In this document: positions 1 through 64,000 of the stretch, one piece after another
Layout: each line of letters starts with the position of its first letter
How positions within the stretch are numbered: the first letter of the stretch is position 1
NCBI GenBank assembly: GCA_003427395.1
Contig: BFEA01000005.1
Span: forward strand, 1,562,839 to 1,626,838
DNA: 64,000 nt
DNA from: Chara braunii
Taxonomy: Eukaryota; Plantae; Charophyceae
Reading direction: 5' to 3'
Program-made: the position numbers and the translations under genes
Notes under the pieces: generated by a model
Seen by the model: the letters and a program-made list of their open reading frames with translations, nothing else
Told to the model about the DNA's origin: nothing
Database searches by the model: none

Positions 1-314
1 CCCCTGCTCCTAGACATCCCCGGCCCCACACCCCGCTCGGCCCCGCCCCCGGCCCCGTGCCCAGGGCCACCCTGGGCTCACCAGGGGACGGTGTAGCCCC
101 AGGGGGGGGTCCAAGGTGGGGCCAAAACTCCATTTTCGCAGTTAGTCCCAGGGGGTGCAGGCTTCCGCTGCGCACCCCCTAGTTTTTTGTATTTTTCATT
201 TTTTTTTTTGATTTTTTTTTTTTTTTAGGGGGGTCCGGAGCCGGGGCTGGTGGTGACCACCTCCCGACCCCCACATCCCCGCCGGGCCCTTGGGGCCGAA
301 GCTCGACAACCCTG
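1..314. mobile_element. Right part of a GC-rich non-autonomous hAT-like element (copy 1 of a tandem duplication)
   Basis: Ends in GACAACCCTG (rc CAGGGTTGTC, hAT-type terminus); near-identical to 2365-2680. Confidence 0.5.
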
Positions 315-1195
315 CTAATGATGGAGGGAGGGGGAGGACAATGATGAAGGAAGGAGGAGATCGATGATGAGGGAGGAGGAGATCAATAGCAAGGGAGGAG
401 GGGGAAGGGAGAAGGGCGGACGGAGGACGACACCGATGATGGAGGGAAGGGGGAGACAACGACGGAGGGAGGAGCAGATCGATGCCGAGGGAGGGAATGA
501 AGGAAGGAGGATGAGATCGATAGCGAGGGAGGCGGGGGAAGGGAGAAGGGCGGAGGGAGGACGACATTGATGATGGAGGGAAGGGGAGGACAACGACGGA
601 GGGAGGAGGAGATCGATGACGAGGGAAGGAATGGAGGAGGGAGGAGGAGATCGATAGCGAGGGAGGAGGGGAAGGGAAGAGGGGGAAGGGAGAAGGGCGG
701 AGGGAGGAAGGCACTGATGATGGAGGGAAGGGGAGGACAACGACGGAGGGAGGAGGAGATCGATGACGAGGGAGGAGGAGATCGATAGTGAGGGAGGAGG
801 GGGAAGGGAGAAGGGCGGACGGAGGACGACACCGATGATGGAGGGAAGGGGAGGACAACGACTCGAGGAGGAGGAGATCGATGACGGGGGAGGGAATGGA
901 GGACGGAGGAGGAGATCGATGGCAAGGGAGGAGGGGGAAGGGAGAAGGGTAGAGGGAGGGTGACACCAATGATGGAGGGAAGGGGAGGACAAGGACGGAG
1001 GGAGGAGGACATCGATGACGAGGGAGGAGGAAATCGATAGCGAGGGAGGAGAGTGAAGGAAGAAGGGCAGAGGGAGGATGACACCGATGATGGAGGGAAG
1101 GGGAGGACGAGGACGAAGGGAGGAGGAGATCGATGACGAGGGAGGAGGAGATCAATAGTAAGGGAGAAGGGCGGAGGGAGGACGACACGGATGAT
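315..1195. repeat. Purine-rich degenerate minisatellite (GAGGGAGGAGGAGATCGATGAC-type units)
   Basis: Recurring GAGGGAGGAGGAGATCGAT and GATGATGGAGGGAAGGGGAGGACAACGAC units; the S/P/L-rich ORFs are artefacts of the repeat. Confidence 0.9.
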
Positions 1196-2680
1196 CGGTG
1201 TTGTCATGAGGGGATCCTCATGGCCCGAGCCAGGGTGGGGGTTTTACCCTCGGACCCTCGTACCCCGGCATCCACGCCCGATCACCACCCCAACCCTGTG
1301 AACCTCGCCCACGGTCCTGCAACCCCACGCCCATCCCCNNNNNNNNNNNNNNNNNNNNNNNNNNNNNNNNNNNNNNNNNNNNNNNNNNNNNNNNNNNNNN
1401 NNNNNNNNNNNNNNNNNNNNNNNNNNNNNNNNNNNNNNNNNNNNNNNNNNNNNNNNNNNNNNNNNNNNNNNNNNNNNNNNNNNNNNNNNNNNNNNNNNNN
1501 NNNNNNNNNNNNNNNNNNNNNNNNNNNNNNNNNNNNNNNNNNNNNNNNNNNNNNNNNNNNNNNNNNNNNNNNNNNNNNNNNNNNNNNNNNNNNNNNNNNN
1601 NNNNNNNNNNNNNNNNNNNNNNNNNNNNNNNNNNNNNNNNNNNNNNNNNNNNNNNNNNNNNNNNNNNNNNNNNNNNNNNNNNNNNNNNNNNNNNNNNNNN
1701 NNNNNNNNNNNNNNNNNNNNNNNNNNNNNNNNNNNNNNNNNNNNNNNNNNNNNNNNNNNNNNNNNNNNNNNNNNNNNNNNNNNNNNNNNNNNNNNNNNNN
1801 NNNNNNNNNNNNNNNNNNNNNNNNNNNNNNNNNNNNNNNNNNNNNNNNNNNNNNNNNNNNNNNNNNNNNNNNNNNNNNNNNNNNNNNNNNNNNNNNNNNN
1901 NNNNNNNNNNNNNNNNNNNNNNNNNNNNNNNNNNNNNNNNNNNNNNNNNNNNNNNNNNNNNNNNNNNNNNNNNNNNNNNNNNNNNNNNNNNNNNNNNNNN
2001 NNNNNNNNNNNNNNNNNNNNNNNNNNNNNNNNNNNNNNNNNNNNNNNNNNNNNNNNNNNNNNNNNNNNNNNNNNNNNNNNNNNNNNNNNNNNNNNNNNNN
2101 NNNNNNNNNNNNNNNNNNNNNNNNNNNNNNNNNNNNNNNNNNNNNNNNNNNNNNNNNNNNNNNNNNNNNNNNNNNNNNNNNNNNNNNNNNNNNNNNNNNN
2201 NNNNNNNNNNNNNNNNNNNNNNNNNNNNNNNNNNNNNNNNNNNNNNNNNNNNNNNNNNNNNNNNNNNNNNNNNNNNNNNNNNNNNNNNNNNNNNNGCTGC
2301 AACATAACCCGCGCAAATGCCACGTGCGGCGCCCTGCACCCCCCCCCCGGGCCTTGCACCCCCGTCCTCGCTCCCAGCCATCCCCGACCCCACTTCCCGC
2401 TCGGCCCCGCACCCGGCCCCGCGCCCAGGGCCACCCCGGGCTCACCAGGGAAAGGTGTAGCCCCGGGGGGGCCCCAAGGTGGGGCCAAAACTGCATTTTC
2501 GCAGTTAGTCCAAGGGGGTGCAGACTTCCTCTACGCCCCCTCAAGTTTTTGTTTTTTTTTTATTTTTTTTTTATTTTTTTTATTTTTTTTTTAGGGGGGT
2601 CTGGAGCCTGGGCCGGGGGTGACCACCGCCCGACCCCCACATCCCCACCGGGGCCTTGGGGCCGAAGCTCGACAACCCTG
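1196..2680. mobile_element. Non-autonomous hAT-like element spanning an N gap, inserted in the GA minisatellite
   Basis: Left CGGTGTTGTC (1196), right GACAACCCTG (2680); flanks CGGATGAT / CTAATGAT resemble a decayed 8-bp TSD. Confidence 0.45.
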
Positions 2681-3765
2681 CTAATGATGGAGGGAGGGGG
2701 AGGACAATGATGAAGGAAGGAGGAGATCGATGACGAGGGAGGAGGAGATCAATAGCGAGGGAGGAGGGGGAAGGGAGAAGGGCGGACGGAGGACTACACC
2801 GATGATGGAGGGAAGGGGAGGACAACGACAGAGGGAGGAGGAAATCGATGCCGAGGGAGGGAATGGAGGAGGGAGGAGGAGATCGATAGCGAGGGAGGCG
2901 GGGGAAGGGAGAAGGGCGGAGGGAGGACACCAATGATGGAGGGAAANNNNNNNNNNNNNNNNNNNNNNNNNNNNNNNNNNNNNNNNNNNNNGATGGAGGG
3001 AAAGGGAGGACAACGACGGAGGGAGGAAGCGATCGATGACGAGGGAGGGAATGGAGGAGGGAGGAGGAGATCGATAGCGAGGGAGGAGGGGGAAGGGAGG
3101 AGAGGGAAGGGAGAAGGGCGGAGGGAGGATGACATCGATGATGGAGGGAAGGGGAGGACAACGAGGGCGGGACGAGGAGATCGATGACGAGGGAGGAGGA
3201 AATTGATGTCGAGAGAGGAAGGGGAAGGGAGAAGGGCGGAGGGAGGACGACACACTTGTGATGGAGGGAAGGGTTGGACAACGACGGAGGGAGGAGCAGA
3301 TCGATGGCCAGGGAGATCGATGACAAGGGAGATCAATGGCGAGGGAGGAGGAGATCGATAGCGAGGGAGGAGGGGGAAGGGAGAAGGGCGGAGGGAGGAT
3401 GACACTGGTGATGGAGGGAAGGGGAGGACAATGACGGAGGGAGGAGGAGAGCGATGACGAGCGACGAGGAAATCAATAGCGAGGATGGAGGGGGAAGGGA
3501 GAAGTGAGGAGGGAGGACGACGCTAATGATGAAGGAGGGAGGGGGAGGACAACGACGGAGGGAGGAGGGAGGGGGAGCAGTGGAGTATGAAAAAAAAAAA
3601 AAAGGAGGACAACATGATGGAGGGAGGGGGACGGCAGCAACAGAGGGAGAAGAAGAAGAAGAAGAAGGGGGGCGGAAGAAGAAAAAGAAGAAGAAGATGG
3701 CGAAGGAGAAAAAGAAGAAGAGGAGAAGAGGAAGAAGGAGAAGAAGGAGAAGAAGAAGAAGAAGC
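2681..3765. repeat. Second block of the GA minisatellite ending in a (GAA)n-like tract
   Basis: Same units as 315-1195, with near-identical sequence following the hAT-like end. Confidence 0.9.
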
Positions 3766-3769
3766 TTCT

Positions 3770-5732
3770 CATTCACCTCCTCTAGTATCTGGAGATGGAG
3801 ATGCCAATCTTGGTGAAGCTACCTCTCTCTGTGCACACTTATTGCCCAACTATGGCGTCCTTCTTCTTCAAGCCTCCTTCCTTCTTCCTTCCTCAGTCTC
3901 TCCCTAGCTATGGCAAGTCTCTACCACTAAGGCTATGGAGTCCTTCCCTCTAGGAGGGCTAAGGAGACCCCTACTAGACTTCCTCTCTCCTTCCTAGCTT
4001 GGGGGGCTATGGCGGATCACTTCTCTAGGCTGGCACAACCTCCACTAGCCTCAATAGCCTCTCCTACTAGCCTACAGCCTCCTCCAAGCTTCCAAGCCGG
4101 CACCGGTTCCCCTCCTCTCACTCCGGTTGAGTGTAGAGCTCTCTTGGGCTCATGCAGGCATCATGTACTTGTCTCATGCAAATGTGAGTGTGGCGGGCTG
4201 CTCCCCCAGCTTACATAGGTTGGGCACAGCACTCCGGCCAGCCCATGGGCCTCTCCATGTGGCCCATGGTGAACCGAGGTACGCCCAAGACCTTTTTTTG
4301 GCCTCTCCGGGAGCACCCGGACCTTTTTTTGGCCAGGTACATGCAGTCCGAGTGGTCGGTACCAACTCGGACAGCCTCTAGAGCCTCCTCATGGCTCATT
4401 TTCCCTTTTAGATGCTGCCCCCGAGGTCCGAATATTCAAGGGGCAGCCTTACTTGAAAGAAAAAGGCCTTACGGACTTTTTTATCGATTTTCTATAATCC
4501 TACCCCAATTTGGGTAGGCCGAGGCATTTTCTTTTGCCTAGGTGCATTCTTAGCCTTGGATCTGGCTGAGATCCAAGACCAACATTAATCCGAGATATCA
4601 CCAAGTGATCCTTGCTTCAGATCTAAGCCCCAAATGTTTTTCTCCCTCTTTTGTTTCTTTCCATTTGGGCTGCCAACTCATTCCGGAGTTGGCGGTTTGA
4701 GCTGGCCCCACAAAAAACGGCCATATCCCCTCCTCCATGGATCTGAATCTCAGATCCATGGCCCAAGAGAAAACCAGCCTATTTCTTTTTGCTTTTTCTC
4801 TCATTTTGGCTTTTTTAATTCAGATATTGTCGAGATAATGCCCAAGGGCCTTATCTCTTCACTCCGGATTTCCCTCCACTAAACCCGGAGTGATGAGGTC
4901 GAGGTCACAGTAGGGACCTGACAGTCCCTATTGTGCCAGTCCCTATTGTGTCAGTCCCAATAGGCCAGCACCTCCTCAAACACTCTTTTCTCCCCCTTTG
5001 TCTCATTCTCCCTTTTTTTTCTCCCCTTTCTCTTTTCTTTTCTTTTATTTCTGCTGTGAGAAGTGTCAAGCAGTTGTGGACTATTTTTCTAGGTCATGGA
5101 TCTTGATCTAGATCCAACAGCTAACCGTTATTTCGCAGATCACAATAATGAAGCCCTTACACTCATGGGAGCTCCATTTTGACTTCGTTAGTCTCAATTT
5201 TTTACCCCGTTTGCCCCGATTTTTCCTTGACGGTCTATTTTTTGCGTACAACTCATTGGGGTTCTATTTTCTCATGCATTGTTAGTTCGAGATATCTCGG
5301 ACTGCAGGGTAGGCCTCCCACCATCATTTCCTCTCTCTTTTTGCCTCCACACTCTTCCTATCTTGGCCCCACTCAATCCCTGCACTAGTGGTTGCTAATA
5401 TTTTCCTTCGTCAAAATCTTTGATCTTGAGGGTGTCACTTGCTTCACGTGTTCATCCTTCATGCGGAGTCCACAGTTTCCCTTGGGACACTCAAGTCCCC
5501 ACCACTCATCCCACACTAGTTTCACTTTGTAGCCTCACCGACAGTCCCGCCAGCACATGTCTCAATTTTCAATTATTTTTATTTGGGTCCATCTAGTCCA
5601 CGACACCATTCCCGATGGTGTTCCATTTTTATTTGGGATTTCTTATTCCGCGACAACCCAATCTCTCCTCCTCATGTGTCTCAAGTGCGTCGATTATTCC
5701 CGGGCACGAGATCCTCGTCTCATAGTTGTCGT
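3770..5732 (-). mobile_element. Repeat family A (probable LTR), copy 1
   Basis: Collinear with 47691-49300 (e.g. GTACATGCAGTCCGAGTGGT, AGATCCAAGACCAACATT) and 16550-16802; the 16550-16802 copy ends GTGTCACA (rc TGTGACAC, LTR-like start). Confidence 0.6.
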
Positions 5733-6123
5733 TGTCGGTGCGAATACCCTTACAAAGGTATCCGCCGTGGTTTTTGCAAATGACAAGAATTAAGCGGTTT
5801 AAGATCTAAGTATATCGCGTGGGTCGCAGCGGTGTCTGTTTGCTTACGCTGGCTGAAGGGTTGACTAGTTTAGAGAGTGTGTGGGCGCAAAAACTTAATT
5901 TAAAAAAAAAAAAAAAAAAAGACGCGCATGATCCTTCTTTCTGTTGATGATTGTAGAGCCGGCGTGGTTATCAACCAAATTATTAGTTCTGATTAAACTA
6001 CGATTAAAAGGTTGTCTGATGATTGAAATGCTTGGGCGCAAGATGTGCGTATGTACGGAGGACGACATTGACAACAGTATGACTTGAAATGTCTTAGAAG
6101 GTCCGTGCGTCACGCAGTACCCG

Positions 6124-6133
6124 CTTATATAGG
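6124..6133 (+). promoter_or_regulatory. TATA-like box in B1, conserved in B2 at ~13540
   Basis: CCGCTTATATAGG in B1 and CCGCTTATATAAG in B2 at the equivalent position ~400 bp from the terminus. Confidence 0.5.
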
Positions 6134-6468
6134 TGTCCGCTAGTATTAGGCTCAACATTGGGCCTAGTGCTATTGGTTACAATGTCGGACTTTCATCCAG
6201 GGGATTAAGGGATTGAGACTAGCGAGCGGCAGCGTAGGAGTATTAATGCAGTTTGAAGAAACTGAGGGGTTGAGGGTCCCGCGAGACTATTCCCCTTGGT
6301 TTTACCATCGGTGCCGACAACAGTCCGGTTGGGGAACAAAGGGGGTGTCACGGTCCCCTCCCCTTCTTTCCCTTGCGGTTCCGATAGCTCGTCATAACCA
6401 TTTTTATAGTTATTATTTTTCGATGATCGCGAAGGAGTCAGCGGGCCTGGCTCGGTTGATACGCCTAT

Positions 6469-6654
6469 GGAACACGGGAGGAGTGGACCGCGGAGTCAAC
6501 GTGTGCCCAGAGAAACTGGGTGGCGTGGGCCATCCGTGTGTGCCCGATCACCAACCGCGAGTATGCTGAGAGAGGTTTGTGAGTGACCCCCGCCGAGACC
6601 CGAGAGATGGCGAGGTGTGCCTGGGCGGAGTGGCCCAGGGCACAATGGCGAAGG
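6469..6654 (+). rRNA. Degenerate LSU (25S) rRNA fragment, domain II 5' part; non-functional, TE-borne
   Basis: GAGACCCGAGAGATGGCGAGGTGTGCCTGGGCGGAG vs consensus GGGACCCGAAAGATGGTGAACTATGCCTGAGCGGGG. Confidence 0.65.
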
Positions 6655-6682
6655 TCGAGGCCACATGTCGCGGGTCACGTCT

Positions 6683-6920
6683 CTCCCCATTTCGGTTTCC
6701 GAAGCTCCCAATTGAAGGTTGCCACTACCACCAAGATCTGCATCGGGACACGTTTTGCCTAGGTTCATCCTGCTGATGATACAGCAGGCCTAGCGTCCTC
6801 CCACTCGCCGTAGCGTCGGGTCCGCAACGGGGTCGAGCACGAGGCGGGGCTATTCTGATTTGGCAGGGGAAGTTATCACCCACGCCTTAGCAGACGTTGG
6901 CTTGAAGGACTAGCGCCCGT
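6683..6920 (-). rRNA. Degenerate LSU rRNA fragment (GTPase-associated centre to LR7 site), antisense to element B1
   Basis: ACTACCACCAAGATCTGCA (6724-6742) matches the LR7 primer region; CGGGGCTATTCTGATTTGGCAGG..CACGCCTTAGCAGA matches rc of the GAC. Confidence 0.85.
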
Positions 6921-7075
6921 AGGAATGAGTATAGAGGCAGGAGGTTACTCGAATCAGTTTAAGTTGCTGCTTTCTTGCTTTGGAAGTTTCCGTCAAGATT
7001 GTGGGAGCCGTTAGTCGGGCCGCTCAACCATTATGATGGACGAAACGATACCGAATGTTGCGCTAACTTCAAGGA

Positions 7076-7200
7076 GAAACCAGGGGCGTTGTGGGGAAGT
7101 TTGCAGCTATACTGGTGCAGCATGTCTGTCGGACCGCGGGTACAGGGGCGGAGGACTAATTGAGCCGCCTAGTAGCTGGCTCCTCAGAAGCTCCCACAGG
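7076..7200 (+). rRNA. Degenerate LSU rRNA fragment ending at the LR5 site
   Basis: GGGTACAGGGGCGGAGGACTAATTGAGCCGCCTAGTAGCTGGCTCC vs GGGTATAGGGGCGAAAGACTAATCGAACCGTCTAGTAGCTGGTTCC. Confidence 0.85.
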
Positions 7201-9834
7201 TTTTGAAGTCGTCGGGTGGGGAGACCAGGAGGAGCGAGCGGACAAGGCGAAGGATGGACGTTGTGAGAGGCGAATGAACCCGTTCACGATATTGCACCGA
7301 GTGCATTTGACAGTGAAGATGGCGGGGAGGTGAGCAGGGCGATCGCGAAGCAAGAGTTCGCAGTTTCACTCGTTTGTCAGTAGAAGTGGGCGGGGGAGAA
7401 TTCCAGACTAAGGTTTCGGGGGCTGGCGAGTCCAGTAGTGATATCAGTTTAGAGGGTAGAGTAGCGTGGAGGGGCCAAGGAGGAGATCGAACTGCGTGAA
7501 GTAGTCGGAGATGGCAGTGAGGAGAAAAGCGTAGATAAGAAGTTGAACGGATCGGTAATTTCTAGATCGATTTTAATCATTCAAAAGGCTTTTTGGAGGG
7601 GTTGATGGCCAACGAGTCGAATGCCGCGGTCAGAATCTGCGATGGCATGGTGAGTTGGTTAGTACGTGAGAACGAAGCCGGGAAAATGTGTCGGGGTGTG
7701 CAGATATGATGGGATTGTAAAAAGGGGATATCAGTTGTCGGTGGATGAAATCAGAGGAAGGGAAAGTGTAGCTGGGGGTTTTCCTATAGGGAGATTCAAA
7801 CGGTAGTGTTAGATTTGGGAGATAAAGGATGAGTCCGAAGATGGATTAGTAAGTAGTTGCGCCTAGGACAAAGTGAGAATGTATCTTTCTGCTTTTTAGC
7901 AGAAGATTCAGTCTCGTTTTGCAAATTCAGTAAGAAACGGAGGAAGCGTGATAGTCTTGCGCTCTGCTCGTTGTTACCTCCATAGGGGATGTGTGCGGCG
8001 CTAGTCGGAGTTGGTGCATCGTTCGTTTTTGTTCACGGTTCGCTCCGGAGCTACTTTGCACCCAATATCTGATGTCCTGCAGCTATGGCAATCATATCCC
8101 CGCATCGGCATTTCCCATCGCTTTGCCATCTGAGGCTGGTCCTTTAAGACTGGGCTCTCCAATCCTGCTCGCTAGGACCTCTGTTGCAATCATAATGTTA
8201 GTAGTTGGGATAGAGTAGGGGAAAAAACACGATTACAGACGAAACGGGGGGGATGAAGGAGTTACTGAGTAGGAGCAGCGTCTGGATGCTCGCTCTGCTC
8301 ATCGATAGTTCAGTTGTTGGCTGCCTCTTTATTTATACCTCTTCGAAGGTACCCGGGCCTGCCTCAAAACGTGTGGGCCTGGGCCAAAACGTGTGGCCCA
8401 GGGAAGCTTCCAGACGTTTGGCCTTCTGGGCCAAAACATGTGGAACCCACAGCGTGGTCCATAACATTCCCCACGTGCAGCCCCTACCCCTTGTACTTGC
8501 TGACTGGACTGGCCTATAGGGACCTACGACCTTCTAGAACCTACAGACTTACAGACAGACTCTAGGCCTCAATAGACTCAGATAGAGGCTTCTAGAATAA
8601 ACCTTCCTAAGCCTAACGGTAACAAACGTAACTCCTAATCTACAGACCTGGGGATCGAGTCTCACACAAATCGTTGGGCCTTTGTACAGGGTACAGGGTA
8701 GGTCTAGGGATCAAATCTCACTCAGCACACATGGTCAATGTACAGGGTTTGGGCACAGGTCTAGGAATCGAATCTCTGTGTCTGCAAATGTCGGGTCTAC
8801 TGGGTGAAACCGTTTCAGGAGGATTCAAGTGAGATGTAATATAAGGGTTTATTCTCCATACACTTACAATTTAGTTTTTTGAATTGACCTTTGATGTGTT
8901 ACAGATCCTTTTTGGACATTTCAATTCAAGATCTGATTAGTTTCAGTCTGATCCTACAAGGATCATCTTCTGTTACCTTTTGATAACAGGTGAGTTGCCA
9001 AGTCTCGCTACTCAACCTAAAGGTCTAAGCTCCTGTGGGTTGAGTTGTTTCTTTGGGGTTTTACCCGGACTTTCGTTAAATAACCATTTAAAAAGTACTG
9101 AGTATATTATTCGGAAGGTTGGACAAAGGTTGAGGCTTTTGTGGATAAGGCAAGGGGTATGAGTGCAAAGAGTGGTTGGAGTTGACCCCGTGTAGTGTGT
9201 GGTTTGCCGATGTTGGATCCTTGATGTGGTTGCAGGTATGTTTGTGAGTGGGAGTTCAAATTTGCCTTTGCTTGCAATTATAAGTATACTTTGAAGGGAG
9301 TCACGCTATAATTGTGAGGGTGATTGTCTCGTTGTATGTTGCGTTCGCGCGGTCTACCAAAGGTCGCGCGCAACAATCGAATAGATCGGTACCGAGAGAA
9401 AAACCCTGTGCTTCTTAGAATTTGTTTAGTTGGACGTTAAGGTCCGTGACGACTATCAAAGTCAAACCTCTTGACCTGTTTTCAGACCCTGGATGATGGA
9501 ACCTCACTTTAAGTGTTAGGGTCATTCAACCGCCACAAAAGGCCAAGGCCCGCCTACCTGCGCAGGGTGCAAAAAAGGGTAGGACTCGCAATCGCCGTAG
9601 CGATTGTCTAGCGTCGAGAGATTAACCCCTCAAGGGCCTCAAGTCAATACTGGAAGGGTGATGGTCCTGAGTGCTGGTCACACTGAAGTAGGATAGTTGG
9701 GGCAAGGGGTGCGCTGGGAGTATTAACGTGGGGATGGGTAGGGTAGGTGGCCTATCCTGTCAGGACAACCATTGGTTGCTGTTACCAGCAATCACCGCGG
9801 GTCTGGTCCTTGGCCTCTACAACACCTTGGGCTT

Positions 9835-9867
9835 AAAAAAAAAAAAAAAAAAAAAAAATAATAATAA

Positions 9868-9906
<39 letters not shown>

Positions 9907-9913
9907 AATAAAA
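9835..9913. repeat. poly(A) + (AAAT)n microsatellite at a gap edge
   Basis: Seen directly. Confidence 0.95.
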
Positions 9914-10377
9914 TTGTNNNNNNNNNNNNNNNNNNNNNNNNNNNNNNNNNNNNNNNNNNNNNNNNNNNNNNNNNNNNNNNNNNNNNNNNNNNNNNNNNNN
10001 NNNNNNNNNNNNNNNNNNNNNNNNNNNNNNNNNNNNNNNNNNNNNNNNNNNNNNNNNNNNNNNNNNNNNNNNNNNNNNNNNNNNNNNNNNNNNNNNNNNN
10101 NNNNNNNNNNNNNNNNNNNNNNNNNNNNNNNNNNNNNNNNNNNNNNNNNNNNNNNNNNNNNNNNNNNNNNNNNNNNNNNNNNNNNNNNNNNNNNNNNNNN
10201 NNNNNNNNNNNNNNNNNNNNNNNNNNNNNNNNNNNNNNNNNNNNNNNNNNNNNNNNNNNNNNNNNNNNNNNNNNNNNNNNNNNNNNNNNNNNNNNNNNNN
10301 NNNNNNNNNNNNNNNNNNNNNNNNNNNNNNNNNNNNNNNNNNNNNNNNNNNNNNNNNNNNNNNNNNNNNNNNNNNNN

Positions 10378-10888
10378 ATGAAAATAAGAAAAAATGAAAC
10401 GAGAATGAAATTATTGCGTGGGCGAGCAAGTTTTTGACACCGCCATCTTTGGCGATTTTTCATTTTTTTTTGTCTTTGTCAAATGCCATAAACTTTTATG
10501 CGTATGTATCTTACATAATACAGAACCTACAAATAAAGATTGAAAAAATAATATTTTTTTTCAGGCCCCGAAATAAAGGGAAAACAAAAAGTGAAAAGAG
10601 AAAAAAAACAAATTAGTAAGTGGGAAAGCAAGTTTTGACACCACCATCTTTGCCGATTTTTCATTATTGTTTGGCTCCACAGAATGACTTCAAAATTGTG
10701 AGAAAGGTAGCTTACATAACAGAGAACTCACAAAAACAAAATCAGAAAAAAATAATAATTTTTAGGTACCAAAATATTTTTTTGCGGGGTTCGAACCCCT
10801 TCGAGTTCGGGCCCCGTACGGGGACCCGAACGCCCAAACGTTTGGGGGTCAGCTTAGGGGCCTCCGTACGTTCGGCCTGGCAACCCTG
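10378..10888. mobile_element. Right part of a non-autonomous hAT-type element (same family as 34539-35354)
   Basis: Two internal TTTTGACAC(C/Y)GCCATCTTTG repeats and terminus CAACCCTG (rc CAGGGTTG); collinear with 34880-35354. Confidence 0.75.
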
Positions 10889-11339
10889 TCGCCATATGTT
10901 TTGTCTTTTGTGCATGTGGTGAGTAGAGGCCCTCAGGGCCACTGCAAATGTGCATAATTATAATGAATCTTCTGCTAGAACATGGAATAATACGCCGCCA
11001 TATGTTTTGTCTTTTGTGCATGTGGTGAGTAGAGGCCCTTAGGGCCACTGCACGCATTCCTAAGAAAAAAAAACGAGAAAATAAAAGAAAAATGAAAAAA
11101 CAAAAGAAAAACGAGAAAACAAAAGAAAAACGAGAAATAAAAGAAAAACAAGAAAACAAAGAATTAGTGACCCATAACTGTGATGTACAAAGTACCACAG
11201 ACCTGAATTTGAATCCGGACTATATATTCTCGGCCCACACAGACAGATTAGAAGTCTAATGTCCATCTCTGCTCCACGTGGGGTCCTTACTAATACGTAG
11301 GGGCCCTCCACAAATGAGACTGGACGAATAGATTGGAGC

Positions 11340-11370
<31 letters not shown>

Positions 11371-11684
11371 GGACGTGCACCCACGTGCACACACATATGG
11401 TTACAGTGTTGGGGGATGGGGTGGCCTCAACTTTTTCCTTCTTGCAGTTTGATTTTCCGAAGGGAGGGGCATGTTTGGCCAACCCACCCACGTGTCCGAG
11501 GCCCAACGTGCCCATCCCGTTTTTTCGGATTCAACGGGAGACCCCCATTTTTTCGTTAAACAAGATTGAACGAGGCCCCTAGGGCGATTCAACGGGGTAC
11601 AACGGAATTTAACGGCCCCCGTTGACCGTTGTTCGGACACACAGCGCACTGCTACGACGATGGCGCATGGAATATCGGGAACCA

Positions 11685-11696
11685 GCTCTGATACCA
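11685..11696 (-). promoter_or_regulatory. Primer-binding site (tRNA-iMet) of a truncated LTR retrotransposon; its 5' LTR lies from 11698 upward
   Basis: rc TGGTATCAGAGC, 1 nt after a ...GATTTCA LTR end on the minus strand; far LTR boundary not determined. Confidence 0.8.
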
Positions 11697-13863
11697 ATGA
11701 AATCAGACTCACCTTCTTCTCACTTCGCATACATGCAAACAGATGGGAAAGCACACTGGCGCCAGGCGCCCACTCAAAGCTCAGAGATATTCAAGCCGAG
11801 AACACAGTTCGGATACAAACTCGCTCCAATTGGCTATGGCGCCCAGGCGCCCACACTTCATTTCCCAACTCTGTATTTACGGCAGCTGTTTACACATACT
11901 CAACTGGATCTCCCTAAATACCCCACGCACACACACGCACACACTCACTCTCACTACCACCTATCGCTAGCTAAGCAGCGATGGCTGCTCTAACTCCGTT
12001 TCAACCCGCTTCGACTTCGGCCATTTGCAGACCACCTCGCAGAAGACGCTAGGGCAGCGCTTCCGCGTGGCTCACACAGTGTGACAGACCCGCCGGGATG
12101 CTGGTCCGTAAGGATCGAGACGAAGGGTTGAAGGGGGAGGAGATGCATATGGAGTTGGAAGGGACAGCGCAGCTTCAAGGCGGACTCAACACGCACGTAC
12201 TCCAAAAGTGCAGAATGAAGAATCCAAAAAATAGACTGCAGTTGGGGTATACCCCCAGTGGATTGACTGGACTGGACTGGACTGACCTAGTACCGACAGT
12301 GGTACCGGGCAGGACTGGACTGGACCGAAACAACACACGGCTTATGGGGTCAGGCCACGGCCTACTCCCACAGGCCGCACAGGCTAATAGTCGAATAGGC
12401 CCTGGCTATAGGCCAGGGCAGATAGAGGTTCGTTGCACGATCCTCAGACCTGTAGTGGATCGCAAAAGTCATAAACACGCTATCCGCAGAAGCAGCGGAA
12501 CTCTGTAATAAAGAAAGCTGAGAAATCGAGGATGCAGAGCAAGCTCCATGGGGAGTCCATGCGATGTAGCCTAAGCTACATAATGTCAAATGAAAAGCAA
12601 ATGTTTGGTATACACATGCTAACTAACAACAGAAAATGAAATGTAGCATGATACAATCCTAAAGTCCTGGAGGCAATTGCCTCAGTGCTCAAAGGAAAAG
12701 AGCAATATGACACAAGTAATGTCATTTCGTTGAAGCACTAAGAATGGATGGTCTCAGAGTGGGTGAATGTAGCCTGAGAATCGAAACTCTTACGGGCAAT
12801 CACACACGAAGGTGGGATAGGTCATCAGGCTCAAGATGGGAGAGTGGTAGCGAAACAAAACCAATGACCCTAACAGATAGACCATCAAGGCAAGTAATGC
12901 TCGACATAAGGGTGACACCATGCAGGGTCGACCATGGAAAAGGGGAGTCTGGAATAGGGTGGAGATATGCCTAACTGAAGGCATGCAAGAGCCGACACTA
13001 GGGTGACGAGGGCAGTGGGTAAGGGAAACATGCACACAACTCACTGACTGGGGAGGGAGCTAGATCTGGGAGCAAGGAAGCCAAGATAACGTTGTCGGTG
13101 CGAATGCCCTTACAAGGGTATCCGCCCTAGTTTTTGCAAGCGACAAAAAATAAGTTTGGTTTTAAGTTTACGTATACCGCGCGAGGCGCGACTATGTCTG
13201 TGGTTTACGATGATTGAATGGTTGACTAGAGTAGAGAGTGTGTGGGCGCGCAGACTGAAGGGGCGCATGGTCTCTCTTCTTATTGATGACTGTGAAGTCG
13301 GCGTTGGTTGCCGACGAAGATTTTATTTTCTGATTAAACTAGGATTAAAAAAAAATTGTTTTTTGATTGGTGCGCTTGCCTTGTGACCTGTGCGTACGTA
13401 CGGAGGATGACGTCGACGAAGGCACAGTTTTGTATAGCCGCGCTTTGGGCGTGGAAGGTTCAGTGGGCGTGGGATTAGTTGGTAGACCGAGACATGGCTC
13501 TCGGACGTTTCAGTAGACCGGTGCGCCACGGTGTATCCGCTTATATAAGCTACCACCTAGGCTAGAACCAGCCTTGGGTCTAGCATTATTGGTTACGGTA
13601 TCGGACTTTAAACTAGAGGATTCAGAGGTCGAGACCGACCAGCGATAGCAAAGAAGCATTGGAGCGGCGTCAAGGAGTCGTGGGGTCGAGGGCTCGGCGA
13701 GGTTATCCCCCATGGTTTTGTTGTAGCGGGGCCGGGGTCCTTTCCTCGCCTTGTGGTTTATTTCTATTTCCCGTGAGTATTATTTATTTAATATTATTAA
13801 TTATTATTGTTATTCATGTATGTTACCTTATTGTTATTCATGTATGTTACCTTTTTGTCGGGC

Positions 13864-14063
13864 GCAGCACCGGAACCGAGGAATTCAACGAGCATGCGAG
13901 CCGGTGAAGTGATTAGCCCACGAGGCGAAAGAAAACCTGAGTAGCGGGGGCCTTTGGTAGGCACACTGGCCGCCGCTCACTATTTGTTGTGAGAGATTTG
14001 AGAGTGAATGCGTCGTTATGCCTTAGGAAGTGGCAAGTTGTGCCTGGGCAGGGTAGCCTAGAG
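13864..14063 (+). rRNA. Degenerate LSU rRNA fragment (from the LR3 region onward)
   Basis: CGGAACCGAGGAATTCAACGAGCATGCGAG..CCCACGAGGCGAAAGAAAACCTGA..TGTGCCTGGGCAGGGTAGCCTAGAG is collinear with consensus. Confidence 0.65.
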
Positions 14064-14100
14064 CGCATAAGCAGGGACCGCAGGCGAGTGCCACAGCCAG

Positions 14101-14197
14101 TCACGGAGCCTTCTCCACTTCGGTCTTCAAAGTTCTCATTTGAATATATGTTGCTGCCATTAAGATCTGCACCACGCCCACGCCACCAAGGCTCACG
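14101..14197 (-). rRNA. Degenerate LSU rRNA fragment (LR7 region), antisense to B2
   Basis: CCTTCTCCACTTCGGTCTTCAAAGTTCTCATTTGAATAT..AAGATCTGCACC is the rc of GGTGCAGATCTT..ATATTCAAATGAGAACTTTGAAGACCGAAGTGGAGAAGG. Confidence 0.92.
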
Positions 14198-14211
14198 TTA
14201 TAAGTTGCAAT

Positions 14212-14440
14212 GGGGCCACGCCCCCACCCGACCTTGTTACCTGTTGTGAGAAAAAGGTGAGAACACGCCCGTTGGGAACACCAAAGGTGGTGAGCTCCGC
14301 CTGAGCGGAGCGGGCAAGAGGAAATTCTAGTAGAGACTCGCGACGATACTGATGTGCAAAACGTTCGTCGGACGGGTATTGGGGCGAGAGACTGCTCGAA
14401 CTGCTTAGGAGCTGGTTTCGTCAAAAGTCGCCCGCAGAGC
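14212..14440 (+). rRNA. Degenerate LSU rRNA fragment, domain II to LR5 site
   Basis: AAAGGTGGTGAGCTCCGCCTGAGCGG..AGAGGAAATTCTAGTAGAG..CGATACTGATGTGCAAAACGTTCGTCGGAC..GGGGCGAGAGACT matches consensus. Confidence 0.9.
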
Positions 14441-16549
14441 GGCCAAACCGGTTGTGCATACTGAGCTGCACTGATTGTTGATGGGTGAAGGGCGGGTGGA
14501 GCGCTAGGCTGGAGATGACGAGTACGGTATGAAGGGGAGGAATGCGGAGACAGCAGTCAGGAGAGACTCAGATGAATCGGACCTGGATCTGTGCCAGGTG
14601 CATCCGGACCAAAAGTCGAAGATGGAAATGGCGGAGAAGAGAGGGTGACGGGGCAGGAAGTGCCTAGCGTCCCCAATCCTTAACGAATTTCAGCAAACTA
14701 AGAGCCGAATCCGAGTCTTTTGGCCGGGGCGAGCCCGATTACGAGGTCAGTTTTAGTGAAAACTTAGTAAAAAAAAAGTTAGTAAGAAAACGAGCCGCGC
14801 GAGAGATGGCGGGACCAGCGAGGAAGGAGAATGAGAAATGCGTATCTCCCTCGTTTCCGAACGGAATTGGGCGAGGGAGGGCTCTAATCGGGCATTTTTG
14901 GGCAGGTGACCTCAATTCTGAGGGTGAAATTAGTAAGAGGGTAGTAGAAAAAGGCTTAGTTGAGAAATGTATTGCGCAAGAGTGTCGAGGAGAGTGGAGA
15001 TGGTGGGTTAGAAGTTAGTCGGTTCTTCAAACTTTCTAACGGAATCAGGCGAGGGGAGTAGCGTTTGGGGGTTTCATTGATAAGCGGGTCCGAAAGTGAG
15101 GTCGGGTTTTAGAGTAAGTGGCTGGTCTTAACAACATGACTTGTTTGATTGTCCGTTGCGTAGTAGAAGGAGAAATAAAAGAAATGTATCTTCCCGTGTT
15201 TTGTTGGGAAGATTCATTTCCGATCTGTGGATTTCGGGACAGTCGAGCTGATCTTTGTAGAAGTAACGATCTTGTTTCCTTTGTTGATTGTTCGTGAGTT
15301 TGTCCTTACTCGATGCACGACGCGCAATCTCCTCCGGCTAGGTAGTCATCCTTCGTAGCTGAAGAGCTTGACATCTTGATGACCTTCGACATTGTGATTT
15401 GTAGTAGTTGTCATATTTCGTAGGATAATGTTTATTCGTATGATGGGTTTTAAAACATAACCAGATTCAATGAGGACTGAATTTGGACAGAGGTGAGAAG
15501 AAAGAAAGAAAAGGGGGGATGAACCTACCCGTAGTCCTGAGGGAGGTTAATTTGATTTTGCTCATTTGGTCAATGGCAGCGGGATGAGGCCAGCCGCAAG
15601 CTTGGAGACTTACCTGATGCCCGGAGTGTTGCCAGTCTGATGACCGAAGAAGTGAAGTGGGAGGTTACAAACTTGCTACCTGTGAGGGCCGGTGGGTTCA
15701 AGGAGGAGCACAAAGCTGGATGACGGCGTATTTTTTCATACTCCAGTGGTAGATTCTCCTGATTTGTTTTGCCGATGGAAGTAACATGAAGCCGACCATG
15801 AGATGGAAGACTTACTTGGGGGATGATGCGTTGTGCCTTCCACCCTCAGTCCTGGCATCCGCTTGCTGCACCAGTTGCTCCGTCGTTTGTTGCAGCTCCC
15901 CTCCCCCCTGTGTCATCAGGAGTTGCCCAACCAGTTGTGACCATTATTGCGATTAGGAGACCGACCGGGTGCATTGGGAAGCGGGGAGGAATGAGAACAG
16001 CAAAAAAGAGGGAGTGAGCAGTGAGGCTGAAGACCTACCTGCTCCCTGGTACGCTGCACATCCGCCACAAGAAATAGTGGCAGATTAGCCGCGAGACTGA
16101 AGACTAACCCGTTGGCCAATGCACTGCCTATTGTACCAAGCGAGGCGGCTGATGGCAGGCCGTGAGATGCAAGCTTGTTTGCTGACCGATACACCTTTCA
16201 TCCTTTGGGTTGAAGTATCGCGAGTCCAACCGATGGGTTTTGCATTTGGGGGGGGGGATTATTGTTGCGATTTGAAGGGTCGTTAGGGAGTCAACAACTG
16301 GCGGTTTGAGTACAGTTGACCAAGCTGTTGCGCATTCCTGACCATCATTGCGGGCCCCTCGGGTGCATGGAGATATGAAGGCCCTCTCCTGCGAGTTGAG
16401 TCAGTCCCTCTCTTGTATCTTGAGCGTCTCAAACCCCTTATCTTCTGCTCTTCTTACTCTAAGTCTAATCCTCTTCAGAGAGGAAGGCGGCCAGCGGAAT
16501 TGCAACCCGTAGGATCGCATCAAGACTCTATGGGGAGTCTGCCTATCGA

Positions 16550-16802
16550 TTGGGACACTTAAGTCCCCGCCACTCATTCCGTATTATCTCTACTCTCTTG
16601 TCCCGCCGGTAGTCCCACTGACATATGTCCCAATTTTCGATTATTTTTATTTGGGTGCATCTAGCCCCCGACATCATTCCCGACGGTGTCTCATTTTTAT
16701 TTGAGAGTTTTCTTGGTCCATGGCAGCCCAATCCCCCCTTTCCATGCGTCTCGAGTGTGCCGATTATTCTCGGTGGCGAGATCCTCATCTCCTGGTGTCA
16801 CA
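16550..16802 (-). mobile_element. Family A terminal fragment
   Basis: Homologous to 5484-5730; terminus GTGTCACA. Confidence 0.7.
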
Positions 16803-17154
16803 CATTTTCTAGTCGGGTCCCTTCAGGCAACCAGGAAGCCAACAGGCTGTCACACAGGAGTTTGATGTTTACAATAAATAAAATAAATGAATTAAAGCAA
16901 ATCCCTTCTCGTTGTGTGCCTTCTGCTTCAAGCGAGACCCTTCAATTGCGGTGTATCATGCATGTATTAATTCTGCCAATTTATAATTTTTTAGAATTGT
17001 GTCAAGATCACCAAGAAATACAATCATCAAGCAGAGTCAATACGGGCAAAGCAAAGACTGACAGACTCAAGCAATGACAAGGGTAAATGAGGGAAAAATG
17101 AGAACTCATAATAATCTCAGGAGGTACACATGAAAGGAACATGGCCAACACTCG

Positions 17155-17935
17155 TCATGGGTCCTCACTCATACCTCCAGGTCCTACACTCAATCTCTCA
17201 TTTTGCTGTGCATTTCCTGTGCCTTGAGCCATGATCCCGCACTCCCTGAGATTGCGGCCTCTGGATATACAGCCACCTAAAGCCTGCAAGTTCCGAATAC
17301 TTTCATCCAAGACCCATGACACGAAAGTCAAACATAGCACAAAATTCCTCCCACAAAGTACGAAGGTAAGACCTAGAGGTAACCCCTCTCCTGAGATGTT
17401 TTAACTATGAAGGCTCGACCACTGTATCATAGTCAATCTCTGTTGGAGAAATGTACCTCTTGGCCAAATCTACCAAGTCTCCCCAGCAAGAACCATCTGT
17501 GAGAGTGAAAGGCACTGGGGTTTTGGGGTAGTTGGTGCAGAGCTTAGGTCCGAAGCTACGGATCAACTTTGTCCCACTTTCATCAAGCTCTCTTTCTCTC
17601 TCCTCAAGGTACCTAGCAGTCGAGATCCAGACTGAGTCGAAATGTTCATGAGTCTCTTTGCCTTTCTTCACGTAAAGTCTCAGGTCGAGGATGGTGTCTG
17701 GTGCAAAACTGATGAGAACGACAAAAATGGATAGGTCTCTCTTTCTGAAACCAACTGCACTGATGTACCGATACTTGACTGCATCTTTGAGGGCTATTTT
17801 GTTAAGGTTGGTCAGGACTGACTCACTGACGGGGGATGGCTGAACTGCACTCATGGGTTGAATGTGAACGTTGGAACCGATCTCAGTGTCTTCTGTTGAG
17901 AGTGTTGTCTGATTTACATTGATCTCTGGTACCAA
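17155..17935 (-). pseudogene. Disrupted ORF of unknown function (probable TE accessory ORF)
   Basis: 176-aa ORF of normal complexity plus a short frame-shifted downstream ORF; no recognised domain. Confidence 0.35.
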
Positions 17936-18048
17936 TAAGAAGTGACTGAAAGGTGATTGACCTTGATTGAGGTCTTATGATAACTCCTCCGATGACTTTA
18001 TATTGTTGAATTGATAGATCACTGAATACTGATTACTTAGCAAAGTAC

Positions 18049-18260
18049 TGAACATTGTTTACTTAATAACACGACACAATACTGTTTACTGGATAGCATG
18101 ACACCGAGTACTGTTCACTTGGTAGCACGATAGTGAGTACTGTTCACTTGGTAGCACGCCATTGGGTACTGTTTACTTGGTAGCATGGCATTGAGTACTG
18201 TTTACTTGGTAGCATGGCACTGAGTACTGTTTACTTGGTAGCACGACACTGAGTATTGTG
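18049..18260. repeat. 29-bp tandem repeat, ~7 copies (GAGTACTGTTTACTTGGTAGCAYGRCAYT)
   Basis: Head-to-tail units at 18106, 18135, 18164, 18193 and 18222, with degenerate flanking units. Confidence 0.95.
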
Positions 18261-18647
18261 ATGCAAAGGACTGAGCGTTGCTTACTGATCGGCGGGGTCT
18301 GAGCACTCTTACACTCTCTTGGACTCCGTCTTGGCCTGTTCAATCATCTCTAGGGACGAGTAGGTATTATACAGTTTTCCATTAGGCCTGTAGGAGTATA
18401 TGATGTATTCGATGTTTTTTTGGGTTTTCACCATTTCAGTGCATGTTCCCTTATGTGGCACTGAAAACCCTCAGGTACTTCCTCTTCCCAACCTTTCACC
18501 TTATACTGGTAGAGTGTGTAGGACATCAATAAGGCGTTTTCACCTCCCATGCTTTCTTTCTGTCTCTGCAAAGGCCCTCAACTACGAGTATTGGGTTTAT
18601 CAGCGTCTGAGGTAACTAATCAAAGTACTGAGAGCACGCTCCCCCAG

Positions 18648-21600
18648 TGTAACACTCGGGTGTTAAGGGTTGCATTTCTGCTTGTAGGCAAAAAAAAATG
18701 ATTTCAGAGAGCGACCTTACTTGATTTGAAGATGCATCGTTATCGCCTCAGGCTACAGGTCAGTAGCAACACGATTCCACTATGATCTGTTTATCTATTA
18801 ATTTCTTTTTCAGAGGGCTGCTCATTGAGAAAGCTTGTAGTAACTAGTCGTTGTCATCTTCCTTTAGTCGTTGCCTTTGGCTGGAGTAATTAATTTGAGT
18901 TAGGACAGATACTTGAGGTGAATGGCAATCTAGTTAGGACTAAACGAGTGCACGGACCAGACACTAGTGATGAACGACTGTGACCCATGGCATCAGTATG
19001 GCTTAGATGGCGTCGAGGGTCACTCCACCCATGAACTGTGCTGGAGCACTGCTAGACATCTCATCGACTCACTCTTGATACAGAGTGGGCCCCTTAATCG
19101 AAGTTTCCCTAGCGTATGAAAGCATTAGTATCTCGTATCGGGCTTTGTTACAGACCGTCACGACCTGTCTGTAGACCAGGACCCACTTATGTCACGTTCA
19201 GTGCACAAGGCACTAGCCGACGGGTCGAGCCCACACTCGCAAGCAAATGGGGAATACAACGACTCTATGTACTCACTTTCCTCCCAATTAAATATCTCTC
19301 AGTAGTAGTCACGTCAACCGTGACAGTAGAGGTCCCGAGGGAACCACAATGAAGTACAACCCAAGGTTACACTCCAACAAGTATCAACTAAAGTACCTTC
19401 GGTGCTAGAGTTACATGATCGCGTTGAATACAAATCCTGCTCAGCCTGCATGCACAGAGCGACTCTTGAGACAATTTCTTACTGGTATACTGCGCGAGGC
19501 ATCACTAATGCGGTTTCCACTTCATTAGCTAGGATCAGACAAGGCTTCTTAGATATGCACAGAAGGACGACAAGCATTTTGAAATTCTCAGTACATGTGA
19601 TTTCTCCAACTCCAGAACATAACCCAGGGCAATATCTGTTAGATTATGGTTTTGAATGCTAATTGTTGCGGCCTCCGTTCAAGCATCGTACAGAGGCATC
19701 AACCGGAGATGACTTCATTCAGGTATAATATCAAAACACAGACACAGTCTTGTCACTTCACGACACGACACAGGTTGTGTTACTAGGCCTGTTAACTGCA
19801 ACGCGGATGAGGCAATAAGCTATATCTAATCACTGTCCATAAGGAACTTAGCCAGCAAATAGACGACTTCCCTTAGAATGCGTCGTTTCTTGCCCATCAA
19901 ACAGCTCACCCGAACTACAAGCTTTGTTAAAACTATTTGCACAGACGATGGGTTCCACACACGAGGTTTTAACATGACAACCAGATTACTTCTTTCTAAA
20001 CTCAACAACTTTAGTCTACATCATCGTTTCCTTTGATTGAATGAACTAGTGAACCAATCCCCCAAGAAAATTACACACACCACAGACTTTTGTCTGGGTT
20101 ATGGAGTAGGAAAATAAACAAGGGGAAATTGGGAATAATTGGTAGAGGAGATCAAAGGAGTAAAAGTGAATTTCCCTTATCTGATCACAGACATTTCACA
20201 TTTGACTCGCTGTCGGCCAACTCACATTACTTCAGTCAGTGACATGCTCTCACAGCAAAACGTGGTTGTCCGTCTGAAAAGGGTACAATGTTCACCTGTC
20301 CAGATACAAGGCACTCACTCGTGTACCAGTACTGATAATAGTTTCCTATAGCTATCATTTCATATTGAAACTAACTCTGGCTGATTATTGAACCATCGGG
20401 AACCAGATTAACGGAGAAGACAGAACCAAGTGCATGACCCACCACACAGTTCAATTGTTTTCGAGAAGTCATGCTACAAAGACTAACAACACTCTTTGTG
20501 CCACTGTTTCTCCCGCCTTTCTCACCGTCCTGAAAATAATGCACAATGAGAAATTTATCCAAGTAAATGAAATCACACGAAATTTCAGGTGGCGTCAACG
20601 ATCCTCTTGACTCTCTTTCGCCCCGGTTTGCAAAATCAAGCTCCCCCAGTCTATATTACTAGCACTTATGAGCCTAACCATTCTCTTCCCCTTGCCCTCC
20701 GCTATCTTGCCGCAGTTTCTGACAAGGCACGTCGTAATGGTGATCAAAGTGCCAGATACGGGAGACTAGTGAGAGGAAATGGGTTGCTTGGGGGTAAAGC
20801 ACTCGCTACAGAACCCATTCATCTCGTGCACGAAAGGCCTAGCCAACCCACCCTCACGTTGGGGGCTGTAGAATAGCACCATCCTATGACTACCAGACCA
20901 TTGAAGCTGGACGTATACAGAAGTTGCTTGAGACTCATATTAGAACGCTCCCAAATACATCAACCCTCTCGAGCTCTTGGATGTGAATCCGCATGCAGCC
21001 CCGCTGACCAGTGTTATGCTTCTCCCTCCCCCAATCATCGAAAGTGAGGTGGAACTAATTTGAAGTACACGCAGATGCTACGCCCAATGATTCAACTTGC
21101 TCTTCACGAGTGAATGAGTTGACTTCGCGGTGTCAAACCTCACGTCTCGTTGAGACTCGTTCCCCCAAGAAATGTCTGGCGCAGTGAGCATGCACCTGTT
21201 CGTGAGAGTTCACCCAAGATTCAGACACTCGTCTCAAATGCTCGATTGTGCACGGTAGTTGTACAACGATCCGTTTGTCATTGTCACGAGCCAGCTGGCA
21301 ATTTACACTCACGGAGCACCACGGTGAATAATCCCTTCACCACTTCCAGCCCATGTCAAGAATTCTAGTTTGTTTACTTCCCTTTACTGAATAGCCCCGT
21401 CATTCCGTCCTTACCATTGCACACGCGAAATCCGCGTCTCGTCCGTCTTGAGTTGACTTCAACGGCCCAAAGGAAAGTTGAATGCCATATCCCCCTCTTT
21501 CTGCAGTATGCATCAGCCTCATGAGTGCCCACTCAAAAACAGCGCTCTTCGCGCCTATGATGATGCCAACGAGAAGATGCCATTAGCCCATGCACGCTAA

Positions 21601-22814
21601 CTGCACCTGCTTACCAAAACCACGCTCTCTCCAGCGTTTTCGTAGTAGACCATTTTGTTTTCCTTTTACCCACCTTACTCACGTGTAGTCTCACTTCTTC
21701 GACATCTCCTCACCGCACTCGTGATGGCTAGCATACCTTTGCACAGATCATGCACAGGTTGCCCAGGGTGCGCGCACAAGCCCCTCATCACGCCTGCTCC
21801 TTCGGAGTGTAGTGACGGTCAGCTGCTCATGCAAGCCAACGTGTTCTTTCCAACTATGGCCGACAAGACATGAACTGATCCCCTGCGCACGACGTCCACC
21901 TCAGTTACACGTACTTGTCCTTTGTCTCTCTCTCTCTGGTAACCATTCTCGCGAGTTGACCTCATGTGTCTCTCAGACCAATGGCCTTGATCCTTACGTC
22001 ATCGCGAGTTAGCCTATGGGTCGCTTTCCACAGGTCCGCTGGTAGGTGGTCCCTCCGCCACTGGTCCAGTCCATGCCAAGATAGAGTCCCAGCTGCGCTC
22101 ATCTCACTCTCACCTCCTGAGTCTCGGTTTAGGTGAGCTTGTTCACGTTCCACCGTGTCCGTGGAAGTCTCTGCCTCATGGTAAGCGACTGTTACCCAGA
22201 CTTCAACAGTGACGCCGTGACGCCGTCCCTTCTGCAGCGCCTCTTAGCCCTGTCTTTCGCCTCAGTAATTGCCGCCTGCAACTTAGGATCATTTCTAATT
22301 TCCTCTTCTCTTGCCCCTTCCACATTAATTTTTAACTTTGCCTCGTCTCCCCTATCATAGTTGAGCATGGCGGTAATCCAGAGCCCTTCCCCAGACATCG
22401 GCCTCCAGCGCGTTAGGAGGTTCCAGCAGTCTGGCATGTAGCCATACAAAGCCATAGCCGTGTGTTTTTTGAAATAGCCGAACTTGGTACTTATGGAGCA
22501 CTCACGCACAGACAGCCTACCACCTGCTCACTTCACAGCCCTGCACTTCCCCCTTAGATTACCCACATTGGCACAGGGAAGTAGCCTGCGTCCGTCTACT
22601 GGCCAGCTACGAGTAACGCAACACTCCCTATTTTATAGGATTACTATGGGCCGCGGTTCTTGCGCTCTAAAGGAGGTATTAGTATTGCTTTCCAGAATTT
22701 TAATAGGACAATAAAAAGGAAGAAAGAAAACAAGAGGTCGAACCTCAACGGTCGCTTTTGGAGTGAAGTGATATGTAGGCTCGACCCAGGTGGTCCCATA
22801 ACGGGATACTAACA
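18648..22814 (-). mobile_element. Putative ~4.2 kb 3' LTR containing a decayed ORF
   Basis: Minus strand: PPT AAGGGGGGAGGG (22819-22830), then TGTTAG (22814), TATA CCTATAAAA (22631-22639), candidate end GTGTTACA (18648). Confidence 0.55.
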
Positions 22815-23930
22815 ATCACCCTCCCCCCTTCAAAGAGGACCAAACGGACTACCCCTGATGGGTACTCGTGTCCGATGGCAAGGAGGGGGCTTATGACCTC
22901 CCACAAGGGGTGATGAACCTCCTATCGACGTGGCCGCAGGTGCTCCCATTTTGGAGTCTTACGACACAGTACTTAACAGTTGTGTCTGTTGTAAATAGTA
23001 TTCGAAGGGCCGATCAGCCCAGGCCGCCCATTTGCAATGGAGGTTAAAAAACGATCCATTCTTCCCCCGCGGAATGAAAGGCAAACAAAATTCGAAAGGC
23101 AACTAATAATATTAACAATAATAATAATCCTAATCCGACCCCTTAAGCAGCACTGGCCGCGGGGGGGAGGTCGATGGTCCGCTGCGCGTTGGAATTGGGG
23201 CGAAGTTTCGATGTGGGTCAGCGGATGAAGGCGATCGAGGGCGGGTGAGCGTGCAGAGTGGCGAGCGTACCGAATTGTTCAGAGTGCGCTACTAAACGAG
23301 AGAGTGCGCCCAGGGGGCCGAGTACACGGCGGGCGTCGATGCGGATGAATATCTCGACGCGCCCGCCGTCGGATAGCATTTTCGTTTTGGTTTGTGTCCT
23401 TCCCCTTTTTTGTTTTTTTTGTTTCGTATTCTAGAAAAAAAAAAAAGAATTTGTTGTTTTGTTTCGTATTGTTGTTTTTTATTTATTTTATTTCTATTTA
23501 TTCTTTTTTTAATTATATTTTTCATTCTGGCGTGTCGTTTTGTTTCCTTTTTTTGCCTTCTGTTTTCAACTTTTCGTTTTGTTTCCCGGAAAAGAAAGAC
23601 TTTCCGTTTTTTGTTTTTTTTTTGAATTTGCACTTTTTTACGTCGTCCAAAAAAACAAAAAAAAAAAAGACAAAAGAAGAAACAAAAGACAAAAAAGACA
23701 CATTTTTTTTGCAATTTTTTTTGGGTTGGAACGAACTTTCCGCTAGAACACGACCAGATGCAGGCACACTACTGTTTGGCGCTCGGTCTGCGGTGTGGGC
23801 GGTCCGTGGGCATTGCCACACCACTGTCGAAATGTGAGAAAACGTGGCGGGCGCATCTGGCAATGTTCTAGTGGGAAGTTCATTCTCATTTTGCACATTT
23901 CGGGTGTGGTGTGGTGATGCCCTCTTTATG

Positions 23931-23999
<69 letters not shown>

Positions 24000-24006
24000 T
24001 ACACAC

Positions 24007-24043
<37 letters not shown>
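23931..24043. repeat. Compound (CT)n(CA)n microsatellite
   Basis: Seen directly. Confidence 0.97.
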
Positions 24044-24045
<2 letters not shown>

Positions 24046-24329
24046 TGGGATGAAGTTTGTCTGTCTGTCTGTGTGTGTGCGTGTACGTCAGAGAGAGCAA
24101 GCGAGCAAGAGTCTGTGTGTGTGTGCACGTGCGTGGGTGTACGCCACAAACTGGGTTTGTTCTCAAAGCCCAGGCCTCAACATGTGCATAGGCCCGGAGT
24201 AGGCCCGGAGCCTTTTCCTTGATTTTTTTTTATTTTTTTTTTTTCAAGCCCAAACCTGGACCCGTACGTAGGCCCTAACTGGCCCTGAATCCTGGGTGTT
24301 AGGTCCAAGCCTAAGCCGCTGCCGGGGCC

Positions 24330-24782
24330 CAGACAGACAGGCAGGCTGACAGGCAGAAATGCACACAGATATATGTACAGGCAGGCAAGGAAACAGGCAT
24401 GCAGACAGGTCGACAGACTGACAGACAGGTAGACAGGTAGACGCAGAGACAGACAGACGGACAAACAAATTGTCTGTCTGTCCGTCTGTTTGTCTGTCGG
24501 TCTATATGTTTGTCCGTCTATCTGTTTTTCTGTTTGCATGTCTGCCTGCCTGCCCGTATGCCAGGTTGAACAGACAAGCAAACAGGCAGACTTGGGAAGA
24601 CAGACAAGTGTGCAGGCAGGCAGGGAGACAGCCATGCAGACAGGCACACAGACAGGCACACAGACAGACTCAGAAAGACATGCAAACAGGCAGACAAGCA
24701 CACAGACAGGCACACAGATAGGTGTTTGCTTGGGCCTGGTCATGAGACTGATCATGGGGCTTGGCAGGCAGGCAAGCAGGCC
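24330..24782. repeat. Degenerate (CAGA/CAGG)n tetranucleotide array with an inverted central block
   Basis: CAGA/CAGG runs flanking a TCTG-rich block at 24470-24555. Confidence 0.9.
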
Positions 24783-27071
24783 CAGGTTAGGGAGACAAGG
24801 TCCGGAAGACAACGCAGGTCGGGAACACAAGCTCGGCACACCATGTATTGTAATGAATATTGGAGAAGGAACGAATCCGATAAGGGGGAATAAAGTTGGC
24901 AATAAACGTAACCTCTCTCCCAAAGCACCCATGCTATCCCAAACGACCTCCTTTTACGTAACCCCGTTCCAAGAAGTCATATTCTCTACCCCCTTTGCTC
25001 CTATCTCATCAAAGTCGCCCAAGCAAAAGAGGAGAGGAATAGTGAGGTCATCAACGGTTTGACCGACCTCGATCGCTAGGAATGACTCTTCCTGGAACCA
25101 CGACCTTCGAGGCTGGCTGGGGAGAGGGCGGTACGCCGCATAGCCCCATTTATGGAGGTGGTGCAATATTATCGTGGAGGAGCCAACGCCTACTTCTGAG
25201 ATCCGGGCCTCGTGCCTGAGCAAGGAGAACAGGTACCATGGACTACATCATAGCAGTCGGGACTCAGATAGGCTGGGGAAAATATTTTACCTTCTTTGAA
25301 TTCTTTGTGGACGGATGACTGACTTAGAATACCCAAGGCTGGCCGCAAGTAGGAGTCGCCTCGATCAAGGTCGATTGGAGCCAAAAGAAGTTTCGATCCC
25401 AATGAGAAACTTATACGAACAAGAAAGTGAGCCCTGTCGTGCAACGACAAAGGGTAAACGTGGACAAATGAGGTACGTATGACTCTATCCCATGGGGCCC
25501 TGAAAAGACTAAGGGGCGTATAGGACCACAAATCAAACATACGGAAGAAAAATTATCGTTTTTTTTAACAACGCATAGCAAACAAAGTGTGACACGCCTT
25601 GATTAATTAACACATAAATCCGATGTCAATTGAATGTTCGCACAAACATGCAACTTGATCGTTACATTTATATCTACATTAACAAATACGTTCCGGTGTC
25701 AATTAATTAACCTTCAATTCCCTCGACATGAGCATTAAAAAGAAAAAAACATAAACTGATCCTTTTGTTCTCTTTCTCTTTTCGCTTGGTGTTGTGACAA
25801 CTTTGTTTATGCTTGGAATACTTTTTTTTTTTTTTTTTTTTTTTTTTACTTGACGCTATATCCTTGTTCTTATTATGATAATTACATCTATATATATGCA
25901 TGTTCTAAGATATATTTTATTCATCCCGATTTTCTATATGTATCGCATTCCTCATATCATTTAATTTATATGTTATAGTCATGTAACAATACATACACAC
26001 ACGCCCGTTCATATGGCAGGGACGAAGGTGTACGTGAGGGTTCAACCAATAGTAATTTATCTACCGTTCCAAACTCCTTTTCATCTGGGGATAGGTCCTT
26101 GCATGTTCCGTGGAAGCGTCGCAAACACCTTCAGCGTTATGAAGGACTTGTTATCGATCCTTTATTGTTTTCTGCAACGATACAAGAGTGTGATCAATCT
26201 CTTGCCATTGATTCTGGTCAAGTCGGTTTCTCTTCGTTACACCATGTTTCTTTTTCGTCGAACGATGCATTGGGATTGCATATAGGTTTAAATATTACTC
26301 CCTGTCGCTCTACGACTGAAACTCGGATGTCATCACAACACGAACACCGCAAACGTGGACGACCACCTTTCCAGAGTCGTCGAAGTCGAATGTCTTTAGT
26401 ACAAGCGATAGGTGCTGAGGGTGATGAGACTGTTCGCATGAGAGATAAACAACCAATGGTAACTCAAGATCGTGACCCTGATTGTTGTATCGAAAAACAA
26501 TGTAGTTAGGGTTAGGTCTTTATCTTTTCGACAACCAATTCCGTTGGTGGATGATATCGCAAGCCCTGTGTTCTTTAATCAAAGGAGTCAAGGAAATGTT
26601 GATGTTTGTACCGGTCTGATTAGTTGCCATCGAAATATCTCTATGACCTTGCAAAGTGCACGCCCTGTTGAAATTGGTACGGATATTGCAGTACACATAA
26701 ATTATGTTCTGATGGTCGAACGAATCTTTTTAATCGATAGTTTTCCTTTCCATTCGCCACGTGTACACGATGGTTCGTCATCGAGGTTCATAGAGGATGT
26801 CCGACAAAGATGTGTGGAGCCTAACCTTTGTCCTCCCGTGACAACTGTTCATGCACGGTCATGCTCTTCTACCATGACCCTACCAAATCCGCCGAAAGCA
26901 ATGGTTAGAAAGTTTGTTGGATTTCATAATCGTCGGAGGAGATTATTATTATTGAAACCGATTCATTCAAGACGTAACAGACAGTATCGTATGTTGCGCC
27001 TTTGAGAACTACGTGCCGCTAAAGTCGTGCGTCGTTTGGAACTTGGATCGTTGTTGTCGATGCCTTAGCGT

Positions 27072-30000
27072 GTGTTGCCCGACTTTGATGTAAATACGAT
27101 AATTGTTGAAAGTACTGTGGACGTTGGTGGTGGAACGGAACAAGTCGATACGATGAATTCCAATGAACCAGGTTCTACATCACGTAGAATTTCAACCCGA
27201 AAGAAAAGTCAGGAGAGAAAGACGAACTTTCATGTTAAACATATGCGTGCATTGAGAGTTGTGATTAACAATTGTAAGTGGAAAAAAAATGTGTATGCTC
27301 ATAAATATTTTGTGCGGGGTGTGAAGCGAAATTTGCTTGCTATGAATGTCCTTCGAGAGATTCGAGCGACTGCCTCTGGGCAGTCGAGAAGTGCATCTTC
27401 AACTTCGAAAGAAACGTGTAGTCATTGTTACCGGCCGAGGCAATCACGGAGTCTATCATCGAGAGCAAGACAATCACATAATCCATCCGTTACAATTCGA
27501 AATGTAATGAACAATCGTGAACATCGTGGGCCGAATAGCCGCGATGAGGAAATGAATGATTCGCATGATGCTCCGCCTGCTGATGTGAATGCACTCCCAT
27601 TTGCACCCGTCGCACCATATGTAGCGTTTGAGAACACTGTGACAATTCTTGGGAATGCTACCACGGTTGAGGCGTTCGACATTGGTGGTCGACAACCATG
27701 TAACTATTGCGGTGCTAAATTAAGGCATCACGAAAAAAATTGACAAAGATATGCGGCAGAAAAGGTGCGAGACGTTGTCCTCTGTGGGAGTGACATTACG
27801 AAGGGTCTCCGAAGCATGAGATTCTTTTCATTTGGACGTCTTAGGTTCCTGACGGCCGATTCGTTCGAAACAATGCAAGGATAATCAATAGTAATTTATC
27901 TCTCGGATCCTCACGGTTGAAGCAACTAAGCGATGGTTCGTTCGAAACAATGCAAGGATAATCAATAATAGTTTATCCCTCCCATCCTCACTGTTGAAGC
28001 AACCGAGCGATGGTGTTCAAGGATTCCAGGGCCAACTTCAGGCTCAAGGTCCGATCTATCATCGTGTTGGTGCATTGGTTGTGGAGGAAGGGGAACGTCC
28101 TCAGTTTGCATAACTTTACTTGCACGATCCTCAACATTTGCATGATGCGATTGATTAAAGAGTAAATTTTCTTAATTTACTTACACATATGTTTAATGCC
28201 GAACTGAAGCGAATGAAACAAATATTGAGAAGGTTCCACGAATTGCTACAACGTTGTAACAATTACGTGAGGGGCTTTATGACGATTGTTGACCTACCGC
28301 CCGAAGCGTTAAACGGGAGGAAGTTGGTCATAAGTCCAGAAACCATCACAAATGGTTAACGGGGACCTTCATTTTCAAGCCCTTGGTAACGAGTCAAAAA
28401 CTGAAATTAGGGTGTCGGGGTCAAATTTTAAGTTTTTTTGTTTGTTTTTTTTTTTTGCCTTTCTTGTTTTGGTTCAAGGTTAGTGTGTGCCAAATTTTGT
28501 GTCATTTGGAGAACTGGAATTTCCTCTGTTAAGATTTCTAAAATTTCTCAAGATTTCTAAAATTGAGATGTTAGCGAAATGTCATGAAAATGCGTTTTTG
28601 CCTTTCTGTTTTATATGTTTTTTATTTTTTTATTTTTTATTTTGTTTTGCAGTTAGTTAGTATGGTCTCCACTCTACAATTTGGTGACAAGTTTGATTAA
28701 AATGACCCTTTGGTTTTCATATAAATGGTATGACAAGTGGTCTGAAAATTAGGGTCTCCGTTAACCTTATCTCGAAGTCATGCCTGCGGAGGAATATAGA
28801 AGGTGTTATAACCGTCCTACGGGTCTGCAGGAGGTGTGTGTTCTCATGGTCGATGACCTTCTTCCTCGTGAGCTCGAGATTCGTTTGCGTGCTCCTCTTC
28901 GGGGTGAGTGGCAAACAGATGTGGTTCTAGAATGTTCCCGAACACATGACTGCTTGAGGTTTGTTTTGTTTTTCATGAAGGGAATTTGATAGTTGGTCTG
29001 CCTTGCGTGCCGCAGAAGCTCGATGGCAGCCAGAACTTAGTGCCAAGAAGTACTATACATTTCACCTTCACGAATGCGATGGTGAAAGACCTTGCCTCCT
29101 TTATGCAGCACGTCGTTTCCACGAGTTTTGTTGCATGACGTACACTGAGGTTGAATCCCTTCCTTAAAATTAGTAAGATTCCATCAGAAAGATTTTTTGT
29201 CGGAGTATTATCAGGATTTAGGAGATGTCGTTGAACAAAATCAACGTGGTGACGATGTTGGGACAAAAGTGGTTTTACCGTCAACACTGGGGTGCCCCGA
29301 TAAATGAGTGAAGGATGTCATGACAAAATGGCAATCGTGAGGCGATTCGGAAAACCGGGTTTTTTCATCACTATGAGCAACACTAACTGGTTGGAGATGA
29401 AACAAACCCTGTTTCCAGGTCAATGCCCTAACGACAGGTCGGATCTTCTAGCGAGAGTGTTCAAAGGTTATTGTGCACAACTCATCAATGGGATAAAGAA
29501 CAAACGGATATTTGGTAGGGTGAATGAAATGTTGTATGTTGTGGAGTTTCAAAAAAAGGATCTATCACATGCACATATATTGGTTATCTTGCATGCGTAT
29601 GATAAACTTCGGGATACGGATGCTGTTGACAATGTGGTGTGTGTCGCGATTCCTCCGAAAGGGGAATTGAGAGAAAGGGTTGCCAAGTTCATGTTGCACG
29701 CGATTTATAGTGCGGAGAAATGCGAGGCTTCGTGCACGGAGGACGAAGAATGGACAAAACAGTTCCCAAAAGACTTCATTTCGACAATAACATTCAAAGA
29801 CGAGCAAACGTAGGCTTCGTATAGAATAAGGAACCAAGTGATGGTGGTTTTACGACTGCTCAGAATAGTATCGTTTACGATAATCGTCGTGTGGTCCCGT
29901 ATAACCCTTACTTGCTGATGAGGTTTAATTGCCACTTAAATGTTGAATATTGTGCTAACATCAAGGCGTGCACGTACGTGTATAAGTACGTATACAAAGG

Positions 30001-32360
30001 GTATGATCGTGCTATGGTTTACGAGCAAGATAGTAATGCGTCCATCGATGAAGTCAAATCGTATCAAGATATGCGTATTGTAGGTGCGTACAAGGCATGT
30101 TGGCGTCTATTTGAGTACGACCTATCAGAACAATGACCCTCGGTTGAAAGATTGCCCATGCATATTGAAAACATGCAAAAATTGCAATTCGAACCTGACA
30201 CTGAGCATGATGTTGTTTCTCATGGACCCCCGAAAACGAAATTGACGGCGTGGATGAAACACAACTCTTTGAATGAACATGTTCCTAAAGAGGAGCTTCC
30301 TCTGTGTGCAGAGATCATTAATACTCATGTATGAGACAACAAACATAAGAAGTGGAACTGAAGAAAGCGTGATCTTCACGGTAGTCCCTTTGAAAAAGTC
30401 TCTCGGTTACATCATGTGAAAATCCCTGAAGGGGAATGATTGTATATGTGTGTGTTGCTAAACCATGAACATTCTCGTGGGGTGCGCTCTTTTGCCGAAA
30501 TTCGTACGATGCATAGAGTCGAATACGATTCTTTCCGATCCGTGTGCCTTCGATTAGGCTTTTTGCAAATCAACGATATATACGATCAATGCATAGAGAC
30601 AGTCGCAGGGCATTATATGCCTCAAGAAGTTCGTAAAGTATTTGCTATGGTTCTCACCTTTGGTCCAGTGAACGATCCAGTTCATTTCTTTGAACGACAT
30701 TGGAATAAGATGTGTGACGATTTTCAGTATCGAGAAGATAATGAAATGGTTCCCCCAAACATTTTGCAATCGTTAGTATTATTTCATCATGACCGCATTT
30801 TGCAACATACTGGAAAAAACATCCGCTAGTTGTGCCTTTATTATTCAACACCCGACGGGGAAACAATTGTTGAGAATATAATGAGACATTATGAGAACAG
30901 AACGGTGTTGCCAATTCTAAACGACGGGTTGTAGTATGATCCGATTCAAATGTAACGTAGATATGACTCTAATTTTCGGTATTTTCAGCCACGCCAATGA
31001 GTGTTGGTGGAAAAAGTTGTTCGGGTTGTGCGAGAGAAAAGACCGTTGCGTACTTTTGTCGATGCACTGGCTGGAACAGAAAAAACTTTTTGCATTGAAA
31101 CAATTTTGGCGGGCATGAGGTCCCGTTCTGCCATTGGATTGACCGTGGCGTCGAGTGGCATAGCGACTGGCATAGCGACGACTCTTTGGACAGGGGGTCG
31201 AACGTTTCACTCACGATTCCGGACACCTTTGAAATGTGACAACACGCGTTCCTTCTCAATTCCGAAACAAAGTGATATTGCGGAGCTTATCCGCCGTGTC
31301 GACTTGAATGTTTGGGATAAGGCTCCAATGAGTAACAAGTTCCACTTGGAAGCTCTTGACATTACGCTTCGGGACATCTGTAACAATGATGAAACGTTTG
31401 GTGGGAGGAAAATTTTACTTCTTGCTGGGGATTTTAGACATGTTTTGCCCGTTGTGAAACACGGATCGCCAGCGCAACAAATTGATGGGTCCATCAAAAT
31501 GTCTCCTTTATGAAAAAAATTTGAGGTTCATGAAATGACTAAAAATATGCGAATCTTAAGTTTGGGTGATGATGAAATGGTACGAATGTATGCCCATTTT
31601 TTTATGCGTGTTGGGAATGGTGACCATCCTCGTGTTGTTCCTAATGGACCAACTGCAGTCAGATTGTCACGTGAGATTTGTACGGATAAACCGCTCGATG
31701 AGTTGATTTCATGGACGTTTGACGATGTGTTGAACCACATGGGGGATGCCGAGTATTTCTCGCCTTGATTAATTATATGCCCTACTAATGACGATGTCGG
31801 TTCTGTTAACAACTGTGTTCTTGACGATTTCACTGAAGAGGTGCGTGAACTTTTCAACGTTGATTATCCTGATTCGGATGGTACCAAACACGGTATTTAG
31901 CGAGAGTTTTTAAACTCTCTCAATGAATCAAACCTTCCACCGCACAAGATGCGTTTGGAAATTGGTGCGCTCGTGATGCTTTTGCAAAATTTGTCGTCGA
32001 AGCAAGGACTTTGCAACGGTACAAGGCTGATTTAAAAAAAAATTGTTAATGATGATTTGTTGGAAGTTACAATAATGTGCACGGATAAGACACCATCGAT
32101 CCCCAAGATTGATCTGCCAAGCGATGGTGAGACCACCGGGTTGAAATGGTGTAGGAAACAATTTCCAGTCCGTCTTGTTTTTGCTGTAACGATTAACAAG
32201 TCCCAGGGACAAACCGTATCGCGTGTGGGGGTTTGGCTGAGCGCATGGTCAACTGTATGTTGCTTTGTCGTGTGTTGGCCATCTCAACAACATCCGTGTT
32301 GCGTTGCCTGATAAAAAAAAATTCACAAAGAATATTGTATAATATGAACTTTTGGGAGGA
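27072..32360 (+). pseudogene. Helitron RepHel (HUH Rep endonuclease + PIF1-type SF1 helicase) with many stops and frameshifts
   Basis: CNYCGA Zn knuckle; RRCYNRPT; FFITM..NW; VVEFQKKDLSHAHIL (HUH); VPYNPYLL..CHLNVE..YVYKYVYKG; DALAGTEKTF (Walker A remnant); GGRTFHSRF; WDKAPM; FGG..LAGDFRHVLPV; TKNMR; RKQFPVRLVFAVTINKSQGQT. Confidence 0.95.
28347..28773. mobile_element. MITE-like insertion splitting the Helitron Rep region
   Basis: Inverted ends GGTTAACGGGGACC / GGTCTCCGTTAACC; AT-rich interior; the Helitron reading KLVISPE|VMPAEEY resumes after it. Confidence 0.8.
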
Positions 32361-32429
32361 CTTGTTAAAAAAAAAAAAAAAAAAAAATTGAGCCTTCGCA
32401 TTCCGATTAATTTTATCATTTTCTTTCTT

Positions 32430-34240
32430 TGAAGGCGATTCCCGAATGAACCATAAATATGATACTTGTGCTAAGAGGAAAGCAATGAGAACCAGCAATA
32501 CCACTTGAGATTATCCGAATGTTACGTTAAAAGTTGGAGCGGAATATTCGGAGACATCAAGAAAAAGTAAAAATAATGAGAGATCGGTCAATCTTGGAAG
32601 TGAACGTGCTCAGGACGATCATGTTGTTTTTGGCGAAGCCGAACTTGCATGTTCGGAAGGGAATACCCTTGATGATGCTGAAAACATGGTTATGGAGGGG
32701 GGGGGTGACGATTGTCGTGCTGATGGGGATGATTCGCGTAGAGGTCTGTCGGGTAGGCCTAATATCCTTATATTTTTTTATGACTAGGATGATAACGTTA
32801 CAGGTGATTCGAAAGAAGACTGTGTTGAATCTACGTTCAAGAGAAGAAAGAGTCGTGGTACGAAAACTAATCTTTTGGGTTCCCCTGAAGTGTTGGAGCC
32901 TACCTTGGCTGATAATCGGGCGGAATGAAAAACTGTTGTTGTTGAAACGGAAACTCGTATTGTGAGCGCTGAATGCGCTCCCCGACGATGCACTTGCATC
33001 TCTTCTGTTTTGTGGACGGGTCACTGGACGTGCACGTGTTCGTGATCCGTGTTCGCAATCTCAACGCAGTGGACGAGAAAGAGATGTTTATGCCACATCG
33101 CAACCACAAAATCCTTCGGGGGTTGTTGTGGTGCCTGATGACAACGATGCACCTAGAGTCCGCACTCCGAATCCCCGCGCTTACCTTACCAGATGGTTTG
33201 ACGGTGCGAAGAAGGTTGACATGCAAAATGTCTAGACTGAGGTGTTTTTTGAAATGTTTGTCAAAAGTGTCACAGTCGTCAAAGATGGACGAATATGGGA
33301 AAACTTCCTCGACTGGAAAAGAAACAAACTCACTGATATGCGGTTGGAACGACGATCCCCTCTTCCGTTAGACCCGGTGAATGTTTTGGATTTTGAGGCT
33401 TCTTCTATGTTGCAATCGCTTTTGAACGATGAGTTCATTACTCTCTCTAATGAGGAGATTACCAAAATGACAATTCATTTGCCACATTGTCCGACAGAAG
33501 GGATAATTTCTCAGCCCTTTCACAGATATGCACGGATACAAAACCTTCTCAAAAGGATTCCTCCCGTGGTTGCTTCTTCCGCTCCTCATTCCACTCCGGT
33601 CCGTAGAGTCTCTCTTCAAGCAGCATCTCCTCCAAATTTTGAACGTCTTGCGGATTTTGCTCCACCGTCGAATATGTCAACGTCAATTGTCACTACCTCT
33701 GTTGTTGTTTCTGCTTTGTCGGTCGCTACGGCTACTTCGTCTCTTTTCAGTTGTGTTGTGGCCGCTGCTACACTATCAACAAAACATATGCATATCCATA
33801 CAGGACCCTTGGGACAACCGAATTCTTCTAATTTTAACATTTTCATGTATGACTCTCTTGAATCTATTGGTAAAAAAAAGACACTTGCGCACATGTCTCA
33901 TCTTGACAGGTCTCACAGGTTTCAAGATATTGTAAAAACAGTAGAGGAATTGAATACGAGCATTAACACTTGAAGGTGTGTGGATGTTGTAATTCATTTC
34001 GATTACAATTGACAAGGACATGGTCGATTCGGAATTTTCGAGGAGGATCGTCACAAAGTGTTGCAACGAGTTTCTGTTCGTGAGGTGTTGCAAGAGTATC
34101 GTTCCAGCGAAGGAAGTTGATTTTTCTTATGAGAGATATAAGAAGAGACAGATGTTCATTGGACGGTCGTCCAACCCTTGCCTAACTGACAAATTTTTAG
34201 ATAGTCATCTTCAGTTTCAGTTACGTGATTGCCCCTACAA
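32430..34240 (+). pseudogene. Decayed second ORF region inside the Helitron, unknown product
   Basis: Series of + strand ORFs (243 aa at 33242-33973, 100 aa at 34020) between the helicase and the 3' end; no recognised domain. Confidence 0.4.
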
Positions 34241-34538
34241 GAGACATGGGAGGAGAGAGACAAACAAATGGGAAAAGAGAGAGAGAGAGAAAAAAAAAAA
34301 AAAAAAAAAAAAACTTAAATAATTTTGACGTAATATTAATGCGTTTTTTTAAGTCGGCGTTGATTCTACTACGTGATAATTGTGCTTTGATCATACTGCG
34401 GCCACTTGCTTACTGTAACATAATGGAAAATCTTCATATGAGTTTTTTTTCCATTGTATAATTGTGTTCGTCTTCCTTTATTCTTTGCTCTTTTGTTGCT
34501 CCCCTCTCTCTCTGTCTGTTATTATATATATATATATA

Positions 34539-35354
34539 TAGGGTAACCGGCATTCGGGACGGGCTGAACGCCCGAACCCGAACGCCCGAACATATGGGAC
34601 CCCTTGGGGATGCGTTCAGCCGTTCGGGCCAAACGCGGACCCAAANNNNNNNNNNNNNNNNNNNNNNNNNNNNNNNNNNNNNNNNNNNNNNNNNNNNNNN
34701 NNNNNNNNNNNNNNNNNNNNNNNNNNNNNNNNNNNNNNNNNNNNNNNNNNNNNNNNNNNNNNNNNNNNNNNTAAACAAGATTTGCCTGAGAATTACATCC
34801 GAATCCCTTACCAAATTTCAAATAAAAATAAAATACGAAAAACCAATACTAATAATAAAAATAAATAAAAATAAAAAAAGAATTAAATTTAGTGAGTGCG
34901 CGAGCATGTTTTCGACACCGCCATCTTTGGCGATTTTTCTTTTTTTTTTGGCATAGCTAAATGCCCTGAAAATTTACAGATGTGTACTTCACATAATACA
35001 AAACCCACAAAAAGTTTCAAAAAATAATAAAATTGTTTAGACCCCGAACTAAAGTGAAAACAAAAAGTAAAAAGTGAAAAAATACGTGGGCGAGCACGTT
35101 TTGACACCGCCATCTTTGGCGATTTTTAATTCTTATTTGGCTTAGCCAAATGACTTGAAAATTTATAGGCATGTACCTCACGTCATAGAGAACTCACAAA
35201 CAAAAATTCAGAAAAAGATTATTAGTTTTAGGCCCCGAAATAAGTTTTGGCGGGGGCCGAACGTCGTCGGGTTTGGACCCCGTACGGGACCCCGAACACC
35301 CGTACGTACGGAGGTCTGCCCGGGGACCTTCGTACGTGCGGGCTGATAACCCTG
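34539..35354. mobile_element. Non-autonomous hAT-type element in a (TA)n tract
   Basis: Termini TAGGGTAACC / GATAACCCTG; TATATATA on both sides (8-bp TSD); subterminal CCCGAA repeats. Confidence 0.8.
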
Positions 35355-35460
35355 TATATATATATCAAAAAATAAATTTATCTCTCTCCCTCTCTCTCTC
35401 TCTCTCTATCTATCTATCTATATATCTATCTCCCGCTCTCTCTTTCTCTCTCTCTCTGTC

Positions 35461-35491
<31 letters not shown>

Positions 35492-37624
35492 CTTTTTCTT
35501 TTTTTTTCTCTCTCTTTGTCTCTCTGTCTCTCCTCGCCTTTTCTCATGCTTTTTTTTTTTTTCTTTTCTATTTGTCACTTTTTTTTTAATTTGTGAATTA
35601 AACTTAGACTTTGTAGCCTGTTTTAGGCTATTCCTTATTATCCTGTAATTCGTTGTTTTTTTTTTTTAAGTCTGTCTTAGTTTATGCAAATGGTCCGTGT
35701 CAGGTTGGCTACAACATTTCTTATTTCTGCGGGCATGGCCCGCACCGCCTGCACTGCGGGTGCTTTGCCAGTAATAATAATAAGAATGAAAAAGAGAAGT
35801 GAACTGGTCTAGTACTCAACTCTTCTTTGCTTTTTGTTTTCTTTTCTCTTCCTTCCTTTACTTCCCTTAACACGACTTAAGGGTACTTTAGTGTGCAGTT
35901 GAAAAGACCGCGCCGGTCCTCCTACCTTCGCGTCCCTGGGCGAGCCCGACGGCTACCATTGCCATAGGTCGGTCATGGTCTGTTGTACAGCAGAACGCCG
36001 AGCCTGCATGGACCAATGGAAAGTCCAGTGGCGCACCCATCCTTTTGCCGGTGGTAGCAACGAAGGTGGAGGTTAGGCAGACCTTAGATACCGTGAGGGC
36101 TTACGAGCGAGCACAACACAATGTGGAGGTTAGGGAATATGTCTTCAGCGTGCAACGAAGGTGTGTAGGCAGGCACCTAATATGCATCGGAGCCTCCCTG
36201 ACTAGACATCTGATACGCAGTGGAGGGTCGGGACACCGAGCCCTCCGAAACGGACGCCATTCACCGTCTTCACTTGCTTCATGCTTGAGGCACTTCTTTC
36301 TAGTGTCCTGAGCGTGCCAAGGCTCATTTATCCTTGGCTTTGGCATCCCCATGCAGTCCGTTATTTTCCGGAGTGCAATAATGATTTTTTTTTTAGGCTC
36401 ATTGCCCTCCAACTTGCCCCAAACTAAAACAAATGAAGCAATCGATTTCCAGGTGCATCCGGGCTCAATATTGACCCCGGATGTACCTGAAACATGTGTT
36501 TTCCTCTCCTCTTGTAATTCGTTGCATCCCGGTTGCATGGGGTCTTGATTTTCTATGATTTTCTTAGTAAAATCTAAAGAAAATTATAACCAATTCACCC
36601 TTGGATGAATCCGGTCACACAAAAGCGTGAAGTTGGACTATTCTGTTTAGAAACAATGTCCAACTTCAGTCATAGATCCCAAGAAGAACAGGTAGACCAA
36701 ACCATTCTGCTTAGAAATGATTATTGGTTTCGCAAATCAGACATAGCAACCAGGTTATTCTGCTTAGAAACAATGTCCGGTCCTTCAAAAAATAAGCAAG
36801 AAACATAGCACTGTGTCATTATGCTTAGAAACAATGCTCAGCCTTTGGTCGACCCGGTCAAACACATGCAATACCACCTTCCTCTCACCTTTCCTTAGTT
36901 CATCTCTTAGTCGGATTTCAATCACAAAACAAGATTGAGATTCAGTCGCCCAGATCCAAGAAGGGTGCACTCAAACACGCGTGAGAGGACTTTGATTCCT
37001 TGAGCGCCTGAGGGCCCCGTAATGGCGACCACAACACAGTGGAGATGGTCAAACTTTGGCCAAAGTCCAGTGTAACGTTACTCTGACAGACCCCCGAATC
37101 GCAATAATATCTCCCTTGCAAAGTCTGATCACTCATTCAGTCACAGTGCCTCACCTCTTGACCAAACTGCAGCTACGCAACTTGGAAAGGACACATTCGA
37201 ATAAAGCACACCCCTTATGCTCTATTCGGAATGCGGGAAAGACGTAGCAAGAACATACCACGAAGCGCTCAGTAGCCGTGCGCGCTCACAAGCGCAATAG
37301 CTATGTACAACGCAATGCTAAAAAAAAAACAGTAAGGCACATTGTCGTGTAATGCAATATCTAGTGTGCACAGTGATGTAGTTGCAACATTTGGGTGCTT
37401 AGCAGCAACACAAGCTGCCCAATACCACAACAAACTGCCAGTGACAATTTCAACTTTCGCATCAGCAACAACGATTCTCTCTTTTCTCGGCGCTCAAACT
37501 TAACCCCACAGCGACTCGAAGCAAGTCGTGGACGTCAACGACAACAACCGAAGTATATACAGACTCCGCCCATGCAGACTACCGACAAAAACTAGGTGAG
37601 CCGCCTCACAGCTCTACAACGCTG

Positions 37625-37830
37625 CAGAAATCGATAGGCCGTACTCACATAATTTGTACTCATATTTGAACACAAACTCATAAGAGTCTTTGCTCTTTTT
37701 CTCCCTACGAGGTCTCTGTTCTCGTTGAGCTTATCATAGAACCGCTCCGTTATCTCTTACTCATATGTGCTGCCTAAGCCAAACTCCTCAGCTAACAAAA
37801 ATCAGATGAGCTTTTGTCCTTTGTGCCCAA
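37625..37830 (-). rRNA. Degenerate LSU rRNA fragment, domain V
   Basis: ATCGATAGGCC..TCTGTTCTCGTTGAGCTTATCATAG..CGTTATCTCTTAC..ATGTGCTGCCTAAGCCAAACTCC is the rc of GGAGTTTGGCTGGGGCGGCACAT..GAGCTCAACGAGAACAGA..GGCCTATCGAT. Confidence 0.9.
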
Positions 37831-37861
37831 GCTCGACAAATGATAGGCACTTCAACATCAC

Positions 37862-38085
37862 AACGGGTTTCCACTATGAGCTTCTTCTGGCCTCGAGCTG
37901 CTCGACATAGCTCACTGTCCTTTAGATACCTATACCCATAGGTGAGCTTACACTCAAACCTCTTAGAGTGATTCGTGGTTGGCGGATGGTGCACCCATAG
38001 AGCGCCCCCGCCACTCAGATCCTTCCTGCCTCGTAGGTGAGTGCATATTGAACTCCTCGGTCCGTGTTTCAAGATGGGCGAGATG
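37862..38085 (-). rRNA. Degenerate LSU rRNA fragment starting at the LR3/NL4 site
   Basis: CTCCTCGGTCCGTGTTTCAAGATGGG contains the NL4/LR3 motif GGTCCGTGTTTCAAGA (38059-38074); collinear similarity continues to CCACTATGAGCTTCTTCTGGC. Confidence 0.9.
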
Positions 38086-39680
38086 ACGGATAACTATGAA
38101 ATAACGACATCAAGTCCATCGTACGCAGCTACATAGTCTACAAAGCTTCATCTATAGAGGAGATGGCGACGTCCGCGGAGTAACGGCGACAAGCAGCCCC
38201 ACCATGATCAATTCGGCCACGACCACAAGGGAGACAATCGTTTGTTCTATCACGACTACGGCTTCTTTCAAGCGCACGATGAGCAATCGAGCATGATGAT
38301 GGAGGCGAGTACGAACAAAGGCACGAGCTTTGCGCCGCTACTGTCAAATACGTAAATTGAGACTAAATCCTTCGCTAGCAGTTGGCAGATACTCCTCTCA
38401 TGCTCACTTGCCTCTATCTAATGCATCTGGTCACACCCCTCGACCAAGTGCACTACTTCTGATGCGCCTGACAACCACAATCAGAGCAACAAACAACGCA
38501 ACCAGCACGACAGACCACACACATGACCGGGAGGAGCAGTGATGGCGACGCCCCAGTTCTCAACTTCTCACCAACATATGCAAAAATGGGAATCAATCCA
38601 ACACTGGAACTCGGTCGGATACGTGCGCTACTATAAGGTAAGTACATACTCTCTGACCCCTCCTCCCTTAGTCCCAATTATACTGAAGATGAGTAGGTTC
38701 ATGAAGAGGGCAGCGTGGCTAAGCCCCGACCGGTAGATTAAGAACGGGAATCGTCAAGATCGCGACCATGTGCATGACGAACAACATCTAGATCGAGATC
38801 ATGGCTGCAAGCAATTCCTTGATCAGTAGCCCGGTCTCAATATGTGATCACATGACGTAGGAGAAAAGGCGCCACGATGATGAGGGTGCAAATACTATGA
38901 CAACTATGATAACCAAAACAAAAACAAGCAGCACCCGGATATCACCCACCAAATGTGAAGAAGGAGGATGGATCTTCCACTAGAGCATGGGAAGATACAT
39001 GCAGAAAATCACATGCTGCTACGCCCGCATCCAGGCAAAATGAGAATGAATCTTCCGCTAGAAAATGGGGCTATTCATCCACTTTGTTTGCTTCCCCCTT
39101 TACTGCACCTATTGTGTTCCTAGGTCCAGATTCCCTCACTCTATTTTCCTTCTCATCTCTTCTCACTTCCCATTTCTATCCAGATTCACTCACTCTATTT
39201 TCCTTCTCATCTCTTCCCGCTTCCCATTTCTATTCTAAGTTTTCAAGCACTATTCTAACAACGATACTAGCACCACCGTCTGACTCGTCCGGGTTCGAAG
39301 CCCCGGATTCGATTCTTTCCTCCGACCGAATCAGTCGAAAACCGGGCTCACTAGCTCTTCTTCCTTCTCCCTGTCTTGTCGAGCTCGCCTTCTTCTTCTT
39401 TCTAACTCCCCTTCTTATACTCCAACAACGATCCGCTTCCATCAACCACTTCGCCTGATTGCAAGACCCCCGTCAAGTAAATAAATACAAATCTCGTGCA
39501 AGAATATGGCCAGGTACGTGTCCTCCCCCACTCCTCTCTTCTTTCTCCTCGTCATCTCCGTCTTCACCATTCCTTTTCCTTCTTCGTTGATGCCAGCTCG
39601 CTCCCCTTCCCGTAGCGCAGCCCCTCGTTACTTGGTCCGACCGAAATGTGCAGTGGGAAACCACAAACGAAAAAAGAAAA

Positions 39681-39780
39681 AAAACTCAGACCATTTCTTG
39701 ATTTATGCATGTCATCCTTGCGTAGGGGTCATGCTAATCTTCTCTATATCGTTCCAATTTTAACGGATGTCCCGAAGGAC
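39681..39780 (-). ncRNA. U6: Full-length U6 snRNA copy, probably a pseudogene (ACAGAGA box mutated to ATAGAGA)
   Basis: rc GTCCTTCGGGACATCCGTTAAAATTGGAACGATATAGAGAAGATTAGCATGACCCCTACGCAAGGATGACATGCATAAATCAAGAAATGGTCTGAGTTTT matches plant U6; followed by oligo-T. Confidence 0.95.
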
Positions 39781-39794
39781 AAAATCTGGTCTAG

Positions 39795-39935
39795 ACTTCG
39801 AAAATAACCAAATACTAGTCGGTTCGCCTTAGTCTTTGACCCCTACCCGAGTTTAATAAACGATATGTTTGTTAGTACCGCTACTAGCCTCCACCAGAGC
39901 CTTATCTGGTCTCGTTGTTGAGCGCATCAGTACCA
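39795..39935 (-). rRNA. Degenerate LSU rRNA fragment (domain II to LR5 site) directly upstream of U6
   Basis: AACCAAATACTAGTCGGTTCGCCTTAGTCTTTGACCCCTA..GCCTCCACCAGAG vs rc consensus AACCAGCTACTAGACGGTTCGATTAGTCTTTCGCCCCTA..GCCTCCACCAGAG. Confidence 0.85.
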
Positions 39936-42885
39936 GAAGGGGACCCTCCCGAGTGCATCACGGAGGATGTTGCATAACTTTTTATTACTAGTATAGCTTT
40001 CGCCGTTCTGGCCGAGTGCGCCAACCATACCTCTCGCGAACCCCCACGACAAAATAGGATCACGCGAGGTACAACTTACCTTTGCCCAAGGGGTTGTTAC
40101 CACCCTTGGACAGGTGTATTCCCGTCGCGCTTTCGAACCACGTGTGAAAGTTACTCAGTTGCAATCGTAGAGGTGACCCAACTGATGACGTTTCTCGTAC
40201 GTATGCGTGGTCGTACACCTTAATCGGACCCGTACGCGAGCCAACGCTCTGGGGGGTTATGTCCCAAGTGTGACGTGGCGTCAGTCGACTAGGACGATCC
40301 GTCTAACCATACGATTCACCACGCCAAGACAAAACCAAGTTTCACTCATAAATCGCGCGTCGTCCCTTTTTGTATCCGACCCATAACTTTTGTCAACTGT
40401 AAAACAGTCCGAGTGTCACACGTGAAAACTCTAAATAAATATTGCGGCAACGTAGGCCTTAGTCAGTCGCAGTGATGGCGTGCTATAGGGTACCCATAAT
40501 CATACAATCCTCAATGGCTTTGGGGGTCGCTTTCGACACTCAAGTGTCGGCTGATAAGTGTCCATAATCGGGCGGTCCCTCGTGGATCCGAGTACCGCTT
40601 ATGACACTCGAGTATCAGATTCAAAATACCGTGAAGGTTTTCCCCTTCACAATATTGCACGGCTGAACTAACAGTCGTGCGGCCTCCGCGACAACTCCGA
40701 CCTTTAGGCTGAGTATCCCGGTAGGCAGGGCAAATAGGCTCTGCGCGGGGGGTGATCCCTTCCATGCAGAGTCTAGGACCTGGGATGTCCTGGACAAGAA
40801 CCTCGAATCCAAGCCAAGGACCAATGTCCGACTAAGAAATCTCTTTAAGAAACATACAACAGTAAAGGGGTTTTCCTCCCTTTTCTTGATCTCGACCCCA
40901 ATCAACCCTTAAGCGTGGATCCTTTAGGCCACACGAACCACCCAAACATAGGTATGTGCATATATGTACATATATATAGATATATAGTTGGGAATAAGTA
41001 TGTGAAGATCACTTCTCACAATCACAGAGGGACTCCTCTCAACCATATATATGTATATGATCGCAGGCAGTCAAATCCAAAGTCTGAACCACGAAACATA
41101 CCTGCAATCACATCAAAGAGTCAACCAGAAATTCACACACTACACAGAGTGAACTTCAACCATTTCCTATACTCATACCCCTCGCTTTAGCCATGCAAAC
41201 CCCAGCCTTTGTCCAACCTTCCATAATTAAATACTCAGTTCCTTTGTTAAATGATCATTCGAAAAAGTTCGGGTGAAAACCTTAATAAAACAATAGAAAC
41301 TACCAGGGCTAAAGACTTTTAGGTTGAGTATTGAGGATGAATTGAAGTTGAGTCATAGATCGACGAATCGGCAACCGACCTGTTATCAGTGATAGTACAA
41401 GATGATCCTCTTGGTATTAAGCTGAATTTAGTTCAAATCATGAATCGAGTGTCCAAAGAAGGCCTGTATCATAAAAGAGGTCAATGTCGAAGCTAAATCA
41501 TCAGTGTATGGTGAGTGAATCTCCATAGCACATTTTCACCTAAGGTCCTCCTACAAGCTAAACCTAGACCCACCTCTAAGTCAGTACCCAACACAATATA
41601 AACCTATGGAAGTATCTCTCCTATTCAAGGTGAACTACCAGAATTGTCACCAGTCAAAATATAGTCCAACTCCTGTAAACTAAGAAAATTTCGGCAGCGC
41701 TTCCCGTAGGAAAAGTGCCTTCTCAGAATTTATATTAACTCAGATATGAAAAAAAAAAAAAAATAATCGTGAAAAATCAAATTTTATCTAACTCCCTGAA
41801 TTAGTAAAAATTTGGGCATCACTCCCTTTAGAAAATAATTCTTTCCATATTTTTTCTAACTCAGATATGAACTCAGAAACAAGACATTAGTTCAATTAAG
41901 ACAAATTTTAACTAACTCCTTAGATTTGTAGAAATTTCGATAACACTCCCTTTAGAAAAGTGTTAATCCAAGATTTATACAAAGCTAAGTTCAGAATCTA
42001 AAGTGACTTTGACTTCTCTAAGTCCAATTTTGAGGTAGCAAAAATTTAGGCAGCACTCCCTTTGGAAAAAGAGACTTTCTAAGTTTTTACCAAACCAAAA
42101 TGTCAGACAAACTGAACCTTGAAAAAAAAAAAATTTTGATTAACTCCTTGGTTTTGTAGAAATTTTGGCAGCGCTTGACGTAAAGAAAGTGTCTTACCAA
42201 GACTTATACAAGACCAAGTATAATAAAATATCCGAGAAAATGCAGGAATTGACCTAAGTAAAATAAACTCAGCTAAAAAAATGCAGGAATTGAAAATAAC
42301 TCATATGACTCTAGAACGTGACGAGCAACTAAAACAACTACCTATCAACTGAAAACTCAGACTAAGTAATGATCTCACTCAGCCACATGCAAGCCAAACC
42401 ACAAAGGTAAATACTTTCACCAACCCCAAAGTCAACCTTATCAAATAATAGTTCATGATCTTTTAATGATTTATCCCTTTATACCCAGCTTACATAAGGC
42501 ATAAAGCTAGACCGCCCAGCCTTATGGGAATCTGTCTAGCTCAGCCATAAAATATACACAAACACAGGGCACTACAACTTTTCCCTTCTTTGGGCGCATG
42601 ACTAGGTTAGCCAGCCTAGTCGCCCTAAACCATTTAAGTATCCAAGTTATATATAATTGTCTGCACTTTGTCTTTTAAGGCAACATATGACTGAACCGGT
42701 CATCTTAGATCAAGATTCGGTCTGTCCCTTCTTACCACAATTTTTTATTATTAATTCATACTCTCTTAAGTTGGCGATAAGCTATAGTCAGACAATCCAA
42801 TCTTATGCAAAAAAGTCTATCATGTTCACAAGTAAGTAGTATAAGATATAAACAATGTTAATCTTTTGGTTCTAGCATGTGCACG

Positions 42886-42985
42886 CACAAATGGTTAACA
42901 GGTACCCTCACTTTTATGGTTAAAATGACCGTTTGGTTTTCTTATAAATGAGGGTGAAAATTGGGGGGTCGGTTAACCTTCTCTC
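42886..42985. mobile_element. 100-bp deletion derivative of the MITE at 28347
   Basis: Same ends CACAAATGGTTAAC / GTTAACCTTxTCTC and shared TTAAAATGACC-TTTGGTTTTC-TATAAATG. Confidence 0.75.
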
Positions 42986-45900
42986 TGTACGCGGCTCCAG
43001 ACCAGACCACCCAATCTTATGGGAACCTGTCCAGTCCTTTGCTTGAATTTCTCCCTCAAAAATAAAATAAGAAAGAGTTAGGGTCATCTAATCTTATGGA
43101 ACGTGCCTAACTCTTGTCCAGAACTAATACAACATAAGAAAACTCAAAGAAACAAGGCAACCAAACCATCCAATCTTATGGAAAAATGCTTGGTCCCTGA
43201 AAGTCAAACACATGCAACCGTCGCAAATCAAAGCAACTAGACACCCAATCTTATGGGAACCTGTCTGGTCCTTCAGACAATAAAAAATAAACATAGCACT
43301 GGGCCCTCCAGTCTTATGGAGACTTCCCCAACCTTTGGTTGGCCCAGTTAGACACAAGCAGTACCACCTTTCTCTCATCCTTCCCCCAGATGCAATCCCA
43401 CAATTTATTTTCACTCAGGCTATAAATTGAAACTAACATTACGCATGCACTCCTTTACTTAAGTCTGAGTCATGTCCTGAAGGTCAAACTGAAAGTCAAA
43501 ATACGAATGCACTCAGTATACTCAGTCAAAACGCAATCAGAAATACAGATAATAAGGTTTAACTGGTTTATAGAAGGAAGGTGAATCCTTTACCTCTCAG
43601 TTCCCTGCCTCCAGAACTCCTCCTGAGCTCCGGCCGAGCTCCGGCCGAGCTCCGGCCGAGCTCCGGCAAACGGTGGGCTGACTCCCCACAGAGTCTTGCT
43701 GCGGTTTTACAGGTTGCAATCCCTCCTGGTGCCTCCCTCTCAGAACCTTAGACTAGACTTAGAGTAAGAGGGGCAGAAGAAGAGGTTTCACACGCTCGAG
43801 ATACAAAAGGGGAACAACTCAACTCTCAGGAGAGGGCCTTGACACCTTCACTCGCCTAAGGGCCCCGCAATGATGACCAGAATGTATAGCACCTTGGTCA
43901 AACTGAGGTTAACCCTCTGACTATTGATTCCCTGAAGGTCCCCCCAGTCGTAGCAAACAACAAAAGCCCCCTTTCACAGACCGAGTCACTCCGCCAAACT
44001 TACGTCCCGAAGTGTACTGCTACAAGTGAGTCTACCTCCTCGTAGCTCACCTTCAGCTATTGTTGTCGCTAGGACAAGCATCGTGCCGACCAACAATCAA
44101 GTCCTCCACCCCGCAGCTCGTTTCCAACTAGTTTGTCCAACGGACTAGGCAGCACTTCAGTCAACAGCTAGGCTTGCACCCCAACGATTGTCTCACTCCA
44201 GCAGGTTTGTTCGGTGCCGAACGGCGGCACACCATATGTGACAAATGCCTAACAAGAAATAGCGGTTACAACAGTCGCAGCAGTCGCAGCCCTGCGAACC
44301 CAAGGCACAACGGTGGACTCCAAGTATCAGTCGCCCTGGCCTCGAGGCAGACTGCAACAACGCAATGGTATCAATAGTTAAAATACAGTTGCCAACACAT
44401 CCCCCGCAACTTGTAGGAAGAAAACACATTGCTACTAGTTACTTCCAGAAGTTCGCTGTTTAGGCAGGACTTATCAGTTGTTCAATCGCAGGATTCAACA
44501 AACCAACTGCACCGTATTGTCAACAATATCGGACGCAGTTGCGTTAGTACTTCACTGCACTAGTAGCTTTGGTTCATCAAGATGCAGTTGGAATCCGAGT
44601 GTTTAGCCGAACTGTAAGTGACAACCCTTGGCGTCAGCCGCTCGCAACTTCACTCCTCTTCAACTGACGGAATCTGCGCTCGAATCTGAGTCTGTATTGC
44701 AGTAGTTCAAAGGCGTACCAACAGAGCAAGGCCCGTTGATTCGAGCTCATGTCTGCAACTCAACGATCCCATATACGTATCAACTTCGCAGCCTGCCGGT
44801 GTGCAAAATTTGAGAAGGGATCTTCCACAAGAATGAGGGCTGATTCATCCACCTTCCCGTCCTGCGAGCAAAGTGATAGGGAGCTGCTACTTTTATCGAT
44901 AAGGTGAGCAATGCACCGACCAACAGGTAAGTCTCCAACTTCACTTTGCCTCGCTACTTCCTCCGGACGGATGAGCAAAATCGGAATGAATCTCCTGCCA
45001 GAGTATACAAATATGCATTATCTGCGCAACAAGCCTGATCGTTATCGGGATCGAATTTGCTATTACTCCGCTGTTGCGCCTCGGCTACCTGTAGCGCCAC
45101 TTTTTGTAGAAGTTGAGTTCTCTCCCCCTATCACACTTACTTCCTGTTTTTCTTTCTCCTCACTCTCTCTCTTTTTCTCTCTCTGTCTGTGCGACATTCG
45201 AACCTGCCCGCCTGCTCGCTGCCTTCACACAATCGCTGCTCACCTGTTCGTTATTGCCTCAAACGAATCTTTCACCAGGACGTGGCCAGGTGCATCTCCT
45301 CGATGAACTTGACCACTCACAAAGAGAAGGACGATATTGGAACAACGGAACAATCGACAGCACCGTCGATAGCGCGCTCGAGGAGGAAGTCGCTCCGCCC
45401 TTTTGCTCAATATATATAACGGGAATGAATCTTTCCCTACATTGTGGGAAGATACACTTACATTTTTGCCAAGATAAATGAGAAAAACTTCCTTCTCTGG
45501 CGCGACTCTCGCCGCTTGTAATGCAAAATCTGCCTACCAAACCTTGCAATTCGAGCTCAGTATTGGATTCGTCGTTCCTCGAGCCCCCCGAGATGAACCC
45601 TCACTCGCTCGTTTTCGTCGAGGATCGAGCGAGGTACTCGATCTCCATCCTCGCCAGATCCGCTCTTCCCCGACACTCTCGCGCAACCCCACTCTACTCT
45701 AGCTCCTTAAACACTCCTCCAACCACCAAACGAACCCTGCCACTCGACTCGAACCGCGTCGAAATCCTGAAATTGTCTCCTTCCCCGTCTGATTCTGCCA
45801 AGAATCGGATGAGCTTAGCGTCCTCTTCTTTTTCTTACCTTCCATTTTCCATCTCCCGCGCGACTCTTTCTCTCACTAACATCTAATCTACTAACTCATC

Positions 45901-46227
45901 GGTCGTACCGACCTTATCATCCGATTCGCCCGGGGCCAGAACCTCGGATTTGCCTCTTTCCTTGCCGAGATCGCTCGTCAAACGGGCGAGAATCATCCTC
46001 TCTCCTTTCCTGTCACACTCTATCTTCTACCATCCCCATTCCTTAACTACACCTGGCGCGAAAATGCGTCCAGATGCCTCCGTCCTCTCCAGCCTTGAAT
46101 CCCCGTTTCTTCTCTCGCCCTTTCCTCCGACTCCTAGCACAGCTCCTAATAACGCAGCAGTCTCGTCCGACCCCCCGACAATTCTGACTTCCACAATTCT
46201 GACTTCCACAATTCTGACTTCCACACG

Positions 46228-46337
46228 GGGGCTTCGGAGGGGGACTTGCTATGATTCGATTAGTCTTTCGCCCCTAGGTGCTCGTCCGACGAGCCGGCCG
46301 CACGCCGATGTGGCTGCGACCTCCACCTACAGCATCC
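46228..46337 (-). rRNA. Degenerate LSU rRNA fragment ending at the LR5 site
   Basis: CTTCGGAGGG..TTCGATTAGTCTTTCGCCCCTA is an exact rc match to the conserved core. Confidence 0.88.
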
Positions 46338-46356
46338 CTAGCCCGAATCAAAGTCA

Positions 46357-46690
46357 AACTGCGCTCTAACCCAGATACTACAGCGGGTATCGATTGATAC
46401 AGACAGTAGGATGGTGGTCATTGAAGTCGAAATCTGCCAAAGGGTGTGTAACAACTCACCTACCAAATCGATCAGCCCCTGCAGATGGTGTTGCAGCGTC
46501 CGGCCTATGCTCGGCCTTCGCAACTCCGCCTCTTCAATGAGCAGGAGGGCGAGGGACGACTGCTAAACCAGCAGCGTGAACCTGGGTGGGACGGGCCCCG
46601 GTGCAGATCTTGGTGGTAGTAGCAAGGATTCGAATGGGCTTTGAAGACCAAAGTGGACAGGAGTCCCACGATTCCACAGCTTGGCATATC
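46357..46690 (+). rRNA. Degenerate LSU rRNA fragment including the GTPase-associated centre and LR7 site, antisense to B3
   Basis: AGACAGTAGGATGGTGGTCATTGAAGTCGAAATCTGCCAAAGGGTGTGTAACAACTCACCTACC and CGGTGCAGATCTTGGTGGTAGTAGCAA (46599-46625, exact match to remembered consensus). Confidence 0.95.
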
Positions 46691-46784
46691 GAACCCTTGC
46701 GCCCGAGCATGGAGGGGAGTCTCGTGGGCATACTCGCACCCACCCCTTCACTGCGGACTACGGGGAACATAATGGAGCCCCTGC

Positions 46785-46985
46785 AGAATATCCCCGCCAC
46801 TCAAGTTTCTTCCGGCTTGCGGGCTAATCATCCGTCGACACGCATGCACGCTGAACCCTCTGGTCCACACTCCAAGGCAGTGGAACCGAGGACTCTCACC
46901 AGCATCCCGAACACTCAAAGAACCCATAAGTCAACGAGAAGGAGGCGTGCGCTCAAGGCCCTCGACCGTCGCGGCGGCCTCCAAA
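46785..46985 (-). rRNA. Degenerate LSU rRNA fragment around D2/LR3
   Basis: CCCGCCACTCAAGTTTCTTCCGGCTTGCGGGCTAATCATCCGTCGACACGCATGCACG..TGGTCC is collinear with rc consensus. Confidence 0.7.
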
Positions 46986-47690
46986 TCCCGCACCTCATCT
47001 GAGTTAAGGAGTATCGAAGTAAAATAATAATAGTACAAAAATAATAAAAATATTTAGAACCTTTTTAATCGTCACGAAACGACGAACGAGGAAAAGGGAA
47101 CCACTAATACCGTTTTGACGCCGCCGGCTGCAAAACCAAACGGGGATAGCCCCGTCGGACCCTCAACCTCGCGGTTCCTTCGCGCCGCTTTGATATCCCC
47201 TCGTTGTCGCCGCTCAGTCTCGATCCGCGAATCTCTATGATGAAAGTCTGATGCCATAACCGCTAGTGCTAGGCCCAAGGCTGGGACTAACTCTGACAAA
47301 CACCTAAATAAATTGATACTGCGCGACGCTCAGACCTACCGAACCATTTTCAGAACCACATTGTTGTCGATGTCGCCCTCCGCACGTACGCACAAGTCAC
47401 AGGCAAGCACATCAATCAATGAGACATAATCTCTTCAATCCTACTTTAATCAGAAACAAAAGACCTGGCCGACGATTACGCCGAATCTTCACTCATTTAC
47501 AAATAAAAGGATCACGCGCGCCTTAAGTCTGTGCGCCCACACACTCTCTGCTCTAGTCAACCACCTAGCTAACGTAAACCATAGCCTCAACCACGCCTCG
47601 TGCAGTATACTTAAACTTTTAAATCAAACTTATTTTCTGTCACTCGCAAAAAACAAGGCGGATACCCTTGTAAGGGTATTCGCACCGACA

Positions 47691-49660
47691 TCGGTCAGCC
47701 CATGGGCGTCCCCATGTGCTTCCAAGTGAACCGAGGTACCCCCAAGGCCAAATTTCACCACTAGGCCTCTCCGAGGGTACCTGGATCTTATTTTGGCCAA
47801 GTACATGCAGTCCGAGTGGTTGGTACTAACCCGGACTGCCTCTTGGCCTCCTCAAGCCTCCTTTTCCTTTTCAAATATTTCCCCGCTGGGTCCAAGTGCC
47901 AAACGGGCAGCCTTATTTGAAAGAAAAAAAACTTATGGACCTTTTTATCACTTTTTGTTGTTTCTACCCCATTTTGGGTAGGCCGAGATATTTTTTGACA
48001 TCTCGAAGCAATCTCAGCCTCGGATCTGGCTAAGATCCAAGACCAACATTATTCTGAGCTACCCCCAAGTGGTCCTTGCTTCAATTTTGGGGCCCTAGGC
48101 TCACTTTTTCAATTTTTGCTTCATCTGTTTTTTTTTTTGGGCCAAATGCACAGTTTCGGCCTTTTCCTTCCTTTGCTTCTTTCCATTTTCAGCTTCCAAC
48201 TCATTCCGGAGTTGACCGTTTGAGATGGCTCCACAAAAAACGGTCATATGCTCTCAACCATGAGATCTGATCTCAAATCCATGACTCAGAAAAAAAAAAC
48301 GGCCAACTCCTCTTTGTTTTTTCACTCATTTTTTATCTTTTAAATTTATATATTATCGAGGCAATCCGGATTGCCCTCCACAAAATTTGGAGGGATGAGG
48401 TCACATTAGGGGCTGTATCTGGTTTCGAATGTATCTCCCCAAACGACCGTTTTTTACCGTTAATTTTTTCTTTTATTTTCTTTTTTTCCCTTTTTCTTTT
48501 ATTTTCTTTCTCTTCCATTTTCGGACAGTAGGGACCTGTCAGTCCCTACTTGTGTCAGTCCCTACTGACGGCCAACTCACTCACTCTCTCTCACTCCTTT
48601 TGTCTTATTCTCTCACTCTTTTTCTTTTCTTTTTCTTTCTTTTTCTAACATGCTAAGTGTCAACTAGTCGTTAAGGTATTTTCTAGGCTCTTCCTCTTAG
48701 TTTTGGCCCTTCGTATGCCCAAGGTGCAGTCCGTTATTTCTCAGACTGCAATTGAGGCACCCCCATGCTCATGGGAGCCTCCTTTTGCCCCCCTTTCTTC
48801 CAAATTGTGCTCCCCTTTGCTCCGATTTTCTCTCGGGGCCTATTTTTCACATCGAGCCTCTTCAGGCTCCATTTTTTTCTCAAGGTGGCTAGTCCGAGAT
48901 ATTTTGGATTGCTGCCATGCCTCATCCCTTGCTTTTTTTTTGCTTTCCTTTCTGTTTTGACCCTCCCGTTTGCCTCTACTAGTGCTTGTAGTAGTGGTGC
49001 TAATATTCTTGGCCGTCTAGATCTTGATCTTGACGACACTACTTGCCTTGGGCATATTCTTCTCATGACTGTTCACATCTTTACCTTGGGACATCACAAG
49101 TCCCCGCCACTTGTCCCGTACTAGTCCCCGACACTTGTCCCATGCTAGTCCCCGACACTTGTCCCGCGGGTGGTCCCGCTCGAACTTGTCCCGCCGGTGG
49201 TCACGCCGGTACTTGGCCCCAAAATGCCATTATTTTTATTTAGTCCTTTATGGTCCCCGACACTTTTCCTTGCGGTCTCCCGGTCTCTCTTGGCAATTTC
49301 CACCTCATGGCTGCCCCTTTTCTAGTCTCTTTTTATGTCCCACGCGCGCCAGTGTTCCCGGCTGCCACTCTTTACTCGGCTCATGGCCCTTGGGCCTTTC
49401 TTATGTCGCACACCGGCAGCCCTCTTGGCCCCGTGCTCAATTCTCACGTATCGGTGCCCCAACACTAATTTTCTTTACCTCCTTGACTCCTTTCTTCCTG
49501 CGACCCGCAACCCAGGGCATTATTTTTTCTGGCGGTCCTTCTTCTTTCGGGAAGAAGGGCCGCCTTTGTTATTCTCTTGCGGCCCTTTGCCGTTTACTAT
49601 TTTACTAATTTCTTCTTGGTCCACTGGTTCCGACGGCCCAGGGCATTTTTTAGGGCCCTA
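47691..49660 (-). mobile_element. Repeat family A copy, interrupted by B3
   Basis: Collinear with 4233-5640. Confidence 0.7.
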
Positions 49661-49724
49661 GACGGGCACTTATGCCTTAGCCTTCCATCCTTTCTATCAC
49701 TCTGTCCTCCTGTTTCTTTGTCGT

Positions 49725-50961
49725 TCACAATCTTGTCGTATACCACCTCTCAAGGGTCAGGACTTGTTTCGGGACCCACCGGACCCGACACCGCCTACGC
49801 TTTTCACGAAGGGTATAAAGTCTTCGGATCTCGTCATCGATGTCATCCACTTTGCCAAACTCATCGTCTTGTGTTTCACTCCTCCTAGTTGACGTCGGCG
49901 TGCGCATCATCTGAGCCTCCTCCAGCCTGGCCTCATCACGATTAGCGATGAACTGTCATCCGAGCAAGGCCAACAATTCAGCCTTAGTGGCTTCGGCATG
50001 CCACGCTGTCTCAGCCTTAAGCTGCTTCTGGATACACTGTCGATCCTCCATTTTCTCTGGACCGCCTCATGTTGCTTGCGTTCCTGAAAAAGAGTACGAA
50101 GAAACTTTTTTCCCTCAAAATCTTCAGGATTCCGACGCGGAGTCTAGAAGCAAGGAGTCAGAGGAGCAGGGATCCCTGGACCAACCGCTGCACTCTGGTT
50201 AGTATGACATTCACGGGCGAAGTGACCATCACCACCACAGGAAAAACACTTAAGACCATTGCCAACCATCAAGAAAGGAAAACTAATCCACATAAGACAG
50301 TTGAAGACAACCCCCTAATTGTGTCTGATGAAAACACCATACCGACTTGCTTCCTCGTCGTATGTAACTATCACCCGAATGAGGTGATCCTCAATCAGAA
50401 AGGCACACCGCAGAAGCACACGCATCATATCAAAAGTGGTACAGTAACAGAAAGAGTGAGAAAGAATGCCAAATCCTAATGTGAAGAAATAATAGACGAG
50501 CATTTTGAAGGCAACACCGATCCAAGGTACAACAAGCCGTGCAGTACAAACACCAAAAGAGAGTGAAGACCCACCAAGCGCCAACTCGACAAAACGACAA
50601 CCCACCATCAAAGTGTAGGTGTGGCCACCAATTAATGTGCAACCTCATTCACGGATACCATGTTAATCAGAGAAGAGGAACTGTCGGCAAACAGTCTCTC
50701 GCATGAGTCAGGATCGAAAAATACACCAATATAGAATAATCCAGATCGCACGCAAAGTTTGACCTGAGTACGAATACACAGAAGGGAACAAAAAGCCCAA
50801 AATAAAACATGAGACACAGGGCTTCGGATTCCAAACCCGAGGAGTCAAAAAGACTCAACCCACCATATCCATCCTCAAACCGATGCGGCCATCCCTCAAT
50901 GCGTTTCTACTACCCCGCCAGTACCGCCATCAAGAGATATCCTGATTATAATCTAACGACA
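49725..50961 (-). mobile_element. Probable LTR (~50205-50961) plus leader and decayed gag-like N-terminus
   Basis: Minus strand TGTCGTTAG..GAATGTCA, then a charged coiled-coil-like reading (DDIDDEIRRLYTLREKRRR); PBS not canonical. Confidence 0.35.
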
Positions 50962-50969
50962 TCCATCAA

Positions 50970-53433
50970 TACTGTAAGTTCCTCCTCGCTCATAAATGCA
51001 ACCTTTTGGCGGCACGACACCGAGCTCGAGAATGATCTCGTGCGAGATCGGCCGATCCGGCACCACGCCGGTAGGTGACTCGAGGACGTCGGCGAATCCG
51101 TCGAGCAACCGCACCACCCGGGGGTCTGAAGACAAGTCCGTGGGTTGAGATTCAGCTACCGCGACGGTTCGAAGAAAACATAAGCCTATCTCTTCGGTCT
51201 GCTCGTAAGCGCAAGTGGCCCGAAAAGATTTGGCTATTACAACTTGGCACCGGATCGAAGGGTGCGGGAGAGGAATATTACATGGTACTTCGGCGCCAAA
51301 CGCGTCGCGAACCGTAAGTGTCCGCCGATGGAAGTTGACCGTGTGATCCGCACTTGCAAGCCAAGGCATGCCCAAAATGATGTCGAAGTCCGTGTCCAAG
51401 ACGTCAAACGTCACCGGTTCGCATGCATGAGGTGCGAAGTAAGCCGGGACGGCTTCGATGTAGCGATCAAGGAGTTGTCGCGTTCTTCCGTCCGCCAACT
51501 TGGTCGACGTAGGGTGTGCCTTCCTTCAAACTTGTGGTCCAAGGCCGGCCCTTTGCATGAAGGACTGGCTAATGAAGTTGCGAGTCGTGCCGCTATCCAG
51601 CAAAGCTCTGCAGGATGCTTGCCCGATTTGGATGCGGACATAAAGGAGCGGTGCGTTGTTGTCGTCGTACCACTGCGTGCGAAACTCGGGGGCCACCTTG
51701 CTCACATACACAAGAATGTCCCCCACCGCAACTTCGTCCTCCGTCGGCGAAGTTGGTGGTGCATAGAAGGCTAGGTATGTATGGAAATGAGCGCTAAGAG
51801 CTGCGCATTGCGGCTCCTGTAAGCAGTCGGTGGAAGGGAGAGGAAGCCATGCAAAATCCTCGGGCGTCAACGGGTCCAAGTCCTCTATGTTGAACGCACG
51901 CGCCGAATCCCGTGAAGGTTCCCTGGAGACGACTCAATACCGCTGCTTCTGATCGGAGAAGAAACCGCACATACATCCTGTCCTTGGGCTCGTGAATTCA
52001 GTGAAGGTACGAGCCGAGCAGCATAGTCCTCAAAGGAATGAAGAATGGGAGGACTTACGACGTCCGCATGTGCCCCGGAACCGAGGGAGGTTACCCGTAC
52101 GGCAACCGGTTCCGTAGGCGTCGAGAATGTCGTCGCAACACTCTCGGCGGTGCTTACTTTCCCGATTGGGCGGTACCCTTGGCCTTCGTGGGACAGCTCG
52201 CTGTCTCATGTGCTGAGCTGTTGCACCACAAACAATAGCGGTACTTGGTGCGGACGCAGTACCCGCGCTCCGTAAGCCCGTACGTTGTCCAAGGTCCTTG
52301 CTCTTGAGCTGCTTGCCCGGACCCAGAAGAAGTAGTGGTGTTCGTCTTCGTCTTGCTGCGTCCTCGTCCTTTGGCGGGGCGCCACCATTCTGGGCAGCTG
52401 CGAGTCTGTCTCCCTTGTCAAACGAAACAGCCTCGTTTAGAATTGAAGGGTCGCTAGGCGTTGCTGCTGCGACCACGGCCACTTTCGACCGATGCTGATG
52501 CGCGCCCTGGCCAGCAGTCGACGAGTGGCCCGTATTCCGGGCTGCCAAGTTCGTCACAATGATCTGAGCGGCTTTGTTGAAGAGTTCTTCACTTGTGTTG
52601 AGGTTCTCGGCGACTTGAGTTAACGCATTCTGCAACGCTGGGCACAACCTCCTGATGAAGTAAAGCTTGATGCCGTCGAAGTTCATCGGCAACTTGGGCG
52701 TGCTTGCCAACCGTTGGAACTCAGATATCCAGTCTCCGCTTGGCATGCTGTTCTGCGAAAACGTCAGCAGCTTGTCCATCGCCTGGTGCTTGGGCAGTTC
52801 TACTTGGAAACGCTTCTTCCATGCCGCCGTGAGATCCGCCCAGGCGATGTACTTGTGTAACTCGGTGACTGTACATGCATGTGCGGACAACATGCTGTCC
52901 AACCATGCCTGACATGCGCCTCCTGAGCGGGAGTACAAATATGCATGCCGATTTGCGTCGATGACGTGGTGGATATCCAGCTTGAATTCAAATTGGCGCC
53001 ACCATTGGATGGGGTCGGTCTTCGATGCGTCACAGAAGATCGGGAGCCCATCAAACTTGGCAATAGTTTCGCGTGTCGTTGCGCTAGGGCCGGCGGCTGC
53101 AGAAACCCGTTGTTACAGCTGCTGTGCCCCAGTCTTAAGTGTTCCCACATCTATCTCCAAGACATTGACGCGGTCGACGAGGTCGAAGGGGCTGGCGCTG
53201 GAGTTGGCGGTAGAAACCTGCTGCTCCAGCTGTTGTATGCGCTTGAGCATCTGGTCCGTCGACTGTTGTAGCGCCTTGTTGGTGTGGTCGAGAGAGTGGA
53301 TGTCCTCCTGCTGCGCGATACAAGTAGCGAGGAGGTCCGTGATGCGGTTGAGCAGCTGAGCTACTCTGATCCCGTAGTCAACGACTTCCCCGTTCTCGGC
53401 CTCCCTCTGCCAGTCGGCCTCCCTCTGTAGTCC
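50970..53433 (-). pseudogene. Ty3/gypsy gag + aspartic protease + start of RT
   Basis: Retrotrans_gag-like AQAWLD..W.DLTAAWKKRF..WISEFQRL; protease CRALLDSGTTRNFIS..DIILGMPWL; PTGVVPDRPISHEIIL. Confidence 0.92.
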
Positions 53434-53435
53434 AT

Positions 53436-56256
53436 GGCGTGGTGCCGTGGCGTGGTGTCGGATCGACCGATCTTGCACGAGATCATTCTCGAGGTCGGTG
53501 TCGTGCCGCCAAAAGGTTGCATTTATCGCATGAGCGAGGAGGAACTTACAGTACTCTGCATGCAACTCGACGACTTGTTGGACAAAGGCTGGATCCGGCC
53601 TAGCAGCTCACCCTATGGTGCGCCGGTTCTCTTCGTTCAGAAGAAGAACAAGGACCTTCGCCTATGCATCGATTACCACAAGCTCAATGCGCAAACTGTC
53701 AAGAATGCGGGACCTCTTCCTCGTATTGACGACCTTCTGAAGCCCTTGGGTGGCGCGAAATTTTTTTCCAAACTGGACTTGAAGTCAGGATATCATCAGA
53801 TCTCGATTCGGCCGCAAGATTGCTACAAGACCACGTTCAAGACACGGTACGGGCACTTTGAGTGGGTCGTCATGCCTTTTGGACTCACCAACGCCCCGAC
53901 GACTTTTCAAGCGGCGATGACCAACGAGTTCCGTGCAATGCTGGACCGGTTCGTGTTGGTCTACTTGGACGACATCCTCGTCTATAGTCGGACCTTGGAG
54001 GAACATCTTGACCATCTTCGACGAGTGTTGGAGACACTCCGGCGCGCCAAGTTCAAAGCCAACTGCGACAAGTGTGAATTCATACGCCAAGAGTTGGAAT
54101 ACTTGGGCCACTTCATTACTCCACAAGGCATCAGTCCGTTCAAGTTGTCGGACAAGATTCAAGCCGTCCAAGATTGGCCGGAGCCGCAGACCGTCACGGA
54201 TGTCCGATCATTCCTTGGCCTTGCCGGCTACTACCAACATTTCATCACAGGGTACTCGAAGATTGCGGCTCACTTAACCAAGCTTCAATGCGAGGATCGG
54301 CCGTTTGACTTCGGGACGGACGTGCGTGAATCATTCTTGGCCCTCAAGGCCGCATTGCTCTCCGCGGAGGTATTGCGGATATACGACCCGCTATTGCCAA
54401 CACGTGTCACCACGAACGCGTCCGACTATGGCATTGGCGTTGTCCTCGAACAACATGACGTCGTGGAACGACACCCGGTCGAATACTTCAGCAAGAAAGT
54501 GTCGGTCGTGCACTCAATCGATGATGTACGCAAGAAGGAACTTCTCGCCTTCGTCCACGCACTCAAGCGGTGGCGGAACTTTCTCCTTGGTTGACGCCAG
54601 TTCCGATGGGTAACGGACAACAATCCGTTGGTCTTCTACAAGTCTCGGGACACCATCAACAGCACCATCGCCCATTGGATGACCTTCATCGACCAATTCG
54701 ACTTCTTTCCCGATCACATTCCGGGGAAGTCAAACTGTTTTACGGATGCTCTTTCACGGCGTCCGGACCACTGCACCGCGGTCTACTCAACCTTCGAGAT
54801 CGAGGATGACTTGCGGGACAGTTTCATCGGCGGCTATCAAGCCGACCCCGAATTTCGCGACAAGTACGCAAACTGTTCCTCCCCCAATCCGGCGCCTTCG
54901 CACTATCGGATCCAAGAGGGATACTAGTTCGTTCACTCACGGGGGAAGGATCTACTTTGTGTACCGCAAGATTCACACTTGCGCACGCGACTTCTTGGCG
55001 AGTTCCACAACGCCCCCGCCACCGGACACTTTGGAGTCAATCGCACGATTGGCCGACTCCGCGAGCGCTTTTGGTGGCCTGGTCTTCTGGACGACGTCAC
55101 ACGCTATTGCGAGTCATGCGAGGTTTGCCGACGTTGCAAATCATGCAATCACCGTCCGTACGGCGAACTGCGACCATTACCGGTCCCCTTGCGCCGAAGG
55201 GAAGCGATTGCCATGGACATTACCGGGCCGTTCCCCAAGCACAAGACGGGTGTGGATGGGATCCTTATGGTGGTTGACCGACTCACCAAGTTTGCCATGT
55301 TTTTGCCTTGCCGCTATCATGCCAAGGCACCAGAGTTGGCCGAGGTTCTCTGCCGGTTGGATTCGAAGCAAGGGTTACCCCAAGGAGATCGTCTGCGACC
55401 GCGACACTCGGTTCATGTCCGATTTTTTGTTGGCGCTCATCAAACGATGGGGCTGATCCCTCAAGCCAAGTTCGGCTCGCCACCCCAAACTGATGGCCAA
55501 ACTGAGAGGGCACATCAGACTGCACAGGTCCTCCTACGAACTCTCATCCGGCCCGACCAGAAAGATTGGGTTGAGCAGCTGCCGGATGTCGAGTTGGCAT
55601 ACAACTCGTCCATCCACCCGGCTATCGGGATGTCACCCTTTGAGTTCGAGCATGGATCGCCGGTCAATTCTCCGTTGGACACAATCATTCCACGGGCGGC
55701 TGAGAGCGACGACCATCTTCTCTTCATTCGTCGGATGCAAGAGCTTCTTGTCAAGGCACGTGACCAGATGGCAAAGACGCAGCAACGTATGCGCCAACAG
55801 GCCAACCGCCAGCGTCTTCCTTGTCCATTCCGCGCCGGCGACCTTGTATGGGTTTCCGCTGCAGAATTCAACCTCGAACAAGATATATCTCGCAAGCTCC
55901 TTCCGAAATGGATGGGGCCCTGGCCGATCGTGGCACCCGCTGGGGACGCACCCAAAGGACCTTCGTTCATCATTCAAGTGTCCGCCCACTTGCCCGTCAA
56001 CCCGGTCTTTCACTGTTCCAAGTTGGCTCTCTACACTCCAGCGGAACTTGACGACTTTCCCGGACGACGATCGCAACACCCACCCTCGATGGACGGTTTC
56101 CAAGAGGTTGGCGACATCATATCCCAGCGACGTTACGACAACAGGCCGACTAAATTTTTGGTCTTCTTTGCATATTGCACCCATAGAGCTGACCGATGGC
56201 TGACTCGTGCGGAACTTCAGGCAACAGCGCCCGATGCTCTCGCACGCTATGAATAG
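53436..56256 (+). pseudogene. pol: Ty3/gypsy (chromovirus) pol: RT, RNase H, integrase, chromodomain
   Basis: LRLCIDY, KLDLKSGYHQI, VMPFGLTNAP, YLDDIL; TNASDYGIG..ELLA; HHCC zinc finger; AMDITG; PQTDGQTER; WMGPW; chromodomain EVGDIISQRR..FLV..DRWLT; internal stops and a frameshift. Confidence 0.97.
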
Positions 56257-56290
56257 AAGTTGAAAGGTAAGCCGACATCTTCGGTTCCAC

Positions 56291-57353
56291 GAACGGACGG
56301 GGGGTACGTGGGAGGATCTGCGGGAATGTGATGACGCCACAGTAGATTACTTCAAGGAGAAGCTGCGAATGTCGCCACGTGTTATCCGCGAGATCACGAA
56401 AACTCTTTCTCCATACCTGCAACGCCGTGTGACGTTCTACAGGGCGCCGTTGCAGCGAGACCAAATCGTCGCGTACGCTCTCTATAGGTGGGCGTCGGGG
56501 GAGGCACACGACAACGGGACGTGCAACTTCGGCATTGGCAGGTCTTCCGGCTTGACGGTGGTGCAGGACGTGACTGCTGCGTTGCTGAGCGCGTACCCCG
56601 ACAATATATCCTGGCCCACTGGTTTGCAAAAGGCGGTCGACTTGTGTGCGTTCGCCGACAAGGGTTTTCTGAACTGCCATGGGTGCATCGACTGCACCCA
56701 CATCTACATCGACAAGCTCGCCAATGCCAATGGCGAGGACTACTGCGACAGGAAAAAAACGTCGATTCTCCGTCCAGGCGCAGGTGGTCGTCGATATGAA
56801 CTTGCACGTGTTGGATGCGTTCGTTGGTTATCCGGGAAGTTGTCACGACGTGAGGATCGTCCACCTGTCGAGTTTATGGGCGCGCGCGGAGGCAGGGGAG
56901 CTTTTCACTCGGTCACCTGTCATGCTGCCTTTCGGTGTGCGGACGAACAGGTACTTGCTGGGCGACAATGGTTATCCCCCCTCCGAGTGGACAGTCGTCT
57001 CATACGGCAGTCTCGCGCAACACCATTATGAGGCACGCTTCGACAACAAACAGAAGACGACGAGGGGAGCCGTAGAGAGGGCGTTTGGCAGACTGAAGGG
57101 GACATGGAGGTTGTTCCGCCGCACCCACAAGTGCAACATGGACACCTTGGCGCATCAATTTATGGCCGTCTGCATCCTGCACAACATATTGATCGACGCA
57201 GGCATCCCGTTTGACGACAATCTGTTGTGGGAGGTGGGTCCAGACGGCGTGCATCGTAGAGTTGATCTTGGGATACATCAGCCATTGAGGCCAGTGTGCG
57301 TGGAGTCATCAACGGGGGATGCGCTAATCTTGAGGGACGCGCTGGTGGAGTGA
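56291..57353 (+). pseudogene. PIF/Harbinger DDE transposase (HARBI1-like, DDE_Tnp_4), 5' truncated, frameshift at ~56760
   Basis: FKEKLRMS, ALYRWASG..FGIGRS, GCIDCTHI, GYPGSCHD, YLLGDNGYP, RGAVERAFGRLKGTW, VCILHNIL. Confidence 0.93.
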
Positions 57354-59195
57354 ATGACTCGGAATGAGTGCTCAGTGAGGATGGCCATGCATGCATGTCG
57401 ATACCCCGCGATCGCCCACATGCGGCGGAAGAATGGAGCAGACCGAAGCGGGGAGGCACCGAAGAGCTTCTGCGGCGGGAAAGAAGGTGAGATCCATTTC
57501 CACCATCCACTACCGGTGCCGTATCGTCACGAGAATGTTGCCCTCCAGTCTGATGTCGTTGGGATGTGCTTTTGTATTGTCGTCAGGCGCCGTGTTCATC
57601 ATCCGGGTGTCATCTACGTTGTCGTCATTCCTGCTGTCGTGTTCTGTTTTCAAACGGTATACTGGAGGCGTGGTAGCATCGTTGTGGGTCCGCGTGCACA
57701 ACACGTTTCTCGCTGCCAGAGTGCGTAGGTGTCTTCATTTGCGGTGGTAAAACTTGTAGATTTTGTTCTTGTTTTTTCGTTTCCTTGTATATTTTTCCAC
57801 TGTGCGGGCACACACACAATGCCGGCGGCGCTGGTTTGTTCAACAATGTTAGTGGATGTCGTCGGCGGCGGAGGCGACGTGACGAGGTTGCATGTCGCAA
57901 GCGCGTTTTGTAGTTGTGAAGATGGTGCACGACGGAGNNNNNNNNNNNNNNNNNNNNNNNNNNNNNNNNNNNNNNNNNNNNNNNNNNNNNNNNNNNNNNN
58001 NNNNNNNNNNNNNNNNNNNNNNNNNNNNNNNNNNNNNNNNNNNNNNNNNNNNNNNNNNNNNNNNNNNNNNNNNNNNNNNNNNNNNNNNNNNNNNNNNNNN
58101 NNNNNNNGGGGGGCGGGTTACTTGTCTGGGCGCCGGGTTGGCATCTGTGTACGACATGACTTTTTGTGGGAACTTGGAAATGTGATTGCCTTCGAAGGCT
58201 TTTCCCTTTTTCAACGACAGTGTGTCCTTTGCTTATACTGGTGTGAGCCCAAGTGATGTCGTTGCATGCCATTTGCTTATTGCGTACGAACAATGTTCGA
58301 TTGTGTTTCTTTGCGATTCAAAGACAAATGACTTCATTGCGTTATGACGACGTATGTGTGTGTGTGTGTGTGTTCCATGTGCAATGGCGTCAATTAATGT
58401 ATACTTTCGGATGGTTCGCAAGACTGTCCATCACTTTTTCGCCACCATCCTTGAGCATTCAATATCACATTCACATACTGCAATCCCTGTGCCAATCAAT
58501 CTCGGCTCACATTTACATCCACAAAGTGCACGGATGAAGAAGTGAAAGAAAGTGTAAGGATTGAATGAAATCAAATCACAACGATGAGAAGAGAGTTCGT
58601 TGCAAGAATTTTTCGCCATCAACCTTCACCATTCAATATTTTGACAAATCAATCCCTGCTCACATTTGCATTCACATAGTGCAAGAATGGAATGACAACG
58701 AAAGCAGTGCACAACTGTCAAATTCATTAAGATGATAACATGGAAGGATGCTCGCTTGACCAGCAGCGAACATCGATTTGTCTGGTCGGAAGAAAGAACA
58801 AAAAAATGAGAAAAAGAAAAAAAGAAAAAAAAAAAAAAACTATACAAAAACATGACAATGGTACAATGGCGACTGATCCCGTAGACCTCCTCCGCTCACA
58901 GCCCATGACCAAATCTACCCATCTATCCCAACCCCGAATACAATCACCCCCACATCCCCCCCCCCCCCCCCCCCCCCCCCCCCCACACACACACACAAAA
59001 AAAAACACACACACACACACACACACACACCCCCCCCCCCCCCCCCCCCCCACAACACACACCCTCGTAGAAGGTCGTGGCGAGAAACTACACTGCTGCA
59101 ACGTTCTCTCGTGAACAGAGATGGGATTCAAAAGTTGGGATTCCACGTTAAAGCCAGCGAACTATGTACAACTATGTTGCACGCCCGGTCATGAC

Positions 59196-59330
59196 CAGGG
59201 ATGAAAAATCGGCCGTGGTCATGGCCGACGGCCGAATGTGTCGGGTTCGGCCAAGGCCGACCAGCCGAGTTTGGTGCAAGATTTTTCTTTATTTTTTTAA
59301 CTCATGAACAAAAATATATATATATATATA
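59196..59330 (+). mobile_element. Left end of a hAT (Ac/Ds-like) element; right end not found
   Basis: CAGGGATGAAA (identical to the maize Ac 11-bp TIR) followed by GGCCG-rich subterminal repeats. Confidence 0.55.
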
Positions 59331-60735
59331 TGGGCGTGTAGGGCTAAAAAAACCCTACCCACCCATTTTTTGGGGGGGGGCATTGTTGTTTTCTATTCCG
59401 TAAAAAAAATAAAAACAAAAAAAGAGAACGAAAAAAAAGAAAACCGCTTCGAAACCCCGCGCAAGTATGTGTGTATGTGNNNNNNNNNNNNNNNNNNNNN
59501 NNNNNNNNNNNNNNNNNNNNNNNNNNNNNNNNNNNNNNNNNNNNNNNCAATCAAAAAAAAAAAAACGAGAAAATGGGCTTTCAAACCCCGCGCAAGTTTG
59601 TGTGTGTGTGTGTGTGTGTGATCGGGTGGGGGTGGGGGGGGCGACCTCTCCCCCACCAATCAATCAATCAATCATTCAATATAAAAAAAAATGAGAAAAT
59701 GTGCAAGGAAAATAAGCAACAGCGAGATGACAATTCCAGATCACACCATCACATTGAAAGCCAAATAGTCACACCGTGTCCAGCGAGCAGCATTGCACCA
59801 ATAATACACCAATGGAGGTTCGTAGCACTAAAAACCAATGTCCATGGAGAGCATACTCTCTCCTCTCAACACAAGAGTCCAGTTCCTTCACACTCACACT
59901 CGGCGCTCAGCGTCCAACCTACTCCTACACAGCTACTACAGACTACAAAAAGACAATGCAACTGTTGACATCAGCGGCAGCCCGAAGTACTTGAAGATGT
60001 CGCCCATGCAGACCATCGCCAATACAAGGTATGTGCCCTCACATCATCATCATCATCATCATCCTTCACCTATCCCCTGACTACACCCACACCTGTACTC
60101 TCCTTCACCCAAAGACCACCCCAGCGCCTCACTGTGTATCCAAGCCAAGCCCGTTATGGAGGCTAGCTATGGCGCTGCCCTCAGCAGCGCCCTGGTCTCC
60201 CACACGACTGCACGTGCGCAGCCTCTTGCTCCAATGCCGGCAGTCAGCCCACGAGCAATCGCTCCAACAGCGCTGCCGCCAGCCAGCAAGTGACCGCATG
60301 AGCAGCCAGGGCCAGAGCTCTTTCCTTTATGGAAAGATTCGGCCTGCTTGCACAGCCTGGCTGCACTGGCCTGGACCCAGAAGCTTCCGGAAGGCCCCAG
60401 GAGGCTGCCTGGATGCAGCAGCTACTGGGCTGCTGGGCCTCGTTCGGTTGGGCGCCCAACTGTCTCTGTATGAGGCTGTGAATCACGCCCAGGGCCTACA
60501 TCCTTTGGAAAAGCCCGGAAAGGCCTGGGAAATGTCTGTGTGGCCCGGCCTGAGTTTCTTTCAACCAACTGGCGGGTCACAACTACCTGGACCCCAAATA
60601 TGAGATTGACAGTCGAGGGCCTCTTGCGATATATCAGGCCCGCCTTCACTTAGGGCGGGCACCTTCGCCTTCACTTAGGGCGGGCAATGCTGCAAACAGG
60701 GCCCCTTAGGCCTACCGAGGACCCTAATCCTCGCA

Positions 60736-60749
60736 TCCCCTCCTCCTTT
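60736..60749 (-). promoter_or_regulatory. Polypurine tract; the 3' LTR begins TGCGAGG at 60735 and runs to lower coordinates
   Basis: rc AAAGGAGGAGGGGA immediately before TG, ~27 nt after the pol stop. Confidence 0.85.
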
Positions 60750-60775
60750 ACTTCGTTAGTCCTCTGAGAAGTCTC

Positions 60776-63700
60776 TTATTCTGCAGGCATCTTCCCTTTT
60801 CGTTCTCTTTCATAGCCTGCAATCACTTGAGGCACTGTTCTGACGAGTTCCTCTCGTGTGAGCCAGCGATCTTCCTTGGGATCGAGGTGATGTCTGAAGC
60901 TCACCCGATACTGCATTCTCGGCTTAGGAGGGCGCCCTCTACCTGATGATCGAGGGACAGGCATCACTCGGTGCTCCACGATCTGGTCGATGTTCACCTC
61001 ACCATCCATGGTTGGGGGCAACATTGATCTTCTTGAAGGGAACTGCTCTGTAGCAGCGAAAGGTGCCAACTTGGAAGCATGGAACACAGGATAAGTGCGT
61101 AGGTGTGCAGGAATACGAATCACGTATGAAGGCCCATCTAGTTGATCCCCTACAATGTCCAAGATCTCCCAAAGCCCGAAATACTGTGACATCAGTTTTC
61201 TGGATATCCCCAACTCCTGACCTAATTAAGATGATTTTACCCAGACTCGTTCACCTACCTGAAACTTAGAGGGCCGTCTATGCTTATACTCAGATGCAAT
61301 CATAGCATCTTGAGACTTCTTAATATGTTCAACGGCCTGCTGCAGCATCTGTTCATATTTGACAGCAAAATCTATGCTGCCAGGTGCTGCAGTGGATTGT
61401 TTTTCTGGTAGCAGAAAGTCCAATGAAGTTCTGGGCTTCCGACCAAGATGTAACTGGTTGGGAGTCATACCGGTTGTACTGTGCACAACATTGTTGTACA
61501 AGCTGGTGACGAGAGGTAACTTCTCGTCCCGATCATCCTAACTTGGCTTAATGTAATGTCGAAGCAGGTGTTGTACTACCCGGTTCATCTGTTCTGCCTG
61601 GCCATTTGACTAAGGGTGATTCCCTGAGGTCATTTGGAGTTTGGTGCCCATCTGTTCAGCGGTTGACTGCCACAGTTCACTTATGAATCTCACATCCCTA
61701 TTGCTAACGATGGATGTAGGCAAACCAAAATCACGTACCCAGTTATCCATAAACAATTTGATGACGTAGTCAGTTTTGGCTGTTTTTGGCATGGCAATCA
61801 GTCTTGCGTACTTAGTAAAACGGTCCACTATAACAAAGATATGTCTCTTTCCAGACCTGCTGGTCACAAGGGTGTCCATGAAATCCATAGACACACTCTG
61901 ACATGGTCCTTCAAGAATCGGCAAGGGCTTAATCAGCCCAAGGGGAGCTTGAGTCCTTGGTTTGTCTCTTTGGCAAACCTGGCAGGTTTCAACGTATCGT
62001 TTTGCATCTTGCATCATAGAGGGCCACCAAAATTTTTGTACTAAGTTCGCTGATGTATTTTTATAGACAAAATGACCAGTTGCATCATGGCATTCTCCTA
62101 AGAATAAACTGCGCAACGACTCACCACTGGGAACACACAACCTTTTATTCCCTGCCTTCTCAAGAAACAGCAAGTCGTCTACCATCGTAAATTCGTCCAA
62201 AGTCTTTTTGTCCTTTGCTTGGAATCTACGGATGATCTCAGACATAACTGGATCTTGCTAATAGGCATCCACCAATGATCGAGTTAAGTCGCTAGATATG
62301 CCAAATTCAGTCACTAGTGCGCCCAGATAATCCGCCCGGCGAGATAACGCATCAGCTACTTTGTTGTACTCTCCCTTGATTGGATCAAGTTGATAGTCAT
62401 ACATGTCTATAACTTGTATCCAGCGCTTGAGTGCGTCAGAGAGTACTGGCTGAGTCTTGATCCAGCGCAAGGTCTCATGGTCAGATCTCACATAGAAGAA
62501 TCTGCCAAGGAGATAGTGTCTCCAATGTACCAGCGCTCTGTACAGGGCATAGAGCTCACGCTCATAAGTGGACTTAACTAGTTTCTGAGATGGCATCTTT
62601 CTGCTCATTTACTCGATAGGTCTCAACTTGGGCCCGTCCTTTTGCGCAAGGACCGCGCCTATGCCATATTGGCTGGCGTCTGTGGTCATGACAAACGGCT
62701 TATCAGGATCAGGAAGCTTAAGAACTTCGTAGTGTGTCAGAGCATACTTCAATTTTTTGAAGCTTGCTTCACACTCTTCAGTCCACTCCCAAGGGGTGTC
62801 AAGTCGAGTTAGATCTGTCAATGGGGAAGCTATAGTACTATAGTTTTTCACAAACGGACGATAGTAGCCCGTCATCCCCAAAAACGATCTGACCTTTGTA
62901 ACAGTCTGAGGTCTGGGCCAGTCATGTATGCCACCTTCGCATCTTCCGGCCTCAATCCATCAACTGAAATTTCATGACCCAAGTACAAGATCTTGGTGCG
63001 ACCAAACTCGCATTTATCCAGGTTTACATTGTACTGGTGTTGTCTTAGGAGACCTAGCACTGTTTTCAAGTGCTCAACGTGCTCCTCTACAGTCCTACTA
63101 AAGATAAGAATATCGTCGAGGTACACGACGATAAACTTGTCCAAGTACTCATGAAATATCCGGTTCATCGCGTGCTGGAACGTACCAGGCGCATTGCATA
63201 GGCCAAAAGGCATCACCACAAACTCGTACAGACCTTACCTGGTCTGAAATGCGGTTTTGTGCTGGTCCTCAGGCCTAACGGCAATTTGATGGTATCCGGA
63301 CTTCAGATCTATCTTTGTGAAGTACTGGCATCCCTGCACTCTATCCAAGAGGTCGTCAATGCGGAGTAGGGGCTCCGCGTTCTTAACGGTGATGGCATTG
63401 AGGCCCCTATAGTCAATGCACATCCTTAATGGACCTCCCTTCTTTGGGACAAATAAGACTGGCACACTGTAAGGGGAGGTACTAGGTCGTATCCATCCCT
63501 TATTTGTGAGCTCCTTGAGCTGGCAGCGGAGCTCATCTAACTCCGCGGGAGACATCCTATAGATTCGTCCTCTAGGCACCTTGCGACCTGGGACAACCTC
63601 TATCGCATGTACAACCTCCCTTTCCACCACGCCTGTGGGCTCCTCAAAAAGGTCTGAATATTGTGCGACGACTCTTTCTATCTCTGGGGGTGATTTAACG

Positions 63701-64000
63701 GCCTCCCCTTTCTCAGAGACAAAGACTAGATACATGCCCTCCTCTCGATTCTGCTTATAATAGTTATACAAGGATGAAGCGCACATACACCCGTAGTTTT
63801 CTATTAGACTGCTAGCTTTATCCTTCTGCAATCTAACAGTTCTACCATTGGGCAATTTGTGGATCAACATCTTTCTATCCCAGTCAAGCTGAGGTTGCGA
63901 GACTTCGAGGTAGTACATGCCTAGTAGCATATCGAATGGCAGTTCGTCGCTCACCAGGAAGGAGATCTTGTGGATCACTTCCCCTCCTCCATAGGAGAAG
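60776..64000 (-). pseudogene. pol: Ty3/gypsy (chromovirus) pol: protease end, RT, RNase H, integrase, chromodomain; runs off the window
   Basis: DMLLGM, LRMCIDY, KIDLKSGYHQI, YLDDIL, TDASQYGIG, H..H..CQVC, SMDFM, YFGLW, chromodomain; several stops and frameshifts. Confidence 0.97.

Follow-up and report, generated by a model that had tools for sequence, protein, structure and literature searches.

Small nonautonomous LTR retrotransposons of the Cassandra, Helenus, and Ajax ("TRIMp3") types have LTRs that contain sequence derived from 5S rRNA or from tRNA (PMC10886601, PMC7215508). They are miniature elements in which a whole Pol III gene lies in the sense orientation, and its internal promoter is thought to drive them. 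Host structural RNAs also enter chimeric retrocopies, including the U6/L1, 5S/L1, and 28S/L1 chimeras of mammals (PMC11838501, PMC4476161) and the bipartite and tripartite chimeras of Magnaporthe (PMC2104539), which are ascribed to template jumping by reverse transcriptase (RT). Complete U6 and large-subunit (LSU) rRNA pieces of 50 to 480 nucleotides (nt), fused end to end, are products of template jumping (PMC2104539, PMC4476161, PMC11838501), and antisense pieces occur in the chimeras made by LINE RTs (PMC11838501). Such chimeras are single, dead-end insertions with a LINE 3′ part, poly(A), and long duplications. A 28S-derived SINE exemplifies the SINEs of rRNA origin (cited in PMC11838501), and retroviral particles package U6 and other abundant host noncoding RNAs (PMC4997597, PMC4752605).

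Here, we analyzed a 64,000-nt stretch of the Chara braunii genome (referred to as the window), in which four copies (B1 to B4) of a repeat, B, contain fragments of LSU rRNA. Like Cassandra, Helenus, and Ajax, B has host structural-RNA sequence in a putative LTR, inherited and amplified with the element. Unlike them, it is 3.5 to 4.5 kb long, and its LSU fragments are Pol I made, promoterless, present in both orientations, and freely decaying; B is not miniature, nor does it hold a complete 5S or tRNA-like gene. Across the whole window, Rfam found no 5S rRNA and ARAGORN found no tRNA genes. The donors of the B family, full-length U6 and LSU pieces in sense and antisense, resemble those of the LINE-RT chimeras. 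In contrast to the latter, the B mosaic lies inside a repeat that later amplified, and because it has no LINE part and no A-tail after the last block in any copy, B is not a LINE-mediated chimera of the U6/L1 type. All RT domains in the window are of the Gypsy type. As in rRNA-derived SINEs, LSU-derived sequence multiplies within a mobile element; those SINEs are short, LINE dependent, and built on a single sense piece, whereas B is a long, LTR-like mosaic. Packaging of host RNA by retroviruses places abundant RNAs beside a template-switching RT and offers a ready uptake route, although B, unlike anything in those papers, would hold stable rRNA pieces within the LTR itself. By analogy, the closest parallel to B is probably uptake in the manner of retroviruses, with packaged host RNA being fixed in a repeat and then amplified. 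A literature search, which was not exhaustive, yielded no account of an LTR with sense and antisense LSU pieces in mosaic. The mosaic in B is genuine and somewhat out of the ordinary, and the best explanation for it is neutral cargo of a decayed LTR-like family, not a new biological system.

Copies of repeat B and their LSU-derived cassette

The copies were delimited by self-comparison of the window and by nhmmer searches with a B2/B3 profile. B1 (5730 to 7933, forward strand) is truncated after about 2.2 kb and was recovered as two nhmmer matches, at 5730 to 6424 (E = 5e-102) and 6509 to 7933 (E = 1e-39). B2, found by both approaches, occupies 13090 to 16796 on the same strand. B3, the longest copy at about 4.5 kb, runs on the reverse strand from 47695 to 43221; nhmmer matched 47695 to 43642, and homology to B4 carried the copy onward to 43221. 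B4 (approximately 36730 to 39935, reverse strand) was placed by Rfam, nhmmer, and self-comparison and is a rearranged, strongly diverged relative of the others, with a tail at 37140 to 36937 and an end module at 36894 to 36730. The coordinates given for B1 to B3 in the initial annotation mark the cassettes described below and not the whole copies.

A terminus shared by three diverged copies had been proposed for this locus, and we found it to be well supported. The head motif TGTCGGTGCGAATACCC is common to B1 (5733, +), B2 (13093, +, with 1 mismatch), and B3 (47690, −); these three matches compare with 0.13 expected in the window, and no shuffle out of 100 gave as many. Homology among the copies begins at this head, and the flanks preceding the three heads show no relationship to one another, indicating separate insertions. 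About 390 bases from the head lies a predicted TATA-like box (6125 to 6132 in B1, 13541 to 13548 in B2, and 47311 to 47304 in B3), which is aligned and conserved in the three-way alignment. The 3′ ends are unlike: the last 265 bases of B2 (16530 to 16796) form a module, T, that is common to a second repeat, ST, and not to B3 or B4, which share a different module. No open reading frame matching Pfam was present in any B copy, and a protein search for further copies with the open reading frame spanning the B2 head returned no matches. For the layout of B1 and B2 relative to B4 and B3, tandem or circular permutation and a large inverted duplication were considered as candidate models. In addition, a near-perfect 8-bp inverted repeat, ATACCCTT..AAGGGTAT, stands about 15 bases from the head in B1 to B3 (5749 to 5770, 13109 to 13130, and 47674 to 47653).

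Three matches to the Rfam model LSU_rRNA_eukarya were obtained in the window: 46343 to 46514 (+), antisense to B3 (107.7 bits, E = 1e-24, model positions 1175 to 1351); 14283 to 14411 (+) in B2 (68.8 bits, E = 5e-14, model positions 819 to 950); and 37605 to 37811 in B4 (50.2 bits, E = 7e-9). Even at permissive thresholds, Rfam recovered one LSU block each in B2 and B3 and none in B1, where no match appeared at E = 10. Since the model was blind to B1 and to most blocks, a purpose-built LSU profile was needed. It was made from 39 eukaryotic LSU sequences on metagenome contigs, fetched via a conserved 18-mer that is present in the window; a scan of viral contigs for an LSU reference gave partial LSU only. 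The metagenomic loci serve as anonymous references, and LSU positions are given below in the coordinates of one of them, L004, which correspond roughly to the Rfam model position plus 3620. In B2, 39 bases inside the antisense block (14109 to 14147) were masked in later scripts and left out of later searches. With E values down to 2e-57 for the new profile, besides the Rfam matches at 1e-24 and 5e-14, the LSU origin claimed for the cassette was borne out.

The B2 cassette (13875 to 14437, +) was resolved with Rfam and nhmmer into a sense block at 13875 to 14007 (L004 4307 to 4420, E = 2e-4 to 3e-3), an antisense block at 14103 to 14215 (5131 down to 5017, E = 1e-19), and a second sense block at 14215 to 14431, reaching 14437 (4374 to 4591, E = 1e-23). 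For the B1 cassette (6469 to 7215, +), nhmmer with the LSU profile and blastn were used. Its first sense block, the start of which had been put at 6469, was matched at 6562 to 6626 (4398 to 4463) with a marginal E of 0.007 to 0.11; the antisense block lies at 6684 to 6892 (5121 down to 4887, E = 3e-11), with a weak extension to 6918 (4861); and the last sense block was found by the profile at 7095 to 7199 (4490 to 4597, E = 5e-8) and by blastn at 4466 to 4617, so that it is given as 7073 to 7215, ending at the LR5 site. In the B3 cassette (46205 to 46866, −; Rfam 107.7 bits, nhmmer E = 2e-57), the first block was seen via B2 homology alone (13872 to 13949 against 46866 to 46792, 76% identity). 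The antisense block that follows at 46657 to 46353, counted from 46668 (5119 down to 4806, E = 2e-57), includes the GTPase-associated center, and the last sense block was matched at 46293 to 46251 (4522 to 4564, E = 2e-6), by blastn at 46327 to 46232 (4487 to 4587), and read on to about 46205.

Of the sense-antisense-sense order reported in the initial annotation, the antisense-sense pair is thus solid in B1 to B3, whereas solid evidence for the leading sense block comes from B2 alone, the block being marginal in B1 and indirect in B3. Two other parts of that description agreed with our results: the last sense block reaches the LR5 site in every copy when block ends are read directly, and the cassette sits 0.7 to 1.5 kb inside the repeat, downstream of the TATA-like box. 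The LR7 primer site is legible in antisense in B1, at about 6721 to 6745. The LSU inserts are 40 to 320 nt long in both orientations, and the two sense blocks overlap, such that L004 positions 4374 to 4463 occur twice. Together, the LSU fragments in the window cover model positions 610 to 1510 and 2425 to 2809. They are fragments only, scrambled in order and strand, and do not amount to a functional LSU gene or rDNA unit, which would be full length and collinear with a conserved core.

U6 in the fourth copy and divergence among copies

Read on its own strand, B4 contains the last LSU block, U6, and then two further LSU pieces, all in the sense orientation. The first LSU piece (39899 to 39794, L004 4483 to 4589) has a decayed continuation to the LR5 site. 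It is followed by a full-length U6 at 39780 to 39680 (−), from its first base to the T-run (Rfam, 92.4 bits). About 1.5 kb beyond U6, a piece of LSU domain II (38196 to 37824, L004 4265 to 4538) is joined to a piece of domain V (37797 to 37620, L004 6213 to 6389), with no more than about 26 bases between them. This domain II-domain V join was captured separately from the B1 to B3 cassette, as a second event. The apparent 14-base spacer between the first LSU piece and U6 reads as the decayed LSU continuation to the LR5 site, and there is no real spacer.

The break points of the cassette fall into two groups. On the outside, the start of the antisense block falls at L004 5121 (B1), 5131 (B2), and 5119 (B3), and the last sense block stops near 4590 to 4617 in B1 to B4. 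On the inside, the antisense block ends at 4887 in B1 (4861 with the weak extension), 5017 in B2, and 4806 in B3, and the following sense block starts at 4466, 4374, and 4487, respectively. Since outer break points are common and inner ones are copy specific, we reasoned that there was one ancestral mosaic, in which copy-specific deletions arose later: the antisense block of B2 lacks about 210 nt, and the start of the last block is missing from B1 and B3. The common outer break points also imply that the capture predates the separation of the copies, in line with the earlier suggestion that the cassette is older than copy divergence within a dispersed repeat family.

We then considered how well the rRNA-derived blocks were kept. 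Among 715 LSU columns conserved at ≥90% in the 39 eukaryotic references, 139 (19%) were changed in the copies, with a transition-to-transversion ratio of 100:39. At conserved columns, the copies match the LSU consensus at 68 to 86% (76 to 86% in the two solid blocks), and the identity of copy to copy over all aligned columns (53 to 68%) is below this. Derived changes shared between copies do not exceed the number expected if the copies had changed independently. Pairwise identities in the alignment of the three copies mostly lie at 65 to 85% (range, 52 to 85%) over the first 700 columns and are 29 to 72% in the cassette and 28 to 65% beyond it. The rRNA blocks therefore decay no more slowly than their surroundings, which is the conservation half of the pattern that the initial annotation had associated with neutral ancestral capture. 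The loss of 19% of conserved positions, the chance level of shared changes, conservation below that of the first 700 bases, and the copy-specific deletions together lead us to read the cassette as neutral cargo. A caution is that dead copies are expected to decay whatever the cassette did in an active master, and that the sample is four copies.

Origin of the mosaic

Our preferred reading is that B is an old, noncoding repeat, several kilobases long and interspersed in the Chara braunii genome, and most likely a retrotransposon LTR that is present here as solo or fragmentary LTRs. A master copy gained pieces of host nuclear LSU rRNA about 0.3 to 1.1 kb past the TATA-like box before the copies in the window arose. 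These pieces comprised a sense segment at about LSU model positions 670 to 840, an antisense segment at about 1510 down to 1185, and a sense segment at about 755 to 995 ending at LR5. In the sister lineage represented by B4, the last piece was kept, a full U6 was added directly behind it, and two more sense LSU pieces came to lie downstream. Uptake most likely proceeded by copy choice of the element's RT onto abundant, copackaged host RNAs: a jump in minus-strand synthesis would give a sense insert, and one occurring while the plus strand was made would give an antisense insert. After amplification, the copies decayed independently as unconstrained DNA. The uptake was recurrent and mostly in sense and included a complete U6 with its T-run, all of which is consistent with RT template jumping. 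The antisense block is not the product of simple minus-strand template switching, and no junction signature distinguishes RT-mediated from DNA-level capture. Overall, we hold it probable that the cassette is neutral cargo marking descent, with RT template switching as its most likely route and an LTR as the most likely identity of B.

Capture at the DNA level by the master copy, to which an rDNA unit or an rRNA pseudogene would have contributed the pieces, is an unlikely alternative. The pieces could have come as filler at a break, by insertion into and recombination with a dispersed rDNA fragment, or as a LINE-made rRNA retropseudogene that entered the LTR later, with local inversions and duplications occurring afterwards. 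Rearrangement of this kind easily yields the mixed orientation and the overlapping sense blocks; fixed outer and variable inner ends suit an ancestral inverted repeat whose center was deleted independently; and the window is heavily rearranged, half of a Gypsy element being inverted, for example. Weighing against DNA-level capture, the cassette is not bordered by poly(A), a LINE tail, or a duplication, the complete U6 of B4 (nucleotide 1 to T-run) begins precisely where an LSU piece ends, and the all-sense domain II-domain V join bears the signature of RNA-templated jumping. Far less credible to us is the functional interpretation of the initial annotation, namely, that the cassette is a transcribed-leader module kept by selection in active masters, which might serve as an rRNA mimic against silencing or as a ribosome, nucleolus, or packaging signal. 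It can draw on the fixed place of the cassette downstream of a conserved TATA-like box in B1 to B3 and on the retention of at least the last block in the related B4 lineage. Against it stand blocks conserved no better than their flanks and less well than the first 700 bases, the loss of 19% of universally conserved positions, the many pairs broken in the Rfam alignments, the large deletions that remove a different part from each copy, and the replacement of most of the cassette in B4. B2 words were also nearly absent from 17 small Chara braunii Logan-contig runs, most of them guessed to be RNA, which is weak evidence against abundant B2 transcripts. Judged on its sequence, the cassette in these copies is no rRNA mimic under selection. 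Equally improbable is a broader version, in which several Chara braunii LTR lineages would repeatedly recruit LSU and U6 into the transcribed part of giant LTRs to the benefit of the active element, for instance, in packaging, in nuclear or nucleolar routing, or in escape from small-RNA silencing, the decayed copies being relics of functional leaders.

The identity of the repeat itself is a separate matter. B might be another nonautonomous element or a composite, such as a Helitron relative or a mosaic of nested insertions with rDNA debris, which we regard as improbable, somewhat more so than DNA-level capture. This alternative is suggested by the presence of an autonomous Helitron in the window, Helitrons being known to carry host fragments in both orientations, by the interchangeable 3′ modules of B (T versus the B3/B4 module), by the ST elements adjoining two B heads, and by the failure to find an LTR pair in the window. 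Yet B lacks the hallmarks of Helitrons (5′ TC, 3′ CTRR with a subterminal hairpin, and A/T insertion), with no TC at its head and no CTRR with a nearby hairpin at its tails; its ends look like those of a TG..CA insertion that has a 4-bp target site duplication; and the Helitron is nested in another insertion, X, and is not joined to B.

If RT-mediated uptake into an LTR is the correct reading, the window would be a natural record of an LTR-type element that took in and amplified host rRNA and U6. The Cassandra/Helenus theme would then be widened from small Pol III genes to large-rRNA fragments and that of U6/28S chimeras from LINEs to LTR-type elements. It would also account for scattered "rRNA" or "U6" matches in the Chara genome, which might otherwise be taken for genes, relics of rDNA, or contamination, and the shared break points would serve well to trace the genealogy of these giant repeats.

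Termini and surroundings of repeat B

We put the probability that B is an LTR at a little over one half. The LTR-like nature ascribed to it by the initial annotation is plausible from the termini: the head of B1 to B3 starts with TGTCGG, B3/B4 homology ends at GATTTGCGA(C), in which the final CA is not intact, and both resemble the termini of X (TGTCGG...GCGACA). B heads read CG(T/A)TGTCGG, and tails read ...TCTCA or ...GCGA(C). CG plus one base precedes all B heads and both X copies, and it is target DNA in X. No target site duplication was legible at any B copy, and no matching flanks were found at B2 or B3; with copies 25 to 40% diverged, loss of the duplication is expected. A purine-rich run lies directly before B2, and B1 and B2 are in direct orientation 5 kb apart. 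Within the 64-kb window, no gag-pol, primer binding site (PBS), coding remnant, or polypurine tract (PPT) is flanked by a pair of B copies. With no gag-pol between or next to the B copies there, we treat B as a putative LTR.

Several candidate partners and boundaries of B were rejected. The Gypsy family seen at two other Chara loci, L120 and L121, carries no B-like or LSU-like sequence at either locus, and its 3′ LTR starts with TGTTAC after a G-rich PPT. A PBS (TGG) behind module T proved, in B2, to be the inverted end of X. A second B head after the B2 module T gave alignment scores of 9 to 19 against a shuffle mean of 11; the one raised score (19; shuffle maximum, 15) aligned an internal stretch and not the head terminus.

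The window is a nest of transposons, with two Gypsy elements, a PIF/Harbinger transposase, and the autonomous Helitron. X is a 6.2-kb TG..CA sequence that starts with TGTCGGAGGG and ends with GTGCGACA. In L121 (1820 to 8066), it stands between two CCGC copies, and the 5′ region of the window Gypsy (53170) has CCGC once. This comparison of a filled and an empty site proves X to be an insertion with a 4-bp target duplication. The window copy (16794 to about 36250, reverse strand, outer end approximate), recognized by inverted collinear matches to L121 2001 to 8067, adjoins the 3′ end of B2 and separates B2 from B4. Nested in it is the Helitron (26000 to 34000, +), with Helitron_like_N at 29304 to 29813 and a PIF1 helicase at 31001 to 31513. 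The repeat ST is present as ST1 (4224 to 5723, +), which shares with the end of B2 the module T that forms its last 265 bases, and as its homologue ST2 (47682 to 49384, +), the two being about 60% identical. ST1 adjoins the B1 head in direct orientation, with 10 bases between, and ST2 adjoins the B3 head in inverted orientation without a gap.

Dozens of Chara braunii proteins share 84 to 90% identity with the RT of the first Gypsy element and all others share far less, so that the host is Chara braunii or a very near relative; an exact-protein look-up of the window RT gave no match. In a split Gypsy element (50970 to 53174 and 53449 to 56291), the part from gag through protease to the start of RT is inverted beside the RT-RNase H-integrase part, and a 100-base RT piece is present on both sides (50970 to 51069 against 53553 to 53449, 91%). 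Directly after the Gypsy integrase comes a PIF/Harbinger-type DDE transposase (DDE_Tnp_4, Plant_tran; 56369 to 57353, +). Positions 1 to 3568 consist of tandem repeats that are rich in purines and strongly skewed in GC and AT, with a register of about 120 bp and units 70 to 88% identical, and they bear long spurious open reading frames on both strands. Palindromic low-complexity repeats at 23900 to 24700 gave subthreshold matches to microRNA models and to metagenomic rDNA spacer repeats, which most likely reflect chance similarity between simple sequences.
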